DNA of 64,000 nt from positions 51,807 through 115,806 of the forward strand of contig CAYGEJ010000001.1 of NCBI GenBank assembly GCA_964348935.1. The letters are read 5' to 3'. Source of the stretch: an uncultured Candidatus Saccharibacteria bacterium. Its GTDB lineage: Bacteria > Patescibacteriota > Doudnabacteria > UBA920. Every line of letters begins with the position of its first letter. Position 1 is the first letter of the stretch. Below are positions 1-64,000 of the stretch, piece by piece. The position numbers and the translations under genes were made by a program. The notes under the pieces are model-generated. The model was not told where the DNA came from. It searched no databases and was given only the letters and a program-made list of their open reading frames with translations.

Positions 1-34
1 GGCATATGATTCAAAAGATCTCACTGGAGCTGAA

Positions 35-826
35 ATGACTTGGACAGATGACCATGGACATACTCATATTATTAAAACAGAGTTTATTCCAGCAGAAAAA
101 AAATTCAAAGTTGTTGGTATGGATGATTATATAGCTTTAAGGGATTTTGCGTTAAATTATGCGTCTGCTAACGGATTGAATAAAGAACAAAGAGCTACGC
201 TTATTTCTGATATTGAAAAAAATAATACCCAAGGTACATATGGAGATCAAGCAACTGCCTTCAGACAATCACGCCCTGGGTTTAATCAGGCAAATTATAT
301 TAATGCAATGAAAGATCAGACAAAAATTGTAGAAAAAAATAACAACCTTAGTAAAAAAGGTGATATTGATCAAATTACTCAATGGTGGGAATCTTTAGTT
401 ACAAAAGATGCGACAGGTAATATAAGGTTGGGTAGTTCCGGAAAATATTTATTTACACATTGGAAATCTGGTCACGAATTTGCAGCTACACGTGGTAATT
501 TTGCCGACAAAGTACAAGCTCTAATGATGCCTATGGTGATAAATCACCCTGATATTTTAAAGGAGAATTTAAAAGATGCAATTCTTGAAAATTCTAGAGC
601 AGTAGGAAAACTTATGCCACCAGCAGTTTTGGCAAAAAAAGTCGCAGAAGCAGAGTACAAAACATTAAGAGTTGCATTTATGGCTGCGTTTAGAAATGAA
701 ACAGATTTAAAAAATACCATAAGAGAAGCTGGAGAGTTAGGCGATGGTAGTGAAGCGGATTATATACGTTTAAGTACAGCTCTAAGAACTAAATTAAATG
801 CTCCAGGTGTTTTAGATGAAGAATAA
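35..826 (+). CDS. hypothetical protein at the start of the T4SS-like locus
   Basis: Uninterrupted 263-aa ORF in the same orientation and closely spaced with the downstream VirB4-like genes. No motif I recognise. Confidence 0.4.
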   Translation: MTWTDDHGHTHIIKTEFIPAEKKFKVVGMDDYIALRDFALNYASANGLNKEQRATLISDIEKNNTQGTYGDQATAFRQSRPGFNQANYINAMKDQTKIVEKNNNLSKKGDIDQITQWWESLVTKDATGNIRLGSSGKYLFTHWKSGHEFAATRGNFADKVQALMMPMVINHPDILKENLKDAILENSRAVGKLMPPAVLAKKVAEAEYKTLRVAFMAAFRNETDLKNTIREAGELGDGSEADYIRLSTALRTKLNAPGVLDEE

Positions 827-842
827 TAAAACTTAATTTTTT

Positions 843-2129
843 ATGTTTTTAAGTATACAACAAGTTACAGAAATTATTAAACGATCTAAGTTTAAAAACG
901 ATTTTAAAGAACGACTTTTTTTGATTTTACCTAAACTTGAAAAATATACGTTAACAGGTCTTGGTTTAGAGGTGGATAAAAAAGATAGTCAACTTATTTC
1001 TGGTAAATTGGTTAAAACTTGGGAAGAATATGCTAAAATTATTAAAGAATTTGTAAATAATAATGAAACAGGTAAATCTTTTTTAGAGTTATTATCAGAA
1101 GCGAATGAGACCTTCAACGAAGAAAGAAAAATATTTTTTTTATATTTAGCAATGGATATAAAAAACCTTGTCGTTACTAATAAAGTAAATATTGAGGCTG
1201 AAATATATAATCAAATATTAGAATACGAAATAACTTTGTTTTGGAACTTGCCAAAAGAAGAAGTTTTATTTTTGTTAAAATTTAAAATTTTATTATTAGA
1301 AAGTAAATTTCAATTAGTTGAGAATATAAAGGTGGTAATCTGGTTTAATAGTTGGCACTACGAAAAAGATTTTAGCAAAATATTTACTTCATGCATTACG
1401 CAAAACTTCGAAGTTCTTGGAGGTATAAAAATAAGTAATTGGATTGAGAAGTATTTTAATTTTAGCACATCATCTACATTTAGAAATGATGTCATTCAGG
1501 TCGCTGAATTTTTAGTTAAAGACCCTAGTGTAAATATTTTAAAAGACAATGAAAGAAAAACTCTATCTGAAATACTCAAATTATATATATGGTTACTTAA
1601 GCCTGAAATAAATGAAGAGGAGATTTTGGCCTATAAAGAATTTATACGTCAGCAGAAAATGGATGAATTAAACGTCGGTATTGGAGATTTGGATGAAGAT
1701 GATATTGTGTACATTAACTCTCAACAATTTCAGTTGCCTGAGTTGGCGTTTGAGTCTCAGGTTGTTCCTCCGGTTGTTCCAGTACCCAATAAATCGGTAG
1801 TTGAAAAGCAGTCTAAGATTAAGCTGAATTTTGATGTAGATAAGACTGCAGTCGAATTAAATACCAAACCTGTTAAGATTGACGAAATTTTAAAGAAAAA
1901 AGAGGCTTTAATATCCCCGGGGTTGAGATTTCAGTCTAATGAAGACCAGCAAGCGACTCTTAAGTCCATACAAAGACCAAAAGAGATGTCGAAAGTGGAA
2001 GTGCCTGTTATTGCTCCGAAAAGTATAGATAGTTTTCAACCAAAAGCAGTAGAAATAGCTAAGCAAAACGATTTGGACATTGATAAAAAATTACAAGAGT
2101 TGGAAAAAAGGGTAAAGAATAAAAAATAA
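843..2129 (+). CDS. hypothetical protein
   Basis: 428-aa ORF starting 17 nt after the preceding gene. Acidic, Pro-rich C-terminal half. No recognisable domain. Confidence 0.4.
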   Translation: MFLSIQQVTEIIKRSKFKNDFKERLFLILPKLEKYTLTGLGLEVDKKDSQLISGKLVKTWEEYAKIIKEFVNNNETGKSFLELLSEANETFNEERKIFFLYLAMDIKNLVVTNKVNIEAEIYNQILEYEITLFWNLPKEEVLFLLKFKILLLESKFQLVENIKVVIWFNSWHYEKDFSKIFTSCITQNFEVLGGIKISNWIEKYFNFSTSSTFRNDVIQVAEFLVKDPSVNILKDNERKTLSEILKLYIWLLKPEINEEEILAYKEFIRQQKMDELNVGIGDLDEDDIVYINSQQFQLPELAFESQVVPPVVPVPNKSVVEKQSKIKLNFDVDKTAVELNTKPVKIDEILKKKEALISPGLRFQSNEDQQATLKSIQRPKEMSKVEVPVIAPKSIDSFQPKAVEIAKQNDLDIDKKLQELEKRVKNKK

Positions 2130-3349
2130 TGAATATTGCTCAACTTGAAAAATTAAAGGCACTTATTGCAAGTTCACCCATACTTAATGTTACGGAAAGA
2201 GCGGAATGGTTGGCGCTTTTGGAATTGATGAATGACAAGCAGTTAGGGGAGCTGGAAAAAATTTTATTAGAATATCAGCCAGCTAGTGAAGCTATAAATA
2301 AACCTGTCAGCTCTAAGTCTGTGACAGGTGCGCAAATTTTGCCAAAAAAAGCTGAGCCAAGCCAGCAGGTAAATGGTTTGGTAAATTCGTTAAGCGGTAA
2401 GTCTATAGGTGATTTGGCAGGCGATTTGGCGTTACATAAAGAACCAATTGCTAAATTGGCGCAAACTCAAAGTGCTTCCAAGTCGGCTCCGGTTATGCAA
2501 CTTCCTCATTTGAGTCATATTATGAACTTGCCTAATCATTGGGATGAGAAAAAATCTCAAACGCCTTTAGTTGCTAAGGAAAAGATTGATAAGACTGTTA
2601 AGGGCATTGGTAATAAGCAGAGTTTTGCGAGCAAGTTAAAGTCAATCTTTTTAGAAAAAGAACTGACAACCAGTAAGCCGGAATACCCTTTGGAATTAGC
2701 TGATCGTATGGAATTGGAGGCTCAACCCGTGGCAGTTGAAATTTCGCAAATCGAAACACAAAACAAACCAACTGTGCATTTGCCGGAAGTTGAAGTTAAA
2801 ACCAAAACCGAACCAATTGCAGTGGCTGTGCCGAAGCCAAAAGTTCCGTTGCCGAAGATATCGCTGAAACCTCAAATTATTCCTGAGAAGCCAGTTTGGA
2901 AGCCTATAAAGAAGCCTGATTTTTCACAAGGTAAATTTATTCCGGGAGTTGAATTTAAAGAGGATTCAATTGCTTCCCGTAATGACACACTTGCTAATGT
3001 TAAAAAACATTTGGAAGAAAAAGAAGACTTGCATGAGTCATTAAGACCGTTGAATACTAATGTAAATTTAAATGGTTTAGCAGATTTAAAAAATTTAACA
3101 ATAGATACTGTTGACTCTAGTGATTTAAGCAGTATGGTTAATAAAATTAGACAAATGATTTCGAAATACGGTTTTTTTGAAGTTATTTTCAATCTCGAAG
3201 ACAGTTGGGTTTATAAATCATATCTTGCTACCGGGGTAAAATTAATGTCAGAAAATACCCAGGGAGACGATAATTCACTAGAAAAGGTTATGAATAAATC
3301 GCAATTTGAAAAATTTGCAGATTTGTTGTCAAAAATTCAGTCAGCATAA
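2129..3349 (+). CDS. hypothetical Pro/Lys-rich protein
   Basis: 406-aa ORF whose start overlaps the stop of the previous gene (ATAATG). It has repetitive P-K-P-K stretches. Confidence 0.4.
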   Translation: MNIAQLEKLKALIASSPILNVTERAEWLALLELMNDKQLGELEKILLEYQPASEAINKPVSSKSVTGAQILPKKAEPSQQVNGLVNSLSGKSIGDLAGDLALHKEPIAKLAQTQSASKSAPVMQLPHLSHIMNLPNHWDEKKSQTPLVAKEKIDKTVKGIGNKQSFASKLKSIFLEKELTTSKPEYPLELADRMELEAQPVAVEISQIETQNKPTVHLPEVEVKTKTEPIAVAVPKPKVPLPKISLKPQIIPEKPVWKPIKKPDFSQGKFIPGVEFKEDSIASRNDTLANVKKHLEEKEDLHESLRPLNTNVNLNGLADLKNLTIDTVDSSDLSSMVNKIRQMISKYGFFEVIFNLEDSWVYKSYLATGVKLMSENTQGDDNSLEKVMNKSQFEKFADLLSKIQSA

Positions 3350-3388
3350 ATAAATTTTAAGATTTTTGTGTTATAATAAAAAGAGACT

Positions 3389-3835
3389 ATGCAATTTCCA
3401 GTCCCACAATTTACAGATGTTGAAGATCGAATAATTGGTCCTTTGACGATAAAGCAATTCGGTATTGTTTTTGTGGCAGGTGTTATAGTTTTTCTTGGAT
3501 ATTCGGCTACCAAAAGCATTCTCGTTTTAGTTTTTTTAATAGTATTATTTGGAGTTCCGGCTTTAGCCTTAGCTTTTCTGCCATTTAACGGCAGACCAGT
3601 TTATAACACTTTGGGGAATTTAATGAGATTTATGAATAGTCCAAAGGAATTAATTTTTCATAAAGAAGCCCAGAATTCAAATATAAAAATTGTAAAAGAT
3701 GCTGAAATAACTTCGGTGGCTGAGGTTCAAGCGGAAAATATAAACCCGGTAGATACTAAAGCTAATTTAAAAGAGGTACAAAAATTATTACGTGAGACAG
3801 CCTCAAAGCAAAGAGATGTAATTGGTAGAATGTAG
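3389..3835 (+). CDS. small two-TM membrane protein, possibly a PrgI/VirB3-like T4SS component
   Basis: 148 aa with two adjacent hydrophobic helices (FGIVFVAGVIVFLGY...LVLVFLIVLFGVPALALAFLPF). It sits directly upstream of the VirB4-like ATPase, which is the usual position of VirB3/PrgI-like proteins. Confidence 0.4.
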   Translation: MQFPVPQFTDVEDRIIGPLTIKQFGIVFVAGVIVFLGYSATKSILVLVFLIVLFGVPALALAFLPFNGRPVYNTLGNLMRFMNSPKELIFHKEAQNSNIKIVKDAEITSVAEVQAENINPVDTKANLKEVQKLLRETASKQRDVIGRM

Positions 3836-3889
3836 GACTAAGTTGCGAGTTGCTAATATTTAGTAACTAGCCACTAACAACTAGAGCTT

Positions 3890-4573
3890 ATGAAATTAGA
3901 CATGCAAAATAAAAATAAAACTACCACAAAAAGTACCCAGAGCTTTTTAAGAATATCTGAAATAAAAAATGACACAGTAGTAATGGATGACGGTACGCTA
4001 AGGGCAATAGTGGCTGTTTCAAGTACAAATTTTGATCTTAAAAGTCAAGATGAGCAAAATTCCATAATTTTTAATTTCCAAAGATTTTTGAATTCTTTAG
4101 ATTTTTCTATTCAGATTTTGATGCAAAGTCGAAAAATGGAAATTGGGGGCTATATGGAAAAGTTAAGGCGATTGGCTGAAAAACAGACAAATGAGTTGCT
4201 TCGCGTGCAAACTATTGAATATGTGGAGTTTATAAATAGACTTATTGAAAATGCGAGCATTATGAATAAGAATTTTTATATTATTGTCCCGTTGGGGACT
4301 TCCATATTACCGGTTGCATCTGGTTTTTTCTCGAACTTATTTGGTAATGGTAAAAATAAAGAGATTGCCCAAAAAATAGAGAATTTTGAAAGAGAAAAAG
4401 AAAAATTAGATACCCGAGTTTCCTCTTTATTATCTAACTTATCCGGTATAGGAATAAGGGGGGTTCCTTTAAAAACCGAAGAGATTATTCAATTGTATTA
4501 TAATTCTTATAATTTTGAAGCAGGTCCTCTAATAAACCCGTCGCAACTTAAAGATATTAAGATTAGTGAGTAG
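3890..4573 (+). CDS. VirB4/TrsE-like conjugal ATPase, N-terminal fragment (split gene)
   Basis: 227-aa ORF resembling the N-terminal domain of Gram-positive-type VirB4 (FLRISEIKNDTVVMDDGTLRAIVAVSSTNFDLKSQDEQNSIIFNFQRFLNSL..IQIL). It ends just before the four-helix-bundle gene. The downstream ORF continues with the next conserved VirB4 segment. Confidence 0.55.
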   Translation: MKLDMQNKNKTTTKSTQSFLRISEIKNDTVVMDDGTLRAIVAVSSTNFDLKSQDEQNSIIFNFQRFLNSLDFSIQILMQSRKMEIGGYMEKLRRLAEKQTNELLRVQTIEYVEFINRLIENASIMNKNFYIIVPLGTSILPVASGFFSNLFGNGKNKEIAQKIENFEREKEKLDTRVSSLLSNLSGIGIRGVPLKTEEIIQLYYNSYNFEAGPLINPSQLKDIKISE

Positions 4574-4587
4574 TTACTAGGTGCTAG

Positions 4588-5007
4588 GTGCAAGTGACTA
4601 GTATCAAACAAGCAGATATTAAGTATTTAATGAGTAATTCTATTATGTCGATATCTCATTATAAAGAATTAATAGTTTGGCAAAAATCTATGAATTTAGT
4701 AGATCTAATATATATAATAACTAGACAATTTCCAAAGTCGGAAACTTATGCATTAGCAAGTCAGATGCAAAGGTCAGCAATTTCTATACCTTCTAATATT
4801 GCAGAAGGGCAAGGTAGAAATCATAAAGCAGAATTTGTACACTTTTTAGGTATATCTTTTGGTTCCTCTGCCGAATTAGAAACACAAATTTTAATAGCTA
4901 AAAAACAGTATCCGCTATTAAATTATAATAAAGCTGAGGATTTATTAGTAGAAGTACAAAAAATGTTATCAGTTTTAATTAATCGTTTACTAGTCACTAA
5001 CAACTAG
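4588..5007 (+). CDS. four helix bundle protein (23S rRNA intervening-sequence protein family)
   Basis: 139 aa with the family signature (ELIVWQKSMNLVDLIYIITRQFPKSETYALASQMQRSAISIPSNIAEGQGR...FLGISFGSSAELETQILIA), as I recall this family. Located between the two VirB4 fragments. Confidence 0.8.
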   Translation: MQVTSIKQADIKYLMSNSIMSISHYKELIVWQKSMNLVDLIYIITRQFPKSETYALASQMQRSAISIPSNIAEGQGRNHKAEFVHFLGISFGSSAELETQILIAKKQYPLLNYNKAEDLLVEVQKMLSVLINRLLVTNN

Positions 5008-5024
5008 AAACTAGCAACTAACTC

Positions 5025-6872
5025 ATGGCTATATTTGGCACAATTGATGAGCAGGAATTAAAAGAGAAGCGAGAAGCTTTGAACGAAGCTGAGAAAGAAA
5101 GAGATTTAAGCTCTAGTCTTGGAGATTTGGAAAAAACCTACAAGGAAGGTTTGACTACTCTAAAAGACCTTATTGCTCCTGCTTCGCTTAAATTTAATAG
5201 TTCTAACTTTGAACTTAACGGTAAGTTTGGTCGTAGTTTTTTTGTGCTGGCATATCCGCGATTTCTTTCTACCAATTGGTTGTCTTTTATTATTCAAGCC
5301 GAAGGTGCATTGGATTTGTCCATGTTTATATATCCGATTGAGTCTGCGGATATCTTAAAAAAATTGAAGTCAAAAGTCGGGGAATTGGGATCCCAAATGT
5401 CCATAAATCAATCTAAGGGAATGGTTCGCGACCCAATGCTGGAAACGGCGTATAAGGATGTTGAAGGTTTGCGTGATAACTTAATGCAGGGTACGGAAAA
5501 GTATTTTCGATTTGCTTTGTATTTTACAATTTATGCAAATGACCTAAAAGAGTTAGACAAATTTTCTTCAACGTTGGAAAGTTCTTTGGGGTCAAAATTA
5601 GTGGTTACTAAACGAGCTTTATTGCAAACTCAAAATGGGTTGAATTCCACTTTGCCTTTAGGTTTAGATGAACTGGATGTTGCTAGTAATATGAATACCA
5701 GCCCACTTTCTAGCTGCTTCCCCTTTGTTTCCTCGGACTTGAGTAGTAATGACGGAGTTCTTTATGGTATAAATAGGCATAACAATAGTCTAATCCTATT
5801 TGACCGCTTTGCAATGGAAAATGCTAATTCAGTAGTATTTGCCAAATCCGGTGCTGGGAAGTCTTACGCGGTAAAATTAGAGGTTTTGAGGGCCTTAATG
5901 GTGGGGACGGAAGTAATTATTGTTGACCCGGAAAATGAATATCAGCATTTAGCGTCTGCTGTGGGCGGTACTTATTTAAGCGTTTCTTTAAATTCACCTT
6001 CCAGAATTAACCCGTTTGATTTACCGGTAGCTATTGAAGGAGAAGATAATACCGATGTACTTAGAAGTTCGGTTATTAATTTACTTGGATTGTTTAGTTT
6101 AATGCTTGGAAAATTAAACCCGACTGAAGAAGCATTAATGGATAAAGCTATTTGGCAGACTTATGCGAAAAAAGATATTACTCCTCAGCTTGCAGATTTT
6201 CGTGGAGTGGAATATCCGACGATGAATGATTTGGTGGAGATTCTAAATGGTATGGTTGGGGCGGAAAGTTTGGCTCAGAGAATGACAAAATATACGGAAG
6301 GGACTTTTGCCGGGTTGTTAAACCAGCAGACCAATGTCGTTTTAAATAATCAGCTGGTAGTGTTTTCTATTCGCGACCTGGAAGAGGAGTTGCGACCTAT
6401 TTCTATGTACATTATTTTGAATTATATTTGGAATATTGTTCGATCAGAACTTAAAAAGCGTATACTTGTTGTGGATGAAGCTTGGATTTTAATGCAGCAT
6501 GAAGATAGTGCGCGTTTCTTGTTTGGTATAGCCAAGCGTGCTCGAAAATATTATTTAGGATTAACCACAATAACTCAAGATGTCGCAGATTTTTTAGCCT
6601 CGCCTTACGGTAAGCCAATTGTGACAAACTCCTCTATACAGCTTTTACTTAAGCAAAGCCCCGCAGCTATTAATGTAATTGCAGAAACTTTTTTTCTTAC
6701 AGAAGGTGAAAAATATTTGCTTTTGGAAAGCGAAGTTGGAGAAGGGATTTTCTTTGCAGGTTTAAAACACGCGGCGATTAAGATTTATGCGTCTTATGTT
6801 GAAGACCAGATTATTACCACGGATCCAAAACAGTTGTTGGAAATTCAGGATAGCCAGGATAAACTTGGTTAA
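5025..6872 (+). CDS. virB4: VirB4/TrbE/TraC-like type IV secretion ATPase (C-terminal ATPase part)
   Basis: Walker A FAKSGAGKSYAV, Walker B ILVVDEAWIL and the conserved VirB4 N-proximal segment (GKFGRSFFVLAYPRFLSTNWLSFII...DLSMFIYPIE). 615 aa. Confidence 0.8.
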   Translation: MAIFGTIDEQELKEKREALNEAEKERDLSSSLGDLEKTYKEGLTTLKDLIAPASLKFNSSNFELNGKFGRSFFVLAYPRFLSTNWLSFIIQAEGALDLSMFIYPIESADILKKLKSKVGELGSQMSINQSKGMVRDPMLETAYKDVEGLRDNLMQGTEKYFRFALYFTIYANDLKELDKFSSTLESSLGSKLVVTKRALLQTQNGLNSTLPLGLDELDVASNMNTSPLSSCFPFVSSDLSSNDGVLYGINRHNNSLILFDRFAMENANSVVFAKSGAGKSYAVKLEVLRALMVGTEVIIVDPENEYQHLASAVGGTYLSVSLNSPSRINPFDLPVAIEGEDNTDVLRSSVINLLGLFSLMLGKLNPTEEALMDKAIWQTYAKKDITPQLADFRGVEYPTMNDLVEILNGMVGAESLAQRMTKYTEGTFAGLLNQQTNVVLNNQLVVFSIRDLEEELRPISMYIILNYIWNIVRSELKKRILVVDEAWILMQHEDSARFLFGIAKRARKYYLGLTTITQDVADFLASPYGKPIVTNSSIQLLLKQSPAAINVIAETFFLTEGEKYLLLESEVGEGIFFAGLKHAAIKIYASYVEDQIITTDPKQLLEIQDSQDKLG

Positions 6873-6958
6873 ATATTTTACAGAAACTATAACCATAACA
6901 ATAACGCGAAATAGGTAGCTGTTATAGTTGTGGTTATTATTTATAGGTAGGATTTTTT

Positions 6959-9454
6959 ATGGCAGATGACCTGGTAGATGAATTAAATACTGACAGCTCT
7001 AGTTCTCCGACGGCACAAGATGTGGACGCTTTGTCAAGCGAACAGGTGTCTTCTAATACGGTTAAAGTTAGAGAGCTTTTTAAAACCGGGAATACTGACA
7101 GAATTATTTATGATATTTCCACAGATGGTAAACCAAAACGTACTTCCGGCTGGAGAATTCATGACAATAGCCAGGTAGAAATTTCAGGAAGCGGACTTGG
7201 AGTTTATGATCAGGTTGTTTTGTGGATAAGTGGTAGTCCTTTTTATCATAAAAATTTAGGAGGTCGTGAACAAGGGCGGTTGTTAACTTTTCAGGTTGAA
7301 GATTTAAGTAATTTGTACAGTGAAGGTACTCCGGTTGAAATTCAATTTGTTGATTCTAAAAATCCGGAAAATAGTAGATTTTTACAGCAGAAATTTACTT
7401 ATGTACAAGCAAAAACCGATGAAGAACAAGCGAAAAAAAGTCCGGAAGATGTAGAGAACGCAAGATTAGAACGACAAAAAGAGGATGCAAAAATAAATGG
7501 CCCAATGTCTGTGATGATGGACGGTATGGGGCAAGCTATTGGAGGTGTTGGTGGTGTACTACCCAGCAGTGCCAATAAAGATATTAGACCAAAAGGAAAT
7601 ATAGAAAATAATCAAGCAGTTCCTGCTAAGAGTAGTCTTTCTCAGAATGTGGAAGAAGGTGATTCTATAGATACTGAAGAGAATTTAAGTGTAGATGGTG
7701 AGGTTGTAAATTCATCTACCAATGTATCGGATGATAGAGTTCCGATTAGTGAAATGGGAACTGTGAAAAAATCTGATATTTCCCAGGATTCTTCCACTAC
7801 GGTTACAGAGAGTAGTACTCAAAAAACTTCAGGGAATTTGGAATCATCCAGAACAGTAAAAGGTGGGGGTAAGTTAAATGGGGCTGGGTCAGTGAATGCG
7901 ACAGATGACGGAGCTGTGAGCTTGGGTGTTAAATCTCAAGTTTTGGAGACAGGAAATGATGGGGTGGTAGAAAAAGAACCAACACCACCAAATGCTATTG
8001 TGTCAGGTAAAGCTGAAAGTTCGACTCAAGAAAAACTTGATGTATTCGGAACAAGTCAAGTTTCGGAACAAGAACAAGCAAATTTTTCGGCTAATGGAAA
8101 CATTGGAACCTCTAAACAAAAAAAAGCTTCAGAGTTAAAGTCAAAAACTCAAACAGGAATAAGTTCTAGTACTAAGGGGCGAGTACAGGCTTCAGCTTCG
8201 AACCAGCAATTGAATACAGATGATTCAAGACCACAGGCAAGCACTATGTCTAGTGCTAATGCCACTGCACAAGCAAAGCCTTTAAAACCTCCTGCTGGAC
8301 TAGGAGCGATGAAGTCGCTTGAAATAAATTTAAACAAGACTTTGGGTGTGCCTCTAGGAGTTGGAAGTGCTCCCGGAGTATTAAATAAGCCTAGTGAAAT
8401 TACTAAAAGTAGTAATCAGCCTGAAACCAAGAATCAACCTACGACAGAATTGGAAGGTGAAACTATAAATCTTCAGGGGGTTGAAAGTGGACAGGGTTTA
8501 GAGGTTGGTGGTTTAGCCGAACCAGTAGTTCCTCATGAAGGTCAAGAAAAAAAACCGGATGTTGGTTTGGTCTTGAGTAAATCCGACAGAGCTGGTAGCG
8601 AGCCATTTAGACCAAAAACTGGAGTGGAGTCAAGAGGGAAGTCATTTGGTTCAGAAAGGCCTATTGGCGATTTAAACAGACGAACTGAGCCGGATGTTAT
8701 ATTAAATAAAAAGCTCAAGAATAATGAAGATTTGTCATTTGGTGAAAGGAGTTTGGGAATGTCGGCAAGACCGGCAGGTCCAGATGTTGCAGGTGGCGCT
8801 TCTGTCGGTGCGGAAACACAAGATCCGGTAGAGAGTGGAAAAAAGGATGGTGGTGAAACTCAGGATAGCGAGGAGGAGGCAGAAGAGGAAAATCTGGGTT
8901 TACAGCCAGTTATACCGGAAGAGGTAATGCCTGATCCAAGTACAAGCAAGGCGGACGCCTCGAAAGAGGATGTTGCTGACAAGGCTTTAAGTGTTATAGC
9001 AGATAGTAAAGCTGGAAAAGAATTGGTAGGTCAGGCCGTAAGTGAATTTTGGTGGTGGGGATTTGGTATTTCATCCGCTTCATTATTTATTGGTTTGGAT
9101 TTTTTAGCCGGTGCGGTAATAATGAATGTTTATTGGTGGAGACATAGAAAACAGCCAGAGCTTTTACCTATGAAAGGCTGGCAAAAAGTTGTTACAGTTT
9201 TTGCCAGTGTATTTCCTTTTTTTGTTATAACCTTTTTATTGGGATTATTTATGATAGTAGGATGTAATTATCCAATTCTTGGTAAGTATTCAAAATTAGT
9301 GAGTTATAAAACAACAGTCGTGGGAGCATTTATAGGGGAAGATTGTAAATATTTTGATATTACAAGTAGTTCCGAGCTAGATGGCACAGAGAATAACACA
9401 AATCCCCAAAATTTAACCCCTAATCCTTTAAATCCAAGGGGAGTGTCACCTTAG
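6959..9454 (+). CDS. large low-complexity (Ser/Thr/Gly-rich) protein with a C-terminal multi-TM anchor
   Basis: 831-aa ORF. Long disordered S/T/G/E-rich region, then hydrophobic helices near the C-terminus (FWWWGFGISSASLFIGLDFLAGAVIMNVYWW ... VFPFFVITFLLGLFMIVG). Immediately downstream of VirB4, so it may be a T4SS-associated surface or channel protein. Confidence 0.5.
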   Translation: MADDLVDELNTDSSSSPTAQDVDALSSEQVSSNTVKVRELFKTGNTDRIIYDISTDGKPKRTSGWRIHDNSQVEISGSGLGVYDQVVLWISGSPFYHKNLGGREQGRLLTFQVEDLSNLYSEGTPVEIQFVDSKNPENSRFLQQKFTYVQAKTDEEQAKKSPEDVENARLERQKEDAKINGPMSVMMDGMGQAIGGVGGVLPSSANKDIRPKGNIENNQAVPAKSSLSQNVEEGDSIDTEENLSVDGEVVNSSTNVSDDRVPISEMGTVKKSDISQDSSTTVTESSTQKTSGNLESSRTVKGGGKLNGAGSVNATDDGAVSLGVKSQVLETGNDGVVEKEPTPPNAIVSGKAESSTQEKLDVFGTSQVSEQEQANFSANGNIGTSKQKKASELKSKTQTGISSSTKGRVQASASNQQLNTDDSRPQASTMSSANATAQAKPLKPPAGLGAMKSLEINLNKTLGVPLGVGSAPGVLNKPSEITKSSNQPETKNQPTTELEGETINLQGVESGQGLEVGGLAEPVVPHEGQEKKPDVGLVLSKSDRAGSEPFRPKTGVESRGKSFGSERPIGDLNRRTEPDVILNKKLKNNEDLSFGERSLGMSARPAGPDVAGGASVGAETQDPVESGKKDGGETQDSEEEAEEENLGLQPVIPEEVMPDPSTSKADASKEDVADKALSVIADSKAGKELVGQAVSEFWWWGFGISSASLFIGLDFLAGAVIMNVYWWRHRKQPELLPMKGWQKVVTVFASVFPFFVITFLLGLFMIVGCNYPILGKYSKLVSYKTTVVGAFIGEDCKYFDITSSSELDGTENNTNPQNLTPNPLNPRGVSP

Positions 9455-9549
9455 TAAAAAATTAAATTTGGAGTTTTTACAAAACAGTGATATAATAAAT
9501 AAAAGATGTATTTATTCGACACCAAAATAAACAGATTTAATTTATAAAT

Positions 9550-10704
9550 ATGAATAAAAAAGCTATTGCTATATTAGGCGCTATTTTTTTGCTGATCGTT
9601 GGTACACTAGGATTTTTAATATATTCCAAATATTCAGTAAAAGATAACACCACTACTACAAATTCTAGCACTACTACACCGGATAGCGGAATTATTGGGG
9701 ATCCTGTTGAAAATCCGGACACTATAATTCCGGAGACTCCAACAGACTCTGTTGTTAAATTAACAGAATCGGAAGTAGTATCACCGGCTTTATTTTTTGA
9801 CGGTAGCGGAATAACTTATTTTGATATTCAGGGTAATTTGTTTCAGTCAGTAATACAAAATGATAATGGTAAAGTTTCCTTAACTGGTAAAAAGCAGTTG
9901 GATATTCCTCAAAAGCAAAATATTACCAAAGTCCTTTGGCCAGCCAAAGGTAGTGATTTTATTGTCGAGTTTAAAGGTTCAACTGGGAAGAGATTGTTTA
10001 GTTATTTTAACAGTGTTACTCAGCTTTATACTGATTTGCCAGAACAGGTATATAGCCTTGATTGGATGCCTAATGGCAATCAGATTATGTACACCTGGTT
10101 GGAAAACAATAAATCTACTTTGAATTTGAGTGATGGTGATACAAAAAATTGGAAATATTTGGCTGATATGTGGGAAAATGATGACGCTTTAGCAATTTCT
10201 CCAGACGGTACTCAGTTGATTTATTACGAAACAGAAAATACCGGAACCAGTAATCCTATTAATTCTGTGACCAGTGACGGTAAGATTTGGAAGACTTTGG
10301 TGAAAACTGGACAAAATATTGGCGCGCTTTGGAGTCCGGACGGACAAAAGTTTTTATTTGCCAAAAAAGATTTAACTTCATTAAAGTATCAGTTGTGGGT
10401 TTATAATTTAACCTCCGAAGAAGTTAAAAATTTAGGATTTTTTTCTACCCCTGAAAAAGCAGTGTGGGATAAAGATAGTAATGTAGTTTATGTTAGTGTG
10501 CCAAGTTTAAATACTTCTTCTAACGAGGTATTGACCCAAGATTCGTTCTTCAGAATGGATACTACCACTCTTGAGAAGAAAGAATATACTTCTTCAAGTA
10601 TGACCTTGGACGGTAGGAATTTGTTTTTAAATTCAACCAGTGATAAGTTATTTTTTAAAAATGCACAAGATGGTGCTTTATATTATCTTGATTTGACGAA
10701 GTAG
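9550..10704 (+). CDS. TolB-like / PD40 beta-propeller repeat protein with an N-terminal TM anchor
   Basis: N-terminal helix AIAILGAIFLLIVGTLGFLIY. Repeated motifs typical of PD40/WD40-like propellers (LDWMPNGNQIMYTW, ISPDGTQLIYYE, WSPDGQKFLFAKKD). Confidence 0.55.
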   Translation: MNKKAIAILGAIFLLIVGTLGFLIYSKYSVKDNTTTTNSSTTTPDSGIIGDPVENPDTIIPETPTDSVVKLTESEVVSPALFFDGSGITYFDIQGNLFQSVIQNDNGKVSLTGKKQLDIPQKQNITKVLWPAKGSDFIVEFKGSTGKRLFSYFNSVTQLYTDLPEQVYSLDWMPNGNQIMYTWLENNKSTLNLSDGDTKNWKYLADMWENDDALAISPDGTQLIYYETENTGTSNPINSVTSDGKIWKTLVKTGQNIGALWSPDGQKFLFAKKDLTSLKYQLWVYNLTSEEVKNLGFFSTPEKAVWDKDSNVVYVSVPSLNTSSNEVLTQDSFFRMDTTTLEKKEYTSSSMTLDGRNLFLNSTSDKLFFKNAQDGALYYLDLTK

Positions 10705-10792
10705 ATTATTAGTAATCAATTGACAGAATTTATCAAAATTGACAGAATTACTTAAGAGTTCTGTCAATTTTTTAATTTTTTGGTGAGTATAT

Positions 10793-12124
10793 ATGGTTAA
10801 ATCTCAATTAGTATTTATATGTAGTAACTGTCAATTTAAAGCCACCCGTTGGCAGGGGAAGTGCCCAGAATGTGGGCAGTGGAATTCTTTTGAAGAACAA
10901 AGGGTTACTATAACTGGAAAAAAAGGGTTCACAGGAATTGCTTCAAAATCTGTTGAGTTATCTGGGGTTGAGTTGTTAAATCATGCAAGAGTAAAAACCG
11001 GAATAGGAGAGTTTGATGAGGTCATTGGTTCAGGAATTGTGCCTGGAAGCTTAATATTGCTCGGTGGTGACCCGGGAATTGGAAAATCTACACTTGCCCT
11101 ACAACTTTCCATGCAAGTAAAAGCGGACGTGTTGTACGTCTCAGGAGAAGAATCGGTTAACCAAATTAAACTTCGAGCGAATAGATTGAATAAAAATCAT
11201 CAGTTGAATGTTTTGGCTGAAACCGATTTGCAAAGCGTACTTGCGAATGTAGATAGTCAAAAACCTGAATTGGTAATTATAGACTCAATTCAAACTATGT
11301 ATAGTGAAGAGGCGAGTGGTGTGGCTGGGGGAGTTGCTCAAGTGACTTTTGCTGTTCAGCAAATTATGCGTATGGCAAAACAAAACCATATTTCTTTTAT
11401 TGTAATTGGGCACGTAACAAAAGAAGGCTACTTAGCTGGCCCAAAAACTTTGGAACATATGGTAGACACAGTTTTGTATTTAGAAGGTGAGCGCTTTGCT
11501 TCTTTTAGAATTTTACGTTGTGTTAAAAACCGCTTTGGTACCACCAACGAAGTTGGAGTGTTTGAAATGCAAGGTGAAGGTTTGGTGGAAGTTAAAAATC
11601 CTTCCCAATTATTTTTAGGTGAAGATAGTATAAAAGCTTCTGGAAATGTTATAACTGCAGTCCAAGAGGGAAGCCGGGCATTGCTTTTAGAAATTCAAGC
11701 GCTTACCTCAATTAGTAATTTTGGTTACCCTAAAAGAACTACCGCTGGTTTTGATTCTAACCGTTTACAGTTGTTAACCGCTATTCTTGCTAAGCGCGCG
11801 GGACTTAACCTTTCTAACCAGGATATTTATATTAATGTAGTAGGTGGAATAAAAATAGAAGAGCCAACCGCAGACTTGGCCGTGGCTTTGGCTATTTATT
11901 CTAGTCTTAAAGATATTATTATTAGTGATACTGTAGTTATAGGTGAGCTTGGGCTTTCTGGTGAGGTTAGGTATGTTTCTAATTTAGAAAAAAGAATAAA
12001 AGAAGCAAGTAAGCTTGGGTTTAAAAAAGTAATTTGTCCAAAAAATAAACTGACCTTAAAAATTCCGGGAGTGGAAATTGTAGGTGTAAAAACTTTAAGC
12101 GAAGCTATTAAAAATATTTCATAA
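10793..12124 (+). CDS. radA: DNA repair protein RadA/Sms
   Basis: N-terminal C4 zinc finger (CSNCQFKATRWQGKCPECGQW), Walker A GGDPGIGKSTL, KNRFG motif and a Lon-like C-terminal domain. 443 aa. Confidence 0.9.
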   Translation: MVKSQLVFICSNCQFKATRWQGKCPECGQWNSFEEQRVTITGKKGFTGIASKSVELSGVELLNHARVKTGIGEFDEVIGSGIVPGSLILLGGDPGIGKSTLALQLSMQVKADVLYVSGEESVNQIKLRANRLNKNHQLNVLAETDLQSVLANVDSQKPELVIIDSIQTMYSEEASGVAGGVAQVTFAVQQIMRMAKQNHISFIVIGHVTKEGYLAGPKTLEHMVDTVLYLEGERFASFRILRCVKNRFGTTNEVGVFEMQGEGLVEVKNPSQLFLGEDSIKASGNVITAVQEGSRALLLEIQALTSISNFGYPKRTTAGFDSNRLQLLTAILAKRAGLNLSNQDIYINVVGGIKIEEPTADLAVALAIYSSLKDIIISDTVVIGELGLSGEVRYVSNLEKRIKEASKLGFKKVICPKNKLTLKIPGVEIVGVKTLSEAIKNIS

Positions 12125-12130
12125 ATAAAA

Positions 12131-12189
12131 GGGCGGGAAATGTCTACGACTTGCAGGTGTACGTAGATCAATTCTCGCCCTTTGTTTGG
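12131..12189. terminator. bidirectional intrinsic terminator (nested hairpin followed by a U-run on both strands)
   Basis: GGGCGGGA...UCUACG-loop-CGUAGA...UCUCGCCC followed by UUUGUUU on the + strand and UUUUAUUUAU on the - strand. Sits right after the radA stop and at the 3' end of the minus-strand peptide transcript. Confidence 0.5.
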
Positions 12190-12300
12190 AGCCCCATGAC
12201 CCCACTAAAGACTACCTGTCCGGGAAGTGGTTGGTTCCACTTCTCAGGCCTGGCAAACTGTGCCAGAGTCTCAAGTGAGAAAACGGTTCTGGGTTCTTGG

Positions 12301-12495
12301 TTATACAGGCATCAGGCCTGTCGTTTGGAAGACACTGAGACTACCTTTCTTCTCCGGTTTGGAGATTTTTTGAAAAGGTTCATGGCACATACTGCATTTT
12401 TGTGCCGCAATTGGCTGTAATATTCCACAGCACCAAGTTTCAGGTGGTCCCGTTTGAAGAACCTTTTTTGGTTCAGTCTCGGGTTTATTCTTCAT
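12301..12495 (-). CDS. small Cys/His-rich peptide (64 aa) with a zinc-ribbon-like CC..CxxCH motif
   Basis: ATG preceded by UAAGGAGCAACUACC. Sequence MKNKPETEPKKVLQTGPPETWCCGILQPIAAQKCSMCHEPFQ... The C-S-M-C-H-E-P-F segment is reminiscent of the CSxCHPF zinc motif of ribosomal protein L31, but the overall match is weak. Lies in a GC-enriched intergenic island. Confidence 0.45.
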   Translation of the reverse strand: MKNKPETEPKKVLQTGPPETWCCGILQPIAAQKCSMCHEPFQKISKPEKKGSLSVFQTTGLMPV

Positions 12496-12578
12496 GGTAG
12501 TTGCTCCTTAATTGATACCGATATGGCAATCGGCTGTCTATACCAGAAGGCAATCCGGCACAGACCTAACAAATCCCC

Positions 12579-12622
12579 CTGAAGATTTCATTTATTATAC
12601 TGAAATCTTCAGAAATGTCAAT
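12579..12622 (-). promoter_or_regulatory. consensus sigma70 promoter (TTGACA-N16-TATAAT) with the -10 hexamer inside a 12-bp inverted repeat, a putative operator
   Basis: Minus strand reads aTTGACAtttctgaagatttcagTATAATaaatgaaatcttcag. Arms CTGAAGATTTCA / TGAAATCTTCAG flank the -10. The -35 begins 2 nt after the recG stop codon. Confidence 0.4.
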
Positions 12623-12625
12623 CTA

Positions 12626-14689
12626 CTATTCAAAATGTATAATTTTTCCTTCGATTTTCTTTGCAAGTAGTAGGAAGTTTTTTAAGTTTATATCCACACT
12701 TATTATTTTTATGGCTTCCTCGCGGGCAATAGGAATTAAAGAAGTGTATGCAGGGGAGAAGTATTTAAAATTCCAACCAGATTGTTTGAAGCCATAAAGG
12801 TCGCCAAAGCCTCTTTGTTTTAAGTCTAGCTCGGCAAGCGCAAAACCGTCGGTGGTTTTACTAAAATCTTCCAGGCGTTTTTTGGTAAGTAAATATTGTT
12901 CTTCGTTGTTTATACCAACAGTTTCAGACATAAACAAAAAACAATAACTTTGATGCTCAGCTCTACCCACACGACCACGGAATTGGTGTAGTTGAGCAAG
13001 TCCAAAACGCTCAGCTCCTTCAATAAGCATGACCGATGCATTGGGGACGTCTACCCCAACTTCTACTACAGAAGTAGAAACTAGAATGTGAATTTTTCCA
13101 GCCAAAAAGTCCGCCATAACTTGGTCTTTATCTGCACTACGCATTTTTCCATGTAAGAGCCCAACGTTTAAACCTTTAAAAATTTTTTGCAAGGTCTCGT
13201 GCTCAGCTTTAGCAGACTTAATTTGTAAGCTTTCATTTTCTTCTATTAGTGGAGTTATTACAAAGGCTTGTCTGCCTTGTTTAATTTGTTCAGAAATAAA
13301 ATTATAAGCCTCGGTTCTTGAGTTTGGTTCTACTAAAAAAGTAGAAATAGCTTTTCTGCCCTGTGGTTTAGTTTTTATTTGGGAAATATCCAGTTCGCCA
13401 TAATAGGCAAGTTGTAGTGTTCTTGGAATGGGTGTGGCGGTAAGTGAGAGTAAATGCGGGACGCGACCTGTATTTTGCAAAAGAGAAGAGCGTTGCTCTA
13501 CGCCTAGCCTGTGTTGTTCGTCTATGGTTACCAGAGCTAATTTTTTAAATTTTACTTTGTCTGCAATTAAAGCATGGGTACCAAAATAAATACCAGGCAT
13601 TCCTTCAGCAAGGAGCGCCTGAAGTTTTTTCTTTAAAATTACTTCGCCGTTTAATTTACACTCTTTACTTGTAATTAAAGCTATAGTTACATCTTTAAAA
13701 TATTTTTGAGCAGAGGCGTAATGTTGTTTGGCAAGTATTTCTGTTGGAGCTAGGAACGCTGTCTGAAGTTCTTCTTTAGCGGTTTCTAAACTGGCAATAA
13801 AAGCTACCAGAGTTTTTCCGCTTCCAACATCACCCTCAACTAAACGATTCATAGGGGTATTTTTTTCAATATCTTTTAAAATATCCCAACTGGCTTGTTT
13901 TTGGGCTGGAGTGAGTTGGAAAGGCAGGCTGTCTACAAAGGATTTGACTAAATCTTTATTAAACTTAATTTTATAACTTTGTCTTAAGGCAAGTTCCTTT
14001 TTGTGCTTTTGGGCAAGTAGTTGATTTATAAATATTTCTTCAAACGCCAGCCTGGTTTTAGCTCGGTCTACCTCTTCCAGTTGTTTTGGGAAATGGCTAA
14101 TGTTAATTGTTTTTGAAATTGTTAGTAAATTGTATTTTTTTAAAATATCTTCAGGGATAATTTCTTCGACCTCGGTTGCTAATGAAAGTATGTTATTTAT
14201 TAAGTTTCTTAGCGTTTTTGGGTAGAGTCCTTCAGTCATGTGATAAATTGGGACAAGGCGGGCTGTGTGAAGCGGGAAATCGGAAATTTTTTCGTATATG
14301 GGATTGGTTAGTTGGAGTTGGTTGGCGTAATATTCCGGTGTACCGGACAGGTAGAGTTGGTCGCCTGGCTTTAGACTTTTGGCTAAGTAGGGTTGGTTGA
14401 ACCAAATAATTTTCAAAGCCCCGGTAGTGTCGAATACCTGGGCTTCTGCAAGTGATATATAACTTTTAAAAGATTTTCTACTCCCTATGCTTTTTAGCGT
14501 AACGGCTATAGTAGCCGGTTGTTCAGGGATTAGTTCTTGAATTTTTTTAGTGATTGAAAAATCTAAATATCTAAACGGAAAGTATAACAAAAGATCTCGG
14601 ACTGTTAAAATTCCGAGTTTTTTTAAAGCCGCAATTTGCGGCTTTGTAATTTTAGGAAGTACTTGAATTGGCGAGTTTATATTTAGCAT
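12626..14689 (-). CDS. recG: ATP-dependent DNA helicase RecG
   Basis: Wedge/helicase architecture. GDVGSGKT Walker A, DEQHRLGV (DEQH box), QFRGRVGR motif. 687 aa. Confidence 0.9.
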   Translation of the reverse strand: MLNINSPIQVLPKITKPQIAALKKLGILTVRDLLLYFPFRYLDFSITKKIQELIPEQPATIAVTLKSIGSRKSFKSYISLAEAQVFDTTGALKIIWFNQPYLAKSLKPGDQLYLSGTPEYYANQLQLTNPIYEKISDFPLHTARLVPIYHMTEGLYPKTLRNLINNILSLATEVEEIIPEDILKKYNLLTISKTINISHFPKQLEEVDRAKTRLAFEEIFINQLLAQKHKKELALRQSYKIKFNKDLVKSFVDSLPFQLTPAQKQASWDILKDIEKNTPMNRLVEGDVGSGKTLVAFIASLETAKEELQTAFLAPTEILAKQHYASAQKYFKDVTIALITSKECKLNGEVILKKKLQALLAEGMPGIYFGTHALIADKVKFKKLALVTIDEQHRLGVEQRSSLLQNTGRVPHLLSLTATPIPRTLQLAYYGELDISQIKTKPQGRKAISTFLVEPNSRTEAYNFISEQIKQGRQAFVITPLIEENESLQIKSAKAEHETLQKIFKGLNVGLLHGKMRSADKDQVMADFLAGKIHILVSTSVVEVGVDVPNASVMLIEGAERFGLAQLHQFRGRVGRAEHQSYCFLFMSETVGINNEEQYLLTKKRLEDFSKTTDGFALAELDLKQRGFGDLYGFKQSGWNFKYFSPAYTSLIPIAREEAIKIISVDINLKNFLLLAKKIEGKIIHFE

Positions 14690-14774
14690 TTAAACTCTAT
14701 TAAAATAAAGATTCCTTGCAGTAAGAGAGGGGGTGTATTAACTTCCTGGTTTGAGTCTATCAATAAAGACGTAT

Positions 14775-14954
14775 CTAAGTTGTTAATAAATTTGCCAGAA
14801 AATATATAATAATAACTAGTGGCCAAAGAAAAGTGAGATATAAAAAGGTTATAATTTTTTCAAGTAGGGGGACATCTCCAATTTTGGAAGTTAAGAAGGT
14901 ATATACTCCGATACTTAAATAAAGTATGGTAAAAAGGACGAGTTTCTTTTTCAT
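14775..14954 (-). CDS. possible 59-aa two-TM membrane peptide
   Basis: ATG-initiated ORF MKKKLVLFTILYLSIGVYTFLTSKIGDVPLLEKIITFLYLTFLWPLVIIIYFLANLLTT, just downstream of the 157-aa membrane protein gene on the same strand. Below the ORF-track length cutoff. No RBS check possible. Confidence 0.25.
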   Translation of the reverse strand: MKKKLVLFTILYLSIGVYTFLTSKIGDVPLLEKIITFLYLTFLWPLVIIIYFLANLLTT

Positions 14955-14974
14955 TTTTGTTTTTCACAAAATTT

Positions 14975-15448
14975 TTAAAATTTTGTGTGGTGCATTATTT
15001 TTTGAGTTATGGTTTCTTCTGTCTCAGGATGTTCAGGAAGGTATGCGATTAAAAAATCTGTTACTTCCTCCGGGTTTTGTTCATCCAATTGGATTATTAA
15101 GCTATTGTTTACGTAAGCCGAAGTTTGAAAGTTTAAGGTTTTATGTCTGTCGTTAAATACTACCCAGAAATGTTTAATTTGTTTGTATGGATAAAATAAA
15201 TTTCCAAAATGAACGCCTTTAGAGGTCAGCTCAATTGTTACACGCTGGGGCATTTGTTTAGAAAAAGCCAGTATAAGCAAAGCAATAATTCCAAGTGAGA
15301 CTGCGGCAAATATATCGTTTTGTACAAATATAAAAAAAGCTACAACTATGACTGATATGGAAATTACAGTAACATACCACCCGATATTTTTTGGGTAGTG
15401 TTTAAATTCCCAAGCTTCCCATGAAATGTTATTTATATTATTTGCCAT
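14975..15448 (-). CDS. membrane protein with N-terminal TM hairpin and cytoplasmic C-terminal domain (bacterial PH-like?)
   Basis: 157-aa ORF with two hydrophobic helices (GWYVTVISISVIVVAFFIFV, FAAVSLGIIALLILAF) followed by a soluble domain. Confidence 0.5.
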   Translation of the reverse strand: MANNINNISWEAWEFKHYPKNIGWYVTVISISVIVVAFFIFVQNDIFAAVSLGIIALLILAFSKQMPQRVTIELTSKGVHFGNLFYPYKQIKHFWVVFNDRHKTLNFQTSAYVNNSLIIQLDEQNPEEVTDFLIAYLPEHPETEETITQKIMHHTKF

Positions 15449-15581
15449 ATGTTAATTTTTATTTTTTCGTCTAAAATCTCAATTTATAAATTAAATGTTT
15501 ATTTCTAAAAGCTTGCCCCGATCCTGTTTTTAAATAATTTTCAAATCTTCTAGCTAATAGTCTGTTTGGAAAACTACAAAA

Positions 15582-15770
15582 CTATACTAATTTTATTGGT
15601 CTAAAATTTTTAGTTGATTCACATTCTCCTTTTTGATGTTCTTTAAATCTTCCCTTAACATCTGGAGTGGAGCCTGTATAAATTGATTGATTATTAAGTT
15701 TAAGTAAATATACGAAGTACAAATAATCTTTTGTCACCCTTCACTATTATTGTGGCTAAAGGCCACATGT
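15582..15770 (-). CDS. GIY-YIG nuclease superfamily protein (YhbQ-like), short or C-terminally truncated
   Basis: My own reverse-complement translation gives MWPLATIIVKGDKRLFVYFVYLLKLNNQSIYTGSTPDVKGRFKEHQKGECESTKNFRPIKLV. This matches the GIY-YIG core (Y-x-G-x-T-x-D...R...EH..G) but stops straight after KLV, where homologues continue. Not in the ORF track, so coordinates need checking. Confidence 0.4.
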
Positions 15771-15785
15771 AGCTTTAGCGAAGTG

Positions 15786-15875
<90 letters not shown>

Positions 15876-16178
15876 AATAAGGTATAAGTATCTGAAGTTG
15901 TAGATGAGAAAGGTCAGCCAAGACCTGTTATCTTAGTATAAAATACCATAAATATTATAACATTTTCAAATTAAATAAACAAAACAGCTCTTTCTCTAGA
16001 AAAGAGCTGTTTTTTTACGAACATGACGCCTGTGCTTTAATCGTTGGCATCTTTTTGTTTCAAAGCCTTTTTGGCTTTGATGAGAACGAAAACAAGAAGT
16101 ATTAATGCTTTTTGTTGTCGTTCTAGGGTTGTGGTAGGAAAATTCCTGCCTCAACCCTAGAAAAACATTTTAGTTAAG

Positions 16179-17351
16179 CTAGTTTCCTATAAATTGAGGT
16201 GCGGGATCTTCTAAGATGAATGACCCTATTGCCTGGTTTGGATCAAGAACTTCTTCAGTAGAAATTGTCACACTGGAATTTGTCGCAGTGGCAGTCTTGG
16301 TAATAATAGTGGTAATAGTGCCTGTCGAGGTACCTTTAACTATTGCTTCGGAAGCTTCAGGGTTCGTTAAGATTATTTTTGTGGCAATTATATGGTTGAT
16401 ATTTTTTGTTCCAGAAACGTTAACTTTTGTATTTAATTTTAGGTCGATTGCAGAAATATTTTTTCCAGATTCGTCCAAGATAATTGTTTGAGTGTTAATA
16501 ATAAAGTTGGTTTTTTCAACAGTGATTTCGTCTTTGGTAATTTTCGTTATGTAACCCAAAACAATAACTGAGTTTAGATCAGAATTTAATTTAGTAAGAG
16601 CTTGGTCATTGCTGGCAATAGCAACCAAATTTTTAATCTCAGTAATTTTGGCTGAGGATTCATTTAAAGCAAGTTGGGCAGTGTTGGCTTCCAGCCGAAC
16701 TTCGTTACTGGATTTTATTTCTGTCAGCAGATTCTGCTGGTCTTTGGTTAAGGTCTCCAAGGTGATAAGTAGAGGGTGATTTTTATCCGATTGGGGATTA
16801 TTCTTAGTTACGGAACTTACTACTTCTATAGCATTATTAGTTTGATTAGTTAATTCTTTTAAAGCTGCCTGTTCGTCTTTGGTGTCACTATTTGGGTTGT
16901 TAAAAATTTCCCTGGCCTCATTGAGCCTTTTTTGAGTAATTTTTATTTGTAAATCGGCTTTTTTGTCCTGGTTATATGCCAAAATCACTTGTAATTGTTC
17001 GGTAGTTTTTTTCACTGAAAACAACACTTGTCCAGGTGCACTTCTTAAGGAAATTAAGCTGGTGAATAAAAACATACTTACCAATAGCATTATACTCATA
17101 CTAACTCCCGCAAATTTGGAAATATGGAGCCAGGCAAGCCAAAAAGATTTTGTAGGAGCAAGTATATATTTTCTTTGCATGGCCGGTTCTGGGACAATAT
17201 TTTTTGGCAAGGTGGAAAGTGTTAGAGAAATATCTAAAAGGGGAGAGAGTTCTTTTTCGTAATCTGGGAAAACAAAAAGCACCTCTTCTTTCGAGTGGCC
17301 GGAATGCAACATATCCATTGCTTTATTATAAATGTTTTCTATGTTATTCAC
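16179..17351 (-). CDS. putative anti-sigma factor / membrane-anchored coiled-coil protein (partner of the ECF sigma)
   Basis: 390-aa ORF immediately downstream of the ECF sigma gene on the same strand. Cytoplasmic N-terminus, one TM helix (FAGVSMSIMLLVSMFLFTSLISL) and a long coiled-coil or Thr-rich extracytoplasmic region. Assignment is by context. Confidence 0.5.
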   Translation of the reverse strand: MNNIENIYNKAMDMLHSGHSKEEVLFVFPDYEKELSPLLDISLTLSTLPKNIVPEPAMQRKYILAPTKSFWLAWLHISKFAGVSMSIMLLVSMFLFTSLISLRSAPGQVLFSVKKTTEQLQVILAYNQDKKADLQIKITQKRLNEAREIFNNPNSDTKDEQAALKELTNQTNNAIEVVSSVTKNNPQSDKNHPLLITLETLTKDQQNLLTEIKSSNEVRLEANTAQLALNESSAKITEIKNLVAIASNDQALTKLNSDLNSVIVLGYITKITKDEITVEKTNFIINTQTIILDESGKNISAIDLKLNTKVNVSGTKNINHIIATKIILTNPEASEAIVKGTSTGTITTIITKTATATNSSVTISTEEVLDPNQAIGSFILEDPAPQFIGN

Positions 17352-17429
17352 CCAGTTTTTAAATTTAAAAATAAATAAATTATTGGTAGTTTATTATTAT
17401 ACAGCCTGAGAAGTGAGGATTTTTTGAAT

Positions 17430-18026
17430 TTAACGGAGATCTTTATTATCTAATTTTATTAATTCTTGAAGTTTTGTAATTGCACGGTGTTGTATGACCC
17501 TAATAGCACCTTCGCTTTTATTTAAAATTTCTGAGATTTCACTGTTATCTAAATCTTCAAAAAATTTAAGTTTTAAAACAATTTGTTGGTCTTGAGGTAG
17601 CTCCTTGATAAATTTTAACAGTGAGATTTGTTGTTGCTCCAGGTTGACTACATCGATAACATTTGTTTCATATTCCAGTGTGTTTTCTACTTCATCTAGA
17701 CTAATAGTCATTTTTTTCCCTCGGTAGTAATCTATGACTTGATTTCTCGCAATTTGGTATAGCCATCCCAAGAAAGCTTTATTTTCATTCACAGAGCTTA
17801 TTCGGGTGAAGGCTTTAAGAAAAACTTCTTCGGTTAAGTCCTCAGATATCTCTTTATGACTAACACGGAAATAAATAAAGGTATAAATTTTTTTGAAATA
17901 TAAGTTATATATTTCACCAAAGGCAGTTTGTTCGCCATTTTTGGCTTTATTTAGTAAGGACTCCAAAATACGAGGTTTGTCCTCTAAATTGCTGGAACTA
18001 ATATTAAAGACGTAGGAGTTGGTCAT
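17430..18026 (-). CDS. RNA polymerase sigma-70 factor, ECF subfamily
   Basis: Region 2 (FLKAFTRISS, WLYQIARNQVIDYYR) and region 4 HTH (DNSEISEILNKSEGAIRVIQHRAITKLQE). 198 aa. Confidence 0.8.
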   Translation of the reverse strand: MTNSYVFNISSSNLEDKPRILESLLNKAKNGEQTAFGEIYNLYFKKIYTFIYFRVSHKEISEDLTEEVFLKAFTRISSVNENKAFLGWLYQIARNQVIDYYRGKKMTISLDEVENTLEYETNVIDVVNLEQQQISLLKFIKELPQDQQIVLKLKFFEDLDNSEISEILNKSEGAIRVIQHRAITKLQELIKLDNKDLR

Positions 18027-18197
18027 TTGTTACAAGTATTTGGTAAATTATGCAATAAACTTGATTTCTCAGTAATACTCTGAAAGATATGTTAATTTTA
18101 GCAATTATTGCTATATTTTTCCATTAAAAATTAGTAATTTTTTTACTCGGTATTAATTAAAAACCCAAAAAGTTTTGCTTTAAGATTAGTTCTAATA

Positions 18198-18650
18198 TTA
18201 GAGCCTGTTGGAAATAAAATATATTATTAAAATAAAGTTACTCCACCAAGCGGTAAAAGAGATAATAAAAGCTATTGTAATTTTTATTTGCCAGATTTTG
18301 GGAAGGAGGACATTGCCTTGGCCATTTTTTTCTCTATTAATTAGAAAGGGGCTGACTGAAAAAGAAAGAAAAATACCATTGAGAGACATTATAATTGCTG
18401 AAATAATATGCACAATAAAAATGTTGTTAAATTCATAAGTGCTATAAAACAATGTACCACCTATTATAGCCAAAACTATTCCAATCCAGATTAAAGGTTT
18501 AGTGACTTTATGGGTTCTTGTTGTAGCCTCTGTCCAGTAAGAAGATTTTCGTCCTAAAAAACCTAATAAGTCGATGACAGTAACAGCCCCAAGTCCAATT
18601 ATGAATCCTGCAAACAAAATAAGTAAGCTGACAAAATTTGTATTAGGCAT
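18198..18650 (-). CDS. integral membrane protein (4 TM), unknown function
   Basis: 150-aa hydrophobic ORF. Overlaps the TspO gene start by 8 nt. Confidence 0.45.
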   Translation of the reverse strand: MPNTNFVSLLILFAGFIIGLGAVTVIDLLGFLGRKSSYWTEATTRTHKVTKPLIWIGIVLAIIGGTLFYSTYEFNNIFIVHIISAIIMSLNGIFLSFSVSPFLINREKNGQGNVLLPKIWQIKITIAFIISFTAWWSNFILIIYFISNRL

Positions 18651-19044
18651 TTTTGTTTAAAATAGTAATTGAGAGTTGTAATATGGTAGCAAAGCTCACC
18701 CAAAGTAAGTATGGGATTTGTATGTAGGTAATCCATTTAGTATACGGATAAATTGCGTACATTGCCCAAATTAAAGTAATTAGTGCTAGTAATATATCTA
18801 CAGCTGCAAGTAGGTTATTTTTTAAACCAAATTGAAGTGGAGTAAAAGAAGCGTTAAAGATTAAATTAAGTAAAAAAGGTAATGCGACTATATACGGAAT
18901 TTTCTTTTGCCAAACCATTAAAAATACTTTGCCAAAAGAAATTGCTATTCCTAAATAGAGGACTGACCATACCGGACCAAATAACCACGAAGGAGGCGAC
19001 CAAGAGGGTTTTATGAGTTGTGAGTACCAGTTGTATGTATTCAT
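18643..19044 (-). CDS. tspO: TspO/MBR family tryptophan-rich sensory protein
   Basis: N-terminal signature WYSQLIKPSWSPPSWLFGPVWSVLYLGIAISFG and five predicted TM helices. 133 aa, slightly short for the family. Confidence 0.6.
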   Translation of the reverse strand: MNTYNWYSQLIKPSWSPPSWLFGPVWSVLYLGIAISFGKVFLMVWQKKIPYIVALPFLLNLIFNASFTPLQFGLKNNLLAAVDILLALITLIWAMYAIYPYTKWITYIQIPYLLWVSFATILQLSITILNKNA

Positions 19045-19126
19045 GATTTAATTTTAATTTTATATATTTTATTATATAACTTAATTGTAAAAGAAAAAAG
19101 TTCCAAAATATTTTGGAACTTTTTTC

Positions 19127-19218
19127 TGGCGGAGAGGGAGGGATTCGAACCCTCGGAAGGATTTGACTCCTTCACCGGTTTAGCAAACCAGCGCACTAGG
19201 CCTCTATGCGACCTCTCC
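19127..19218 (-). tRNA. tRNA-Ser (anticodon GCU), encoded CCA, long variable arm
   Basis: Reverse complement: GGAGAGGUCGCAUAGAGGCCUAGUGCGCUGGUUUGCUAAACCGG UGAAGGAGUCAAAUCCUUCC GAGGGUUCGAAUCCCUCCCUCUCCGCCA. Anticodon loop UUGCUAA. Shares identical acceptor and T-arm sequence with the other tRNA-Ser. Confidence 0.85.
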
Positions 19219-19405
19219 TCGTCGTAATTCCCTTAACGTCCTCATCTCGCCGGAGGCGAGCTGTTACCGTAGGGTCTTACTCCTTCTTCCCAAAAATCCG
19301 TGCTCGTTTAGATAAAGCCCTGAACTGTGCTCCTAATTTTCGGGAACCCTATTTAAATCTACTATAAAATGCAGAGTTAAATCTTTAGATATTCTAGCAA
19401 AAAGT

Positions 19406-20137
19406 TTAATCTCTGGCAACGGTTAGGCAAAAGACCTTGTTTGCCCCGTTTCTCTTAAGAATTTTTGTGGCTTCTTGTAACGTTGCCCCGGTAGTTGTTA
19501 CATCGTCTATTAGTATAATGTTCTTATTTTTAATATCAGTTTTTGATATTATCTCAAAGGCACTTTGAATATTTTTTAGGCGCTGTTCTTTTTTTAAATT
19601 TTTTTGAGTTTTGGTGAATTTGATTCTGTTTAGAGTCTCCATAACTGGAATATTTAAGTTTTGAGAAATGACATTGCACAGTATTTGTGCTTGGTTGAAT
19701 CCGCGCCAGCGTTTCCGCCATTTGTGCAAAGGAATTGGGGTTAGAACCAAGTTTTCTGTTGAAATTAAATTAGAAAAATCTGTTAGTAGTGATGTACTTA
19801 AAATATTGCCGAGAATTTCATAGGATTTTGGAAGAAAAGAATATTTGGCAAATATTACTATTTTTGCAACTTTTTTATCGTGATAGTCGAAAACAGTTAT
19901 TAATGCATCTGGGTTTTGCGGACTTTTACAGTATGAGTGAGTTAGTCCAAAAGGTGTGGGTTTTTTACAGGCTATGCAAATTTGATTTTTTGCCTTGGAA
20001 AGCTGGGCTTGGCATTCGGTACAAATTAAAGCTCCTTCAGCTTCGCATGAAAGACAGGTAATAGGGAAGACCGTATCTAATATTAATTTAGAAAAATCTT
20101 TATAAAAAGGCTTAATAATTTTCTGGTATAATTTCAT
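19406..20137 (-). CDS. comFC: ComF family protein (ComFC-like phosphoribosyltransferase-domain competence protein)
   Basis: N-terminal Cys cluster (CLSCEAEGALICTECQAQL...CIACKKP) and C-terminal PRTase motif IILIDDVTTTGATLQEA. 243 aa. Confidence 0.75.
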   Translation of the reverse strand: MKLYQKIIKPFYKDFSKLILDTVFPITCLSCEAEGALICTECQAQLSKAKNQICIACKKPTPFGLTHSYCKSPQNPDALITVFDYHDKKVAKIVIFAKYSFLPKSYEILGNILSTSLLTDFSNLISTENLVLTPIPLHKWRKRWRGFNQAQILCNVISQNLNIPVMETLNRIKFTKTQKNLKKEQRLKNIQSAFEIISKTDIKNKNIILIDDVTTTGATLQEATKILKRNGANKVFCLTVARD

Positions 20138-20187
20138 TTGCTTTAAATATTAAAACCCGCCATAAGGTTGGCGGGTTTTAATTACGT

Positions 20188-22743
20188 TTAGACTAACACT
20201 GGAATTTTGGCACTTTTGTGGACGGTAAAGGCAATTTTATCCTTTTTAACATCTGCGTTAATGACCACACCGGCTTTAGCACCACCGGCAATAATTTTTT
20301 CTGCCAACGGGTCTTCTAGAAAGATTTGAATATTTTTTCTGACAAAACGAGCACCTTGTGCAGGATCGAAACTTTTTTCAGAAATAAATTTTGTTACTGC
20401 AGAAGTTACTTTTAGTTGGACTTCCTGTTCAAGGAGTCTGCTTTGAAGTTGTGAAATTTGTAAGGTGGTAATTTTTTTGAGTTCACCAAAGCCTAAAGGT
20501 TTAAAAACAATAATTTTGTCGATACGGTTGAGAAATTCAGGTTTAAATTCTTGTTTTAACTGTTCCAATACACCATTTTTAACCTTTTCGTAATCTTGTT
20601 CCAGCTTAATTTTATGATCTTTAACTTCATCCAGTTTTTCTATAAAACCAATTTTTGCGGCTTGGTTGGTAAGTTCTTGCATGCCTAAATTAGAGGTCAT
20701 AATTATTACTGAGTTGCGGAAGTTGACTTTCTTACCTTCTGCGTCTGTTAGTTGTCCGTCTTCAAGAATTTGTAAGAAGATATTAAAGACATCTGGATTA
20801 GCTTTTTCAATTTCGTCAAACAGGATAACAGAATAAGGTTTTCTCCTGACTGCTTCGGTAAGTCTGCCACCTTCGCCGTATCCAACGTAACCGGCTGGTG
20901 CGCCAATAAGGCGGGCGACATTATGGCGTTCCATAAGTTCACTCATATCGACTCTTATCAGTGCTTCTTCGTCTTCAAAAATTTCTTTGGCTAGAACTTT
21001 TGCGGTTTCAGTTTTGCCAACTCCTGTAGGACCAAGAAAAATGAAAGAACCAAGAGGTTTTTTTGGGTCAGTAATTCCGGCTCTACTTCTTCTTATTGCC
21101 TTGGCGACTTCTTCCACTGCAGTATCTTGCCCAACAATTTTAGATTTTAAAGTTTTTTCTAAATTAACTAGCTTGCCGATATCGGTTTTGGCCAACTTAT
21201 GCAGGGGGATTTTAGTCATCATGGAAACTGTATGGGCAATATCTTCGGATGAGATAATATGGGAAGGAATTTTTTCTTCAGCAGCGAGGCTTTTGCTTAA
21301 GGTTTCTTTTTGCTTCAAAAGTTTCTCTTCTTGAGTTCTTAAGTGTAATGCCGTGGTAAAGTCTTGAGCAAGTACGGCTTTGGTTTTTTCTTCTTCGAGT
21401 GCCAAAAGGTCGCTTTCAATTTTTTTAGTGGCTCTTAGTAGTTTACTACTAGAGTTTATTGATCTTAAAAAAGCCGCTGTTTCGTCTATTAAATCCACTG
21501 CTTTGTCGGGGAGGAAACGGTCTTGAATGTAGCGTGAGGAAAGCTCAACAGCTGATTTAATTGCTTCGTCGGTAATAGTGACATTATGATGTTTTTCATA
21601 GTTTGGTTTAAGGCCATGTAAAATTTCAATGGTTTCTTCTTTGCTTGGTTCTTCGACCAAAATTGGCTGGAAACGGCGTTCAAGAGCCGCATCTTTTTCA
21701 ATGTGTTGTTTGTATTCGGTTAGGGTAGTGGCGCCAATGGCACGAAGTTCGCCACGGGCAAGAGCCGGTTTTAAAATATTTGCAGCATCTAGTGAGCCAG
21801 TGGTAGCGCCAGCGCCTACCATGGTGTGGAGTTCGTCTATAAATAAAATGACATTTTTGTCGTTCTTAACTTCGTCGATTATTTGTTTCAGGCGATTTTC
21901 AAACTCGCCTCGAAACATGCTCCCGGCTACAATTAAAGCTAAATCCAAAGACAGGATTTTTTTATCGAGCAGGGTATCGGGTACTTCGCGTTTGGTAATA
22001 GCTAAAGCCAAACCTTCTACAATGGCGGTTTTTCCCACTCCAGCTTCGCCAATTAAAATTGGATTATTTTTAGTTCTGCGGTTTAATATGGAAATCAATC
22101 TTTCAATTTCGCTTTTTCTGCCAATAACTGGATCTATAAGACCGTTGGTTGCTTTTTTGGTTAGGTCGGTGGTAAAAAGTTCAAGGAGGTTGCCTTTTTT
22201 GGTATCTATAATTTTTTGAACTTGAGGAGAACTGGTTTCAAAGCCCGGCTGTTGTCCAGGTTCACTCCCAGAAGGCATTTCGGGAAATTTGGAAATATTA
22301 TCGAACACATTAAGTAGGTTATGATCCAGCTCGTTTATATCTATTCCTAGTTTAGTTAAAATAACCTTGGCTTTATTCTGTTGAACATTAAGTAAGCCAT
22401 ATAGGAAATGTTCAGTACCAATAAATTGATAGCCGTATTGACTTGCAATAATCGCAGATTTTTCAATAACTAATTTCAAATTCTCGGACAAGACGGGTTT
22501 CCAAGTATTTACAGAGTTATTGCTGTTAACAATGGAGAGTTCTTGTTTAATGGAGTCCGGGGTGAGTTTGGTCTTGGTTAAAATTTCTGCGGCAAAAGAA
22601 CTTTTTTCACTGACAACCCCATAAAGTAAATGTTCGGTACCAATATGATCATGCTTCAGTTCCTCACTGACCAGTTGTGCCATAATCAGCGCATTTTTTG
22701 CACGGGAGGAAAGTCGTTCAAGTATGTATGTAAAATTTGTCAT
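20188..22743 (-). CDS. clpC: ATP-dependent Clp protease ATP-binding subunit ClpC (Clp/Hsp100 with two AAA+ domains)
   Basis: Clp N repeats. NBD1 GEAGVGKTAIVEGLA and NBD2 FLGPTGVGKTETAKVLA. Short UVR-like linker (LEEEKTKAVLAQDFTTALHLRTQEEKL) rather than the long ClpB M-domain. KIGF loop. 851 aa. Confidence 0.85.
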   Translation of the reverse strand: MTNFTYILERLSSRAKNALIMAQLVSEELKHDHIGTEHLLYGVVSEKSSFAAEILTKTKLTPDSIKQELSIVNSNNSVNTWKPVLSENLKLVIEKSAIIASQYGYQFIGTEHFLYGLLNVQQNKAKVILTKLGIDINELDHNLLNVFDNISKFPEMPSGSEPGQQPGFETSSPQVQKIIDTKKGNLLELFTTDLTKKATNGLIDPVIGRKSEIERLISILNRRTKNNPILIGEAGVGKTAIVEGLALAITKREVPDTLLDKKILSLDLALIVAGSMFRGEFENRLKQIIDEVKNDKNVILFIDELHTMVGAGATTGSLDAANILKPALARGELRAIGATTLTEYKQHIEKDAALERRFQPILVEEPSKEETIEILHGLKPNYEKHHNVTITDEAIKSAVELSSRYIQDRFLPDKAVDLIDETAAFLRSINSSSKLLRATKKIESDLLALEEEKTKAVLAQDFTTALHLRTQEEKLLKQKETLSKSLAAEEKIPSHIISSEDIAHTVSMMTKIPLHKLAKTDIGKLVNLEKTLKSKIVGQDTAVEEVAKAIRRSRAGITDPKKPLGSFIFLGPTGVGKTETAKVLAKEIFEDEEALIRVDMSELMERHNVARLIGAPAGYVGYGEGGRLTEAVRRKPYSVILFDEIEKANPDVFNIFLQILEDGQLTDAEGKKVNFRNSVIIMTSNLGMQELTNQAAKIGFIEKLDEVKDHKIKLEQDYEKVKNGVLEQLKQEFKPEFLNRIDKIIVFKPLGFGELKKITTLQISQLQSRLLEQEVQLKVTSAVTKFISEKSFDPAQGARFVRKNIQIFLEDPLAEKIIAGGAKAGVVINADVKKDKIAFTVHKSAKIPVLV

Positions 22744-22814
22744 TTTAGTATTTTTATTGCTAGGTATAAATTTCAGTTTAGCTTATAATTATTATATCAG
22801 ATAAATTTAGTATA

Positions 22815-22855
22815 GTATGTGTTATCACTCGTGTCAAGAGAGTGATAACACATAC
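22815..22855. promoter_or_regulatory. CIRCE-like inverted repeat (TTATCACTC-N9-GAGTGATAA within a 16-bp perfect palindrome) overlapping the clpC promoter
   Basis: GTATGTGTTATCACTC gtgtcaaga GAGTGATAACACATAC. Matches the HrcA operator consensus TTAGCACTC-N9-GAGTGCTAA with one change per arm. On the minus strand the spacer holds a TTGACA -35, and 17 nt further on is TATACT. Confidence 0.45.
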
Positions 22856-22863
22856 TTAAAATC

Positions 22864-23367
22864 ATGAATGAAGATTTAAAGACAGAAAAAGAAAAGGCCT
22901 ATAATTATGCAATATATTTGCTGTCTTTAAAATTGCGAACTGAAGGAGAGCTTAGAGACAAATTAAATATTAAGAAATACAAAGACGATATAATAGAGCT
23001 TGTTGTAACTCAGTTGAAAAATGATAAATATATTAACGATCTTAAATATGCGGAAGTTTATGTGCAAAATTTAAAAGCCTATAAATATTTTGGTTTTTAT
23101 GGAATAAAAAAGAAACTATTGGAAAAAAAATTGACAGGGAATTTAATAGAAAAAATTTTAAAAGCTCATTTATCAATTTCGGAAGAGCTGGTTATTGCTA
23201 AAAAATTTTTGAAAAAAGAAAAATTGGAAACAAAAATACCTTCCGAAGAAGGTGTAGCTCATTATCAGGAATTTAACCAAGAAGGGAATAAGGAAAAACA
23301 GAAAATTATGAATAGGCTTAGATCTCGTGGTTTTAGAAGTGAAGTGATATCAAGGTTGATTGTTTGA
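22864..23367 (+). CDS. recX: regulatory protein RecX
   Basis: 167 aa with a RecX-like three-repeat helical pattern (AYNYAIYLLSLKLRTEGELRDKL, KYINDLKYAEVYVQNL, GFYGIKKKLLEKKL). Confidence 0.6.
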   Translation: MNEDLKTEKEKAYNYAIYLLSLKLRTEGELRDKLNIKKYKDDIIELVVTQLKNDKYINDLKYAEVYVQNLKAYKYFGFYGIKKKLLEKKLTGNLIEKILKAHLSISEELVIAKKFLKKEKLETKIPSEEGVAHYQEFNQEGNKEKQKIMNRLRSRGFRSEVISRLIV

Positions 23368-23368
23368 T

Positions 23369-23674
23369 TTAATTGAAGAAACCATCTTGTTCTAACATTT
23401 GATTGAGTTCCGATAGGGTTAGTCTATTTCCCCAGAATTTTAATATTACGTTACCTATTATTTTATTTTTGTTTCCTAAAGATTGAGCGACGCGTAAGAC
23501 ATCTTCTTTGGTTAAACGTTCATTCTTTTGAAAATTTCCAGATTTTTTTAAAGTCTCGTAATAGTCTTTCAAGTGGTGTTTAAAATTATCCCGAACATTT
23601 TGTTGAAATTTAAGAAGTTCAGTGTCGGACATTTCAAATCTTAAAGCAGCTTTAGATCTGTTTTCTCTGCTCAT
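23369..23674 (-). CDS. hypothetical small protein
   Basis: 101-aa ORF whose stop region overlaps the htpX start (ATGA). No recognisable motif. Confidence 0.4.
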   Translation of the reverse strand: MSRENRSKAALRFEMSDTELLKFQQNVRDNFKHHLKDYYETLKKSGNFQKNERLTKEDVLRVAQSLGNKNKIIGNVILKFWGNRLTLSELNQMLEQDGFFN

Positions 23675-24582
23675 AGATTCATTTCTCTTAACCTTTTAAT
23701 TCGTTCTTCAATAGGTGGATGAGTATTAAATAAGTTGGCAAACCAGCCCACGCTGTCACCTTTATGTTCTTTGAGTGGATTAATTATATACATATGAGCG
23801 GTGGCTTTGTTAGCTGCTTCAAGAGGTTCGGTGTCTTTGCTGATTTTTTCTAAAGCTCGAGCTAGGCCCTCCGGATGGCGGGTTAGGAGAGCCCCTGAGG
23901 CATCTGCCAGGAATTCTCTTTGTCTGGAGACAGCAAGTTTTATAAGTGTGGCAATAATTGGGGAAAGAATCGCTAGTAGAATACCAGCAATCATAAAAAA
24001 TATTTGCATTTGGTTGCCGCCTTCACTGTCAGATTTGCGTCTGCCACCGAAAAAGCTGGCACGTAGAAACCAATCTGCCAGTAGGGTGATTGTGCCGACC
24101 AATACTACAACCAAAGTCATTACACGAATATCATAGTTCCCAATATGGGAAAGTTCATGGGCTATAACACCTTCAAGTTCGGCTTTGTCTAATTTTTGTA
24201 AAATTCCGGTGGTAACGCAAACTACGGCATGTTGTGGGTCGCGCCCAGTTGCAAAAGCGTTTGGTGCGGTATCGTCTATAATATAAATTTTTGGAGTTGG
24301 AAGTCCTCCCGCAATACAGAGGTTTTCTACAATTCTAAATAGTTCTTGATTGTTTTGGCGGTTAATTTCTTTTGCTTGAGAAAGCGCAAGGGTTATTGAA
24401 TCGCTGAAGTAGTAGGAAATAAAACTGGAAAAAATACTAAAACCAACCGCAAAGTAGAGTATTGCGGAATTGTTGTAAACTCGGGAAAATGCAAAGCCGA
24501 GTAAACTAATTATGACTAAAAAGCTGAATATTAAAATCCAGCTTTCGCGTTTATTTTTATTTATAAGATCGTAAGTTAACAT
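23671..24582 (-). CDS. htpX: protease HtpX (M48 zinc metalloprotease)
   Basis: HELSHIGNYD (HExxH). Four TM segments. C-terminal NTHPPIEERIKRL. 303 aa. Confidence 0.85.
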   Translation of the reverse strand: MLTYDLINKNKRESWILIFSFLVIISLLGFAFSRVYNNSAILYFAVGFSIFSSFISYYFSDSITLALSQAKEINRQNNQELFRIVENLCIAGGLPTPKIYIIDDTAPNAFATGRDPQHAVVCVTTGILQKLDKAELEGVIAHELSHIGNYDIRVMTLVVVLVGTITLLADWFLRASFFGGRRKSDSEGGNQMQIFFMIAGILLAILSPIIATLIKLAVSRQREFLADASGALLTRHPEGLARALEKISKDTEPLEAANKATAHMYIINPLKEHKGDSVGWFANLFNTHPPIEERIKRLREMNL

Positions 24583-24616
24583 AGCTTATAAGTTTTTGGG
24601 GGATTGTTCCTAACAA

Positions 24617-25162
24617 CTAAAAGCTAACTTTTACTGGTTGTCCTTCTACACCTTTTTCATCTATATCAAAGAATTGCTTTACAGTAAAGCCAAAAAGAGA
24701 AGCGAAAAGATTGGTTGGGAAAACTTGGAGTTTGGTGTTGTAGTCGCGCACGTTGCCGTTGTAAAAGCGCCTGGCTGCTTGAATTTTGTCTTCTGTGTCG
24801 GTAAGATCGCTTTGCATTTTTAAAAAGTTAGTATTACTTTTTAAATCCGGGTAAGCCTCGCTAACTGCAAATAAAGATTTTAAAGCTCCAGAAAGCATAT
24901 TTTCATCTTTTAACTTTTCTTCCATACTGCCAGCACCCATAGCCAAAGTACGGGCCTTGGTGACATTTTCTAATACTGAAGATTCCTGTTTAGCATAACC
25001 TTTTACAGTGTCTACTAAGTTTGGAATTAAGTCGTAGCGCCTTTTTAATTGAACTTCAATATCACTCCAGGCTTCTTCTACTTGGTTTCGGCTTCTGATT
25101 AGAGAGTTGTATAAAACAACGAGAATGACCAGAATGGCTAAAATTATATACCAAAATATCAT
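24617..25162 (-). CDS. lemA: LemA family protein
   Basis: N-terminal TM helix then the conserved LemA domain (SEAYPDLKSNTNFLKMQSDLTDTEDKIQAARRFYNGNVRDYNTKLQVFPTNLFASLFGF). 181 aa. Confidence 0.8.
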   Translation of the reverse strand: MIFWYIILAILVILVVLYNSLIRSRNQVEEAWSDIEVQLKRRYDLIPNLVDTVKGYAKQESSVLENVTKARTLAMGAGSMEEKLKDENMLSGALKSLFAVSEAYPDLKSNTNFLKMQSDLTDTEDKIQAARRFYNGNVRDYNTKLQVFPTNLFASLFGFTVKQFFDIDEKGVEGQPVKVSF

Positions 25163-25356
25163 ATGATTAATTTAATGATTAATGTATATATTATAGCATA
25201 GTTAAGGATAGTTATAAAAGTTAGAAAGTTTGAACTAATTTGAAGAGTTGAGACGGTTTGTATCCTTACGAGTATATATTTTTATAACTCTCGATTTTAT
25301 GGTATAATAAATTGAGTAAAATACTGATTGAAATCAAAAATAAAATTGTTATACAA

Positions 25357-27780
25357 ATGTCATTTGTAGAAGATTTAAAAGAAAGTACAAATAAATTTAT
25401 AGATAATTTGGCTTTGCAGGATTTGGAATACAGAGTCAAATTAATTTTGAAAGAAAGAGAAGAGCTGAAAAGTTGGTCGGATAAGGAACTTAAACTTGCA
25501 ACGACCGCATTTAAGCAAGATCTTTCAAAAGGAAAAAAGATGGATACTCTTGTAGTGTCGGCTTTTGCCGTAGTAAATGAAGCCGCCAGGCGAGTGTTCA
25601 ATAAGTCTCCTTTTCCTGTGCAGATTTTAGCGGGTTTGGTTATTCATTCTGGTAAAGTTGCGGAAATGAAGGCTGGAGAAGGTAAAACTTTAACTGAAAC
25701 TATGCCAGTTTATTTAAATGCGTTAGTTGGCAAAGGTGTGCATTTAATAACGACTAACGATTATTTGGCGGAACGCGATGCTAAAGAAATGGGTAAGCTA
25801 TACGAATTTTTAGGTTTAACTACGGGCTTTGTGACTTCTTCTATGGAAAACGACGCTCGAAAAAAAGCTTACGCTTGTGACGTTACTTATGTAACAAATC
25901 AAGAAATTGGTTTTGATTATTTAAGAGATAATTTAGTATTTTCCAAAAAGGAGCGAGTTTTGAGGGCGGATGATCCTTTGAATTTTGGTATAGTTGATGA
26001 AATTGATAGTATTTTAATTGATGAATCACGTACACCGTTAATTATTGCCGAGCCAGTCAAGGAAGAGAGAAATTTTTACGATATTTTTACTAAAATTGTC
26101 GACAAGTTAGTTGAGGATGCTGACTTTAAGGTTGATTATCAAAAGAAACAGGTGGCAATGAGCGACGAAGGTTTGGATAAAGTGGAAAAATTATTGGGTG
26201 GGCGAGTTTTTTCCGAAGAAAATCCAATGAATGTTTTTTATTTGGATGTTTGTTTAAAGGCCAAGGTTATTTTTGAAAAAGATCGCGACTATATTATTAC
26301 CGAAGACGGAATTGAGATTGTCGATGAGTTTACCGGAAGGGTTCTGCCTGGTCGAAGATTTACCGACGGAGTGCACCAAGCCATTGAAGCCAAAGAAAAA
26401 GTCAAAGTCAAAGAAGGTGATAGAACTCAAGCGGCTATAACTTTCCAAAATTTTTTTCCAATGTATAAAAAACTTTCGGGAATGTCTGGTACCGTAATGC
26501 GTTCACGGGATGAATTTAACAAAGTTTACAAGTTAGAAGTTATTCAAATTCCGACAAATCGTCCATTGGCTCGTATTGATCATAACGATTTATTTTTTAA
26601 AACACAAAAAGGTAAATTTTTGGGTTTAATGAAACGCGTATCGCAAATACACAAGCGCGCCCAGCCACTTTTAATAGGAGCTAGGAATGTGGAAACTGCA
26701 AATTTAATTTCTAAAATGTTAGACGATGCAGAATATCCTCATCAGTTACTAACCGCCAAAGATCACAAGGCAGAAGCGGAAAAAATTGCCAAAGCCGGAC
26801 AGTCTGGGATGATAACAGTGGCAACCAACATGGCCGGAAGAGGTACGGATATTTTGCTCGGTCCAGGCGTAGTGGAAACTGGTGGACTGTACGTTATTGG
26901 TACGGAAAGGCATGACTCCAGAAGAATAGATGACCAATTAGTTGGAAGATCTGGTAGACAGGGGGAGCCTGGCGAGTCTTTGTTTATGATTTCAATGGAA
27001 GATGAAATTATGCAGTTGTTTGGTAGTGAAAAAATTATTGATATTATGGAGGCTTATGATATTCCGGAAGATGAATATATTTCTGGGGAAGGATTAAATA
27101 AAGCATTTAAAAAAGCCCAAGATTTTGTTGATAGTAAAAATTTAGACAGCAGGTTGTATTTATATAAATATGACAGTGTGGCTTCCTTTCAAAGGAAGTT
27201 TGTTTACGATTTGCGTAATTCTTTGCTTGAAAATGAACAAAATTTTTTAGAATATTTAAAAAATGCCATTTCAGATGTGCTTAGTGATATGTTGTCTTTG
27301 AAAGATGCGAAATTAATTTCCAGTCAACTTCATAACGTTTTTCATTTGGAAGCTCCAGCTGACGAAATTGCAAAAAATTTAGGTTTAAAATTATCTAACG
27401 AAAAAGAAAGTGCCGTGAATGAGTATTTTAATCCATTTTATATCAAGCAAGAGGGCAGTGAATCTGCTATTTTAGAAATGCAGGAAAAATTAGAAATATT
27501 TTTACAACGTGCATCGCAAAGAATAAAAAATGATCAAGAAATTTACAAAGCCTGTCAGAATCTTATTTTAGAAATAGTAGATAACCAATGGAGTGGGCAA
27601 CTGGATCTTATGGATATGCTGAAAGAAGAAGCTAATTTATTTTCGTATGCTTCCCCGGATCCGTTAATTGATTATATTTTAGAAAGTAAGAAACTTTTTC
27701 AACAATCTATTTTAGAGACTAAAAAACAGTTTTTAACTTCTATATTTTTGCTTTTGGACCAAAAAGGGTTACTAACTTAG
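25357..27780 (+). CDS. secA: preprotein translocase subunit SecA
   Basis: DEAD-like motor motifs MKAGEGKTLTETMPVYLNAL, ITTNDYLAERD, DEIDSILIDE. 807 aa from the internal ATG (MSFVEDLKE...). The ORF-track start at 25312 adds 15 aa right after a TGgTATAAT box and is probably 5' leader. Confidence 0.88.
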   Translation: MSFVEDLKESTNKFIDNLALQDLEYRVKLILKEREELKSWSDKELKLATTAFKQDLSKGKKMDTLVVSAFAVVNEAARRVFNKSPFPVQILAGLVIHSGKVAEMKAGEGKTLTETMPVYLNALVGKGVHLITTNDYLAERDAKEMGKLYEFLGLTTGFVTSSMENDARKKAYACDVTYVTNQEIGFDYLRDNLVFSKKERVLRADDPLNFGIVDEIDSILIDESRTPLIIAEPVKEERNFYDIFTKIVDKLVEDADFKVDYQKKQVAMSDEGLDKVEKLLGGRVFSEENPMNVFYLDVCLKAKVIFEKDRDYIITEDGIEIVDEFTGRVLPGRRFTDGVHQAIEAKEKVKVKEGDRTQAAITFQNFFPMYKKLSGMSGTVMRSRDEFNKVYKLEVIQIPTNRPLARIDHNDLFFKTQKGKFLGLMKRVSQIHKRAQPLLIGARNVETANLISKMLDDAEYPHQLLTAKDHKAEAEKIAKAGQSGMITVATNMAGRGTDILLGPGVVETGGLYVIGTERHDSRRIDDQLVGRSGRQGEPGESLFMISMEDEIMQLFGSEKIIDIMEAYDIPEDEYISGEGLNKAFKKAQDFVDSKNLDSRLYLYKYDSVASFQRKFVYDLRNSLLENEQNFLEYLKNAISDVLSDMLSLKDAKLISSQLHNVFHLEAPADEIAKNLGLKLSNEKESAVNEYFNPFYIKQEGSESAILEMQEKLEIFLQRASQRIKNDQEIYKACQNLILEIVDNQWSGQLDLMDMLKEEANLFSYASPDPLIDYILESKKLFQQSILETKKQFLTSIFLLLDQKGLLT

Positions 27781-27831
27781 GGATTAATTAAGCCTCTACA
27801 CAAGTTTATATGATTTTGATATAATCCACGT

Positions 27832-28113
27832 ATGCTGACACGTGAAGAAGTTATTAAAATTGCCCAATTATCCAGAATTGCTTTGACAGAAGCAGAGGTG
27901 GAAAAATTCCAAAAGGATCTTTCTACTGTTTTGGATTATGTTGAAGAATTGAAACTGGTAAATGTAGAAGGTTTAGAGGAAGTAACGCAAGTTACTGGGC
28001 TTGTAAATGTTCAACGCGAAGACAAAGTTGAAATTTCTGAAATAGTAGAGGATATTTATAAAAATGCTCCAGAGATGAAAGATGGATATTATAAAGTAAA
28101 AGCAATTTTGTAA
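27832..28113 (+). CDS. gatC: Asp-tRNA(Asn)/Glu-tRNA(Gln) amidotransferase subunit C
   Basis: 93 aa. LTREEVIKIAQLSRIALTEAEVEKFQKDLSTVLDYVEEL matches the GatC pattern. Followed by gatA and gatB. Confidence 0.8.
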   Translation: MLTREEVIKIAQLSRIALTEAEVEKFQKDLSTVLDYVEELKLVNVEGLEEVTQVTGLVNVQREDKVEISEIVEDIYKNAPEMKDGYYKVKAIL

Positions 28114-28202
28114 CTTTACCAAGTACGAAAAAGATACGAACTTACGAACCAAAAGTTGTCTGTTCTGTATCAATTTCTTAATAATTTGTATTTCGTAAAA
28201 TC

Positions 28203-29678
28203 ATGAATTTTGAATTCCTTGAGTTATCTGAACTCAGAACAAAACTAGATAAAAAAGAAATTAGCTCGGTTGAATTAACCAAGTATTTTTTAGCGCGCAT
28301 TAAAGAAAAAGACCAAGAACTTAATGCCTTTATAACTGTTACAGAACAAGAGGCCTTAAAACAGGCTAAAGAGGCAGATGAATACATGAGTTCCAGTGGT
28401 GAGAATCCTTTTTTATGTGGAATTCCATATGTAGCCAAAGATTTATTTAACACCAAAGGCATTCGTACTACCGCAGCGAGTAAAATTTTAGATAATTATA
28501 TTTCTCCTTACGATGCAACGAGTATAAAAAAGATTAAAGACCAACATGCGGTGCTTTTAGGTAAGGTTAACTTAGATCAATTTGCACATGGTAGCAGTGG
28601 GGAGACTTCTGGTTATGGAGCAACTAAAAACCCTTGGGATGTTACTAGAATGCCAGGAGGTTCTTCTTCTGGTTCTGTTTCTGCAGTAGCTTCAGGTATG
28701 GCACCATGGGCAACAGCCACTGAAACAGGAGGAAGTATTCGTCAGCCTGCAAGTTTAACTGGGCTTAGTGGCTGGAAGCCAACTTACGGAAGAGTAAGTA
28801 GGTACGGTGTTATTGCTATGGCTTCTTCTCTCGACTGTCCTGGTGCTGTGGCGTATTCTGTAAAAGATTTAGCAAAAATTGCCGAAGTTATGTCTGGAAT
28901 GGACCCAAAAGATTCCACCACAGGACAAGGCGCTGTACCAGAGTATTCTAATAATTTAATTACTACTCTAAAAGGTATTAAAGTAGGGATTCCAAAACAA
29001 TATTTTGTAGAAGGAATGGAACAGGGTGTTAAGCAAAGAGTGATGGAAGGTATTAAAGAGTTAGAAAAACAAGGAGCAGAATTAGTCGAAGTAGATTTAC
29101 CAAATACTAAATACGGCTCATTAGTTTATGCAATTGTATGTCCTTCTGAAGTTGCTTCTAACCTTTCTAGGTATGATGGTATTCGCTATGGCCATGTAAC
29201 CAAGGAAGCTAAAAACTTACTTGAAGTTTACGAAAAGAGTCGCGCCGAAGGTTTTGGTAACGAAGCAAAGCGCAGAATTTTAACTGGTACCTATGTTCTT
29301 ACTGCTGGTTATTACGACGCATACTACAAAAAAGCTCAAAAAGTTCGTAGGCTTATAGTAAATGAATTTGAAGAAGTATTTAAAAAGGTAAATGTCTTAG
29401 CTTGTCCTTCAACTCCAAACGTCGCTACTAAGTTAGGACACGCAGCAGAAAACCCGCTCCACGGATACATTGCCGACCAGTTAAATATTCCAGGGTCCCT
29501 AGCCGGACTACCGGCACTTTCCATTCCTTGTGGTTTTTCTAAACCAAGTGACGGAGAAGTTGAGCTTCCTGTAGGTTTGCAAATTATAGGTCCTCAATGG
29601 GGTGAGCAAATGGTATTTAATGTCGGACATGTTTATCAGTTAAATACCGATTGGCACCGCAAACACCCAGTGATTTAA
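28203..29678 (+). CDS. gatA: Glu-tRNA(Gln) amidotransferase subunit A (amidase signature family)
   Basis: Amidase signature GGSSSGSVSAVASG and Ser-cisSer-Lys triad context. 491 aa. Confidence 0.9.
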   Translation: MNFEFLELSELRTKLDKKEISSVELTKYFLARIKEKDQELNAFITVTEQEALKQAKEADEYMSSSGENPFLCGIPYVAKDLFNTKGIRTTAASKILDNYISPYDATSIKKIKDQHAVLLGKVNLDQFAHGSSGETSGYGATKNPWDVTRMPGGSSSGSVSAVASGMAPWATATETGGSIRQPASLTGLSGWKPTYGRVSRYGVIAMASSLDCPGAVAYSVKDLAKIAEVMSGMDPKDSTTGQGAVPEYSNNLITTLKGIKVGIPKQYFVEGMEQGVKQRVMEGIKELEKQGAELVEVDLPNTKYGSLVYAIVCPSEVASNLSRYDGIRYGHVTKEAKNLLEVYEKSRAEGFGNEAKRRILTGTYVLTAGYYDAYYKKAQKVRRLIVNEFEEVFKKVNVLACPSTPNVATKLGHAAENPLHGYIADQLNIPGSLAGLPALSIPCGFSKPSDGEVELPVGLQIIGPQWGEQMVFNVGHVYQLNTDWHRKHPVI

Positions 29679-29719
29679 GATTTATGATTTCAGATTTAAG
29701 AATCTAGACATAAAAGATT

Positions 29720-31213
29720 ATGAAGGAATATCCAAAATCAGATGAATACAAAGCCGTAATTGGTTTTGAAATCCACGTTGAACTTAAAACTAAGTCCAAA
29801 ATGTTTGGGCCGGCTGTAAATAATCCAGACGAGGAAAAACCAAACTATAACATAGACGAAATTGTAACGGCTGAGCCTGGAACTTTACCCGTGGCGAATA
29901 AAGAAGCTATCCGTCTTTCCGCAATGGTTGGTTTGGCTATAAATTGTAAAATAGACGAATGGAGTAAGTTTGACCGTAAGCATTATTTTTACCCAGATTT
30001 GCCTAAAGGCTACCAAATTTCTCAGTTTGACCAACCAATTGCTAGAGATGGTTATTTAGACGTAACAGTTGCAGGACAAAGAGTTAGAATTGGTATAACT
30101 CGCGCTCATTTAGAAGAAGATGCAGGAAAAAATATGCACCCAGAAGGTTTGCCATATTCTTTAGTTGACTATAACCGCGCTGGTTGTGCATTACTTGAAA
30201 TTGTTACAGAACCAGATATAGAAAGCGGTGAACAAGCTAAAGCATTTTTAACCGAGCTTAGAAATATTATTCGTTATGTTGGAGCTAGTGATTGCAATAT
30301 GGAAAAAGGTACTATGCGTGTAGAGCCAAATATTTCTGTACGCAAACCAGGCGAAACCATATTGCCAAAATATAAATGTGAAGTTAAAAATATCAACTCT
30401 TTTAAGTTTGCGCAATTGGCAATAGACTACGAAATAGCTCGCCAAACTGAAATATTAAAAGAAGGTGGAATTCCAAAACAAGTAACAATGGGATGGGATG
30501 AGAAAAATAATTGTACAGTAGAACAGCGGAGTAAAGAAGAGGCGAATGACTACCGGTATTTTCCAGATCCAGACTTGCCGGTCATGCAATTTACTGAGGA
30601 GTATTTAAATGAACTGCGAGCGATAATGCCAGAGTTGCCTGCTCAAAAAAGAAGTAGGTTTTTGACTGAGTTTGCACTTCCAGAGGCAGATGTTGAAAAT
30701 TTAATTAATTGGAAAGAGTTGGCAAATTATTTCGAAGCAGTAGTGAGTGAGATTGAGGAGTGGATAGGGCAAGAGAAAGATTTAAATAGGAATAGCTTAA
30801 TAAAAAGTGCTGCCAATTGGTGTTTGCAAGATTTTTCTGCGTTACTGAATGCAGAACAATTAAATCCTTTGGATTCCAAAGTTGTACCAGAAAATTTTGC
30901 TGAACTTGTAATGCTTATTGTTCAAGGAAAAATTTCTAGCAGTGCGGCAAAAACTGTCTTTAAGGTAATGTTTGAAAAAGGCGGAGAACCTGACAATATT
31001 GTTCAAGATTTAGGTTTAACGCAAGTAAGTGATGAAAGTGCTATTTCTGGAGCAATAGATAAGGTCATAAGTGAAAATTCTAAAGCTGTAGAAGATTATA
31101 AAGCTGGAATGCAAAAGAGTTTTGGTTTTTTGGTGGGGCAAACCATGAAAGAACTTAAAGGAAAAGGTAACCCGCAAATTATAAACGAACTTTTGAAAAA
31201 GAAACTTAGTTAG
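29720..31213 (+). CDS. gatB: Asp-tRNA(Asn)/Glu-tRNA(Gln) amidotransferase subunit B
   Basis: GFEIHVELKTKSKMF N-terminus, GatB central region and C-terminal GatB/YqeY domain. 497 aa. Confidence 0.9.
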   Translation: MKEYPKSDEYKAVIGFEIHVELKTKSKMFGPAVNNPDEEKPNYNIDEIVTAEPGTLPVANKEAIRLSAMVGLAINCKIDEWSKFDRKHYFYPDLPKGYQISQFDQPIARDGYLDVTVAGQRVRIGITRAHLEEDAGKNMHPEGLPYSLVDYNRAGCALLEIVTEPDIESGEQAKAFLTELRNIIRYVGASDCNMEKGTMRVEPNISVRKPGETILPKYKCEVKNINSFKFAQLAIDYEIARQTEILKEGGIPKQVTMGWDEKNNCTVEQRSKEEANDYRYFPDPDLPVMQFTEEYLNELRAIMPELPAQKRSRFLTEFALPEADVENLINWKELANYFEAVVSEIEEWIGQEKDLNRNSLIKSAANWCLQDFSALLNAEQLNPLDSKVVPENFAELVMLIVQGKISSSAAKTVFKVMFEKGGEPDNIVQDLGLTQVSDESAISGAIDKVISENSKAVEDYKAGMQKSFGFLVGQTMKELKGKGNPQIINELLKKKLS

Positions 31214-31255
31214 CTAGTTGTATGTTATAAGTTGTAATAAGAATAGTAAAAAATA

Positions 31256-31289
31256 AACAACTCTGTACTATTAAAAGTACAGAGTTGTT
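31256..31289. terminator. bidirectional intrinsic terminator at the island 2 left edge (14-bp perfect stem)
   Basis: AACAACUCUGUACU-AUUAAA-AGUACAGAGUUGUU with U/A-runs on both sides. Serves gatB on the + strand and the minus-strand island operon. Confidence 0.5.
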
Positions 31290-31307
31290 TTAAAAATAAA
31301 AAAAATG

Positions 31308-31337
31308 CGTCGCCCATGCTGTGAAGCGAGGGCGACG
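31308..31337 (-). terminator. GC-rich intrinsic terminator of the minus-strand Cys-rich peptide operon
   Basis: Minus strand CGUCGCCC-loop-GGGCGACG followed by CAUUUUUUUUAUUUUU, 24 nt after the P3 stop codon. Confidence 0.5.
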
Positions 31338-31360
31338 GTTGGGTGGTTTGCGTTTCGTCA

Positions 31361-31684
31361 TTAAATAGGATGACGTGGGCTGTCGCCGAAAGGGTCGGAA
31401 TCCAGAAATTCTTTCCCTGGGTGCCCTGATTGGCTTGGTATGTCATCAGGGTTTCCAGAGGGGGTGTTGATGGTCGCACCCATCCAACCGTTATCCACAG
31501 CGGCTGAATTGTCTTCGAGGTAGTGCTCTTTCACACCACGTTTTGGCGACAGTAACCCGTCGGCGTATGGCGGGGCGATAATGATGGAATGTTGTAGTGG
31601 TTGCTGGCCAATCTTGTCGCAACAGTGACGTATGCTACAGGGTTGGTCAATTTCTTTATGGCAATTGCAAGGACATATCGCCAT
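31361..31684 (-). CDS. Cys/His-rich small protein P3 (107 aa), paralogue of the upstream 41-aa peptide plus a C-terminal extension
   Basis: Internal ATG of the 212-aa track ORF with an SD (UAAGGAGAAAAACU-AUG) that overlaps the stop of the preceding peptide gene. N-terminus MAICPCNCHKEIDQPCSIRHCCDKIGQQPL. GC-rich codon usage unlike the host. Confidence 0.5.
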   Translation of the reverse strand: MAICPCNCHKEIDQPCSIRHCCDKIGQQPLQHSIIIAPPYADGLLSPKRGVKEHYLEDNSAAVDNGWMGATINTPSGNPDDIPSQSGHPGKEFLDSDPFGDSPRHPI

Positions 31685-31695
31685 AGTTTTTCTCC

Positions 31696-31821
31696 TTAGT
31701 CTGTGAACGGGTGAGTTTGGTCGACCTCTTCGAGAGGTTTTCCTTTCTGCGAACAGCAACGGTGATTTTCGCACTCGTCGTTTTCTACTCCCACATGGCA
31801 AGAGCAGTGACAGGTTTTCAT
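31696..31821 (-). CDS. Cys/His-rich peptide P2 (41 aa): MKTCHCSCHVGVENDECENHRCCSQKGKPLEEVDQTHPFTD
   Basis: My own reverse-complement translation. ATG preceded by AAAGGAGGACUGGAAA. Not in the ORF track (under 60 aa). Shares C-x-C-x-C-H-x(6,7)-C-x(2,3)-H-x-C-C-x-K-x-G-x-x-P-L with P3. Confidence 0.45.
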   Translation of the reverse strand: MKTCHCSCHVGVENDECENHRCCSQKGKPLEEVDQTHPFTD

Positions 31822-31881
31822 TTTCCAGTCCTCCTTTGAATGAAATAGTAGCAAGAAAAGGGGAAAAAGGCAAAAAGAAAA

Positions 31882-31911
31882 CGCGGACAGGGTGGCAAGC
31901 CACTGTCCGCG
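31882..31911 (-). terminator. intra-operon intrinsic terminator or attenuator between the PEP-CTERM gene and the Cys-rich peptide genes
   Basis: Minus strand CGCGGACAG-UGGCUUGCCACC-CUGUCCGCG followed by UUUUCUUUUUGCCUUUUUCC. Confidence 0.4.
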
Positions 31912-31973
31912 TAAAGGTTGTAATGCGCGTTGCTATTTTTACCCAGCACTTTGCCGTGTGGTGGGGTTTCTTC

Positions 31974-32720
31974 TTACCGCTGGCGCCGTATCGCGGCAAT
32001 GCCTACGAGTCCAGCACCCATCAGTACGAAGGTCGTGGGTTCGGGAGTCTCGGTCCCAAGTCCACCCGACGGCTGGCTCGGAAAGCTGTAGTCCCAATAC
32101 TCAGGGTGGCGGTAAAAGTAAGGAGTGTGTTCACCCCTCAGGTAGTTTACAATCTCCCCAAGGTTGTTGATGTCGTAGGAGAACCACACTGAGGCGAGCA
32201 AGTAGTTATCGGTGTAACGATAACCGCTGTTAGTGCCGGCACAACCGCCACTAAGCCCTGCCAGAACCAAATCCCGGCAGTCGTAGGTACTGGTGGTGTT
32301 TTCTGATACCGCAATAAGCGACCTCGATTTTTGTCCGTAAACATGGGTTATGTTCTCGAACGGAAATAGGACTGTCTGGATATACGAGTTCGTTATAAAA
32401 CTCAACGATTCGTACAAGGTGTTAGTCCGTCCCGAGTTACTGGTTGGGTCTGTGAACATAGTAATGCTTACTTGATTGTCTTTTCTTTCGTTGAGACTTG
32501 AACCCTGGTAACTCGTAATCCAGCGACCAGAACCATCTGGGGCTTCGTATGACCCCTGATAGGTGGTGAGTGTGCGATAGTTGTAATCGTACCCATTGGC
32601 ATAACCACCATCTAAGTTGAGGTTCCAGGGCTGAAAATCGTCCTGGAGGACGATTGTGCCGGCCGTTGCCGACATGGCCAGAGCAAAAAAGCCGAACATA
32701 GAAATAAAAAGAGCGCGCAT
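31974..32720 (-). CDS. PEP-CTERM sorting-domain protein (secreted, Gly/Tyr/Asn-rich)
   Basis: Internal ATG with strong SD (AAGGAGGACUUAC-AUG). Signal peptide MRALFISMFGFFALAMSATAG. C-terminal TPEPTTFVLMGAGLVGIAAIRRQR is the PEP-CTERM tripartite motif (PEP, TM helix, Arg cluster). 248 aa from this start. The track ORF extends upstream to 32879 with no RBS. Confidence 0.6.
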   Translation of the reverse strand: MRALFISMFGFFALAMSATAGTIVLQDDFQPWNLNLDGGYANGYDYNYRTLTTYQGSYEAPDGSGRWITSYQGSSLNERKDNQVSITMFTDPTSNSGRTNTLYESLSFITNSYIQTVLFPFENITHVYGQKSRSLIAVSENTTSTYDCRDLVLAGLSGGCAGTNSGYRYTDNYLLASVWFSYDINNLGEIVNYLRGEHTPYFYRHPEYWDYSFPSQPSGGLGTETPEPTTFVLMGAGLVGIAAIRRQR

Positions 32721-32838
32721 GTAAGTCCTCCTTAAGGACTTGTGGAGCTTAAAAGCTCCACGGTTTTGTTCTTGGTTGGCCTTTAGGGGCCGAAAATAAA
32801 TAGATCGAACTGTTAAAAGTTTTACAGGTCGACGATAT

Positions 32839-32867
32839 ATTATACTCTTTTTTTGGGTTTTTGTCAA
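32839..32867 (-). promoter_or_regulatory. consensus sigma70 promoter (TTGACA-N17-TATAAT) of the island 2 operon
   Basis: Minus strand cattGACAaaaacccaaaaaaagagTATAATatatcg. About 115-nt structured 5' UTR, including a hairpin that pairs part of the SD (AAGUCC-UUAAGGA-GGACUU) next to the start codon. Confidence 0.4.
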
Positions 32868-32878
32868 TGCTAAATACA

Positions 32879-32906
32879 AATAACACCCTTATTTAAGGGT
32901 GTTATT
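32879..32906 (-). terminator. hairpin terminator or insulator at the island 2 right edge, downstream of the HTH gene
   Basis: AAUAACACCCU-UAUUUA-AGGGUGUUAUU (11-bp stem) then UUGUAUUU on the minus strand. Sits between the HTH gene stop and the island promoter. Confidence 0.4.
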
Positions 32907-32970
32907 TTTGGTTATTAGGTATTAGCTTATAGGTTTTAGTACAAAATTTATATTTTATACATAATTAAAG

Positions 32971-33225
32971 TTAACTGCTTGTGTTTGTTCTTTGCTTAGC
33001 TTTTTTATAAGCATTTTTAACCGTGACTAAATTTAGTCCAAGTTCCTTAGCAACTTCTTCAGGAGTTTTACCGGAGTCTACCATGTTCATTATTTGAAGC
33101 TGTCGTTCTGTAGCTTCTTTTCCTTTTGGGCTAAATTCTTCTAGAGCTCTACCAGCTTTAACTCTCATAGTAGGGTCTTCTAATACTTCTTGTAAATTTT
33201 TACTTAAGAATTTTTTCTCAGACAT
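32971..33225 (-). CDS. small DNA-binding protein with a sigma-70 region-4 / LuxR-type HTH
   Basis: 84 aa. LQIMNMVDSGKTPEEVAKELGLNLVTVKNAYKKAKQ resembles region 4.2 HTH. Start is a few nt from the miaA stop. Confidence 0.5.
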   Translation of the reverse strand: MSEKKFLSKNLQEVLEDPTMRVKAGRALEEFSPKGKEATERQLQIMNMVDSGKTPEEVAKELGLNLVTVKNAYKKAKQRTNTSS

Positions 33226-34189
33226 TTTTTAAAAAGTTAATTATTAGTTTAGTTGCAATGGAAACTTTTGGTGGTATCCAATTAATATTTTTATTTCGTT
33301 TCCACCAGGTAAGTTGACGCTTGGAATAATGTTTAATTGCAAATGAGAGTTGGGTTTGCATTTCTTCTTTGCTAATTTTATTTTGTATGTAGAGGGCTAA
33401 GTATTTGTATTCTAAGCCAAAACTTTCAAGTTTTTTCCAAGATAATTTATTTTTCTTAAGTTTCTTTACTTCTTCAAGCATTCCTTGCTTAAGTCGCTCA
33501 GCTAGACGTTTGTCTATTTTGTTGTAGAGATCAGTTTGATTTGTTTGGATTCCTAACCATAATACTTTATTACTGTTATCTGTTTGCTGTGAACTGTTTA
33601 CAGGAACTGGTTTGCCAGTGGTAATAACTATTTCTAAAGCTCGGACAAGACGGCGTTTATTAAATCTATCTATATTTGATGCGCGGGTACTATCTAACTT
33701 TTGCAATTGTGAAAATAATTTTTCCGCAGATTTTTTTTCTAAACTGGCGCGAAGTTTAAAATTTGGTTTAACTTCAGGAATTATTTGATTATTGACAAGT
33801 GCGTCTAACCAATGACCTGTACCACCACAAAGTATAGGTATGTGTCCGCGTTCTAAAATTTCTTGAATTTTTTTTTGGGCGACTCGCTGGAATTTTGCAA
33901 CTGAGAATTGTTGTTTTGGATTTAGAAAATCAATAAGGTGGTGGGGAATACCCTTATACTTGAATATAGAATTTTGTCCGCCAGCTGGCGGATTGAATTT
34001 GGACTTAGTCCATTTCCCTTGAACCTTACCAGTTCCCAAGTCCATACCTTTGTATATTTGCCTGCTGTCGGCAGAAATAATTTCACCATTAAAACGTTTA
34101 GCCAGTTTAACGGCTAACTCAGATTTTCCAGAGGCGGTAGGACCCACGATAGATATAAGCTTATAGGTTCTAGGGATTAAGCTTGGCAT
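33218..34189 (-). CDS. miaA: tRNA dimethylallyltransferase MiaA
   Basis: P-loop IVGPTASGKSELAVKLAKRF, ISADSRQIYKGMDLGTGK motif. 323 aa with a C-terminal extension. Confidence 0.85.
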   Translation of the reverse strand: MPSLIPRTYKLISIVGPTASGKSELAVKLAKRFNGEIISADSRQIYKGMDLGTGKVQGKWTKSKFNPPAGGQNSIFKYKGIPHHLIDFLNPKQQFSVAKFQRVAQKKIQEILERGHIPILCGGTGHWLDALVNNQIIPEVKPNFKLRASLEKKSAEKLFSQLQKLDSTRASNIDRFNKRRLVRALEIVITTGKPVPVNSSQQTDNSNKVLWLGIQTNQTDLYNKIDKRLAERLKQGMLEEVKKLKKNKLSWKKLESFGLEYKYLALYIQNKISKEEMQTQLSFAIKHYSKRQLTWWKRNKNINWIPPKVSIATKLIINFLKNV

Positions 34190-34326
34190 TATCTTTTTGT
34201 TAAAGCCTTGCCAGAGTATTTGGAGCCTAAGATTAAAGAGCGGGAATGGACTTGCATTCTTGGACGTTTCTTAATCTCTCTTTTTTTAGATTTGGTAGGC
34301 ACTTCGTCAAATATTTTTTTACGCAT
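34189..34326 (-). CDS. possible 45-aa highly basic peptide, translationally coupled to miaA (TAATG)
   Basis: My translation: MRKKIFDEVPTKSKKREIKKRPRMQVHSRSLILGSKYSGKALTKR. Stop overlaps the miaA ATG. No recognisable family. Below the ORF-track cutoff. Confidence 0.25.
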   Translation of the reverse strand: MRKKIFDEVPTKSKKREIKKRPRMQVHSRSLILGSKYSGKALTKR

Positions 34327-34377
34327 CCTAAGCATGTTATACTTAATATAGGCATTATATCATTAACATAAAATTAT

Positions 34378-34938
34378 ATGAATGGAAAATTTACAGGTGC
34401 AACTTCAACCAGAGCAATAATTATACTGGTAATAATTCTTTTTTTAGGAGCCGGTGTATATTATTTTATGAATAATAGAGCAATTGCTCCAGCTGGTAAC
34501 GGAATAAAAACGACACCACAAGCAGAAGAAGACAAGAGTCCAGCAACTCAAGACATAGCAACGACAACACCGAATAGGATACAGTTAGATACTACCGTAG
34601 ATACAGGCAAATCTGTACCTGTCTATAGCTCTGGCGAAGAAGAAACCCAGAATCCGGATATTCAAGTAGTGGCGATAAATTATGACGGTAAAGAGTTTTC
34701 ACCTGTCTCGGTAAATATTAAGGTGGGAGATTATGTAATTTTCTATAATAAAGGAACCTCTGCCTTTTGGCCAGCTTCTGGACCTCATCCGACTCATACA
34801 AGCTACCCTGAATTCGATGCTAAGAAAGCAATTGATGCTGGTGGAAAGTTTCAGTTTGAGTTTACGAAAACAGGAACTTGGAGTTTTCATGACCATTTAA
34901 ATCCCAGTGCAAAAGGTACAGTTATAGTCACTCAATAG
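34378..34938 (+). CDS. secreted/membrane-anchored protein with a cupredoxin-like C-terminal domain
   Basis: N-terminal TM helix IIILVIILFLGAGVYYF, then a beta-rich domain (VNIKVGDYVIFYNKGTSAFWPASGPHPTHTSY...WSFHDHLNPSAKGTVIV) resembling plastocyanin/EfeO-type folds. No clear Cys copper ligand. Followed by terminator hairpin CCUCUCCG...CGGGGAGG-UUUUUG. Confidence 0.4.
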   Translation: MNGKFTGATSTRAIIILVIILFLGAGVYYFMNNRAIAPAGNGIKTTPQAEEDKSPATQDIATTTPNRIQLDTTVDTGKSVPVYSSGEEETQNPDIQVVAINYDGKEFSPVSVNIKVGDYVIFYNKGTSAFWPASGPHPTHTSYPEFDAKKAIDAGGKFQFEFTKTGTWSFHDHLNPSAKGTVIVTQ

Positions 34939-35082
34939 TGTAATTTAACAACCTCTCCGTTGCTGTTGCTAGCGGGGAGGTTTTTGCTTAATGCTTCAGA
35001 AAATGTTATAGTAAATTATTAAAAGAGCAACTTCTTGCTTAAAAAGTTTGTTTTTTTGGCAGAATTAAGGATTGATACGTAA

Positions 35083-35931
35083 ATGGGAATTGCAAATTTG
35101 AATTGGCAAGTTTTTGGCCACGAAAACGTAAAACAAATCTTGAATAGACAGTTTACTTCTGGAAAGTTTCCTAATACGTATTTATTTGTGGGAAATGAAG
35201 GTATTGGTAAGAAAACTTTAGCTTTGGAATTTGCCAAAAAAATATTAGTCACAGAAAACTTAAATAACCATCCTGACTTTTTAATACTCGACGAAATAGG
35301 GGAGCTCGGCATAGAATCGGCAATTAATTTTATTTCCAAGTTAAATTTCCGTCCTTTTATTGCACAGAAAAAAGTGGCGATTATAAATAACGCTGAAAAT
35401 TTAAATATTAACAGTAGTAACGCACTTTTAAAAACACTTGAAGAACCCAGCGAAAGTACAATACTAATTTTAATTTCAAGTAAATTAAGGTTGCTTCCGA
35501 CTATTGTTTCCCGCTGTCAGGTTATTAAATTTCATACTTTTTCAAGCATAGCACTCAAAAAGTTTGCTGAGCTGAATAAATTAAATATTCCGACCAGTGC
35601 CTTTGATTTAAGTTTTGGAAAAATTAACCAATTAATTAAATTTTCTGAAGATAAGAACGCTTTAATACAAGCAGGATTATTGGCACAAAAGTATAAGGAT
35701 TTAATTAGACAAAGTACAGGGGAGAAACTACTTTCAATAGGTGAATACGCGGAATTGGAAACGGAAGATTTAGAAAAGACTTTTTTGTTTTGGTTAAGTT
35801 TGCAAGTTAGGGATTTGGGAGAAAACCCAACTGATTACAAAAAAATGGAAGCTTTGAATGATTCGATTTTAGGACTAAAATTAAATAAAAATAAAAAATT
35901 AATTTTACAAAATTTGTTTTTAAAAATATAA
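35083..35931 (+). CDS. holB: DNA polymerase III delta-prime subunit (HolB-like clamp-loader AAA+ protein)
   Basis: YLFVGNEGIGKKTLALEFAKKIL Walker A-like, sensor TLEEPSESTILILISS and SRC-like motif VSRCQVIKF. 282 aa. Confidence 0.7.
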   Translation: MGIANLNWQVFGHENVKQILNRQFTSGKFPNTYLFVGNEGIGKKTLALEFAKKILVTENLNNHPDFLILDEIGELGIESAINFISKLNFRPFIAQKKVAIINNAENLNINSSNALLKTLEEPSESTILILISSKLRLLPTIVSRCQVIKFHTFSSIALKKFAELNKLNIPTSAFDLSFGKINQLIKFSEDKNALIQAGLLAQKYKDLIRQSTGEKLLSIGEYAELETEDLEKTFLFWLSLQVRDLGENPTDYKKMEALNDSILGLKLNKNKKLILQNLFLKI

Positions 35932-35933
35932 AT

Positions 35934-37001
35934 ATGAAAATAAAAATTGTTCTTGTATTTTCACTGCTAGTTTTACTTTCGGCTTCATGTAATCCGTTTC
36001 AGTCAACTTTACCTTCAGGTGTTGTGAAGAGTACTAATGGTGGAGTGGATTGGCAGTTTACAAATGCGGTTAAGGGAAGCACTACTGCGTCTATTGGAGG
36101 ATTGAGTATTTCTAAATTGGCCTTTGAACCGAATAATAATAAAATCTTAATAGCTTCAACATATAACGACGGGATGTTTAAGTCGGAAGATTCTGGTGCC
36201 AGCTGGACGAGATTGCTTTCTAAAATTATGGTTTATGATTTTGTGATAAATCCGTTTGATGCCAAAATTATCTACGCTGCTGGTTTCTGTGTAAATCATG
36301 GTTGTGTGGTTAAGACTACGGATGGTGGCGGGAGTTGGAACGAGGTTTATAAAGAAGGTAGTACAACAAATCCGAATCCAGTGCGAGGGGTAGGAATTAA
36401 CCCAAAAAACCCGAATCAGTTGGTAATTGGAACTTTGTCTGGTAGTGTTATTAAATCCGCAGATGCCGGTAATACATGGCAATTGGTAAATAATTTTGCT
36501 GACCAGGTAAATCGGGTGCTGTGGCAGGAAAATAACGTTTATGTTTTATTAAAAGGCAAAGGTCTTTATTCCGGATCGGGGTTTGTGGAGAACTTGTCTG
36601 ATATTACCACTAGTTTAAGTAAAACTTATAGTATCGGAAATTTATCTTATACTCAGGAAACTATAGATAACTTTAGCCAAGTCTTTGTGGATTCGACCAG
36701 TGTCTTATTAATATATGTCACTACAAATAAAGGGGTTTATAAGACGGTAGATGGAGGTAAAACCTGGGAGTTAAAAAAATTACCAATAAAACCAAGTGAC
36801 AGCGCAACCAGGGCTATTGCTATTTCTAAAGCTTCCAGTAATATAGTATTTACAAGCGTGGCTTCAACTATATATAAGTCTTTGGACGGGGGGACTAGCT
36901 GGCAAACACAGAATATTAATTCCGGTGGATTTGTAAATTATATTTTAATAGATCCAATTTTGCCTCAAGTGATTTATTCCGGAATATATTTAAACGAGTA
37001 A
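35934..37001 (+). CDS. BNR/Asp-box repeat beta-propeller lipoprotein (Ycf48/sialidase-like)
   Basis: Lipoprotein-like signal (LLSASC). Six S-x-D-x-G-x-(T/S)-W repeats (STNGGVDW, SEDSGASW, TTDGGGSW, SADAGNTW, TVDGGKTW, SLDGGTSW). Confidence 0.65.
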   Translation: MKIKIVLVFSLLVLLSASCNPFQSTLPSGVVKSTNGGVDWQFTNAVKGSTTASIGGLSISKLAFEPNNNKILIASTYNDGMFKSEDSGASWTRLLSKIMVYDFVINPFDAKIIYAAGFCVNHGCVVKTTDGGGSWNEVYKEGSTTNPNPVRGVGINPKNPNQLVIGTLSGSVIKSADAGNTWQLVNNFADQVNRVLWQENNVYVLLKGKGLYSGSGFVENLSDITTSLSKTYSIGNLSYTQETIDNFSQVFVDSTSVLLIYVTTNKGVYKTVDGGKTWELKKLPIKPSDSATRAIAISKASSNIVFTSVASTIYKSLDGGTSWQTQNINSGGFVNYILIDPILPQVIYSGIYLNE

Positions 37002-37020
37002 ATTAATTAAGAAATATAAT

Positions 37021-37578
37021 ATGATAGAACAAATTTTAAATTCGCATAAAGAAAATTTTGAAAAAGCTTTGGAACATTTTGCCCATGAACTTTCCGGCGT
37101 ACGTACTGGAAGAGCTAATCCGGCGTTACTTAATTCAGTTCAGGTAGAAAGTTATGGAAGCAAAATGCCACTAGAACACGTTGCCTCTGTGTCAGCATCG
37201 GACGCTAAAACCTTGGTAATTAGCCCTTGGGATAAGGGGATGATACAGCCAATAGAAAAGGCAATCCAAGTTGCTAATTTAGGGTTTAATCCAAGCAATG
37301 ATGGGGTTGTAATTAGAATTACTTTACCTTCCTTAAATGAAGAGCGTAGAAAAGAAATGGTAAAGTTGGTTGGTCAAATTGCTGAAAAGGGTAAAATCGG
37401 AATTCGTAATGCACGTGAAGGTGTAAATAAGGAAATGAAAAAAGCTGAAACCGATGGTAAAATTAGTAAAGATGATTTGCAGGTTGGGCAGAAGAAATTA
37501 CAAGAAGTGGTAGATAAATATAATGATGAAATTAAAAAACACGCCGAAGTAAAAGAGAAAGAAGTGATGACGGTTTAG
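37021..37578 (+). CDS. frr: ribosome recycling factor
   Basis: 185 aa. ISPWDKGMIQPIEKAIQVANLGFNPSNDGVVIRITLPSLNEERRKEMVK matches the RRF core. Confidence 0.9.
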   Translation: MIEQILNSHKENFEKALEHFAHELSGVRTGRANPALLNSVQVESYGSKMPLEHVASVSASDAKTLVISPWDKGMIQPIEKAIQVANLGFNPSNDGVVIRITLPSLNEERRKEMVKLVGQIAEKGKIGIRNAREGVNKEMKKAETDGKISKDDLQVGQKKLQEVVDKYNDEIKKHAEVKEKEVMTV

Positions 37579-37631
37579 TTAGAGAAATGAGTTACTAATT
37601 AAGAATTAAGCGTTTAATAGGAATAATCTAA

Positions 37632-38756
37632 ATGTTTACAACAATTATATTTTTTATAATAATTTTAGGAGTTTTAGTTTTTGTCCACGAGTTTGGCCAT
37701 TTTATTGTGGCTAAAAAAAGCGGTATGCAAGTGGATGAGTTTGGTTTTGGTTTTCCGCCAAGGATTGGCGGGGTATATAAGTCTGGTGGGAAGTGGAAAT
37801 TTATTTTTGGCTCAAAACAGCCTACGGATATAGACCAGGGTAATACTGTATATTCTTTAAATGCTATTCCATTGGGTGGGTTTGTGAAAATTGTGGGAGA
37901 AAATAACGAAGATGAGACTAACCCGAAAAGCTTTATTAATAAAGGTTTCTGGCCGAGACTTTTTACGTTAGTAGCTGGTGTGGTTATGAATGTAATTTTG
38001 GCTTGGGTGCTTTTATCAATTGGTTATATGGTTGGTATGAAAGTTGGAGTGAACACATTAAGTGATGTACCAGCCGGAGCCAGTTTTACCAATGCTCAAA
38101 TGCAAATTACAGAAGTAGTTAAAGACTTACCGGCTTATAACTCAGGACTTAAGCCAGAAGATATTATTGTAAGCTTAGATGGTCAGAAATTTGAAACAGT
38201 AAAAGATATTCAAGAATATGTAAAGGTACATGCAGGAAGTCAGATAGATTTTGGTCTGAAACGGGCAAGTGGAGATTTGAACTTGAAAGTAACGCCAAGT
38301 GTAAATCCACCCGAAGGACAAGGTCCCACAGGTATTGCCATAGCGTTAGTTGGAAAATTGCAGTATGTTTGGTATCAGGCATTATGGGAAGGCGCAGTTA
38401 CCACAGGTAAAGGTTTAGTTGGGATTGTTTCGGGTTTGTACCAGTTATTTGCAGGTAATATAGGTTTTGGAAATTTGGGAGGTCCTATTCAAATAGCTAA
38501 AATTGTAGGTGTGGTTAAGCAATCTGGTATATTAGCATTGTTGAATTTAACCGCTTTTCTTTCACTCAATCTTGCTGTGCTGAATATTTTACCTTTTCCT
38601 GCGCTTGACGGTGGTCGAGTGTTATTCTTAATTATTGAAAAAATTCGTAGAAAAAGAAACAATCAAAAAATTGAACAGTATGTTAATGCCTTCGGGTTTG
38701 TATTTTTAATTTTATTAATGGTCGCTGTGACTATTAACGATGTAATAAGAAAATAG
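37632..38756 (+). CDS. rseP: RIP metalloprotease RseP (site-2 protease, M50) with PDZ domain
   Basis: HEFGHFIVAK (HExxH) in TM1, PDZ segment, C-terminal LDGG motif (FPALDGGRVLF). 374 aa. Confidence 0.85.
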   Translation: MFTTIIFFIIILGVLVFVHEFGHFIVAKKSGMQVDEFGFGFPPRIGGVYKSGGKWKFIFGSKQPTDIDQGNTVYSLNAIPLGGFVKIVGENNEDETNPKSFINKGFWPRLFTLVAGVVMNVILAWVLLSIGYMVGMKVGVNTLSDVPAGASFTNAQMQITEVVKDLPAYNSGLKPEDIIVSLDGQKFETVKDIQEYVKVHAGSQIDFGLKRASGDLNLKVTPSVNPPEGQGPTGIAIALVGKLQYVWYQALWEGAVTTGKGLVGIVSGLYQLFAGNIGFGNLGGPIQIAKIVGVVKQSGILALLNLTAFLSLNLAVLNILPFPALDGGRVLFLIIEKIRRKRNNQKIEQYVNAFGFVFLILLMVAVTINDVIRK

Positions 38757-38759
38757 TTT

Positions 38760-39218
38760 ATGAAGCAATTTTGGCCAAAAAAAAATCCAGAGATTCAAGA
38801 AAGTCAGGACAAAGTCTTTGTTGAGTTGGCAAATCCTAAATTATTCAATTTGCTTAAGGAGTTGACAGGGTTAATAGATGGCTTTGATGAAGAACCGAGA
38901 AAGGATTATTTTGAAGCTGGTGTCTTAGGTCAGTCATCAGACTTATTAAATCCTGAACAGTTGACATATAAAAATGAACTGCTTGCTAGATTACAGAAGG
39001 CATTAAATGATCCAGAGTTACTGGCTGAAAAGCAAAAATATTATTTAATAAAGGTGTATTTAGAAGAAGTGGATGTAGATCAATTTGCAGAACAAGTGGG
39101 TTTGAAGCCTCAAAGTATTAAGGAAGTAATTAATAGTGCTTTCCATAAGATACGTGGTTCTAAGTATTTTATAGATTTAAAACCTACGAGTGCAGGAAAA
39201 GGAAAATTAAATATTTAA
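38760..39218 (+). CDS. hypothetical protein
   Basis: 152-aa ORF starting 4 nt after rseP. No recognised motif. Confidence 0.4.
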   Translation: MKQFWPKKNPEIQESQDKVFVELANPKLFNLLKELTGLIDGFDEEPRKDYFEAGVLGQSSDLLNPEQLTYKNELLARLQKALNDPELLAEKQKYYLIKVYLEEVDVDQFAEQVGLKPQSIKEVINSAFHKIRGSKYFIDLKPTSAGKGKLNI

Positions 39219-39220
39219 AT

Positions 39221-40921
39221 ATGAAGCAATCACAATATTTTTTAAAGACAAGCAAAACTTTTTCCGAAGAAGATAAAATGGCTTCGGCAAAATTATTAAA
39301 ACAGGCAGGTTACATTACTGAATCTGTTGCTGGTAGGTATTATTTTTTACCCGCGGGTCAGCGAGTTCAGCAAAAAGTTATGGCTATTGTAAAGCAGGAA
39401 ATGGATGCTGTGGGTGCTCAAGAAATGGTTGCTCCAATTTTGCATCCGTTAGAATTGTGGAAAGAAACCAATAGAACCAATACCGCCGGTTTTGAACTGA
39501 TGAAAGTAAAAGATAGGAGAGATGCAGAATTTGCTTTGGGTGGTACAGCGGAAGAAATGTTTGTCGATTTGGTGCGTAAGTACCAGCTTTCGTATAAGGA
39601 ACTGCCTTTTCAACTCTATCAGTTTTCTCCCAAATTTAGGGACGAATTACGTGCCAGAGGTGGTCTTTTGCGGGTTAGAGAATTTATAATGAAAGATGGT
39701 TATTCGTTTCATAGAAACGAAGAAGATTTTAAAGTTACTTACGAGAAAATGAAACAGGTTTATACCCAAATTTTTAATCGGATGAATTTAAAAACTGCAA
39801 TTGTGGAATCTGATAACGGTTATATTGGTGGGGATTATTGTCACGAGTTTGTGGTAGAATCGGAAATTGGAGAAACCAGATATTTTGCCACGGAAGATAA
39901 TAGCTATGCGGCGCATGAAGATGTGGCAAAATGTTTGAAGGAAGACAAAAATAATTTGGAGAGTGTAAAAGAAATACAAGAGGTGGTAGCGGAGCGTGGA
40001 AACACTATGGAAGATGGGGTAAATTTTCATAAATTACCTTTATGGCAACAAATTAAGGATGTGGTCTTTGTGGACGAAGCAGGGAGGTTTATTTTGGCAG
40101 TTATTCGAGGTGATTTTGAGGTGAATGAAACAAAGCTTAAACATCTTGTTGGTGCTAGAGATTTACGCCACGCTACAGGCGAAGAAATTCGTGAAGTCTT
40201 AAATTCTGAACCGGGTTTTATTTCCCCGGTAAAGATAAAAGAGATTAAAAAAGAGGAGGCGGAATTAATTATTGTCGCAGATGATTCTTTAATTAGTTTG
40301 AAAAATGCTTATGGTGGCGCCAATAAAAAACATACTGATTTGATTAATGTAAATATTGAGAGAGACTATAAACCGGATTTAGTCGGTGATATAGCATTAG
40401 TTTTTCCAGGAAGTTTAAGTTTAACCGGTGGTATTCTGGTGGAAAAGCGCGGGATTGAAGTTGGGAATATATTTCAATTAGGTTACCACTATTCAAAGTT
40501 AATGAAGGGTGCTGTGTATAGAGACGAGGATGGTAGCGAGAAGCCTTATTATATGGGCTGCTATGGTATAGGGATTGGGAGAACAATGGCTTCGGTTGTG
40601 GAAAAGTTTAATGATGAAAAAGGTATAATTTGGCCCGAAAGCGTAGCACCATTCAAAGTTCATTTAATTGGATTAAAGGGTGCGGAAGAAAAGGCTGGGG
40701 AAATATATAATACTTTATTAAATTCAGGAATTGAGGTATTATATGATGACAGGGAAATAAGTGCTGGAGCTAAGTTTGCAGATTCAGATTTAATCGGAAT
40801 CCCTTATAGATTAGTGGTTTCTCCAAAAACTATTGAAAAAAATAGTGTGGAAGTTAAAAAAAGAAATGAAAAAGAGTTTGTTTTGGTAGAAATGTCTAAA
40901 ATTATAGACACGGTAAAATAA
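39221..40921 (+). CDS. proS: proline--tRNA ligase
   Basis: Class II aaRS motifs and a ProRS-specific anticodon-binding C-terminal domain. 566 aa. Context: frr, rseP, proS. Confidence 0.88.
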   Translation: MKQSQYFLKTSKTFSEEDKMASAKLLKQAGYITESVAGRYYFLPAGQRVQQKVMAIVKQEMDAVGAQEMVAPILHPLELWKETNRTNTAGFELMKVKDRRDAEFALGGTAEEMFVDLVRKYQLSYKELPFQLYQFSPKFRDELRARGGLLRVREFIMKDGYSFHRNEEDFKVTYEKMKQVYTQIFNRMNLKTAIVESDNGYIGGDYCHEFVVESEIGETRYFATEDNSYAAHEDVAKCLKEDKNNLESVKEIQEVVAERGNTMEDGVNFHKLPLWQQIKDVVFVDEAGRFILAVIRGDFEVNETKLKHLVGARDLRHATGEEIREVLNSEPGFISPVKIKEIKKEEAELIIVADDSLISLKNAYGGANKKHTDLINVNIERDYKPDLVGDIALVFPGSLSLTGGILVEKRGIEVGNIFQLGYHYSKLMKGAVYRDEDGSEKPYYMGCYGIGIGRTMASVVEKFNDEKGIIWPESVAPFKVHLIGLKGAEEKAGEIYNTLLNSGIEVLYDDREISAGAKFADSDLIGIPYRLVVSPKTIEKNSVEVKKRNEKEFVLVEMSKIIDTVK

Positions 40922-40978
40922 AAATTAAAAAAACACAAATTAAGTATTGAACAAGTTGCTTTAATTTGTGTTTTTATT

Positions 40979-42043
40979 TTGGAACTATACGTGCTTCAAA
41001 GAATATATCAAAAATTTAGTAAAGATATTGGAATAGATTTAGGGACGGCTAACACGCTTGTTTATGTGAAAGGCAAGGGTATTGTTATTAATGAGCCCAG
41101 TGTTGTTGCAGTTAACCAGCGTACGAAACAAATTTTAGCAATTGGTAGCGAGGCACGGCTAATGGTTGGTCGTACTCCACCACATATTGTAGCTACCAGA
41201 CCGTTAGTAGACGGGGTTATTTCGGATTTTGAAGTAACCGAAGCCATGTTGAGATATTTTATAGATAAAGTCCATGCGCAAACTTATACTTTCCTAAGAC
41301 GTCCGAGAGTGGTTATTGGAATTCCGAGCGGAGTGACTGAGGTGGAAAAACGCGCGGTACAGGATGCAGCTATAAATGCAGGGGCAGCTCAAGCCTATTT
41401 AATCGAAGAGCCTATGGCGGCAGCCATCGGGAGTCGTTTAAATGTTCAGGATGCTTCGGGTTCAATGATTGTGGATATTGGCGGGGGCACTACGGAAATT
41501 GCCGTAATTTCTTTGGGAGGAATTGTTATCTCCAAATCTTTAAGGATTGCCGGTGATGAGATGAACGAGAATATTATTCAGTATGCAAGGGATAATTTTA
41601 ATTTGCTTCTTGGGATTAGAACAGCTGAAGATGTAAAAATTAAAATTGGAAGTGCCTACCCGTTGGACAAGCCAATTTCAACTCAAATGCGTGGAAGGGA
41701 TTTGGTTTCCGGGCTTCCTAAAGAAGTTACAATTACCGACACTCAAGCTCGTGAAGCCCTTCTCCATAGCTTAAAGGTTATAGTAAACAGTATTAAAGGA
41801 GTGATTGAAGAAATTCCACCTGAGCTAATTTCTGATATTATGACCAAGGGGATAGTATTAGCCGGAGGTGGGGCATTGTTACGTGGCTTGGATAAACTGG
41901 TTCATGAAGCCACTGCTATGCCGATAACAATTGCGGAAGACCCGCTAACCTGTGTGGTTAGAGGTACGGGTGTTGTGGTGGAAGATTTGGAAGTACTGAA
42001 GGATGTATTAGTCCCTACTGATTTTGGAAAAATTCCAAGATAA
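40979..42043 (+). CDS. mreB: rod shape-determining protein MreB
   Basis: Actin-fold phosphate 1 IGIDLGTANTLVYV, DIGGGTTEIAVIS, adenosine motif LAGGGALLRGLD. The true start may be the in-frame GTG 12 nt downstream of the track TTG start. Confidence 0.9.
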   Translation: MELYVLQRIYQKFSKDIGIDLGTANTLVYVKGKGIVINEPSVVAVNQRTKQILAIGSEARLMVGRTPPHIVATRPLVDGVISDFEVTEAMLRYFIDKVHAQTYTFLRRPRVVIGIPSGVTEVEKRAVQDAAINAGAAQAYLIEEPMAAAIGSRLNVQDASGSMIVDIGGGTTEIAVISLGGIVISKSLRIAGDEMNENIIQYARDNFNLLLGIRTAEDVKIKIGSAYPLDKPISTQMRGRDLVSGLPKEVTITDTQAREALLHSLKVIVNSIKGVIEEIPPELISDIMTKGIVLAGGGALLRGLDKLVHEATAMPITIAEDPLTCVVRGTGVVVEDLEVLKDVLVPTDFGKIPR

Positions 42044-42077
42044 CCTTAACCGACTAGCTAGTAATTAATTTTGTGCT

Positions 42078-42878
42078 ATGCGTTTTATATATACAAAAGC
42101 TTTTGGAATATTTGCTGGCTGTGTAGTAGTGTTATCGCTATTTGTGTTTCTGCAGGTTAAAGGCGTGTTAGATCCTATTAGGGTAGCTATCTTAAGGTCA
42201 CCACGACCGATTGTTTATTTAGTTAAAAATTTTACTTTACCAATTAAAAATTTTTTTGGAACAATCTATCAGTTAAGAAAAATATCACAAGAAAATACCG
42301 AGTTAAGATCCAAGGTTTTAGACTTACAGCTTAAACTGGTGCAGGAAAATCAAGTACAGCGAGAAAATGAAGCATTACGCAAGGAGTTGGGTTTTATCAA
42401 GGATTCAAAAATGCAATTGGCTTCCTGTACAGTGTTATCTGAAAATTCCTTTGGGCTGAGTAACTCATTAATTTTAAATTGCGGATCTGATGACGGGGTT
42501 AATTTGGGGGATGCTGTTATTTCACAAGGGTTTTTAGTTGGGAAGATTAATTATGCGGGAAAAAATTATAGTACGGTGCTACTTACAGTAGCGGCAGATT
42601 TTTTGGCCGATGCTAAAATCAGTCAAACCGGCTCTACGGCGTTGGTAAAAGGTTCTTATGGATCGGGTTTAATTTTAGATCAGGTTCCTCAATCATCACC
42701 CTTGGAGAAAGGCTGGATGGTAATAACAGCAGGAATCAATTCTCAAGTCCCAAAAAATATATTAATTGGCGAGGTTGGTGATATTATTTCTCCTAGTAGC
42801 GACTTGTTTAAAAGAGCGGTGTTGGTAAGTCCTGTGGATTTTCATAATTTAGAATTTGTTTTTGTGGTTAAGGGATAA
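42078..42878 (+). CDS. mreC: rod shape-determining protein MreC
   Basis: N-terminal TM, coiled-coil (LRSKVLDLQLKLVQENQVQRENEALRKEL) and beta-rich C-terminal domain. Between mreB and mreD. Confidence 0.7.
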   Translation: MRFIYTKAFGIFAGCVVVLSLFVFLQVKGVLDPIRVAILRSPRPIVYLVKNFTLPIKNFFGTIYQLRKISQENTELRSKVLDLQLKLVQENQVQRENEALRKELGFIKDSKMQLASCTVLSENSFGLSNSLILNCGSDDGVNLGDAVISQGFLVGKINYAGKNYSTVLLTVAADFLADAKISQTGSTALVKGSYGSGLILDQVPQSSPLEKGWMVITAGINSQVPKNILIGEVGDIISPSSDLFKRAVLVSPVDFHNLEFVFVVKG

Positions 42879-43419
42879 ATATATGAGGTATTTAATTTAT
42901 ATTGCAGTTATTGTTAGTTTGTTTGGTCTAAATTTAGGGATATTTCACAATCTGCAAATTAATAATCAAATACCAAATTTACTTTTTTTATTATCAATCT
43001 GTTTTACCTTAGACAATGAAGGTTTTGACTTCTTTTTTATAGCGTTTACTTCCGGAATAATTTTAGATTTTTATTCTACCGGTTTTTTTGGAGGTTATAC
43101 ATTAGGATTATTGATAATTAGCGTTTTAATGTATTTATTTATAAATAATATTTTGGTAATTGAAGTAAAGTTTAGAAGTCTGGCGGTATCCTTATTATTA
43201 GCACTGATTCTTTTAAATGTTATTGTATGGCTTTACGGTTTTACTGCGTATAAATTAAATATTACGCCAAGTTTTATAAGCTTTAAGACTTATATAGACA
43301 GTTTTCCAATTAACTTTTTCTATAATCTATTCTTTATATATCCCGTCTATTTATTTTCCAGTAACTTAAGATTATTTGTTGAAAAATTAAATATGCGCAG
43401 TAAAGGTGTGGTGCGCTAA
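42856..43419 (+). CDS. mreD: rod shape-determining protein MreD (polytopic membrane protein)
   Basis: 187-aa, five-TM ORF overlapping the mreC stop and the PBP2 start. Assignment is by position. Confidence 0.6.
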   Translation: MFLWLRDKYMRYLIYIAVIVSLFGLNLGIFHNLQINNQIPNLLFLLSICFTLDNEGFDFFFIAFTSGIILDFYSTGFFGGYTLGLLIISVLMYLFINNILVIEVKFRSLAVSLLLALILLNVIVWLYGFTAYKLNITPSFISFKTYIDSFPINFFYNLFFIYPVYLFSSNLRLFVEKLNMRSKGVVR

Positions 43420-45385
43420 CATTATTGAAGATATGTGGAACCCTTTTGAAATAAAAACTAGTTACAACAAGCAAAAATATTCCAATAAATTAGATTGGGA
43501 TGAGTCTGCTGCGGATACTCAAAGCACAGTTGAAGATATTCATGATGAAGACAGAGTTGTGCCAAACTTAACTTGGTTGAAGTTTATATTGGTGATTGCT
43601 TTTGGGGTTTTAACTTGGAGAATTTTTTATTTACAAATAATTCAAGGGTATAATTTTAGAGCCTTGTCAGACAGTAATAGAGTGAGAAGTCAGAGTTTGT
43701 TAGCCCCAAGAGGCTTAATTTTAGATAGAAATGGGCAAATATTGGCTCAAAATACTGCAAGTTTTAATTTAATTGCAGTGCCTTTCGATTTGCCTAAAAA
43801 TTCTGAAGAGTTAAATAGCGTGCTTCAGAGGGCTTCTGAGTTATTTAAATTTAATGTTGACGAGTTAAAAGGTAAGTTAAAAAAAACTAGCACCAATTCT
43901 TTGTTGCCTATTGTCGTTCTGCAGGATATTAATCAAGAACAATCCATACTATTCGAAACTAAGGCCAGTGAGTTTATTGGAATGTCTGTACAAAGAATTC
44001 CGGTTAGAGATTATGTATCGCCAGAAGTATTTTCACACTTACTCGGATATACCGGGCTTGTTAGTCAGCAAGATTTAAAAAATTTAGATCAAGATAAATA
44101 TGATGCCGTGGATTTTACAGGAAAAACCGGTATTGAATTAATGTATGAAAAATATGTTCACGGAATAAATGGTCAGGACTTGGTAGAGGTAGATGCAACA
44201 GGCAAGCTTTTAAGTAGCTTAGGAAAAAATTTACCAATAGCAGGAAATACACTGGCACTTAATATTGATAAAGAGCTTCAAGAAAAATTGTACAAATCTT
44301 TAGAAAGGGGTAAGGATCCACGAGCTACAGCGGTTGCGATAAATCCTAATAATGGGCAAATTTTGGCTCTTGTTAGTTTGCCGGGGTTTAATAATAATTT
44401 GTTTGCCAGAGGTATAAAGTCAGATATTTACAACAGCTTGCTAAACGATAAAGATTTACCTTTGTTTAATCGGTCAATTGCCGGAACTTACCCTCCAGGT
44501 TCAACCGTGAAGCCAATGGTAGCCATAGCAGGGATTGAAGAAAAGGTGGTTACAGAAAATACTAGAATTATTGATAATGGAAAAATTGTCATACCTAACC
44601 AGTTTGACCCGTCATTAAATTATGAATTTAGGGGTTGGAAACCTTCAGGGTTAGGATCTATGGATGTGAAGAGTGCTATAGCTATGAGTAGTGACATTTA
44701 TTTTTATGTTGTGGCAGGCGGTGCGCCTAACGGTTCTATTTCTGGTTTGGGGATAGAAAAATTGGCAAGTTATTATCGTAAGTTTAATTTGGGAGCTTTG
44801 AGTCAAATAGATTTGCCGGGCGAGAAATCCGGTTTAGTACCGGATCCAGATTGGAAGATGAAATTTTATAAAAATGATCCTTTAAGAGGTAAATGGTATT
44901 TGGGGGATACTTATCATGTGGGTATTGGTCAGGGTGATTTATTGGTTACTCCGCTTCAGGTCGCCATATGGACTGCGACAATTGCCAACAACGGTATTGG
45001 TTATGCCCCGCAAATTGCCAATCGAGCAGTGGATGCAAATGGAAAAGTAATTTGGCAGAACGAACCAAAGGTTTTGGTGAAGGATATTGGTTCCAAGGAA
45101 AGTATTAGAATTGCGCAAGAGGGAATGAGACAGACTGTGCTGGATGGAACCGCTAAGGCGTTATCGGCTTTGCCTATAACTTCCGCTGGTAAAACCGGAA
45201 CATCACAGTTTGATGGAAGTAATTTAGCCAGAACCCACGCATGGTTTACTTGTTATGCTCCTTATGAAAATCCTGAGATAGTGATTACGGTTTTGGTTGA
45301 ATCTGGTGGTGAAGGTAATGCCGTAGCAGAGCCAGTGGCAAGAGAGGTTTTGGATTGGTGGGCAAAAAATAGGATGGGTAAATAA
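43406..45385 (+). CDS. mrdA: penicillin-binding protein 2 (class B transpeptidase)
   Basis: N-terminal TM. SxxK (GSTVKP), SxN (MSSDIY), KTG (AGKTGTSQ). 659 aa. Downstream of mreBCD. Confidence 0.85.
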   Translation: MWCANIIEDMWNPFEIKTSYNKQKYSNKLDWDESAADTQSTVEDIHDEDRVVPNLTWLKFILVIAFGVLTWRIFYLQIIQGYNFRALSDSNRVRSQSLLAPRGLILDRNGQILAQNTASFNLIAVPFDLPKNSEELNSVLQRASELFKFNVDELKGKLKKTSTNSLLPIVVLQDINQEQSILFETKASEFIGMSVQRIPVRDYVSPEVFSHLLGYTGLVSQQDLKNLDQDKYDAVDFTGKTGIELMYEKYVHGINGQDLVEVDATGKLLSSLGKNLPIAGNTLALNIDKELQEKLYKSLERGKDPRATAVAINPNNGQILALVSLPGFNNNLFARGIKSDIYNSLLNDKDLPLFNRSIAGTYPPGSTVKPMVAIAGIEEKVVTENTRIIDNGKIVIPNQFDPSLNYEFRGWKPSGLGSMDVKSAIAMSSDIYFYVVAGGAPNGSISGLGIEKLASYYRKFNLGALSQIDLPGEKSGLVPDPDWKMKFYKNDPLRGKWYLGDTYHVGIGQGDLLVTPLQVAIWTATIANNGIGYAPQIANRAVDANGKVIWQNEPKVLVKDIGSKESIRIAQEGMRQTVLDGTAKALSALPITSAGKTGTSQFDGSNLARTHAWFTCYAPYENPEIVITVLVESGGEGNAVAEPVAREVLDWWAKNRMGK

Positions 45386-45451
45386 GGTTTGACAATATGC
45401 AATTATCTTAGCATACTGTGATTAGTAAAAAATTATATAGGACTCTGTGGA

Positions 45452-46282
45452 ATGGTTATTATTGATGGGAAAAAAATTGCTGAAGATATTCTGAATGAAA
45501 TTAAAAGTGAAGTGGAAAAACTTAAATTCCAGCCGATTTTTTGCGATATTTTAGTTGGCGACGACCCTTCTTCGGTGCAGTACGTAAAAATGAAAGCCAA
45601 AACTGCGGAGAGAGTCGGGATGAAATTTTTAAATGCAAATTATCCGGCAACAATTTCCACAGAAGATCTTATCCTAGAGGTTAAAAAGCTTAACGCCGTA
45701 CCAAATTTATGTGGTTTAATTATGCAGTTGCCTCTTCCTGAAAGTATTAGTAAACAGGAGGTTTTAGATGCTATAGATCCTAGGATCGACGTTGACTGCA
45801 CTGGAAAAGTGAATACCGATTTATTTTATAAAGGCAGGGCATATATGAGGTATCCTACAGCCTTGGCGGTTATGGAAGCTTTAGACAGTTTGGAAATAAA
45901 TTTTGAAAGAAAAAAATTTCTTGTTGTTGGATATGGTCAGTTGGTGGGTAAACCGGTCAATTATTTATTGGAAAAAAGAAGGTTAATGGTGGATGTGGCA
46001 AGAAGTAAGACTCCCGATATTTTTGATTTAATGAAAAAAGCCGATGTTATAATCAGTGCCGTAGGAAAACCTAATTTAATTACTGGTGATAAAATTAAAC
46101 CAGGGGTGGTTGTTATAGATGCCGGGACATCAGAAGCAGACGGAGGGGTAGTCGGGGATGTGCAATTTGATTCGATTAAAGATATTGCTAGTTTTATTTC
46201 TCCGGTGCCGGGAGGGGTAGGACCGGTAACCGTAGCGAAGTTGCTTTCTAATGTTTTAAAGGTTGCTAAAATGAGTAAATAG
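45452..46282 (+). CDS. folD: bifunctional methylene-THF dehydrogenase/methenyl-THF cyclohydrolase
   Basis: IIDGKKIAEDI...VGDDPSSVQYVKMKAKTAERVGM N-terminal domain, NAD(P)-binding GxGxxVG-like (VVGYGQLVGKPV). 276 aa. Confidence 0.85.
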   Translation: MVIIDGKKIAEDILNEIKSEVEKLKFQPIFCDILVGDDPSSVQYVKMKAKTAERVGMKFLNANYPATISTEDLILEVKKLNAVPNLCGLIMQLPLPESISKQEVLDAIDPRIDVDCTGKVNTDLFYKGRAYMRYPTALAVMEALDSLEINFERKKFLVVGYGQLVGKPVNYLLEKRRLMVDVARSKTPDIFDLMKKADVIISAVGKPNLITGDKIKPGVVVIDAGTSEADGGVVGDVQFDSIKDIASFISPVPGGVGPVTVAKLLSNVLKVAKMSK

Positions 46283-46284
46283 TT

Positions 46285-47208
46285 ATGGAAGAACAAAAAC
46301 CAAAAATAATATCACCTGAGAAGTACAAGATAAGAGTTAAATTAAGTTCGGCTGTGGCCGTAAAAATTTTAACATTAGTGAATTCAGTATTAAAATTTTT
46401 GGGTTTGAAAAAAACTAAGAGATTTTGGGGAATAGTATATGATAGTGTTAGTAAACAGCCTTTGGATCCGGTAATTGTAAAATTACTTTACGCAGACGGT
46501 AGGGAAATTGAAAGTTGTGTAACTGACATTATGGGTCGGTATGGTTTTTTGGCAGCTCCGGGGAAATTTAAAATTTTTGCTAGGAAGACTAATTATATTT
46601 TTCCTTCGACTGTGGTGACAGGTGAGCGCGATGGTATCTTTGAAAATATTTATCGAGGTGAATTTTTTACTTTGAGTGGTGATTTGGAGGTAGTGGCGCC
46701 GAATATTCCCATGGATCCGGTAAATTTTGATTGGAACCAACAGGCAAAGAAAAAAATGGATCAAAGTTACCCATTTTTTAAACTTTTTTTGCAAAGATTG
46801 TCCGCAACTTTTTTTTGGTTTTTTTTGGTTTTCGGTTTGTTGAGTGTTTGGGAATTTTACCCTAATGTCCCTACTCCTATTTATGTTATTATAGCTATTT
46901 TTTTAGTAGTTATAATTTTGGCGAAGTTAGTGCCTGAGTCTAGACTTTTTGGGCGAGTGGTTTTTCGAAAAGAAATTGAAGATATGAAATACTTGTTTTT
47001 GGAATTGCATAATGCCCAATTTCCGGATGTTAGTTTTGGTAAGACTATTACTCATGAGGATGGTAGGTTTTTATTGAGAGCAAACCCCGGCAAATATCTT
47101 TTAACAGTTAGTCGGGTGAACACTCAGACTGAGAAAGTTTTACTTGGTTCTATAAATATTAAAATAGGACGCGAAGGGGTTTTCCAAAGTACTTTAATTA
47201 TTAGGTAA
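46285..47208 (+). CDS. hypothetical membrane protein
   Basis: 307-aa ORF with central TM helices (FFWFFLVFGLLSVWEFY, IYVIIAIFLVVIILA). Confidence 0.4.
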   Translation: MEEQKPKIISPEKYKIRVKLSSAVAVKILTLVNSVLKFLGLKKTKRFWGIVYDSVSKQPLDPVIVKLLYADGREIESCVTDIMGRYGFLAAPGKFKIFARKTNYIFPSTVVTGERDGIFENIYRGEFFTLSGDLEVVAPNIPMDPVNFDWNQQAKKKMDQSYPFFKLFLQRLSATFFWFFLVFGLLSVWEFYPNVPTPIYVIIAIFLVVIILAKLVPESRLFGRVVFRKEIEDMKYLFLELHNAQFPDVSFGKTITHEDGRFLLRANPGKYLLTVSRVNTQTEKVLLGSINIKIGREGVFQSTLIIR

Positions 47209-47247
47209 ATTTTTTTAAAAGTGCTATAATTAAGCAAATATATTTTT

Positions 47248-47637
47248 ATGGATAATACAAGAAAAAGAATTTTAGTAGTAGAAGATGATGCAGATTTAAG
47301 AACCGTACTATCGGATAAGTTAGAAACTTTGAATTATCAGGTTATTCAAGCTGGAGATGGCGAAGAGGCTATTACTCTACTTTTAGATGAAAAGCCGGAT
47401 TTAATCCTTTTGGATTTAATGTTACCAAAATTAGATGGGTTTAAGGTACTAGAGCGAATAAGGCATTACCCTGAAGAGGTTATTGCTTCCACTAAGGTCA
47501 TTGTTTTAAGTAACCTTTGGAGCGATAAAGACATTCTTAGGGCCCAGGCTTTAAAAGTAGACGAATATTTTGTTAAGGCTAATACTAATTTAGACGAAGT
47601 TTATACCAAGATTAAAACGATTATTTCCTCTAAATAA
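47248..47637 (+). CDS. response regulator receiver-domain protein (CheY-like, stand-alone)
   Basis: ILVVEDDADLR...LILLDLMLPKLDG...VIVLSN. Conserved Asp pocket and phospho-acceptor D. 129 aa, no output domain. Confidence 0.75.
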   Translation: MDNTRKRILVVEDDADLRTVLSDKLETLNYQVIQAGDGEEAITLLLDEKPDLILLDLMLPKLDGFKVLERIRHYPEEVIASTKVIVLSNLWSDKDILRAQALKVDEYFVKANTNLDEVYTKIKTIISSK

Positions 47638-47785
47638 GTCTGATTTTGGCTGTATTATTCTTGGAATTTTGAGGGAAAGGGTGTTAGGGCTGATGTTTGA
47701 CAAAAATTAGAAAGTTATGTATTATGTTAGTAATAAAGGCCTCGTGAGGGCCTTTTAAAAAAGACAAATAATTGTAAGCAAGATT

Positions 47786-47968
47786 ATGAATATAGTGCAA
47801 TTTTTTAGTGAAGTAAAAGCTGAGCTTTTAAAAGTAGTTTGGCCATCGAAGTCTGAGACTTTTCGCTACACTATGACCGTTATAGTTTTTAGCGTTGCTG
47901 TGGCACTTATTTTAGGTGCTTTTGACTATATGTTACTCAGGGTTTTTGAAGCAATTATAAATAGATAA
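47786..47968 (+). CDS. secE: preprotein translocase subunit SecE
   Basis: 60 aa with a single TM (TMTVIVFSVAVALILGAFDYML) and the KVVWP motif. Upstream of nusG, rplK and rplA. Preceded by a TTGACA-N17-TATTAT promoter and an AGGCC-loop-GGCCU-UUU hairpin. Confidence 0.7.
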   Translation: MNIVQFFSEVKAELLKVVWPSKSETFRYTMTVIVFSVAVALILGAFDYMLLRVFEAIINR

Positions 47969-47977
47969 AACAAGGTT

Positions 47978-48523
47978 ATGTTACCAACAGGGCATGTTGC
48001 CGGAGGGTATTTAACCGGTATTGTACTTTTAAAAATTTTAAAACCTGAGTTTAATCCAAATGAGATTAATGGTTTAATAGTTTGGGCTGTATTCTTTGGC
48101 TTTGCACCGGATTTAGATGTCTTTTGGTTCTTTTTTAAGAACAAAACAATGTTAGTAGCAAGTAGTACTAACGAAACAAGCCATAGAAAATTTATAGGTC
48201 ATGCACCGTTGTTGTGGTTAGTGGTTGGATTCGGAATATATTTTTTAGCAAACGATTTATATATAAAATATATTGGGTTGATGTTGTGGATGGGGAGTTG
48301 GAGTCATTTTCTGCTCGATAGTATTGAATACGGGATAATGTGGCTTTGGCCTTTTAGCACCAACATTTATGCTTTAAAAAATACAGCAGTAGCTAAACCA
48401 ATTACAGAGCAGGGTTTTATTAAACATACAGTTACATTTTTAAAATATTATTTAACAAGATTAACTTTTTATTTAGAAATTTTAGTTATAATTACAGCTT
48501 TAGCTGTTTACTTACAACATTAA
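47978..48523 (+). CDS. membrane-bound metal-dependent hydrolase-like protein (YdjM/DUF457-type)
   Basis: 181-aa polytopic ORF with His-containing motifs (MLPTGHVAGG, SHRKFIGHAPLLW, WSHFLLDS). Unusually placed between secE and nusG. Confidence 0.45.
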   Translation: MLPTGHVAGGYLTGIVLLKILKPEFNPNEINGLIVWAVFFGFAPDLDVFWFFFKNKTMLVASSTNETSHRKFIGHAPLLWLVVGFGIYFLANDLYIKYIGLMLWMGSWSHFLLDSIEYGIMWLWPFSTNIYALKNTAVAKPITEQGFIKHTVTFLKYYLTRLTFYLEILVIITALAVYLQH

Positions 48524-48542
48524 TCTTAAATCTTTAATCAAT

Positions 48543-49088
48543 ATGTCAAGACAACAAGTTACAGGACAAAGAAATTGGTACGTACTTCATACCTATAGCG
48601 GTTATGAAGACAGTGTGGCTTTTAACTTAAAGCAACGTATTGAAAGTATGGATATGCAGGATAGTATTTTTGACGCAATTGTTCCTAAAGAAAAAAAGAT
48701 CAAGATTAAGGATGGCAAGAGAACTACTATAGAAGAAAAGATTTTTCCAGGTTATGTGCTAGTCAACATGATTGTAACAGATGATTCTTGGTATGTAGTT
48801 AGAAACACCCCTAACGTTACCGGTTTCGTAGGTAGCGGAACTATTCCTTCTCCGATTGATGATGAAGAATTGGCTTACTTGAAAAAGAGAATGGGCGCAG
48901 ACGAACCTAAATATAAAATTGAATTTGCATTGGGTGATTTGGTAAAAATTCAAGACGGGCCGTTTAAAGATTATGAAGGTAAAGTAAGTAGTTTAGATGA
49001 AGCTCATGGTAAAGTAAAAGTAATGGTTACAATTTTCGGCAGAGAAACACCAGTAGAGTTAGACTTCTTGCAGGTAAAGAAAATGTAG
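48543..49088 (+). CDS. nusG: transcription termination/antitermination protein NusG
   Basis: NGN domain (WYVLHTYSGYEDSVAFNLKQRI) and KOW motif (GDLVKIQDGPFKDYEGKV). 181 aa. Confidence 0.85.
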   Translation: MSRQQVTGQRNWYVLHTYSGYEDSVAFNLKQRIESMDMQDSIFDAIVPKEKKIKIKDGKRTTIEEKIFPGYVLVNMIVTDDSWYVVRNTPNVTGFVGSGTIPSPIDDEELAYLKKRMGADEPKYKIEFALGDLVKIQDGPFKDYEGKVSSLDEAHGKVKVMVTIFGRETPVELDFLQVKKM

Positions 49089-49271
49089 ATACACAGATGG
49101 GAAACAGATGACGCAGATATAACCCACTATATCATCTTGGACGAAGATCTTGGGATCCAGAAGTATTATAAATCTAATAAGAAAGGAATGGTTGGCGGCA
49201 GTGCCGTCCCGATCGCACTAAAAAGTCAAAGCAAGTAATTGCCGAGATAGCGGTCTACCATCACAACATAT

Positions 49272-49694
49272 ATGGCAAAGAAAATTAAGACCACCATAAA
49301 ACTCCAGCTACCAGCTGGAAAAGCAACTCCTGCTCCACCAGTAGGTACCGCCCTTGGACCCCACGGTGTGAACATAGCTGCATTCGTTAAAGAATTTAAC
49401 GACAAAACAGCAGGCGGGGATATGACTATCCCAGTTTTAATGACTGTTTATGAAGATAGAAGTTTTAGCTTTATTTTAAAAACCCCTCCAGCTTCTAACC
49501 TTATTATGAAAGCAATTGGCTTGGCAAAAGGTAGTGCTAACCCACTTACAACAAAGGTTGGTAAAATAACTGCAAAGCAAATTACTGAAATTGCAGAAAA
49601 GAAAATGTCTGACTTAAACGCCAATGATTTAGCAGCAGCCGAGAAAATTATCCGCGGTACTTGTAGAAGTATGGGCGTGGAAGTTATAGGTTAA
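49272..49694 (+). CDS. rplK: 50S ribosomal protein L11
   Basis: [43 protein letters not shown] is near-canonical L11. 140 aa. Confidence 0.92.
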
Positions 49695-49760
49695 TATTTT
49701 AATTTTAATTTGTGGGACCCCGATGTCCATCGGGGGTTTGTACCACGAAAGGAAAACAAT

Positions 49761-50447
49761 ATGGCAAAATTAGCAAAGAGAGTTAAAGCAAATAATGAAT
49801 TAGTAGATTTTAATAAAGTCTATTCAGCTGAAGAAGCTATTGAATTAGCTAAAAAGACTGCAACTACCAAGTTTGTTGGAAGTATTGAAGTGCATATTCG
49901 TACTTTAATTGAAGCCAAGAAAACAGACCAAGCGGTAAGAGGCACAGTTTCTTTGCCAAACGGCACTGGTAAAACCAAGCGCGTAGCCGCTTTCGTAACC
50001 GAATCCAAAGAAAAAGATGCTAAAGATGCGGGTGCTTTTGTGGTTGGTGGAGAAGATTTGATTAAGAAGATTAAAGAAACTGAAAAAACCGATTTCGATG
50101 TAGCTATTGCTGAACCAGCATTAATGCCTAAGCTTGCCGCTATTGCTAAAATTTTGGGTACTCGCGGACTTATGCCTAACCCAAAAACTGGCACCGTAGG
50201 ACCAAATATTGCTGAGATGGTAAAAGAAATTGCCGGTGGTAAAGTTAACTTTAAAAATGATGACTCCGGAAATATTCATCAAGTAATTGGTAAGACCAAT
50301 TTTGACAGTAAAGCATTGTTGGAAAATTTAAAAACATTTTATCAAGCGGTTTTACAAAGCAAGCCACAAACCGTAAAAGGACAATTAGTTGCCAGTGTGG
50401 TTTTAAATTCCACAATGGGACCTGGAATAAAGGTTAAAATAAGCTAA
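49761..50447 (+). CDS. rplA: 50S ribosomal protein L1
   Basis: From the internal ATG (MAKLAKRVKAN...), which gives the canonical L1 N-terminus. The track start at 49710 would translate through an intergenic hairpin (GGGACCCCGAUGUCCAUCGGGGGUUU). 228 aa. Confidence 0.9.
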   Translation: MAKLAKRVKANNELVDFNKVYSAEEAIELAKKTATTKFVGSIEVHIRTLIEAKKTDQAVRGTVSLPNGTGKTKRVAAFVTESKEKDAKDAGAFVVGGEDLIKKIKETEKTDFDVAIAEPALMPKLAAIAKILGTRGLMPNPKTGTVGPNIAEMVKEIAGGKVNFKNDDSGNIHQVIGKTNFDSKALLENLKTFYQAVLQSKPQTVKGQLVASVVLNSTMGPGIKVKIS

Positions 50448-50465
50448 TTATCTATTAAGTAAATA

Positions 50466-50494
50466 AGAAAGCCGGTGCATGGTTTGCACCGGCT
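50466..50494. terminator. rplA intrinsic terminator, also usable from the minus strand
   Basis: GCCGGUGCA-UGGUU-UGCACCGGC followed by UUUUGAUUU on the + strand and UUUCUUAUUU on the - strand. Confidence 0.55.
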
Positions 50495-50519
50495 TTTGAT
50501 TTGGGCGACGAAGTCATGG

Positions 50520-50654
50520 TTAGACTCCCCACAGGTATTGGTCATCATCAGGTTCTTGTGTTGTTGGTTGATCCAGTTTTTTATTGTTGGATTCCTCGTA
50601 AGGAAATCCGGTTGCATCTGCTTGATGAAAATCGCGTTGTGTATCGCTTTGCAT
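50520..50654 (-). CDS. possible 44-aa acidic peptide (MQSDTQRDFHQADATGFPYEESNNKKLDQPTTQEPDDDQYLWGV)
   Basis: My translation. ATG preceded by AAAGGGGGGCUUAUU. Lies between a minus-oriented terminator (50728-50750) and the rplA terminator. Not in the ORF track. Confidence 0.25.
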   Translation of the reverse strand: MQSDTQRDFHQADATGFPYEESNNKKLDQPTTQEPDDDQYLWGV

Positions 50655-50767
50655 AATAAGCCCCCCTTTGTGGCCTAATATCTGAGTATTTAAATAAACA
50701 GTCAGATATTAAAACACAAATAAAAACCCCGCTCCTTTTAGGGAAGCGGGAATTAAAGTTAAAGTAA

Positions 50768-50860
50768 TTAATTACTTGTTATAACCTTAACGAACCCAAA
50801 TTCCCTGGAGGAAATAAGGCTAAGAAGGAGAGACAACAAGTTTTGGTAAATATTTTTCAT
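50768..50860 (-). CDS. leaderless 30-aa hydrophobic peptide or sRNA module (MKNIYQNLLSLLLSLISSREFGFVKVITSN) driven by a consensus promoter
   Basis: Minus strand TTGACA(50891-96)-N16-TATAAT(50869-74), ATG 8 nt after the -10. Intrinsic terminator CCCGCU...AGCGGG-UUUUUUAUUUGUGUUUU at 50728-50750. Transcript about 130 nt and rich in anti-SD-like CUCCUUCUU/UUCCUCC. Coding status uncertain. Confidence 0.25.
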   Translation of the reverse strand: MKNIYQNLLSLLLSLISSREFGFVKVITSN

Positions 50861-50967
50861 GTATATAAATTATAGCTGATTTGGAAAAAGTGTCAAATGA
50901 CAAAATGAAAGCGACCCAGACTGCTTTCTCACTCGGTAAAGGTGAAGGGCTGTGGGGTCGCTTGTCG

Positions 50968-51246
50968 CTATTGGTTTGGCGTTAAAATCACCTCCTTTGA
51001 TGATTTGATTGCGGTTGGTTTTTGTACCATCCGTCGTGCTTCTCCAGCAAGTGAAGTTTCGTTTATTCTGGCAGACCAGATAAAGCGAGTTTCCTCTTGT
51101 GCAAGGTAGAAGCAGAATTCGTAATTCTCGTTACGGTGTTGAGCATTGTCTTTTAGGACAATGGTCACGCTTTTTCCGTCGAGAGTCGCGCTTATTCCAA
51201 CACAGGGAAAGTAGTTTTCAATTGGGTAAAGCAACTGCAGGGTCAT
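50968..51246 (-). CDS. hypothetical 92-aa protein (island 3)
   Basis: ATG preceded by AAAAGGAGCGUUU. GC-rich codons. Followed by a 7-bp stem/long-loop hairpin plus U-run. No recognisable domain. Confidence 0.45.
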   Translation of the reverse strand: MTLQLLYPIENYFPCVGISATLDGKSVTIVLKDNAQHRNENYEFCFYLAQEETRFIWSARINETSLAGEARRMVQKPTAIKSSKEVILTPNQ

Positions 51247-51352
51247 AAACGCTCCTTTTGTGGACTAAAAATTAAATCGACTCGGTGTCAATTTATTTTC
51301 CTAAGCCACAAAAAAAACCCGCCGCGGCGGGGAAGTAAGCTTAAATAAAACT

Positions 51353-51454
51353 TTAGCTATTTATTTCCCACAACCGCATAAATAAAGACTTGATGGACTT
51401 AGTGCCCATTTTGGTTGTCTTCTTGCTAATTTGGGAAACAATGAATAAATTCAT
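51353..51454 (-). CDS. second leaderless small-ORF or sRNA module (33 aa: MNLFIVSQISKKTTKMGTKSIKSLFMRLWEINS)
   Basis: Minus strand TTGACA(51484-89)-N17-TAATAT(51461-66), then ATG at the predicted TSS. Terminator CCCGCCGCGGCGGG-UUUUUUUU at 51318-51331. Transcript about 140 nt. Coding status uncertain. Confidence 0.2.
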   Translation of the reverse strand: MNLFIVSQISKKTTKMGTKSIKSLFMRLWEINS

Positions 51455-51540
51455 ATGAATATATTAAAGTATTTTAGAAATATTGTCAAAAAAATTCCCC
51501 GCCGGTTTGTAAGAGCCGGCGGGGTGTTTTGGATACCTTG

Positions 51541-51795
51541 CTACTTCAATAGTTGTAGATTTTGGCGGGCCCAGTTAATGAGTTCCTGCATCTCTTTTTT
51601 TGTAGGTTTTTCAAGCCCAAAGCCTTTGCCGTTTTTGTTCGAATAACCCTCACGAGACTGGCCACATAAAGTCAGATCGTGGTGTTGAAGAGGGTCTAAA
51701 CTTAGACTCAGCATCCTCATTCTGAGAGATTCGCCTTGAAGTTGAAATCCATATATTGCCTTCCCATTGGAAAGGTGGCCGTGAATTTTTTCCAT
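51541..51795 (-). CDS. hypothetical 84-aa protein (island 3)
   Basis: Internal ATG (MEKIHGH...) with SD UUUAAGGAGUGGGAAC-AUG. The track ORF starts 24 codons upstream with no RBS. Followed by terminator CCCCGCCGG-UUUGUAAGAG-CCGGCGGGG. Confidence 0.45.
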   Translation of the reverse strand: MEKIHGHLSNGKAIYGFQLQGESLRMRMLSLSLDPLQHHDLTLCGQSREGYSNKNGKGFGLEKPTKKEMQELINWARQNLQLLK

Positions 51796-51869
51796 GTTCC
51801 CACTCCTTAAAGTTTTTTTGCAACTTGGTTCTGGGGTTCTGTTAAAACTCCAAAATTTAGGTAACAAAA

Positions 51870-51893
51870 AACTCCTTCCGCCAAGGCGGAAGG
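51870..51893 (-). terminator. minus-oriented intrinsic terminator at the island 3 right edge (11-bp stem then U6)
   Basis: CUCCUUCCGCC-AA-GGCGGAAGGAG followed on the minus strand by UUUUUUGUU. No minus-strand gene lies upstream of it, so it reads as an insulator. Confidence 0.4.
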
Positions 51894-52074
51894 AGTAAAG
51901 TTTAAGTAAAAAACTATTAACTCAACCGTCTTGGAAAAGAAAGAATAATAATGCTTATAATAGAAATTTTATCCTGAATTAACTTCATACAAAGTAATTT
52001 TAAAGGAAACCTAGCCTTTTTGTCAATTACTGTAAGATATAGTAGAATTGAATATATTACTAAAATAAAATTAT

Positions 52075-52608
52075 ATGGCAGAAGAGCGAAAGCATTTTAG
52101 ACCTTCGTGGGATGATTATTTTATGGCTATTGCCAAGATAATTGCGGCCAGAGGAACCTGTGATAGGCTTTACGCCGGTTCAGTTTTGGTTAAAGATAAT
52201 AGAATTATTGCTACTGGATATAATGGTTCGCCAGCAGGGTTACCACATTGTAACGATGTAGGTCATTTACTTGAAGAAGGGCATTGTGTGAGAACTGTGC
52301 ATGGTGAACATAATTCACTATTACAAGCTGCCAGACAAGGTGGAACTGCCACACAAGGTTCAACTATGTATACCAAATATAGCCCTTGCATTCATTGTAC
52401 TAAGTACGTAATTGCTTGTGGAATTAAACGAGTAGTTATTGGTAAAATTTATAGAAACCCTCAAGCATTAGATATGCTTAAAGAAGCAGGTGTGGTGGTA
52501 GATGTGTATGCAGAAAACGAAAATTGGCGTGGGGAGTTAGGTCAAATTTTTATGGAAGATATTCCTGTCAGGCAAAATGAAGGTGAAGTAAAAATGGCAA
52601 ATAAATAA
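52075..52608 (+). CDS. dCMP deaminase (ComEB-type cytidine/deoxycytidylate deaminase)
   Basis: Zinc motifs H(G)EHN (TVHGEHNSLLQAARQG) and PCxxC (SPCIHCTKYVIACGIKRVV). 177 aa. Confidence 0.8.
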   Translation: MAEERKHFRPSWDDYFMAIAKIIAARGTCDRLYAGSVLVKDNRIIATGYNGSPAGLPHCNDVGHLLEEGHCVRTVHGEHNSLLQAARQGGTATQGSTMYTKYSPCIHCTKYVIACGIKRVVIGKIYRNPQALDMLKEAGVVVDVYAENENWRGELGQIFMEDIPVRQNEGEVKMANK

Positions 52609-52614
52609 TTTTAT

Positions 52615-53175
52615 ATGAATAATATTTTACTTGCCGTAGTCGGTTTAGCCGGTGCCGGTAAAACAGAAAGCACAGAGTATTTAATAAAAAAAACATCTTG
52701 GCCTAAAGTTTATTTTGGACAAGCAGTAGTTGATGAAGCAAATAAGCGAGGCATGCCTGGAGAAACTGGGGAAAGGCAAGTGCGAGAAGAATTTCGCGCT
52801 AAGGACGGAATGGCGGCAATGGCTATTGCCAGCTTGCCAAAAATAAAAGAGTTATACGCTCAGGGAAATGTAATTATTGAAAGTTTATATTCTTGGGAAG
52901 AATACACTAAACTTAAAGAGGAGTTTCGAGAGCAGTTTAAGGTTTTAGCTATTTATACTTCTTTTAACACAAGAGTAAAAAGAATGGCAGTTCGTGAAAT
53001 TCGTCCTTTAAATCAGCAAGACTTATTTACCCGGGATTATTCTCAAATAGAAAATTTGCATCAAGCAGGGCCAATTGCTAGAGCTGAATGGACAATTGTT
53101 AATGAAGGAAGTAAGGAAGATTTGTATAAGGAAATAGATAATATATTAGAAAATTTGAATGAAAGTAAAAATTAG
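52615..53175 (+). CDS. P-loop nucleoside/nucleotide kinase-like protein (uncharacterised)
   Basis: Walker A VVGLAGAGKTEST at the N-terminus. 186 aa. Embedded in the dNTP-metabolism cluster. Confidence 0.5.
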   Translation: MNNILLAVVGLAGAGKTESTEYLIKKTSWPKVYFGQAVVDEANKRGMPGETGERQVREEFRAKDGMAAMAIASLPKIKELYAQGNVIIESLYSWEEYTKLKEEFREQFKVLAIYTSFNTRVKRMAVREIRPLNQQDLFTRDYSQIENLHQAGPIARAEWTIVNEGSKEDLYKEIDNILENLNESKN

Positions 53176-53617
53176 CAAATCTGACCCAAATATAGAATTG
53201 CCAAAATATGGAACCAAAGAGTCTGCGGGTTTTGACATAGCTTCAAATAAGGACTTGGTAGTGCCTGCAGGTGGGGTGGAGAAAATCCCTACAGGGTTAA
53301 TTATAGAGGCCCCAGAAGGTTATTTTTTGCTTGTATCGGCACGTAGTAGCCTATCTGTTAAAAAAGGTTTGACTTTGGCGAATGGTATAGGTGTTGTGGA
53401 TAGGGATTATTCTGGGCCAAAAGACGAAATTTATATTATTGTTCATAATTTTACAAACAATTCAGTTGAAGTAAAAAAGGGTGAACGTGTGGCACAAGGT
53501 ATATTTCTACCAGTCAGTCAGGCTGAGTGGGAAGTTTTGGGTGAATTAAGGAAAGAGGATAGGGGTGGATTTGGAAGTACCGGTGGGTATATTGACAGTG
53601 AAAAAGTAATAAGTTAA
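53159..53617 (+). CDS. dut: dUTP diphosphatase
   Basis: dUTPase motifs (KESAGFDIAS, RSSLSVKKGLTLANGIGVVDRDYSG, GERVAQ, C-terminal RGGFGSTG). 152 aa. Confidence 0.85.
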   Translation: MKVKISKSDPNIELPKYGTKESAGFDIASNKDLVVPAGGVEKIPTGLIIEAPEGYFLLVSARSSLSVKKGLTLANGIGVVDRDYSGPKDEIYIIVHNFTNNSVEVKKGERVAQGIFLPVSQAEWEVLGELRKEDRGGFGSTGGYIDSEKVIS

Positions 53618-53626
53618 AAGAACAAT

Positions 53627-54166
53627 ATGATAATAGGACTCGTCGGTGAAAAATTAGCAGGGAAAGACACTGTGTCTAATTATTTGGTAGAAAAGTATGG
53701 TGCTACCCAGTTTAAGTTTACCCATATTTTAGATGCAATTTTAGAAGATCTGAATTTAGAAATTTCCAGAAAAAATGAAATAGATTTAGGTTTGGGGTTG
53801 CGTAAGATTTTTGACGAGCATGTTTTGGTAAATGCCTTGGAGCAAAGAGTTAAAAAATCCCTTTCCAGCTATCGTGTGGTAAATGGTATTCGTATGGACG
53901 AGCTTGGTGTGGTTAAGGGTTGGGGCGCTAAAATTATTTATATCACAGCACCTATTTCAGTTCGTTTTGAAAGATATAAAAATCGTAGAGAAAAGGCAGA
54001 TGATGCTTTGATGAACCTGCAGGAGTTTATTGAACAGGAAAAAGGCCCGACAGAATTAGAAATTCCTGAACTTGGCAAGCGAGCGGATTTTAGAATTGAT
54101 AATACAGGGTCATTGGAAGAGCTTTATGCGAAAATAGAAATGATATTAAAGTCTTTGATAAAATAA
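53627..54166 (+). CDS. second P-loop kinase-like protein (dNMP kinase-like?)
   Basis: Walker A IIGLVGEKLAGKDTVS. 179 aa. Between dut and tmk. Confidence 0.5.
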   Translation: MIIGLVGEKLAGKDTVSNYLVEKYGATQFKFTHILDAILEDLNLEISRKNEIDLGLGLRKIFDEHVLVNALEQRVKKSLSSYRVVNGIRMDELGVVKGWGAKIIYITAPISVRFERYKNRREKADDALMNLQEFIEQEKGPTELEIPELGKRADFRIDNTGSLEELYAKIEMILKSLIK

Positions 54167-54167
54167 T

Positions 54168-54908
54168 ATGGCGTTACTTAAATTTGGAAAATCAAATAAA
54201 AAACATCATACCCAAAAAGGGAAGTTTGTTGTTATTGACGGTACTGATGGCAGTGGTAAAGCGACTCAGACTCAAAGGTTGGTAGAAACTTTAAAAACCG
54301 AAGGCTATATGGTGGAAATGGCGGACTTTCCACAGTATGGAAAAAAGTCAGCCGGGCTAGTAGAAGATTATTTAAACGGCAAATATGGACAGGTGAGTCC
54401 GCAGGCTGCATCTATTTTTTATGCTGTAGATAGATTTGATGCTTCTTTTCAAATTAAGAAATGGCTCGAGGAAGGCAAGATTGTGGTTTGTAATAGGTAT
54501 GTAACGGCTAATGCAGGACATCAAGGTGGTAAAATTGCCGACGATATAGATAGGATGAAGTTTTTTCGATGGTTGGACAATTTAGAGTATGGAATTTTTA
54601 ATATCCCAAAACCAGATTTAAATATTATTTTGCATATGCCTGCAGAAATGGCACAGAAGTTAGTAGACCAAAAGTCAGCTAGTTCTCGTGAATATGTTGG
54701 TGGTAAAAAGAGGGATTTACACGAAGCAGATTTAGATCATTTAAAAAATGCGGAACATGTGTATATGGAAATTGCAAAACTTTTCCCAAATACTAAGTTA
54801 GTAGAGTGTGTACAAGAAGATAAATTATTAACTAAAGATGAGGTTCATAATAAAGTTTGGGCTTTAGTGAGAAGAATCGCTTTAAAAGATTTAAAACCAC
54901 AAAATTAA
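54168..54908 (+). CDS. tmk: thymidylate kinase
   Basis: P-loop [17 protein letters not shown]-like motif (AVDRFDAS), lid region. 246 aa. Confidence 0.85.
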
Positions 54909-54913
54909 AAAAT

Positions 54914-55726
54914 ATGCAAGTATATCACGACTTATTAAAAAAAATATTAGCAGATGGCGTTCAAAAGCACGACCGTACTGGGACTGGAACTAAAAGTATT
55001 TTTGGTTACCAAATGCGTTTTAATTTAGCAGAAGGTTTTCCTTTAATGACTACTAAAAAAGTTCATTTAAAATCTATAATTTATGAACTGCTTTGGTTTT
55101 TAAAAGGGGACACTAATGTAAAGTGGTTGAATGAAAATGGAGTAACTATTTGGGATGAATGGGCAGACGAGAATGGTGATTTGGGGCCAGTATATGGAAA
55201 GCAGTGGCGCGCCTGGAAAGGTTACAGTGGAGAAACATTTGACCAAATAGCTTACGTGGTAGACCAAATTAAAAACAATCCTGACAATAGAAGAATGGTA
55301 GTTTCTGGTTGGAATGTGGCAGACTTGCAAAGTTTAATTGCGGGCAAAAAAACCGCACCACCACCATGCCATACCATGTTTCAGTTTTATGTAGCTAATA
55401 ATAAACTTTCCTGCCAGCTTTACCAACGAAGTGCAGACGTATTTTTAGGAGTACCATTTAACATTGCCTCTTACGCACTTTTAACTATGATGATAGCGCA
55501 AGTAACCGGTAGAGAGCTTGGAGACTTTGTTCATACTTTGGGAGATGCACATATTTACAACAACCATTTTGAACAAGTAAATTTACAACTTTCCAGAACA
55601 CCAAAAGCACTTCCAACAATGAAAATAAACCCAGAAGTGAAAGATATTTTTAAGTTTCGTTACGAAGATTTTACTCTAGAAGGTTACAACCCAGACCCAG
55701 GAATTAAAGCACCTATTGCAATTTAG
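54914..55726 (+). CDS. thyA: thymidylate synthase (ThyA)
   Basis: From the internal ATG ([12 protein letters not shown]...). Motifs [26 protein letters not shown], active-site PPCH. 270 aa. Confidence 0.9.
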
Positions 55727-55791
55727 ACGACTGGACAACTTTAACGCATTTTATACTACCCTCTAATCCCTAATCGCTATTCACTAACTAC

Positions 55792-56271
55792 ATGATTTCA
55801 ATAATTGCTGCTGTAGCGGAAAATAATGTTATAGGTATAAACAACACTCTTCCGTGGAATATCCCAGAAGATTTAAAACATTTTCAGGAAGTTACCAAAG
55901 GTAAAATTGTTTTAATGGGCAATAAAACATTTGAGTCTATTGTTTCTATTTTGGGTAAGCCACTGCCAAACAGAAAAAATGTTGTGGTAACATTAAATAA
56001 ATCCTATACTGTGCCAGCTGGAGTGGAGTTGGAGTTTGATTTATTTAATGCTTTAGAAAAATATAAAAATGAAGATTTATTTGTAATTGGCGGGGCGCAA
56101 ATTTGGAAATTGGCTTTGCCATTTGTAGACCAGTTGTATATAACTCACGTACATAAAAATTATGAAGGCGATGCTTTTTTCCCAGAAGTTAACTGGCAAG
56201 AATGGGAAAAAGTAGAAGAAGAAAAGCATTCAGAGTTTACATTTGCTAAATACATAAAAAAATCCCCATAA
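55792..56271 (+). CDS. folA: dihydrofolate reductase
   Basis: MISIIAAVAENNVIGINNTLPWNIPEDLKHFQEVTKGKIVLMG is the canonical DHFR N-terminus. 159 aa. Stop codon lies in the loop of a CCCCA-UAAU-UGGGG hairpin. Confidence 0.85.
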   Translation: MISIIAAVAENNVIGINNTLPWNIPEDLKHFQEVTKGKIVLMGNKTFESIVSILGKPLPNRKNVVVTLNKSYTVPAGVELEFDLFNALEKYKNEDLFVIGGAQIWKLALPFVDQLYITHVHKNYEGDAFFPEVNWQEWEKVEEEKHSEFTFAKYIKKSP

Positions 56272-56334
56272 TTGGGGTTTAAATTTAAATTGTGGCCGAA
56301 AGTGTAATTCGGCCGAAGTTTTTCGGACTCTTTG

Positions 56335-56547
56335 TTAGGAGTCCTGTTTTTTTGGTTGCTCAAGTCGGATCGCGGTTTTGTACGCCCATTTGGAAATGGG
56401 CATGAAAATCGAGATTCCATGGAGTATGGTCACTCCTACGGTGTTGCTAGTGCAACTTTCGGGAGTGTAGCACGCTCCATTTGCCATGGGTATTACCCAA
56501 AACTCGAGTGCCAGGCTCAGTAAGCCAAAACCAAGAAACCAATACAT
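56335..56547 (-). CDS. secreted or membrane-anchored 70-aa peptide with two Cys (island 4)
   Basis: ATG preceded by GUAGGAGGGCACA. Signal or TM segment MYWFLGFGLLSLALEFWVIPMANGA, then CYTPESCTSNTVGVTILHG... Divergent from the RHH regulator gene. Its stop overlaps a folA terminator hairpin. Confidence 0.45.
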   Translation of the reverse strand: MYWFLGFGLLSLALEFWVIPMANGACYTPESCTSNTVGVTILHGISIFMPISKWAYKTAIRLEQPKKQDS

Positions 56548-56654
56548 TGTGCCCTCCTACGGGTCATTGTTTGCAAAGACTTGTCAATTATTCTTTGCAC
56601 ACTAATTTTGCCATAAACCTTTGGGAATATCCATACCCCCAAAAAACGGTACCC

Positions 56655-56683
56655 TTGACAAAACGGGTAAAAGGGTGTATAAT
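56655..56683 (+). promoter_or_regulatory. consensus sigma70 promoter (TTGACA-N17-TATAAT) for the RHH regulator gene, with a second TATAAT 15 nt downstream
   Basis: cccTTGACAaaacgggtaaaagggtgTATAATaatcaattttttgtTATAATttg. Lies 50 nt upstream of the ATG at 56734. Confidence 0.4.
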
Positions 56684-56733
56684 AATCAATTTTTTGTTAT
56701 AATTTGTGAGCTCTGGTTTTTGAGATAATCGTT

Positions 56734-57174
56734 ATGTCACAATATATCGATCGTCACAAAAACAAACGTATGGTTGCACCAAGACTGTGCGAAACCGAAA
56801 TCCAAAAGCTCATGGCAACAAGGATGTTGCCAGGTCACGACCGCCATTCGAGGTTAGAGTTTTTGCTTACGCTAATGACCGAATTAGCCGAGCAGGAACT
56901 TGAATATCGTTTGGCGCCTACTAATACAGAGGCAAGGCATGGGCACGGAACACATCTTCGTATTTCAGACGAGCTGTGGGACAGATTACAAACCTATGCT
57001 TCAGTGTATAGGATGAGAACAGGTGAGCTTGCTCACGAACTGATACTGCTTGGCCTAGAGCTAGTGGAAGAAATAGAGAAAGTGGTCAAGTGGCCACTTA
57101 GGAAGGAGGAGATAAAAAGCCGGTTTAAAAGGACACTTGAACTTCGGTATGGGCGCATGCGCCAGCCGATTTAA
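56734..57174 (+). CDS. tandem ribbon-helix-helix (RHH) DNA-binding protein, putative repressor
   Basis: Two beta-alphaA-alphaB units: KRMVAPRLCETEIQKLMATRMLPGHDRHSRLEFLLTLMTELAEQ and THLRISDELWDRLQTYASVYRMRTGELAHELILLGLELVEE. GC-rich. 146 aa. Confidence 0.5.
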   Translation: MSQYIDRHKNKRMVAPRLCETEIQKLMATRMLPGHDRHSRLEFLLTLMTELAEQELEYRLAPTNTEARHGHGTHLRISDELWDRLQTYASVYRMRTGELAHELILLGLELVEEIEKVVKWPLRKEEIKSRFKRTLELRYGRMRQPI

Positions 57175-57399
57175 GACCTTACCGGGTCACACCTAAATGC
57201 AGTTTAAAACCCGCCTGGGGCCTTGCTCGCGCACAATTGTTACGTATGCGACAAGGCCTCTTAAATTTGGTAAAAATAAATGATATACTTAGTAAATGAA
57301 TCCCTTTTTAAAAAGGGATAGTCCATTATAAAGGGTTTTTGTATCTTTAAAATTTATTTCTTTATTATTTTAGGAGTAAATTAGAAATTTCAAACAAAG

Positions 57400-58494
57400 T
57401 TGAACGAATTAGCAAAAAAATTAGAACTACTTAAATCTGAAATTTTAAATCTTAAATCTCACTTAAATTTACCCCAAAAAGAGCAAAGAATTTTAGAGCT
57501 CGAAAGTGCTATGCAAGAAGGGGATTTTTGGGCAGATAATTTAAATGCACAAAAAGTTAGTCAAGAGTATAAAAATTTAAAAACATTTTACGATTTTTGG
57601 AAAGGTCTTGAAGATAAAACGCTTGAGCTTTTAGAATTGGTTAAAAATAATACTGACGAGTCGGATGAAACAAAAAGCTATTTAGTTGAGCAGTTTGAAG
57701 TTTTAGAAGAGCAATACAAGAAAAATCGCTTTGTTGCACTGCTTTCTAAAAAATATGACGATCATAATGCAATTTTTTCTATTCACTCAGGTGCGGGTGG
57801 GGTAGATGCGCAAGATTGGGCAGATATGCTCCTACGAATGTTTTTAAGATATTGCGAGAAAAAAGGTTTTAGCACAGAAGTATTGGAATTAAGCAAAGGT
57901 GAACAGGGTGGAGTAAAAACCGCAGTGGTGGAAGTTCATGGGGCATACGCGTATGGACTTTTAAAAAGTGAAGCTGGAGTTCATAGGTTGGTGCGTTTGT
58001 CTCCTTTCAACCCAGCACACACTAGAGAGACTTCATTTGCTTTAATGGAATTATTACCACTCTTAGAAGAAAAAGAAGAACTTACAATAGACCCGAAGGA
58101 CTTAAAAATAGAAGCCAATACTGCAAGTGGTCACGGTGGGCAAAGCGTTAATACTACATATTCTGCAATTCGTATAACTCATATTCCAACTGGACTTAAA
58201 GTTAGCATTCAAAATGAACGTAGCCAACACCAAAACCGCGAAATGGCTATGAAAATTTTAATGGCTAGACTTAAAATTTTAGAAGAAGAAAAACTACAAA
58301 AGGAAAAGCAAGAATTACGCGGAGAATTTAAGAGTGCGGAATGGGGTAATCAAATTCGCTCTTACGTGGTACATCCTTATAAAATGGTAAAAGATCATCG
58401 CACTAATTTTGAAACTAGTGATCCAGATTCAGTATTAAATGGCGAACTTGATGAATTTGTGGAAAGTTATTTGGAAAAAATAGCTTCAAGCTAG
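57400..58494 (+). CDS. prfB: peptide chain release factor 2
   Basis: SPF tripeptide (RLSPFNPAH) and GGQ (SGHGGQSVNTT). 364 aa in one frame from a TTG start. No programmed +1 frameshift site is evident. Confidence 0.85.
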   Translation: MNELAKKLELLKSEILNLKSHLNLPQKEQRILELESAMQEGDFWADNLNAQKVSQEYKNLKTFYDFWKGLEDKTLELLELVKNNTDESDETKSYLVEQFEVLEEQYKKNRFVALLSKKYDDHNAIFSIHSGAGGVDAQDWADMLLRMFLRYCEKKGFSTEVLELSKGEQGGVKTAVVEVHGAYAYGLLKSEAGVHRLVRLSPFNPAHTRETSFALMELLPLLEEKEELTIDPKDLKIEANTASGHGGQSVNTTYSAIRITHIPTGLKVSIQNERSQHQNREMAMKILMARLKILEEEKLQKEKQELRGEFKSAEWGNQIRSYVVHPYKMVKDHRTNFETSDPDSVLNGELDEFVESYLEKIASS

Positions 58495-58595
58495 AATTTT
58501 TGGTATAATAAATATATTAGAAATATTTTGAAATAAATATAAATATAATTTTTTAGTATCCGCGTTATCTGAGTGTATTTGTATATCCGCGATCT

Positions 58596-59273
58596 ATGAT
58601 AAAGTTTGAAAACGTAGTAAAAACCTATAAAAATAGAAAAGCTTTGGACGGTATTAATTTACAAATCCGCCACGGCGAATTTATTTCGCTTGTTGGACTT
58701 TCCGGTGCTGGAAAATCCACTTTTCTTAAGCTTATAATAGGAGAAGAAGATATAGACGGCGGGCAAATATATATTGATGACGTAGATATATCTAAGGTTA
58801 AAAAGTCAGATATGCCTTATTTGCGAAGAAAGATAGGTATGGTTTTTCAAGATATTAAATTACTTCCTAAACGAACAGCTTATGAAAATGTAGCATTCGC
58901 TATGGAGGTGTGTGGGCATAGTCTGGAAAAAATTAAAAAAGAAGTACCTAAAATTTTAGATTTGGTTGGTTTATCCCATAAGAAAGACAGTTTTCCGCAT
59001 GAGATGTCAGGAGGAGAGAAGCAGAGAGTTGCTATTGCTAGGGCTTTATCACATCGTCCAGTGTTGCTATTGGCAGATGAGCCGACTGGAAACTTAGACG
59101 AAGTTAACGCAGCGGAAGTTTTGGATTTGCTCCTGAAAATAAACCAGCTTGGAACTACGGTTATTTTGGCCACTCACGCAGCGGATTTGGTGAATAAAGT
59201 TAAAAAAAGAGTTATTACAATTGAAGGTGGAAAAGTTACAATTGAACAAGCTAAAGGAAAGTATAAACTTTAA
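58596..59273 (+). CDS. ftsE: cell division ATP-binding protein FtsE
   Basis: ABC ATPase: Walker A GLSGAGKST, signature MSGGEKQRVAIARAL, Walker B LLLADEPTGNLD. Followed by ftsX. Confidence 0.85.
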   Translation: MIKFENVVKTYKNRKALDGINLQIRHGEFISLVGLSGAGKSTFLKLIIGEEDIDGGQIYIDDVDISKVKKSDMPYLRRKIGMVFQDIKLLPKRTAYENVAFAMEVCGHSLEKIKKEVPKILDLVGLSHKKDSFPHEMSGGEKQRVAIARALSHRPVLLLADEPTGNLDEVNAAEVLDLLLKINQLGTTVILATHAADLVNKVKKRVITIEGGKVTIEQAKGKYKL

Positions 59274-59322
59274 GTAGGTTAAAGGTCTTGCACCTAGAAC
59301 CTTGCACCCTAGAACCTAAATT

Positions 59323-60240
59323 ATGTTAGACTCAATTTCATTTTTTCGAATAGTAAAAACCGGTTTCACAAATTTTATTAGAAATTTGTGGTTATCTATG
59401 GCAGCGACTATGGTCATGAGTATTACCTTGGTAATTTTTTCTACGCTTTTTTTAATGTTTTTTTTAACAAATTACTCCATTAACACGATACAAAATACTG
59501 TAGATATAAGCGTGTATTTTAAAATAGGTTTAGCTGAGGAGCAGATTAACAATATTAAAGCTGAAATTGCTGGTGATTCTAGGGTTAAGGAGATTAGTTA
59601 TGTTTCCGCAATGCAAGCCTTTGAAGAATTTAAGGCTCGACACCAGTCAGATCCGCTTATTTCTCAGTCATTAAATGAATTAACAGAAAATCCATTACCT
59701 GCAACTTTACACGTCAAAGCAAATAATTTAGAAGATTATCCTGCTATATCCGGCATGCTTCAATCTGAGCAATACGCAAGTTTTATTGATAAAGTCAATT
59801 TTGATGACAATCGTTTAGTTATTGAAAGGCTGAGTAGTATTTTAAAATTTATTGTCACTTTTGGGTTGGGTTTAGTAATAGTTTTTGCAATTATCGCTAT
59901 ATTGGTAATTTATAATACAATTACCCTGACAATTTACAATCGCAAGGAAGAAGTGGAAATAATGCGTCTTGTTGGCGCTACAAATTGGTATATTCGAGGA
60001 CCTTTTTTAACAGAAAGCATATTGTATAGCATATTTTCTACGTTAATTACCGCGTTGTTGTTTGTTCCAGTTTTTACCAAGATAGTCCCCAAGGTTTTAA
60101 TATACGTAAATCCTCAGTTAAGCGCTTATGGTACTGAAGTTTTTAATTTTACGTATCTAGTAATTATTTTATTTAGTTTGGCCTTAGTACTTTCAATAAT
60201 TTCCACAATGTTTGCTATTCGAAAGTACTTAAAAATTTAG
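59323..60240 (+). CDS. ftsX: cell division permease FtsX
   Basis: Four-TM FtsX topology with a large first periplasmic loop. 305 aa. Downstream of ftsE. Followed by a CUCUC-UUAAUAG-GAGAG-U7 terminator. Confidence 0.8.
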   Translation: MLDSISFFRIVKTGFTNFIRNLWLSMAATMVMSITLVIFSTLFLMFFLTNYSINTIQNTVDISVYFKIGLAEEQINNIKAEIAGDSRVKEISYVSAMQAFEEFKARHQSDPLISQSLNELTENPLPATLHVKANNLEDYPAISGMLQSEQYASFIDKVNFDDNRLVIERLSSILKFIVTFGLGLVIVFAIIAILVIYNTITLTIYNRKEEVEIMRLVGATNWYIRGPFLTESILYSIFSTLITALLFVPVFTKIVPKVLIYVNPQLSAYGTEVFNFTYLVIILFSLALVLSIISTMFAIRKYLKI

Positions 60241-60525
60241 CTTAGTTAAGCTAAATTTAAGAATATCTTAATAAGCACTTGATAAAATTAAATAAACTAG
60301 TATACTAACAAAGAGCCCAAGTTAGCTTTTAGGTGTTAGTGGGTAGGTGTTAGAAAAAACATTTACATTCCACTGCAATCGGTGACTCTCTTAATAGGAG
60401 AGTTTTTTTATTTTTTGATAACTAAAATTTATTTTTTACGAATAATAGCGAATGATAACTAATGCTATTGTTTAGGATTAGTTATCATTCGTTGTGTATA
60501 AACTTATTTTTAATTAGTGAATGTT

Positions 60526-60972
60526 ATGAAGGTTATTTTTATCAAAGAACTATCTGGAACTGCAAAAAAAGGTGAAATAAAAGAAGTCAATGACGGTTAC
60601 GCCAAAAATTTTTTAATTGCTAAAGGTTTTGCCCAAATGGCTACAGCGGACATTCAAGCCAAAATTGCCAAAGAGCAAAAAGAAGCAGATGCGAAACATA
60701 AAAAAGAAAAAGAAAAGTTGGAAGCCTTAAAAGCTGAAATGGAAAAAAGAGTTTTTACTGTCAAAGTGAAAGTTGGAGACAAGGGTCAGGTTTTTTCCGG
60801 TGTACACGAAAAAGAAATAGCTGGTGTGGTTAACGCCAAAATGTCTTTAAATATTGAGAAGAATCAGGTTAAATTAGACAAACCAATTAAAGATCTTGGT
60901 GAGCATAAAGTTTCTTTAAAGTTACATTCTGGACTGATTGCTACAATTAAATTAAATGTAGAGGCACAATAA
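60526..60972 (+). CDS. rplI: 50S ribosomal protein L9
   Basis: [36 protein letters not shown] matches the L9 N-domain. From the ATG 9 nt inside the track GTG start. 148 aa. Confidence 0.85.
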
Positions 60973-60981
60973 AAAACAATT

Positions 60982-61686
60982 ATGGATAACCAATTACCAC
61001 AATCTGCAGTGCCTACTATTTGGGAAACTAACCCAAAACTTAAAATACTACTACTTGTTTTAATTTTTGTCTTTTTATTTTCCGGAATTGGTCTAACCGC
61101 TTTTTCTGTTTGGGGTAATAATTATCGCCAGAAAGTTTATGAAGAAACCAAAGCCGGGTTGCCAGTGCACCAAGAGAGTAAATCAGCTAGTCAGCAAATA
61201 AGTGAATCAGAATGGAAAACTTATAGGAATGAAGAATATGGATTTGAGTTTAAATATCCTAATAATTTATCTCTTAGCGAAAATAATTCACAAGTGGTAT
61301 TGAATCATAGTATTCCTTATAAAAACGGTGGGGATTGTGATATGATCGGTGACGGTAAACAATATGACAACTTGGTTGATTTTAAGGTTTCATTTCAAAT
61401 AGCATCCACAGCCCCTTTAAGTTTTTTCGACGGCAGTTATGATAGTGGTAATTTAAAAGGCTCGTGGGTATATGAGGGGGTAGAGGGTTGTGGTCAAGTT
61501 GTATATTATTTTGACTTCAGCAAAGGCAAGACTCTTGTTGTAAAAAAAGATGTCGTACAAGCTCTATCGGGTGTTAGTACGTTATGGGACAAAGAAGCTA
61601 TATTGAAAGTACCGGGAGTAATTAGCGTAAATGATTCCGCTCAATTCTTAGACCAAATCCTTTCTACGTTTAAATTTACCAAGTAA
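60982..61686 (+). CDS. hypothetical N-terminally anchored protein
   Basis: 234 aa. TM helix ILLLVLIFVFLFSGIGLTAFSVW, then a soluble domain with 3 Cys. Confidence 0.4.
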   Translation: MDNQLPQSAVPTIWETNPKLKILLLVLIFVFLFSGIGLTAFSVWGNNYRQKVYEETKAGLPVHQESKSASQQISESEWKTYRNEEYGFEFKYPNNLSLSENNSQVVLNHSIPYKNGGDCDMIGDGKQYDNLVDFKVSFQIASTAPLSFFDGSYDSGNLKGSWVYEGVEGCGQVVYYFDFSKGKTLVVKKDVVQALSGVSTLWDKEAILKVPGVISVNDSAQFLDQILSTFKFTK

Positions 61687-61722
61687 TTGCAAATTGAAAA
61701 TTAATAATTGAAAATCGTTCAT

Positions 61723-63438
61723 ATGTCCTATCACATAAAAGCTCGTAAGGCAAAAAAGTTGAAAACAAAATTTATATTCGTTTCTGGTGGGGTAATATCC
61801 TCGGTAGGAAAGGGTGTTACCACGGCGTCTCTCGCCGCGCTTTTAGAAGCTCGTGGTTATGTTGTAGCTCCGGTGAAAATGGATATGTATTTAAACGTAG
61901 ACGCTGGAACAATTCGTCCACAGGAACACGGGGAAGTATTTGTGACTAAGGACGGTATGGAAACAGATCAAGATTTGGGGAACTATGAAAGATTTATGAA
62001 TGCCGACCTTACAGGAGCCAATTATTTAACCAATGGACAAATATACCAAACTATTATTCAAAAGGAAAGAAATTTTGAATACGACGGAGAAGATGTTGAA
62101 ATTGTCCCGCACGTTCCAGAAGAAATAATTCGTAGAATGGAAAAGGCTGCCGCAGAGCGAAAAGCCGATTTTGTAATTGCTGAAGTTGGTGGAACTGTCG
62201 GAGAATACCAAAATGTGCTTTACATGGAAGCTAATAGAATTATGAAGTTTAGAGATGGGCGTGATGTAATTCATATTCATGTGGGTTATTTGCCAACCCC
62301 GCCAAGTGTTGGGGAGATGAAGAGTAAACCAATGCAGACTTCGGTAAGAATTTTAAATGGGAGTGGAATTCAGCCAGACTTTTTAGTTTGCAGGGCAGAA
62401 AAACCCATAGATGACAGACGTAAAGAAACCTTGGCATGGATTACCAGTGTACCAGTAGCTAATATTATTGCGGCTCCAAATGTTGACAGTATTTATCGTG
62501 TCCCTTTGAGTTTTGATCAGCAAAAATTTACAGATAAAATTTTAGCAAAATTTGGAATGTCCCGCGGAGCGGGATCCGCCTCTGGCGGAAAGGGTTTAAA
62601 GAAATGGACTGACTTAGCAAAAAAGATTACTAAAATCAACTCCAGTAAAAACGAAGTTAATATTGCGGTAGTGGGAAAGTATTACGAAACCGGTTCTTAT
62701 AAACTTGGAGACGTTTATATTTCGGTTGTAGAGGCTATTAAACATGGATCTTGGGCAAATAATACTAAAGCAAATTTGCATTGGGTGTCGAGTATGGATA
62801 TAGAAAAACAAGGTGCAGAAAAAGCCTTGGGTGGATTTGATGGGATTGTAGTTCCAGGAGGTTTTGGAAAGCGGGGGACAGAAGGGATGATTGAAACAAT
62901 TAAGTACGCACGTGAAAAAAAAGTTCCTTACTTAGGATTGTGTTATGGTATGCAAATGGCGAGTATTGAATTTGCTAGGCATGTGGCAGAATTGAAAGGT
63001 GCAAATACTACGGAAGTTGATGATAATGGTCCATATCCAGTAATTCATATTATGCCTGACCAGGAAAAGAAAATGTTAAATAGGGAATATGGTGCCAGTA
63101 TGCGTCTTGGTGCTTGGGATTGTATAGTTGCTAGAGGCACTATGGCTGAAAAGTGTTATTTGGAAGGTAAGTGGATTCAAAAGATTGGTAAAGCAAAAAT
63201 TAGCGAAAGGCATCGCCACCGTTTTGAGTTTAACAATGAATATAGAGAAAAATTAGAACAGTCAGGCTTGGTTATTTCCGGAACCAGTCCAGATGGAAAG
63301 CTGGTGGAGATTGTTGAAATTAAAGATCATCCTTTTTTTGTGGCAACTCAGTTTCACCCGGAATTTTTAAGTCGACCTCTTTCTCCTCACCCGTTATTTT
63401 CCGGATTTATTAAGGCTGTAAATAAACTTAAAAAGTAA
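61723..63438 (+). CDS. pyrG: CTP synthase
   Basis: From the internal ATG (MSYHIKARK...). Synthetase-domain P-loop FVSGGVISSVGKG and glutaminase triad region GLCYGMQMASIEFAR / HPEF. 571 aa. Confidence 0.9.
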   Translation: MSYHIKARKAKKLKTKFIFVSGGVISSVGKGVTTASLAALLEARGYVVAPVKMDMYLNVDAGTIRPQEHGEVFVTKDGMETDQDLGNYERFMNADLTGANYLTNGQIYQTIIQKERNFEYDGEDVEIVPHVPEEIIRRMEKAAAERKADFVIAEVGGTVGEYQNVLYMEANRIMKFRDGRDVIHIHVGYLPTPPSVGEMKSKPMQTSVRILNGSGIQPDFLVCRAEKPIDDRRKETLAWITSVPVANIIAAPNVDSIYRVPLSFDQQKFTDKILAKFGMSRGAGSASGGKGLKKWTDLAKKITKINSSKNEVNIAVVGKYYETGSYKLGDVYISVVEAIKHGSWANNTKANLHWVSSMDIEKQGAEKALGGFDGIVVPGGFGKRGTEGMIETIKYAREKKVPYLGLCYGMQMASIEFARHVAELKGANTTEVDDNGPYPVIHIMPDQEKKMLNREYGASMRLGAWDCIVARGTMAEKCYLEGKWIQKIGKAKISERHRHRFEFNNEYREKLEQSGLVISGTSPDGKLVEIVEIKDHPFFVATQFHPEFLSRPLSPHPLFSGFIKAVNKLKK

Positions 63439-63444
63439 TTTTAC

Positions 63445-63630
63445 ATGTCAGACTTTGAAATGGGGATTGAGAAGAAAAAGGCGATTGTAGAACAGTTTAA
63501 GCTAAACAAAATAAAATTTTATAATTTGCTTATTGAGTTGTCTGGTAGGGATTTTGATAAATATGATGAGTTACAGGATGAATTGATTGTTGATGCAGTG
63601 AACAAGTCGGAGAGCAAAGTATGGAAGTGA
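63445..63630 (+). CDS. hypothetical small acidic protein
   Basis: 61-aa ORF 6 nt after pyrG. No motif. Confidence 0.3.
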   Translation: MSDFEMGIEKKKAIVEQFKLNKIKFYNLLIELSGRDFDKYDELQDELIVDAVNKSESKVWK

Positions 63631-63775
63631 AGAAGTTTTAAAATCATATCTACATCATTTGTTTATTGGTAGTACTACTGATTGGGAAAAAAGTCCAAAT
63701 TTGGATTTAGAAGGTGGGGTAATTGAAAAGCATTTGAATGAAGTCGCCATTCCTAGACTTGAGCAAGAATTAAAA

Positions 63776-63810
63776 AAACTCCCCGAATAACGGGGAGTTT
63801 TTTTAATTCT
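63776..63810. terminator. bidirectional intrinsic terminator
   Basis: AAAAAA-CUCCCCG-AAUAA-CGGGGAG-UUUUUUU. Serves the + genes and the minus-strand rpmA. Confidence 0.55.
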
Positions 63811-63814
63811 ATAG

Positions 63815-64000
63815 TTATTTAGCAGATGGTACTACGTTTACAACTCTGGTTCTCTTTAGGTTGCCGTGGAATTTTTTAACCATTTTGCTTTGAAATTTTA
63901 CTAAACCATCTACTAAAGAGTAGAGGGTAGAGTCTCCACCCTTACTAACATTTTTACCTGGGTGGTATTTGGTTCCATTTTGTCTAATAATAACATCTCC
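63815..64000 (-). CDS. rpmA: 50S ribosomal protein L27 (3' part; gene continues beyond the window)
   Basis: Reverse-complement translation from the window edge: [61 protein letters not shown]. This is the canonical L27 core (RQ-GTK-HPG-NVG-G-D-TL). Confidence 0.7.

Follow-up and report, generated by a model that had tools for sequence, protein, structure and literature searches.

Nearly all CPR bacteria (Patescibacteria) carry a chromosomal T4SS cluster of the kind considered here. These bacteria are unable to make nucleotides, amino acids or lipids. To our knowledge, the function of a T4SS in Patescibacteria has been shown only within the Saccharibacteria, and in none of the Doudnabacteria; nor do we know of any CPR system for which DNA import has been demonstrated.

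The closest described systems are, of course, those of other Patescibacteria. Here, TrsD, PrgI and VirB6 are encoded beside VirB4, TrsD being its most abundant partner and PrgI/VirB3 and VirB6 lying near virB4; the VirB4 clade is nested within MPF-FATA, and relaxases are nearly absent from the loci (Quinonero-Coronel et al., 2025; PMC12102498). VirB2-like pilins are often, though not universally, encoded near virB4, and VirB8-like genes are rare in CPR, being found mostly in the class ABY1. In that class, comF, recG and radA lie near the T4SS, and functional coordination has been suggested (PMC12102498). In the Saccharibacterium Southlakia epibionticum, the sole CPR species that has been genetically tested, the T4SS (SEML1_0006-0019) is essential but ComEC is not; neither a coupling protein nor a relaxase could be recognised for this T4SS (Wang et al., 2023; PMC10633639). 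As to what such systems move, speculation has included the import of DNA or other macromolecules and the delivery of effectors (PMC12102498; PMC11665869; PMC10633639). Both this kind of system and its closeness to radA, recG and comF have been on record since 2025, and much of what follows is therefore ordinary. The exceptions are a pair of lineage-specific proteins and a short inserted cassette that carries a gene.

The window analysed here is a stretch of 64,000 nucleotides whose taxonomic source is Candidatus Doudnabacteria; 80 related loci were collected for comparison. With a probability of about 0.85, and judging by sequence comparison, positions 2-10704 would form the downstream portion of a chromosomal locus, inherited vertically, that encodes a Patescibacteria-clade T4SS related to the conjugation machinery of the Gram-positive MPF-FATA class. 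Like the described Patescibacteria systems, this one is chromosomal, has VirB4 with an adjacent TrsD together with PrgI/VirB3 and VirB6, lacks a nearby relaxase or T4CP, and has radA, recG and comF nearby, as in ABY1. It differs from them in that neither an array of VirB2-like pilins nor a VirB1-like hydrolase was found in the stretch examined, and in that a VirB8-like gene, present in 12 relatives, is absent. Further, two soluble proteins restricted to Doudnabacteria stand between VirB6 and VirB3, a four-helix-bundle cassette sits between trsD and virB4, the last gene encodes a PD40 propeller, and no GC-skew switch occurs near the locus within the window. The ORFs listed in the initial annotation all exist at the positions given there, and its identifications of PrgI, VirB4, RadA, RecG, ComFC, RecX and the dCMP deaminase are confirmed.

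The PrgI/VirB3-like protein (3389-3835, forward strand) has two hydrophobic (TM) segments and matches PF12666 (E=3.6e-11; 43.9 bits, cut-off 27); its gene is found in 74 related loci. It is followed by a TrsD-like protein (3890-4573, forward), which corresponds to a separately encoded N-terminal domain of VirB4. This is indicated by matches to NCBIfam VirB4_plasma (positions 95-233, E=4e-8) and TrsD/TraD (NF041427, E=7e-6), and by a precomputed match to PF26593 (TraC-like). The VirB4 ATPase proper (5025-6872, forward) comprises the linker and the C-terminal ATPase domain, with intact Walker A (AKSGAGKS) and Walker B (ILVVDE) motifs. It matches PDB 4AG5 (E=8e-46), and its best-scoring curated model is NCBIfam conju_CD1110 (358.5 bits, cut-off 325), from the CD1110-family VirB4 of the CTn2-type ICEs of Clostridioides, which are MPF-FATA. 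The profile and PDB matches place the affinity of the ATPase, as far as sequence goes, with that class. CD1110 itself is a single protein of 752 aa, whereas here its model is spread over two polypeptides, with positions 5-135 on the TrsD-like protein and 176-728 on VirB4.

A two-polypeptide arrangement of this kind is familiar from the Gram-positive Trs system of pGO1/pSK41 and the Tra system of pIP501, where the order TrsC-TrsD-TrsE is the same succession of VirB3-like protein, TrsD and shortened VirB4 ATPase (the NF041427 match). Those systems, however, are carried on plasmids and are conjugative, and they include VirB8-like proteins and a VirB1 hydrolase as well as a relaxase and a T4CP (TrsK/TraJ). 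The present locus is chromosomal, and no genes of these four kinds were found.

A VirB4 that lies in two ORFs with a foreign gene between them, at a locus without relaxase or T4CP, might be taken as the decaying remnant of an integrated conjugative element, the split and the insertion being signs of pseudogenisation. The conservation data effectively refute this, and we consider it extremely improbable. Wherever both parts could be located in a related locus, in 78 of 78 cases, TrsD and VirB4 are two adjacent ORFs. The arrangement is ancestral and has stayed intact across 59-93% identity; in the relatives, the stop codon of one and the start codon of the other usually overlap or are closely spaced. 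The arrangement equals the known pairing of TrsD with TrsE (PMC12102498), the ATPase motifs are intact, and no integrase or repeats bound the locus, whose chromosomal position is fixed between the same flanks in about 80 species. An intron or intein splitting VirB4 was also considered and rejected: no Rfam match was obtained at gathering thresholds, and the halves have their own stop and start in 78/78 loci, most of them free of any insert.

At the left edge of the window, the initial annotation had listed 35-826 as an ORF of its own. Its reading frame is open from base 2, and positions 2-826 (forward) hold only the 3' end, the last 274 codons, of a gene that begins upstream. In a 1053-aa protein on another contig of the same genome (L083:4043-7204), the 274 C-terminal residues are identical to this tail. 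That protein has an N-terminal TM and five strongly predicted TM segments in residues 272-546, making at least six in all, and is best described as an extended, polytopic VirB6/TrbL-like membrane protein. This assignment rests on its orthologues, 22 of 26 of which are matched by Pfam TrbL/VirB6 (PF04610; best E=2.6e-9); the copy in this genome falls below threshold (E=0.067). A VirB6 component is, then, easily missed where the edge of a contig or window cuts its gene.

Between virB6 and virB3 always lie the genes for two soluble proteins, B_843 (843-2129, forward) and C_2129 (2129-3349, forward), in which helical domains are joined by long Pro-rich linkers. In B_843, an all-alpha domain (residues 1-280) is joined by a disordered Pro-rich linker to a C-terminal helix. 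C_2129 has an N-terminal three-helix domain, a disordered Pro-rich linker of about 230 aa and a C-terminal helical domain; its AF2 model has pLDDT above 90 at residues 1-50 and 310-406. Its gene is directly upstream of prgI in 66 related loci, and the family is rare, with 471 cluster representatives among 1.84 billion. Profile searches of C_2129 against Pfam and NCBIfam gave no family match, and no PDB match was significant. Neither protein, both of which had been proposed for structure comparison, has detectable fold relatives.

This narrows what had been proposed for the neighbourhood of VirB4. The statement that the flanking genes lack recognisable domains holds for 843-2129 and 2129-3349, but not for 3890-4573, which is TrsD/TraC-like, nor for 4588-5007, which matches PF05635. 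Likewise, five uncharacterised ORFs had been offered as candidate structural components. One is the VirB6 tail; another, 6959-9454, is conserved in position although highly variable in length and sequence; and a fifth, left unnamed, would be TrsD if 3890-4573 was meant and the inserted cassette gene if 4588-5007 was. Only B_843 and C_2129 remain as conserved uncharacterised proteins.

The gene order recurs in about 80 Doudnabacteria species as (P266)-P616-VirB6L-B_843-C_2129-PrgI-TrsD-VirB4-TM protein-(VirB8-like)-PD40-RadA-RecG(-). This synteny shows that the cluster is no chance arrangement, and that Doudnabacteria keep a fixed version of the T4SS, with 12-13 genes, that includes two conserved proteins without fold relatives. 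No relaxase or coupling protein (T4CP) was seen by eye or with Pfam among window ORFs of at least 125 aa, nor in 7 kb upstream; more generally, the features of a conjugative element (relaxase, T4CP, oriT, integrase or attachment repeats) were not found for the window locus. No VirB2-like pilin was recognised by Pfam, a search less sensitive than the pilin profiles of PMC12102498: Pfam matched nothing in P149, a small protein encoded upstream, nor was a small two-TM ORF recognised in the locus. The VirB8-like protein of the 12 relatives (about 180 aa) resembles Pfam VirB8 (E=0.024), TcpC and NTF2, all below cut-off, and an HMM built from it finds nothing in the 64-kb window.

Downstream of virB4 lies the gene for a membrane protein that is conserved in position and highly variable in length, here 831 aa (6959-9454, forward). 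Its N-terminal region, read by eye, is beta-rich; a stretch of about 500 aa has low hydrophobicity and is rich in S, G, E and K; and TM segments are predicted at residues 704-722 and 751-769. The earlier description of a disordered protein with a C-terminal TM bundle thus fits the low-hydrophobicity region, while the bundle amounts to just these two segments. Profile searches of Pfam and NCBIfam gave no family match. The slot is filled in every related locus, by proteins of 137-1218 aa in which the predicted hydrophobic segments number from one to six, most often two to four; conservation is confined to the N- and C-terminal parts, and to close relatives.

The last conserved gene of the cluster (9550-10704, forward), found in 71 related loci, encodes a beta-propeller with an N-terminal TM. 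A single PD40 repeat is significant (PF07676, E=1.4e-7), which bears out the propeller of the initial annotation, but its TolB-like character does not follow: the TolB model gives 33.8 bits against a cut-off of 343, and the protein has an N-terminal membrane anchor. A TolB orthologue of a Tol-Pal system was rejected on that score, and because no tol or pal genes are neighbours and the protein is membrane-anchored in a monoderm.

By homology, VirB4 hexamers would dock via TrsD and VirB3 onto VirB6, and the docked complex would form an ATP-driven translocon in a single membrane. Because no relaxase or coupling protein is nearby and the position in the core genome is fixed, the system would be no conjugation machine. 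It would rather serve the host-dependent lifestyle, like the homologous system of Southlakia. In this respect the earlier proposal of a CPR-type VirB4 locus distinct from conjugation systems stands, with PrgI, TrsD, VirB4 and a VirB6-like protein present in a fixed position in about 80 species.

The Doudnabacteria locus adds no evidence as to the substrate. Import of host nucleic acid is placed first, tentatively and at well under even odds; export of effector proteins comes next, as a possibility; a pilus or adhesion function only comes third, and is unlikely. On the ground that coupling protein and relaxase are missing, Wang et al. lean towards protein export or some other role (PMC10633639), and effector delivery is among the speculations in PMC11665869. 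The system might, on this reading, export effectors or toxins or build a surface structure that attaches to the host bacterium and manipulates it, the variable 831-aa protein and the propeller being surface or contact parts and B_843 and C_2129 being substrates or chaperones. The latter two lack signal peptides and TM segments and have long disordered linkers, and the protein encoded after VirB4 changes very rapidly in both length and sequence, a frequent trait of host-contact proteins. Yet neither an effector-like domain nor a secretion signal was identified, the locus yielded no VirB2-like pilin, and a signal peptide is missing from the long N-terminal part of the 831-aa protein, whose location is uncertain as a result. 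We hold this reading to be possible, at well under even odds.

The import of nucleic acid has precedents in the ComB system of H. pylori and the archaeal Ced system, both cited in PMC12102498 and PMC11665869. ComB and the crenarchaeal Ced share with the present locus a VirB4-type ATPase with membrane partners and the lack of a relaxase. ComB, however, has the outer-membrane parts VirB7-10, and Ced has CedA/A1/A2; specific homology to either was not detected here, and VirB4 matches the CedB model weakly (E=1e-10; 41 bits, cut-off 700).

A stronger form of the import reading makes the VirB4 locus a competence machine that takes up DNA, forming one toolkit with RadA, RecG, ComFC, RecX and the dCMP deaminase, which would process host or environmental DNA. 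This we doubt. The initial annotation rightly reported the genes: radA (10793-12124, forward; Pfam KaiC-type ATPase, AAA_25, ChlI, Lon_C and zinc-ribbon), recG (12626-14689, reverse; NCBIfam RecG, 764.7 bits), comFC (19406-20137, reverse), recX (22864-23367) and the deaminase gene (52075-52608). The PD40-RadA-RecG adjacency is kept in nearly all of the roughly 80 Doudnabacteria loci, to which it extends the proximity of radA and recG reported for ABY1, where comF is near the T4SS as well (PMC12102498). The dispensability of ComEC for growth in Southlakia (PMC10633639) means, in turn, that another nucleotide route is needed.

The link between these genes and the T4SS is nevertheless weak. RadA, RecG, RecX and ComFC are widespread, near-universal housekeeping genes of recombination and repair. 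Between the propeller gene and radA stands a perfect 13-bp hairpin followed by a T-run (10735-10771, forward; fold z=-3.1), overlapping a promoter-like TTGACA box at 10720; it is a probable terminator separating the T4SS genes from radA, which is probably a separate transcription unit. The recG gene is convergent with radA, and comFC lies 12.5 kb past the end of virB4, on the opposite strand, with tRNA genes and a sigma factor in between. The deaminase, counted earlier as a ComEB-type uptake part, belongs instead to dTTP synthesis, its gene sitting in a thymidylate-synthesis cluster with dUTPase, Tmk, ThyA and DHFR. Of the core competence genes, ComEC, ComEA, DprA and those of a type IV (pseudo)pilus are missing among window ORFs of at least 125 aa, ComFC alone being present. 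Finally, the two most distant loci (L077 and L082; VirB4 identity 59-63%) lack the PD40-RadA-RecG adjacency, for which reason this synteny may be phylogenetic inertia. RadA, RecG, ComFC, RecX and the deaminase are neighbouring housekeeping genes, and no demonstrated parts of the machine.

More specific still, and quite unlikely, is the suggestion that the T4SS imports host nucleic acid with B_843 and C_2129 replacing the missing coupling protein; at the complex of VirB4, TrsD and VirB6 they would take up the entering strand and pass it to RadA, RecG and ComFC. B_843, C_2129, the extended VirB6 tail and the PD40 propeller are candidates for interaction modelling and biochemistry.

The junction of trsD and virB4 holds a 450-bp cassette (4571-5020, forward) in which inverted-repeat arms (4571-4603 and 4988-5020) enclose a gene for a four-helix-bundle protein. 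The ORF is listed as 4588-5007, with a true start, read directly from the sequence, that is probably the ATG at 4630 or 4645; the protein matches PF05635 (E=6e-35) and TIGR02436. The arms are the longest inverted repeat in positions 1-16000 of the window (33 nt, 82% complementary), and they pair in both MFE and centroid RNA folds (z=-3.4). For the cassette alone, the closest match is the intervening sequence (IVS) of 23S rRNA with its four-helix-bundle ORF, which has the same protein family and long complementary arms closing a stem around the ORF. The IVS, however, sits inside an rRNA gene, whereas the present cassette has protein-coding genes of one operon on both sides. A diversity-generating retroelement, with an Avd-like gene beside a hypervariable protein, was rejected: there is no RT ORF, and the direct repeats are only short chance matches. 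The bAvd match of the cassette protein is itself sub-threshold (33.7 bits, cut-off 40). The insert is missing from most related species; it was inserted secondarily and damaged neither gene, although it could impair the expression of virB4. Relatives may have a PDDEXK_3 (GxxExxY) gene at this position instead. IVS-like, stem-bracketed cassettes of a single gene repeatedly occupy intergenic junctions of the T4SS operon. Their recurrence suggests that CPR genomes contain a little-described class of small elements, mobile or RNA-processed, which may be of wider interest.

The Patescibacteria have been surveyed for T4SS genes. VirB4 was found in 2417 of 3035 genomes, and most of these proteins group in one monophyletic clade within MPF-FATA (Quinonero-Coronel et al., 2025, PMC12102498). 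The commonest component encoded beside virB4 is TrsD; PrgI/VirB3 and VirB6 also lie near, VirB2-like pilins are frequent, and relaxases are nearly absent (PMC12102498). The locus in this window matches that system and is, therefore, another instance of it; the main inference to be drawn is already a published hypothesis. What is new here is a gene set specific to Doudnabacteria, an adjacency of radA and recG to the T4SS locus, published for ABY1 and now extended to ~80 Doudnabacteria species, and the correction of the initial annotation. That annotation stands in part. Its ORFs are all present where it placed them and its domain identities hold, but its readings of ORF 35-826, of a TM bundle, of a TolB-like protein, and of the context of a deaminase gene do not.

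Gene order was compared across relatives in a scan that took one genome per species. This gave 80 loci with VirB4 identities of 59-93%, whose record titles read Candidatus Doudnabacteria, uncultured Candidatus Saccharibacteria, Patescibacteria group bacterium, or bacterium. Mapping used tblastn and iterative HMM searches over 3562 ORFs. The conserved order begins with three proteins of 149 (not always), 266, and 616 aa (P149, P266, and P616), and continues with a VirB6-like protein, the products of ORFs 843-2129 and 2129-3349 (B_843 and C_2129, plus strand), PrgI, TrsD, and VirB4. After VirB4 come a variable TM protein, in some loci a VirB8-like protein of ~180 aa, a PD40 propeller, and RadA, followed on the minus strand by RecG and then a 157-aa membrane protein. 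B_843 is found in 59 loci and C_2129 in 66, both counts being limited by flank length. The two most distant loci (L077 and L082) lack the radA/recG adjacency; neither has B_843, and L082 has no C_2129 either.

Two components are confirmed by Pfam and NCBIfam. The PrgI/VirB3 protein (3389-3835) matches PF12666 (E=3.6e-11), and the VirB4 ATPase (5025-6872) scores 358.5 bits against the 325-bit cut-off of NCBIfam conju_CD1110, over model positions 176-728. The ATPase retains its Walker A (AKSGAGKS) and Walker B (ILVVDE) motifs, and its closest solved structure is the C-terminal domain of Thermoanaerobacter VirB4 (4AG5, E=8e-46). The N-terminal part of VirB4 is matched by a different ORF, 3890-4573, which aligns to positions 95-233 of VirB4_plasma (E=4e-8) and positions 5-135 of the CD1110 model. 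This ORF also matches the TrsD/TraD family (E=7e-6), and has a precomputed match to the TraC-like PF26593.

A VirB4 in two pieces might be read as a pseudogene, as a gene split by an intron or intein, or as part of a decaying ICE. The relatives decide otherwise. Both TrsD and VirB4 could be placed in 78 loci, and in every one each has an ORF of its own, with stop and start codons overlapping or no more than 40 nt apart in most of them; the split is therefore ancestral in the lineage, and not a sign of decay. It equals the published pairing of TrsD with VirB4 (PMC12102498), which disposes of the pseudogene and, together with the lack of any Rfam match, of the intron or intein. Conservation across related loci makes a decaying ICE very unlikely. 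The arrangement PrgI-TrsD-VirB4 is that of TrsC-TrsD-TrsE in Gram-positive systems of the pGO1 type.

The VirB6 of this system appeared to be missing. The initial annotation had treated ORF 35-826 as a gene, but its reading frame is open from base 2, making it the 3' part of a longer one. On a contig of the same organism that reaches upstream of the window (L083), its product forms the C-terminal 274 residues of a protein of 1053 aa, whose tail is identical. The full protein consists of an N-terminal anchor, a region outside the cell, five or more additional TM segments (residues 272-546), and a long tail on the cytoplasmic side. Its own match to Pfam TrbL/VirB6 is sub-threshold (E=0.067, profile positions 20-212 of 215). 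TrbL is matched, however, by 22 of its 26 orthologues (best E=2.6e-9), and the missing VirB6 is therefore the gene cut by the window edge. The 274-aa tail as query found no homologues, and the family profile gave only low-complexity noise against PDB sequences.

Upstream of the VirB6-like gene on the same contig (L083:704-3798) lie the genes for P149, P266, and P616. The first two proteins are predicted to be N-terminally anchored, and the third to be secreted. None has a family match; at least 33 relatives have P616, and 16 have P266. All three probably belong to the same T4SS locus.

No TM segment or signal peptide is predicted in B_843 or C_2129. Neither has a match in Pfam, NCBIfam, or PDB sequences, and their family profiles returned only low-complexity noise from the PDB. 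Their database homologues are unnamed or hypothetical proteins lacking Pfam domains, and those with an organism named all come from Doudnabacteria. In the AlphaFold2 model of B_843, an all-alpha domain of ~280 residues (pLDDT 65-94) is joined through a disordered linker to a terminal helix. C_2129 is modeled with a confident three-helix domain at its N-terminus (1-50) and a confident helical domain at its C-terminus (310-406), separated by a low-confidence, Pro-rich linker of ~230 residues. With only 471 cluster representatives among 1.84 billion in an exhaustive HMM search, mostly full-length matches, the C_2129 family is small, and it is restricted to the lineage. The constant position of both genes between virB6 and virB3 makes it plausible that their products are system-specific partners, perhaps adaptors, scaffolds, or substrates.

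Downstream of virB4, ORF 6959-9454 encodes an 831-aa protein that has no match in Pfam or NCBIfam. The C-terminal TM bundle once ascribed to it reduces to two predicted TM segments. In relatives the protein in this slot always has hydrophobic segments, as a rule two to four; it ranges from 137 to 1218 aa, and is conserved only at its termini and only among close relatives. The protein after it (9550-10704), formerly called TolB-like, is a membrane-anchored PD40-repeat protein that falls far under the TolB cut-off. Doudnabacteria are a class separate from ABY1 in GTDB. In 12 relatives (e.g. L007:14910-15455) an N-terminally anchored protein of ~180 aa stands between the variable TM protein and the propeller, with matches to Pfam VirB8 (E=0.024), TcpC, and NTF2 that are all below cut-off; in Patescibacteria at large, VirB8 is found almost only in ABY1 (PMC12102498). 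The ~180-aa protein is absent from the window and from several close relatives, and the VirB8-like component is therefore either dispensable or replaced.

By homology, VirB4 hexamers, aided by TrsD and anchored by VirB3/PrgI, would power a VirB6-based channel in a single membrane. Conjugation is argued against by the lack of a relaxase or coupling protein in the window, by the fixed position in the core genome, and by the intactness of the genes. The role proposed for the Patescibacteria system is import of DNA or other macromolecules (PMC12102498). In Southlakia, a homologous cluster without recognizable coupling or relaxase proteins is essential (Wang et al., 2023, PMC10633639), and ComEC is cited as dispensable from the same work (in PMC11665869 and PMC12857230); the role of the Saccharibacteria T4SS has been termed "completely unknown" (PMC11665869).

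Import of nucleic acid is given here roughly one chance in three. The RadA and RecG identities hold, and the conserved adjacency of their genes to the locus modestly favors nucleic acid as the substrate. Against a coupling to the T4SS, the propeller gene is separated from radA by a perfect 13-bp hairpin followed by a T-run (10735-10771), and by a TTGACA box, recG is convergent, comFC is distant and on the opposite strand, and all three are housekeeping genes. The initial interpretation, of a DNA-uptake machine, is supported as to a T4SS locus of the published CPR type, but only weakly as to a competence context: ComFC, RecX, and dCMP deaminase are indeed encoded elsewhere in the window, but no genes for ComEC, ComEA, DprA, a pilus, a relaxase, or a coupling protein occur among its ORFs of at least 125 aa. 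Export of effectors is only slightly less likely than import of nucleic acid, and a purely adhesive or pilus role is improbable.

The deaminase, counted earlier as a competence gene, heads a cluster for dTTP synthesis (52075-56271), where it is followed by genes for a kinase-like protein, dUTPase, a second kinase-like protein, thymidylate kinase (Tmk), thymidylate synthase (ThyA), and DHFR. Judged from its genes, the organism converts pyrimidine deoxynucleotides into one another and salvages them, a capacity relevant to the use of any acquired nucleic acid.

A 450-bp insert (4571-5020, plus strand) occupies the trsD|virB4 junction. Its ORF (4588-5007) encodes a four-helix-bundle "23S rRNA intervening sequence protein" (PF05635, E=6e-35; TIGR02436). 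Enclosing this gene is the longest inverted repeat of the first 16 kb (arms 4571-4603 and 4988-5020, 33 nt, 82% complementary), which begins at the stop codon of trsD and ends 5 nt short of the start of virB4. The arms are paired in both the MFE and centroid predicted RNA structures (z=-3.4). The architecture is that of 23S rRNA intervening sequences; unlike these, however, the cassette sits between two protein genes. A DGR, with an Avd-like gene beside a hypervariable protein, was considered and rejected, there being no RT and no TR/VR pair.

Relatives, among them L005-L012, L016, L027, L028, L034, and L041, differ at this junction, which may be empty, or hold a PF05635 gene, a PDDEXK_3 "GxxExxY" gene, or apparent ORF-less repeat remnants. 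The PF05635 genes found there are very divergent from one another, and junction content varies even among species with VirB4 at least 90% identical. In 10 of the 13 cassettes at the junction, the flank duplex exceeds shuffled controls in stability by a wide margin (z -2.3 to -9.4). Cassette-type genes up to 10 kb from virB4 number 35, of which 34 point the same way as the operon. These features suggest that the element is small and either mobile or processed as RNA, and that the junction is a hot spot for it. No description of operon-borne cassettes of this kind was found in the searchable literature, where PF05635, TIGR02436, and GxxExxY appeared only in rRNA-IVS and DGR contexts. In L007, the recG frame (18638-21145, minus strand) is 835 aa long and is hit by the GxxExxY (PDDEXK_3) HMM. 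This could reflect a cassette gene fused with recG or continuing into its frame, or else an artefact of taking the most distant start codon for each ORF.

Directly before the trsD start (3866-3904) stands a sequence, ACTAG[C/T]CACTAACAACTAG, that recurs in the cassette's right arm (4989-5027), with 18 of 19 positions identical. The same CTAG-rich motif therefore precedes both trsD and virB4; it may act as a signal for translation or processing, or be what is left of a cassette. CTAG occurs in the genome at about half its expected frequency (105 vs 212). A hairpin in the PrgI-trsD spacer, tried as an ORF-less remnant, is not significant (z=-1.2). Between virB4 and the gene for the 831-aa protein is a strong hairpin (6870-6960, fold z=-5.3) made of the short oligomers ACTATAACCATAACAATAAC / GTTATAGTTGTGGTTAT in repeat. 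It may serve as an attenuator or terminator, or may be related to the cassette arms but without an ORF.

The other genes of the window are ordinary bacterial housekeeping genes (ClpB-like, SecA, GatA/B, MiaA, ProS, MreBCD, PBP2, NusG, L11, L1, RF2, FtsEX, and PyrG). GC content is low (31-41%), and GC skew is positive throughout. One slightly GC-richer stretch (~40%; 31361-32879, minus strand) encodes a 301-aa protein that carries a PEP-CTERM sorting motif at its C-terminus (E=1e-5), adjoining an odd, Arg-rich ORF of 212 aa. Because PEP-CTERM/exosortase systems are typical of diderm bacteria, such a motif is unexpected in a CPR genome.

Follow-up and report, generated by a model that had tools for sequence, protein, structure and literature searches.

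Between the two VirB4 genes of a Doudnabacteria-like genome (Patescibacteria/CPR), analyzed here in a 64-kb stretch of DNA (hereafter, the window), lies a cassette in which two inverted arms built of tandem heptamers enclose a single gene for a four-helix bundle (4HB) protein. This cassette is probably a selfish element resembling the intervening sequences (IVSs) of rRNA genes that is lodged in the mRNA spacer between two anciently separate genes. The arm-ORF-arm architecture recurs across many genomes, both the presence of the cassette and its cargo turn over between close relatives, and the arms travel together with the cargo to unrelated operons.

The gene row and its cassette

The window derives from a genome with a conserved row of T4SS-like genes, in the order PrgI/VirB3, VirB4 N-domain protein, VirB4 ATPase (Table 1). 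In nearly all related loci, the N-domain gene is preceded by the PrgI gene, directly so in the window, and TrbL-like genes are found upstream in two related loci (L001 and L003), so that the row is associated with both VirB3/PrgI and VirB6/TrbL. The components listed in the initial annotation, namely, two near-identical 21-mers, eight CTAG tetramers, the 227-aa ORF, the 4HB gene, and the 615-aa VirB4-like ORF, are all present. ORF227, the 4HB ORF, and ORF615 occupy three different reading frames, and the gap between the two VirB4 genes (4574-5024) is 451 nt long. The whole arrangement is identical base for base in an independent sample (L155) and hence is not an assembly artefact. There is no rRNA in the window; the element sits between two protein-coding genes.

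Table 1 Features of the T4SS-like gene row and of the associated heptamer elements (positions in the window)
Feature	Position	Strand	Evidence
PrgI / VirB3-like gene, 148 aa, first of three conserved T4SS-like genes	3389..3835	+	PF12666 PrgI, E 3.6e-11
ORF-less miniature hairpin filling the PrgI-ORF227 spacer; right arm is the 21-mer at 3866-3886	3836..3889	+	Fold, arm homology
ORF227, stand-alone VirB4 N-terminal-domain protein, 227 aa, PF26593 'TraC-like'	3890..4573	+	Homologues, colinearity, fold matches
Whole cassette, ~450 nt: left arm, 4HB ORF, right arm	4571-5022	+	Occupies the stop-to-start spacer ORF227/ORF615
Left arm, overlaps the TAG stop of ORF227; heptamer CTAGGTG x2 at 4577-4591	4571..4603	+	33-nt inverted repeat, TRF period 7
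4HB gene (23S_rRNA_IVP / TIGR02436), 120 aa as called in databases	4645..5007	+	PF05635, TIGR02436
Right arm, tandem heptamer array (ACTAACA-type, 3.9 copies), holds the second 21-mer	4988..5022	+	Inverted repeat, TRF
ORF615, VirB4-like ATPase body with P-loop domain, 615 aa	5025..6872	+	NF045971, PF19044, PDB 4ag5
Intergenic ORF-less hairpin after ORF615, same general kind; arms 6884-6905 and 6921-6942	6884..6942	+	22 nt, 82% complementary

The arms of the cassette (4571-4603 and 4988-5020 in the repeat search) form a 33-nt imperfect inverted repeat that is 82% complementary, with 6 mismatches in 33 positions, and are closed by the minimum-energy fold (z -3.35) into a terminal stem enclosing the ORF, as in an IVS. 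The flanks that had previously been described as direct repeats bounding the element are, in fact, these inverted arms. The period of 7 nt detected by TRF is reflected in the lag-7 autocorrelation (0.69 in the left arm, 0.71 in the right arm). The right arm stops 2-4 nt short of the ORF615 ATG and encodes the last 7 codons of the 4HB ORF, which ends at 5007 and has possible alternative starts at ATG 4630 and GTG 4588.

The 4HB protein, 100% identical to the 120-aa protein P0271, matches PF05635 over the full domain (120.1 bits against a cut-off of 33.8; model positions 1-105 of 106), TIGR02436 (116.5 bits; cut-off 24), and the structure 2gsc (E 2.3e-20), with sequence similarity to 2rld as well; we know of no enzymatic activity of this protein. 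A sense-oriented S23p/4HB ORF in the loop combined with tandem heptamers in an arm is the Coxiella-type IVS layout. No transposase or recombinase was detected in or beside the cassette, inverted arms notwithstanding. The initial annotation described a repeat-flanked gene of the 'intervening-sequence' family that behaves like a mobile insertion, and this part of it holds; its suggestion to look for other 4HB genes yielded no second copy in the 64-kb window. Given this single copy and a nearest relative outside this strain that is only 76% identical, there is no sign of recent transposition in this genome. Among 47 + 32 arm pairs, the counts of sense-strand vs antisense G:U mismatches were 64 vs 57 and 38 vs 47; there was no bias toward sense-strand G:U over A:C mismatches and, therefore, no signature of selection on RNA structure. 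Judging from these mismatches, arm complementarity appears symmetric and at the level of DNA.

Two-gene VirB4 is ancestral to the insertion

ORF615 contains a VirB4-type C-terminal P-loop ATPase domain, as indicated by the matches to the CD1110 VirB4-like family (NF045971; 358.5 bits, cut-off 325, model positions 176-728 of 752), to PF19044 (E 1.3e-28), and to the structure of the VirB4 C-terminal domain (PDB 4ag5; E 7.8e-46). ORF227 maps to positions 5-135 of the same CD1110 model, and its homologues carry the precomputed annotation PF26593 'TraC-like'. The top 14 PDB fold matches of its AF2 model (pLDDT 83) are all TrwK/VirB4, with weak scores (E ~0.01, TM 0.3-0.5). As had been suggested from the sequence, the two ORFs taken together are colinear with a VirB4-like ATPase of full length: in alignments with P0258, a fused protein of 797 aa, residues 15-208 of ORF227 match positions 7-208, and residues 42-612 of ORF615 match positions 226-796.

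The further claim, that an insertion had split VirB4, is contradicted by the relatives. A stop codon follows the N-domain gene in 60/60 related Patescibacteria species loci, and no unsplit virB4 was found at the orthologous locus in any of these species. We identified 1,636 homologues of ORF227, almost all of 200-440 aa, the best 120 of which measure 222-286 aa. Among the best 150 representatives at 50% identity, 148 are shorter than 450 aa; the other two (797 and 898 aa) are fused proteins, both aligning colinearly with the ORF227 part followed by the ORF615 part. One of these two comes from Colwellbacteria. Most of the species loci and homologues with a stand-alone N-domain gene have no 4HB gene nearby. 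In particular, the nearest relative lacking the 4HB gene (L003, 87% identity) encompasses the same two genes with a 115-nt spacer, and many other relatives carry both VirB4 genes without it. The spacer between the two genes can be as short as 1-35 nt and is compact (<=40 nt) in 26/60 species loci, a count that uses extrapolated gene starts, such that the values come out negative in distant loci. In one locus (L015), an apparent spacer of 1,483 nt corresponds to a disordered extension at the N-terminus of the ATPase and was rejected as a cassette. We conclude that two-gene VirB4 is the normal state in this phylum, that the fission is ancient and had nothing to do with the 4HB gene, and that the two genes were separate long before the cassette arrived.

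The 21-mers and ORF-less hairpins

The 21-mers, ACTAGCCACTAACAACTAGAG at 3866-3886 and ACTAGTCACTAACAACTAGAA at 4989-5009, end 3 and 15 nt upstream of the ATGs of ORF227 and ORF615, respectively. A search for further copies, as proposed in the initial annotation, returned none: these two sites are the only matches in the 64-kb window at <=3 mismatches, with 0 expected (100 shuffles). CTAG is depleted in the window, with 105 occurrences vs 137 expected under a Markov model or 206 from mononucleotide composition. The eight copies at this locus fall into three clusters (3867, 3881, 4577, 4584, 4598, 4990, 5004, and 5011), and their spacing is mirrored between the arms of the cassette (7 and 14 in the left arm, 14 and 7 in the right), as expected for an inverted repeat, given that CTAG is identical to its reverse complement. 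Both the local abundance of CTAG and the apparent direct repeat of the 21-mer are incidental consequences of the family of heptamer units (NNCTAGN / CACTAAC) that this element lineage uses.

The 21-mer upstream of ORF227 is part of a separate hairpin that fills the PrgI-ORF227 spacer (fold -14.9 kcal/mol, z about -1.8 to -2.4; 7-nt autocorrelation 0.56). The left part of this hairpin matches the left arm of locus L150 at 10/10 positions, and the right part matches the right arms of L150 (22/26) and of the window cassette (19/20), scores reached by 0-3 of 500 shuffles. The hairpin is orthologous in two further loci (L156 and L157) and is an ORF-less miniature of the cassette-type element, distinct from the 4HB cassette. 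The spacer with the hairpin downstream of ORF615 also folds stably (z -3.8). A period-7 array at 57430-57459 was rejected as an intergenic arm; it lies within the likely 5' coding end of an ORF that ends at 58494, read by eye from a TTG near 57400.

Turnover of cassettes and cargo

In sister genomes, the corresponding spacers are compact, or contain empty heptamer hairpins, which are common, or harbor cassettes with a 4HB, PD-(D/E)XK (PDDEXK_3), or GIY-YIG gene. All 21 scored cassette-bearing orthologous spacers encode one of these three cargos on the operon strand, and their arms abut the neighboring stop and start codons. The duplex z of these spacers lies between -2.4 and -11.5 in all but one case (-0.8); among 65 control genes of the window, which have a median of 0.09, the 4HB gene alone scores below -3. 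Even where the flanking proteins of two strains are at least 90% identical, the spacers can differ in sequence, length, and cargo. For example, a strain with an ORF227 that is at least 90% identical (L157) carries a PDDEXK_3 cassette with different arms in the same spacer, and two loci with near-identical arms (L007 and L013) differ in cargo (GIY-YIG vs PDDEXK_3). In four loci (L008, L027, L030, and L034), the cargo is frameshifted or decayed.

The closest relatives of the 4HB protein (71-76% identity) are encoded in unrelated operons (dnaK, eno-gpmI, and galT) and are flanked by homologous arms. Loci L150 and L151 have left arms homologous to that of the window cassette, and AACTAGAAACTAGCAACTA is common to the right arms of the window cassette and L150. 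Across 36 metagenomic 4HB relatives, the median z is -4.2, and the lag-7 autocorrelation is 0.50 in the arms vs 0.25 inside the ORF. Nostoc plasmids show the same design, (GGGAGTA)n-4HB-(CCCTACT)n.

Alternative explanations

It is extremely improbable that a 4HB element or an intron-like insertion cut an intact virB4 into two ORFs. The colinearity of both ORFs with fused VirB4-like proteins and the location of a mobile-looking cassette exactly between them would fit such an event, but the two-gene state is universal, cassette or not, in the 60 related species and in ~1,600 homologues (lengths from the best-matching ones), spacers of 1-35 nt exist, and the stop codon before the cassette and the start codon after it are both complete. 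Nor is there a match to any intron model: in the Rfam scan suggested in the initial annotation, gathering thresholds yielded only two tRNAs for the entire window, and a search of 3700-5200 at E up to 1 gave nothing relevant. With the flanking ORFs in different frames and possessing their own stop and start codons, a group I/II intron or an intein was rejected. Very unlikely, too, is the possibility that the 21-mer is a common promoter, ribosome-binding, or translation-initiation signal preceding both VirB4 parts. Its copies do lie close to the two ATGs, where no Shine-Dalgarno sequence is visible, but at both sites the 21-mer is half a stem, the orthologous upstream regions are unrelated in sequence or nearly absent, and the scan for a promoter or terminator of the cassette's own gave nothing above shuffles. 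Contrary to the earlier proposal, conservation of the 21-mer as a promoter or translation signal is contradicted by the relatives, in which both genes remain intact with a spacer sequence that is entirely different or missing.

We consider it unlikely that the hairpin, perhaps along with the 4HB protein, has been domesticated as a regulator of the T4SS operon. In this view, it could, for example, adjust the amount of N-domain protein relative to the ATPase, as a site of RNase III processing or a determinant of stability. In favor of this view, the same spacers often contain hairpins in the Doudnabacteria clade, all cargos follow the operon orientation, and the arms abut stop and start codons. 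Such a role is, however, hard to reconcile with the differences in spacer sequence, length, and cargo at flanking protein identity of at least 90%, with compact spacers in 26/60 relatives, with the decay of the cargo in several loci, and with homologous cassettes in unrelated housekeeping operons. Next to no weight can be given to the 4HB gene being a remnant of a diversity-generating retroelement (an Avd-like accessory protein) or part of a defense system. The protein shows weak similarity to bAvd (PF22296, 33.7 bits; NF033474, 26 bits, E 8.8e-6), but neither match reaches its curated cut-off (40 and 80 bits, respectively), the match to the IVS-protein family is stronger, and no reverse-transcriptase domain was found in the neighboring proteins scanned (35-10704), so that the combination expected of a DGR, an Avd match above the cut-off and an adjacent reverse transcriptase, is lacking. 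PADLOC returned no match for the 4HB protein or ORF227; ORF615 matches 'mad8', presumably, through the shared ATPase fold.

Proposed origin and spread of the cassette

Under the scenario of an IVS-like selfish cassette, the element would have landed in a once-tiny stop-to-start spacer between the N-domain and ATPase genes. Presumably lacking a promoter of its own, it would be transcribed by read-through, and in the transcript, the arms could pair as a ~33-bp stem. By analogy with rRNA IVSs, RNase III could cut this stem, which would free the 4HB message and separate the VirB4 cistrons from each other. At the DNA level, the cassette might spread as an arm-ORF-arm unit or by movement of the ORF into pre-existing hairpins of matching heptamers, possibly, via recombination or homing, perhaps with help from the cargo where it is a nuclease (PDDEXK_3 or GIY-YIG). 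Subsequent decay would leave hairpins without an ORF, of which that at 3836-3889 would be an example.

More tentatively, at somewhat less than even odds, the cassette could represent a widespread, apparently undescribed class of mobile 'IVS-like' elements, in which inverted tandem-heptamer arrays surround one exchangeable small ORF (4HB, PDDEXK_3 (GxxExxY), or GIY-YIG), and which colonize operon stop-to-start spacers and rRNA helices in CPR, cyanobacteria, and others, decaying to ORF-less heptamer hairpins. The nature of rRNA IVSs and the reason why they carry the S23p ORF have been in question for more than 30 years, and so has the meaning of the abundant intergenic heptamer repeats. If such a class exists, one type of element would account for ORF-bearing rRNA IVSs, for scattered genes of the 'four helix bundle protein' type, and for the as yet unexplained intergenic heptamers in Xanthomonas and cyanobacteria. 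The arm-ORF-arm module in mRNA spacers, with its turnover of cargo and location between near-identical strains, makes this question testable. For T4SS biology, the implication is a correction: in Patescibacteria, the two-gene form of VirB4 is long established and stable, rather than the result of damage by a mobile element.

Comparison with known systems

The two-gene VirB4 resembles that of Gram-positive conjugation systems, in which a small protein related to the VirB4 N-terminus (TrsD/TraD) is encoded just upstream of the TrsE/TraE ATPase, the gene order that we take to be that of pSK41 and pIP501. Unlike members of that family, ORF227 matches the TrsD/TraD model NF041427 only weakly (E 7.4e-6; 25.9 bits against a cut-off of 200). 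As with MITEs/REPINs and free-standing homing-endonuclease genes, ORF-less hairpin derivatives occur beside ORF-bearing copies, there is a cycle of gain, decay, and loss, and the cargo of sister cassettes includes nuclease families. Unlike MITEs/REPINs, the cassettes show no transposase or RAYT, and their arms are variable tandem heptamers without a conserved terminal motif; unlike the homing-endonuclease genes, the 4HB cargo is not a known nuclease.

In the literature that we covered, which is incomplete, we found no paper that connects 4HB genes in mRNA spacers with heptamer arrays on either side. Intergenic heptamer repeats have been described in Xanthomonas (GGGAATC) and Nostoc (GGGGAYT), among other cyanobacterial heptanucleotide repeats (Rehm et al. 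2015, PMC4692102). Like the cassette arms, these are tandem 7-nt units of variable copy number between co-oriented ORFs, often in convergent inverted pairs, and in Nostoc plasmids, our analysis found 4HB genes flanked by such arrays. The text of that paper does not mention 'S23' or 'four helix', and the repeats are interpreted as G-quadruplex formers (PMC4692102); the units of the window cassette are A/T-rich and contain CTAG. Closer in phylogeny are the non-intron insertions in CPR rRNA genes, whose products are 23S_rRNA_IVP and GIY-YIG proteins (Tsurumaki et al. 2024, PMC11270868). The phylum and the cargo families are the same, and the insertions are not intron-like; unlike the window cassette, they sit in 16S and 23S genes, and flanking heptamer arms or mRNA-spacer sites are not described in the passages covered.

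The closest parallel in architecture is the ORF-bearing 23S rRNA IVS of Leptospira and Coxiella burnetii, with a length of ~430-450 nt, a terminal stem of ~28-33 bp, a single sense S23p/4HB ORF in the loop, tandem heptamers in an arm, a sporadic distribution, and an ORF prone to decay (PMC4990558). The Coxiella IVS, in particular, is 428-444 nt long, with a 28-bp terminal stem cut by RNase III, a sense S23p ORF, and tandem heptamers (GACAGAT) upstream of the ORF (PMC4990558). In contrast to these IVSs, the window cassette lies between the protein-coding genes of an operon, where excision by RNase III is hypothetical, and at sister loci, the ORF in the loop can be PDDEXK_3 or GIY-YIG.

The VirB4 locus and its hairpin-armed cassette

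The two VirB4-related ORFs (ORF227 and ORF615), the four-helix-bundle (4HB) gene between them, the two 21-mers and the CTAG clusters were all found where the initial annotation had placed them. The three genes lie in three different frames, with a gap of 451 nt between ORF227 and ORF615, and the arrangement is identical in an independent sample (L155) and thus is not an assembly artefact. ORF615, which matches NF045971 (358.5 bits, cut-off 325; model positions 176-728 of 752) and PDB 4ag5 (E 7.8e-46), is the VirB4-like ATPase body. ORF227 is a homologue of the N-terminal domain of VirB4: it weakly matches the N-termini of three VirB4 models, as well as TrsD/TraD, its homologues carry a precomputed PF26593 'TraC-like' domain, and the 14 best PDB matches of its AlphaFold model (pLDDT 83) are TrwK/VirB4 of R388, with weak scores. 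That the two ORFs together represent VirB4 is borne out by their colinearity with two fused homologues, P0258 (797 aa, Colwellbacteria) and P0249 (898 aa), in which the ORF227 part is followed by the ORF615 part. ORF615 also matches the PADLOC model 'mad8' (E 1.6e-24), which we take to reflect a shared ATPase fold, not a defence role.

CTAG is depleted across the window (105 observed vs 137-206 expected); the eight copies at the locus are grouped in three clusters. The two 21-mers near the VirB4 starts have no further copies in the 64-kb window, with 0 chance matches expected. The CTAG-rich flanks, originally described as direct repeats, are instead arranged so that the left and right clusters form a 33-nt inverted repeat, 82% complementary, which encloses the 4HB ORF and closes a stem in the minimum-energy fold (z, the energy score against shuffles, -3.35). 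Because CTAG is palindromic, the three CTAGs of each arm are mirrored (spacing 7, 14 vs 14, 7). Both arms consist of tandem heptamers: TRF detects a period of 7, and their lag-7 autocorrelation, a measure of heptamer repetition, is 0.69-0.71. The left arm overlaps the ORF227 stop codon; the right arm, which also supplies the final codons of the 4HB gene, stops 2-4 nt short of the ORF615 ATG. The upstream 21-mer belongs to a different structure, a 54-nt hairpin without an ORF, of which it forms the right arm. Each half of this hairpin matches the arms of a full-length relative in another genome (L150), and close relatives carry an ortholog of it.

Table. Features of the VirB4 locus and other repeats and hairpins in the window
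Feature	Position (nt)	Content
Upstream 21-mer	3866-3886	PrgI-to-ORF227 spacer
ORF227	3890-4573	VirB4 N-domain gene
Cassette	4571-5022	arm-ORF-arm unit
Left arm	4571-4603	CTAGGTG x2.1
4HB gene	end at 5007	PF05635
Right arm	4988-5020	ACTAACA x3.9
Downstream 21-mer	4989-5009	
ORF615	5025-6872	VirB4-like ATPase gene
9-mer hairpin	10705-10792	intergenic; AATTGACAG 9-mers, upstream of 443-aa ORF at 10793
G-poor heptamer run	55727-55791	CTCTAAT CCCTAAT CGCTATT CACTAAC, immediately 5' of ATG at 55792; no complementary arm close by
Solo array	59287-59318	intergenic; CTTGCACC(C)TAGAAC x2, no partner arm or ORF
Mixed array	60290-60355	intergenic; ACTAGTATACTAAC (21-mer-like), then GTTAGGT-type heptamers, 4.7 copies
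Second strong hairpin	60440-60500	ACGAATAATAGCGAATGATAACTAAT...

The solo array closely resembles the right-hand arm that flanks the 4HB element between eno and gpmI in another genome (L151) and is apparently what remains of another cassette. The G-poor heptamer run has CACTAAC in common with the 21-mer. The 285-nt spacer that holds the mixed array and the second strong hairpin has an overall fold z of -6.3. Units of the AATTGACA type, similar to those of the 9-mer hairpin, make the ORF-less T4SS-spacer hairpins of L003 and L032, so that hairpin repeat families seem to be common to several genomes.

Age of the VirB4 split

The initial annotation proposed that an insertion had split VirB4, and this part of its interpretation does not hold, although its observations and the VirB4 identity of the two ORFs stand. 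Among 1,636 ORF227 homologues, the 120 closest are 222-286 aa long, and the best 50%-identity representatives are also mostly short (148 of 150). The loci of 60 species were compared, among them members of Doudnabacteria, Paceibacterota, Nealsonbacteria and Saccharimonadales: in all 60, the N-domain gene is separate and closed by a stop codon, and in 26 the ATPase gene overlaps it or starts at most about 40 nt downstream. The nearest relative lacking the 4HB gene (L003, 87% identity) has both VirB4 genes. The two-gene state is thus found across relatives with or without the 4HB gene, which therefore is not the cause of the split. Two-gene VirB4 is ordinary for Patescibacteria, and the fission is old.

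In L015 (4195-7521), the ATPase carries some 490 additional N-terminal residues, rich in Pro, Glu and Ala and disordered-looking, whose coding sequence begins 7 nt past the stop codon of the N-domain gene. In a distant Patescibacteria relative (L059:4900-6900), some 650 extra codons interrupt the Walker A motif of a VirB4-like ATPase in frame (GKSGGGK / SVLSFEP...MFVHN / SYAVKLEV) and include blocks resembling LAGLIDADG (IIGFITSEGTV and LSAYFEGDGEV). On visual inspection, the insertion resembles an intein that contains a homing endonuclease, so that VirB4 there would be broken by a mobile element via protein splicing, not by gene fission. In L001 (6709-7115, equivalent to L008:4209-4618), a frameshift divides the PDDEXK_3/GxxExxY cargo that separates the N-domain gene from the ATPase gene into 73-aa and 87-aa ORFs, and the ATPase gene on the same contig is likewise called in two pieces (331 and 283 aa); both could reflect decay or sequencing error.

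Cassettes in orthologous loci and elsewhere

Comparison of the PrgI-to-N-domain and N-domain-to-ATPase spacers across orthologous loci reveals three states: compact, a mid-sized ORF-less hairpin (median fold z -2.9; many are plainly heptamer palindromes), or a 425-590-nt cassette. By length, 25 spacers are cassette-sized; the 21 cassettes with family-assigned cargo encode 4HB (10), PDDEXK_3/GxxExxY (10) or GIY-YIG (1) proteins, all on the operon strand, and all have long imperfect inverted arms adjoining the neighbouring stop and start codons. A control flank test of 65 window genes gave a median z of 0.09, with the 4HB gene alone below -3.

Presence or absence of cassettes and swapping of their cargo are evident among close relatives. 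The N-domain proteins of L157 and the window are at least 90% identical; in L157, the spacer corresponding to that of the 4HB cassette is occupied by a PDDEXK_3 cassette whose arms are of another type (CTACAGA). Near-identical arms enclose unrelated cargo in L007 (GIY-YIG) and L013 (PDDEXK_3). Several cargos across the loci are frameshifted or survive only as remnants. Cassette turnover between relatives is fast.

The closest 4HB relatives (71-76% identity) occupy three gene contexts: one lies between dnaK and a gene for a peptidase, one in an eno-gpmI spacer and one after galT. The arms of these relatives and those of the window are homologous; for example, the right arm in L150 and that of the window have AACTAGAAACTAGCAACTA in common. 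Evidently, arms travel with cargo. Thirty-six metagenomic 4HB relatives have the heptamer-arm design (median duplex z -4.2, lag-7 autocorrelation 0.50), for example, (TAGTGGC)5-ORF-(CTAGCCA)4. The same design surrounds 4HB genes on plasmids of cultured cyanobacteria, namely, Nostoc edaphicum pNe_5, (GGGAGTA)n-4HB-(CCCTACT)n, and N. punctiforme pNPUN02, (AGGAGTC)n-4HB-(CTGACTC)n. The anatomy of the cassette and its generality across genomes are thus apparent at the sequence level. The pNe_5 4HB gene lies between two ribonucleotide reductase subunit genes, antisense to both. On the Anabaena sp. 90 plasmid pANA02 (L159, 44265-44633), the cas6 and cas4 genes of a CRISPR-Cas operon of type I-D have between them a co-oriented 4HB gene with long inverted flanks.

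Possible mechanism and relation to known systems

Because a scan for promoter and terminator signals of the cassette found none and the orientation of the cargo is uniform, we infer that the cassette is transcribed by read-through. The arms of the transcript could form a stem of RNase III size, as in the intervening sequences (IVSs) of rRNA genes and, by analogy, the cassette RNA would undergo RNase III-type processing. The search for RNA-level selection on the arms found none: G:U-type mismatches occur as often in sense as in antisense, so that arm complementarity is possibly maintained at the DNA level. Spread at that level might occur by recombination or homing via the repetitive arms, plausibly promoted by the nuclease cargos, with later decay of cassettes to ORF-less hairpins.

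The interest of this locus lies not in the VirB4 split but in the IVS-like, heptamer-armed cassette and the wider class that it indicates. Our literature search, of incomplete coverage, retrieved no paper joining IVSs, rRNA insertions of the CPR and heptamer repeats, and no description of such cassettes in mRNA spacers. PMC4692102 describes intergenic heptamer repeats of Xanthomonas and Nostoc, often as convergent pairs that separate co-oriented genes; it leaves their function open and, by term search, contains no mention of 4HB genes. CPR rRNA genes contain non-intron insertions coding for 23S_rRNA_IVP and GIY-YIG proteins (PMC11270868). The 23S IVS of Coxiella burnetii, considered selfish and of unknown mobility by its authors, is 428-444 nt long, with a 28-bp terminal stem in which RNase III cuts to excise it, and carries an S23p (4HB) ORF in sense, preceded by tandem GACAGAT heptamers (PMC4990558).

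Follow-up and report, generated by a model that had tools for sequence, protein, structure and literature searches.

Introduction

Among the one-domain zinc-finger micro-proteins, the archaeal C(P)XCG proteins, such as those of Haloferax volcanii, are the best studied, and Halobacterium provides a further example in Brz (PMC11241148, PMC10716476, PMC2253796). The C(P)XCG fingers predicted in Haloferax frequently fail to bind zinc, and AlphaFold2 does not distinguish those that do from those that do not; prediction from the sequence is unreliable, and their metal binding requires measurement (PMC11241148). Small proteins are under-annotated, and CPR bacteria are rich in unknown genes.

With respect to transcription control, in classical repressor-occluded promoters (tet, lac O1, LexA and similar systems) a palindromic operator overlaps the -10 box and the transcription start. 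A site with this layout is found ahead of the small gene that we describe here, which lies between radA and recG in a 64-kb stretch of DNA (the window, meaning the whole stretch that was analysed). In our reading, to which we give a probability of roughly 0.6, the gap between these two genes is occupied by a self-contained small gene encoding a 64-residue cysteine-knuckle protein, which would be lineage-restricted and accessory rather than core.

The predicted protein resembles the C(P)XCG and Brz micro-proteins in several respects: it has fewer than 70 residues, with a single ordered motif of about 20 residues that contains two cysteine knuckles 10 residues apart, its tails are disordered and charged, and it is encoded by a stand-alone gene in an intergenic-looking gap. 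By analogy, it would be likely to play a binding or regulatory role. By contrast, the host is a bacterium (CPR), the first knuckle is CC instead of CPxCG, the second is CxxC with H or G after it, no common sequence family joins the two groups, and the metal site is here predicted from the sequence.

The locus is a clean case, as the promoter, an operator-like repeat, the leader, the Shine-Dalgarno sequence, the ORF and the terminator are all legible in it. It therefore offers a convenient system in which to express a CPR micro-protein heterologously and to look for its putative repressor, while, as it stands, it leaves the general picture unchanged. A sequence-only reading had previously described this locus. 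The anatomy that it reported is present almost entirely, and its interpretation is partly supported: the unit appears to be real, regulated and to encode a new small cysteine protein, but one that is not L31-like.

The radA/recG Gap

In the window, whose genome has a GC content of about 36%, a gap of 501 nt separates the convergent genes radA (10793-12124, plus strand) and recG (12626-14689, minus strand), the latter being upstream of the small gene and on the same strand. The closest relatives of RadA are found in Doudnabacteria (Patescibacteria/CPR) MAGs, with identities of 62-79%. A terminator scan detected no terminator proper to recG before the small gene. The average GC content of the gap is 45%, with peaks of 47-48%, the highest among the intergenic stretches of at least 150 nt in the window. 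The GC enrichment that had been noted is consequently real, although the reported value of about 48% holds for the peaks and not for the average.

Evidence for a Small Protein-Coding Gene

The small ORF (12301-12495, minus strand, stop codon included) is preceded by the Shine-Dalgarno sequence AAGGAG (12504-12509, minus strand), located 8 nt ahead of the ATG, exactly as the AAGGAG-N8-AUG arrangement and the 64-aa peptide had been described. The encoded protein (P0001) is basic. Its Cys22, Cys23, Cys34 and Cys37, together with His38, form a zinc-ribbon-like core, and its tails, rich in Lys, Pro and Glu, are predicted to be disordered.

In two other Doudnabacteria, whose RadA proteins are 74% (L009) and 71% (L010) identical to that of the window, the corresponding gap also has a small ORF in this orientation, preceded by its own ribosome-binding site; the encoded peptides have 61 aa (P0006) and 91 aa (P0005), respectively. 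The three peptides have in common the motif CC-x3-QP-x2-A-x2-C-x2/3-C, in which C22, C23, Q27, P28, A31, C34 and C37 are invariant, and pairwise BLASTP comparisons among them gave E-values of 7e-8, 1e-3 and 7e-6, the similarity spanning about 20 residues. The motif did not occur elsewhere in a six-frame translation of the 1.1 Mb of fetched loci.

At the DNA level, the situation is quite different. A blastn search with the gap DNA retrieved nothing but identical contigs of the same species, and the gap DNA of the two relatives could not be aligned to it. The conserved residues are encoded by differing codons: TGC or TGT for Cys, CCA or CCG for Pro, GCA, GCG or GCC for Ala, CAT or CAC for His and, for Ser, AGT versus TCC. 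As the gap DNA is unalignable and the conserved residues use different codons, selection has acted on the protein and not on the DNA. Since it is conserved in two syntenic relatives, the ORF very probably encodes a real small cysteine-knuckle protein.

Structure of the Transcript

The gap is also expected to yield a strongly structured RNA. On the minus strand, the small gene begins with a leader of about 92 nt (12496-12588, folding z = -2.1) that contains two tandem hairpins (12536-12565 and 12517-12534). These look alike, with one copy of GCCG(G)AUUGCC each, at 12559-12549 and 12534-12525, across the stem top and the loop; within the window, the corresponding repeat occurs only here, as GCCGGATTGCC (12559) and GCCGATTGCC (12534). 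The 5′ UTR of about 95 nt with direct repeats that had been proposed is therefore found with nearly the same length. Because it includes three G-U pairs, the structure of the leader is specific to the minus strand (z = -2.1 versus +0.14 on the plus strand).

Downstream of the ORF, a structured 3′ UTR of about 175 nt ends in a hairpin that also terminates radA, in agreement with the hairpin-rich, 170-nt 3′ UTR and the common nested-hairpin terminator previously reported. Its first part is a GC-rich (54%) three-way junction (12190-12290, minus strand; -44 kcal/mol, z = -2.75). The nested hairpin (12128-12183; -25.9 kcal/mol, z = -6.75), predicted to be a bidirectional intrinsic terminator for the small gene and radA, begins 4 nt past the radA stop codon and is flanked by U-rich tracts on both strands.

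Several of these observations would also suit a non-coding reading, in which a strong promoter yields a structured RNA of about 460 nt and the ORF is incidental or only marginally translated. The gap has the highest intergenic GC content, for stretches of at least 150 nt, in an AT-rich window; the whole transcript folds with z = -6.2 on the minus strand versus -4.4 on the plus strand, and the ORF segment itself with z = -3.5; the leader is strand-specific through its G-U pairs; and the homologous transcripts of the two relatives are also over-structured (z = -6.9 in L009 and -2.9 in L010). Additionally, consensus promoters, such as the one described below, are typical of stable RNA genes. However, no known RNA family, RNase P included, could be assigned to the region, a check that the sequence-only reading had called for. 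At gathering scores, Rfam identified only two tRNAs in the whole window and no RNA family in the gaps of 14 related loci; between 11900 and 12900 only noise was obtained even at E ≤ 10, and ARAGORN detected no tmRNA. A covariance model of the three-way junction of the 3′ UTR found no match elsewhere, and neither a sequence nor a structure homologue of this element was seen in any of the relatives. Between species, conservation is seen in the peptide motif, whose codons differ by synonymous changes, and not in the RNA; a canonical Shine-Dalgarno sequence and an ATG are present in all three species. We therefore consider a non-coding RNA unlikely, and a protein-coding gene with structured untranslated regions remains the preferred reading.

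With respect to the 3′ region, the tails found in the relatives between the cargo stop codon and radA are GC-rich and hairpin-dense, measure 150-330 nt and end in a strong terminator, while no common k-mer of at least 8 nt was found among them. We read these tails as probable species-specific stabiliser and termination structures at a convergent junction, and not as a conserved RNA gene.

The Gap as a Variable Slot

The convergence of radA and recG was found in 15 Doudnabacteria genomes and five metagenome contigs, with a gap that varies from 7 nt to 1.8 kb. The usual occupant in sister species, present in seven relatives and oriented like the small gene of the window, is a gene for a DksA/TraR zinc-finger protein (PF01258, E = 6e-9); other relatives have unrelated small genes or, in one of them (L011), an IS-like transposase ORF, and six gaps are essentially empty. 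In one pair of relatives (L006 and L087), both flanks are common, with about 80% identity, and the central genes differ. This comparison shows that the radA/recG junction of Doudnabacteria is an apparent hot spot for the swapping of small cysteine-finger regulators, either DksA/TraR or orphan.

The DksA/TraR proteins and the protein described here occupy the same slot, in the same orientation, and both are small cysteine-finger proteins. They differ in that the latter has no coiled-coil part, its cysteine spacing is not that of zf-dskA_traR (CxxC-x17-CxxC), and there is no homology between them. The possibility that the small gene is a remnant of a dksA gene was rejected, as tblastn detected no remnant, hhalign gave a probability of 8.7% and no match to PF01258 was found in Pfam.

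Such a slot invites the idea that the small gene is a recently acquired or decaying cargo cassette without a maintained function, whose GC excess and hairpins would reflect donor composition and terminator debris. The size range of the hypervariable slot, the transposase ORF in one of its variants and the exchange of central genes between common flanks all agree with this. So does codon composition, as the GC3 of the ORF is 0.38 versus 0.27-0.30 in the neighbouring genes, and the genomes of L009 and L010 have a GC content of 47-50%; this GC3 value is compatible with either selection for structure or acquisition from a GC-richer relative. Nevertheless, maintenance is favoured by the intact state of the 12/12 promoter, the Shine-Dalgarno sequence, the perfect repeat and the terminator, and the peptide core is conserved even though the RadA proteins are only 71-74% identical. 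Neither a DksA remnant nor, in searches of viral contigs, phage records and plasmid records, any similarity to the peptide was found. A cassette without function is thus improbable, and we continue to regard the gap as a probable functional small gene.

The Promoter and Its Inverted Repeat

On the minus strand, a -35 box TTGACA (12616-12621) and a -10 box TATAAT (12594-12599) are separated by a spacer of 16 nt and match the promoter consensus at 12 of 12 positions. There are only four such 12/12 promoters in the 64-kb window, for about 0.14 expected according to an estimate from base composition. From the usual distance of 6-8 nt to the -10 box, transcription is inferred to start at around 12586-12588. 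The consensus promoter that had been placed upstream of the small ORF is consequently there, with the difference that its -35 box begins 4 nt past the recG stop codon, and not 2 nt as had been stated.

This promoter is overlaid by a perfect inverted repeat, CTGAAGATTTCA-N10-TGAAATCTTCAG (12579-12612), whose arms (12579-12590 and 12601-12612) have 12 nt each, are 100% complementary, lie 10 nt apart and bracket the -10 box, as the sequence-only reading had noticed. One arm is within the promoter spacer and the other lies across the inferred start, so that a palindromic, operator-like site overlaps the core promoter. The arms are palindromes in their own right, each reading (C)TGAA-N3-TTCAG, with 21 bp from one centre to the other. 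Perfect repeats of at least 12 bp with a spacer of 3-20 nt occur 12 times in the window, versus 0.2 times in first-order Markov randomisations (about 60-fold). Most of them are terminators; the promoter repeat is AT-rich, has no U-tract and lies exactly on the promoter.

As in the classical repressor-occluded promoters, the palindrome straddles the -10 box and the start of a consensus promoter, and its sub-sites are two helical turns apart. Unlike in those systems, no regulator gene adjoins the small gene and no second site is found in the 64-kb window. In fact, neither the 12-mer nor CTGAA-N3-TTCAG has a second copy in the window or in the loci fetched from relatives, and the proposed definition of a regulon through further copies of the repeat accordingly found no other member there. 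To our knowledge, the sequence of the repeat resembles no known operator box. We infer that the repeat is a putative operator for a dimeric or tetrameric repressor. In these terms, the layout of a repressor-controlled promoter previously suggested for the gap is supported, as an operator-like repeat on the consensus promoter of an independent minus-strand unit.

Alternatively, the repeat could be an RNA hairpin that terminates or stabilises transcripts reading through from recG, at their 3′ end, and its overlap with the promoter would be incidental. As RNA it folds with -19.3 kcal/mol (z = -4.1), its stem gains three G-U pairs on the minus strand, and there is no other terminator of recG ahead of the small gene. 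By contrast, its stem is AT-rich and is followed by GGAUUUGUU instead of a U-tract, it was missed by the terminator scan, and its register is exact, with the arms in the spacer and over the start site. The arms are, moreover, internally palindromic, with centres 21 bp apart, as is typical of protein binding sites. On this balance, an RNA hairpin is quite unlikely, and the repeat is better considered a putative operator.

Identity of the Encoded Protein

The protein could not be assigned to any known family. When 5.8 billion proteins were searched by word index, with the peptide by itself and with a profile built from all three, only the three members were returned, and an exhaustive phmmer search of 1.84 billion representatives returned the query itself and three translated tandem-repeat artefacts. 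Nothing was obtained with PADLOC for the peptide or above threshold in Pfam and NCBIfam for the family, and, where the databases give a name, it is "hypothetical protein". Among the alternatives left by the sequence-only reading, that of "something new" is thus the one that stands. On this evidence, we tentatively place the protein, as a new orphan, among the one-domain zinc-ribbon micro-proteins, which are a broad class.

The other alternative was an L31-like zinc-ribbon paralogue, which was suggested by the segment CSMCHEPF. The short string CS.CH(E)PF and the small size of a cysteine-containing protein are indeed common to this peptide and bL31 (rpmE). The likeness is literal, at six of eight residues with a gap, but it is not statistically meaningful: the alignment of CS.CH-PF to E. 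coli L31 by BLASTP has an E-value of 0.068 in a single comparison. Additionally, hmmscan against Pfam-A gave no L31 match (PF01197) at E ≤ 10, the knuckles are 10 residues apart here versus 18 in L31, and the peptide lacks the N-terminal IHP motif, the TG(K/R)Q motif and the segments conserved at both ends of L31. The sequence-only reading had asked for a check against rpmE: the ORF is no rpmE, and the proposed L31-like paralogue was rejected; no rpmE was found within the 64-kb window.

The best sequence match of P0001 in the PDB is L40e of S. solfataricus (2AYJ; phmmer E = 0.012, profile E = 0.017), and 15 of 32 residues are identical to those of archaeal L40e, in which the knuckles are likewise 10 residues apart and the second knuckle corresponds to that of the peptide. 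For P0006, NCBIfam also ranks L40e first, with E = 0.065 and 12.8 bits versus a cut-off of 54 (NF003161), whereas P0001 and P0005 gave no match to this NCBIfam family, and Pfam gave no match to L40e (PF01020). The resemblance to eL40 involves the core CG-x-L-[NQ]-P-I-x-A-x-K-C-x-x-C-H, which takes the C4 form CxxC-x10-CxxC in eL40, and a Lys-rich tail. However, the first Cys of the first CxxC knuckle is missing here, as the profile aligns the CC of this knuckle to the C..C of L40e across a two-residue gap, with one ligand displaced. The distribution of the small gene is, in addition, patchy and accessory, and the scores remain below the cut-offs. We know of no eL40 in bacteria. The zinc ribbon of archaeal L40e is the best and sole recurring sequence resemblance of the protein, a weak one that falls far below the family cut-offs.

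That the protein is a ribosomal-protein paralogue, L31-like or L40e-like, which joins the unusual CPR ribosome and is controlled by a metal-responsive operator as in the Zur-controlled L31 paralogues, is highly improbable: although it is small and basic, with a zinc-ribbon core, a strong promoter, the knuckle spacing of L40e and L40e as the independent best match of two members, the scores are far under the family cut-offs, neither L31 nor L40e is matched in Pfam, the similarity to L31 is limited to six of eight residues, most sister species lack the gene, with an empty gap or other genes in its place, when a ribosomal component would be expected to be retained, and the promoter repeat is unlike the short-spaced 7-1-7 or 9-1-9 repeats of Fur-family boxes.

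A c-type cytochrome was also rejected. The match to Paired_CXXCH (E = 0.024) is below the cut-off, and in P0005 the His is replaced by Gly and CxxC becomes CxxxC. As there is no signal peptide, with neither a hydrophobic N-terminus nor an export signal, and the His is not conserved, this match does not point to a cytochrome. Finally, the Cys/His-rich peptides of another island in the window, to which the small protein had been linked (island 2), carry a differing CxCxCH...CC motif and gave no BLAST alignment with it, so the link was abandoned.

Predicted Fold and Possible Metal Site

Using the three-sequence alignment, AlphaFold2 modelled residues 21-40 with a pLDDT of about 85, with a predicted beta hairpin at residues 19-28 and disordered tails. 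The top Foldseek matches of this model are RanBP2/NZF zinc ribbons, at about 1.2 Å over 24 residues, all with E > 2 and hence not significant. The first knuckle is a vicinal CC and not CxxC, followed after ten residues by CxxC(H), and metal binding is uncertain for this reason.

Proposed Working of the Locus

From these elements, a tentative sequence of events can be outlined. The sigma-70 consensus promoter would have a high intrinsic strength and, in our proposal, a repressor bound to the inverted repeat would hold it off until relieved. As recG lacks its own terminator, read-through from this gene may add a low level of basal co-expression of the small gene. The resulting mRNA, of about 465 nt, would consist of the leader with its two look-alike hairpins, the strong Shine-Dalgarno sequence, 64 codons, the three-way junction and the long hairpin, the latter ending both the small-gene transcript and the convergent radA transcript. 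The structured UTRs might stabilise this short mRNA and insulate it from convergent radA transcription, and could have a role in stability or autoregulation. Once translated, the peptide would chelate one metal ion through C22/C23 and C34/C37 and, in the manner of small zinc-ribbon proteins, would bind a partner, either nucleic acid or protein.

A more specific role is conceivable, although it is very unlikely: the three CC-x10-CxxC peptides would be the first members of a family of RNA-binding micro-proteins specific to CPR, which would either feed back on their own mRNA through the two look-alike leader hairpins or associate, as an eL40-like zinc ribbon, with the reduced CPR ribosome. If either role were true, the micro-protein would have a new layered control module, made up of operator, leader and structured 3′ UTR.

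A Weakly Similar Leader in a Relative

When 230 kb of relatives' DNA were scanned with a covariance model built on this leader only, one weak match was obtained (in L012), with rough E-values of about 0.01-0.05; after the model had been rebuilt with both leaders, 38 loci yielded no additional member. In an alignment that is fitted to the model, all pairs are kept between the two leaders, six of them via double changes; in a plain alignment that includes the promoters, about half of the window positions are invariant, a weak identity. As the plain alignment is weak, we retain the likeness as a lead, and not as a result, to a possible cis-regulatory and perhaps protein-binding element. The match is located in the radA/recG gap, directly upstream of a gene for an 88-aa cysteine protein, itself an orphan and with no detectable kinship to the CC-x10-CxxC family, which has its own promoter, TTGACT-17-TATAAA.

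Variability of the radA/recG junction

In Doudnabacteria, the slot on which radA and recG converge is hypervariable. When the DNA between radA and recG was compared among the loci of relatives (L003-L017 and L083-L087), the gap was found to span only 7-130 nt in six species. A DksA/TraR gene lies in the gap of seven relatives (L005, L006, L008, L011, L012, L014 and L083), accompanied in L011 by an additional IS-like 264-aa ORF, and in L004, L007, L017 and L087 the gap is filled by other small genes. The comparison of L006 with L087 shows that both flanks are common to the two loci (83% and 79% identity), whereas the central genes are different.

In L012, a second small transcription unit (5400-5800, minus strand) is found downstream of dksA. 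Its promoter is TTGACT-17-TATAAA, and its leader contains two hairpins and is weakly related to that of island 1, the gene for a 64-aa Cys-knuckle peptide in the radA/recG gap of the window. The Cys protein encoded by this unit (P0007, 88 aa) is an orphan; its top hit, a weak one, is subunit P of the archaeal RNA polymerase (E = 0.047).

Island 2 and its paired peptides

Island 2 (window 31361-32879, minus strand) has 48-53% GC and, according to the promoter scan of the window, starts with a perfect TTGACA-17-TATAAT promoter at 32867. A 301-aa protein of the island carries a PEP-CTERM sorting motif (PF07589, E = 1e-5), and the GC3 of its gene is 0.54. Next, in tandem, come the genes of two paralogous Cys/His peptides, pepA (31821..31696, minus strand, 41 aa) and pepB (31684..31361, minus strand, 107 aa), each with its own Shine-Dalgarno sequence. 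The peptides have in common the motif CxCxCH-x6/7-C-x2/3-H-x0/1-CC; neither Pfam nor Rfam gave a match for them, nor are they similar to the peptide of island 1. The tail RNA of the island has a folding z of -4.3.

Other promoters of the window

The remaining perfect 12/12 promoters (TTGACA plus TATAAT) lie at 56655 (plus strand) and 50896 (minus strand). The former is upstream of a 146-aa ORF (56734-57174), for which Pfam gave no match and which comes after a 441-nt intergenic stretch of 42% GC; this stretch is preceded by a 159-aa ORF (55792-56271) that we take to be a putative dihydrofolate reductase (folA)-like gene. The latter is located downstream of an rplA-like gene, inside a 1.1-kb stretch devoid of ORFs of at least 110 aa.

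Additionally, the minus strand has an 11/12 promoter at 22837, whose -35 box and spacer are overlapped by a perfect inverted repeat of 17 bp, AGTATGTGTTATCACTC-N9-GAGTGATAACACATACT (window 22814-22856). This repeat gives the window a second operator-in-promoter layout, with a sequence that differs from that of the island 1 repeat.
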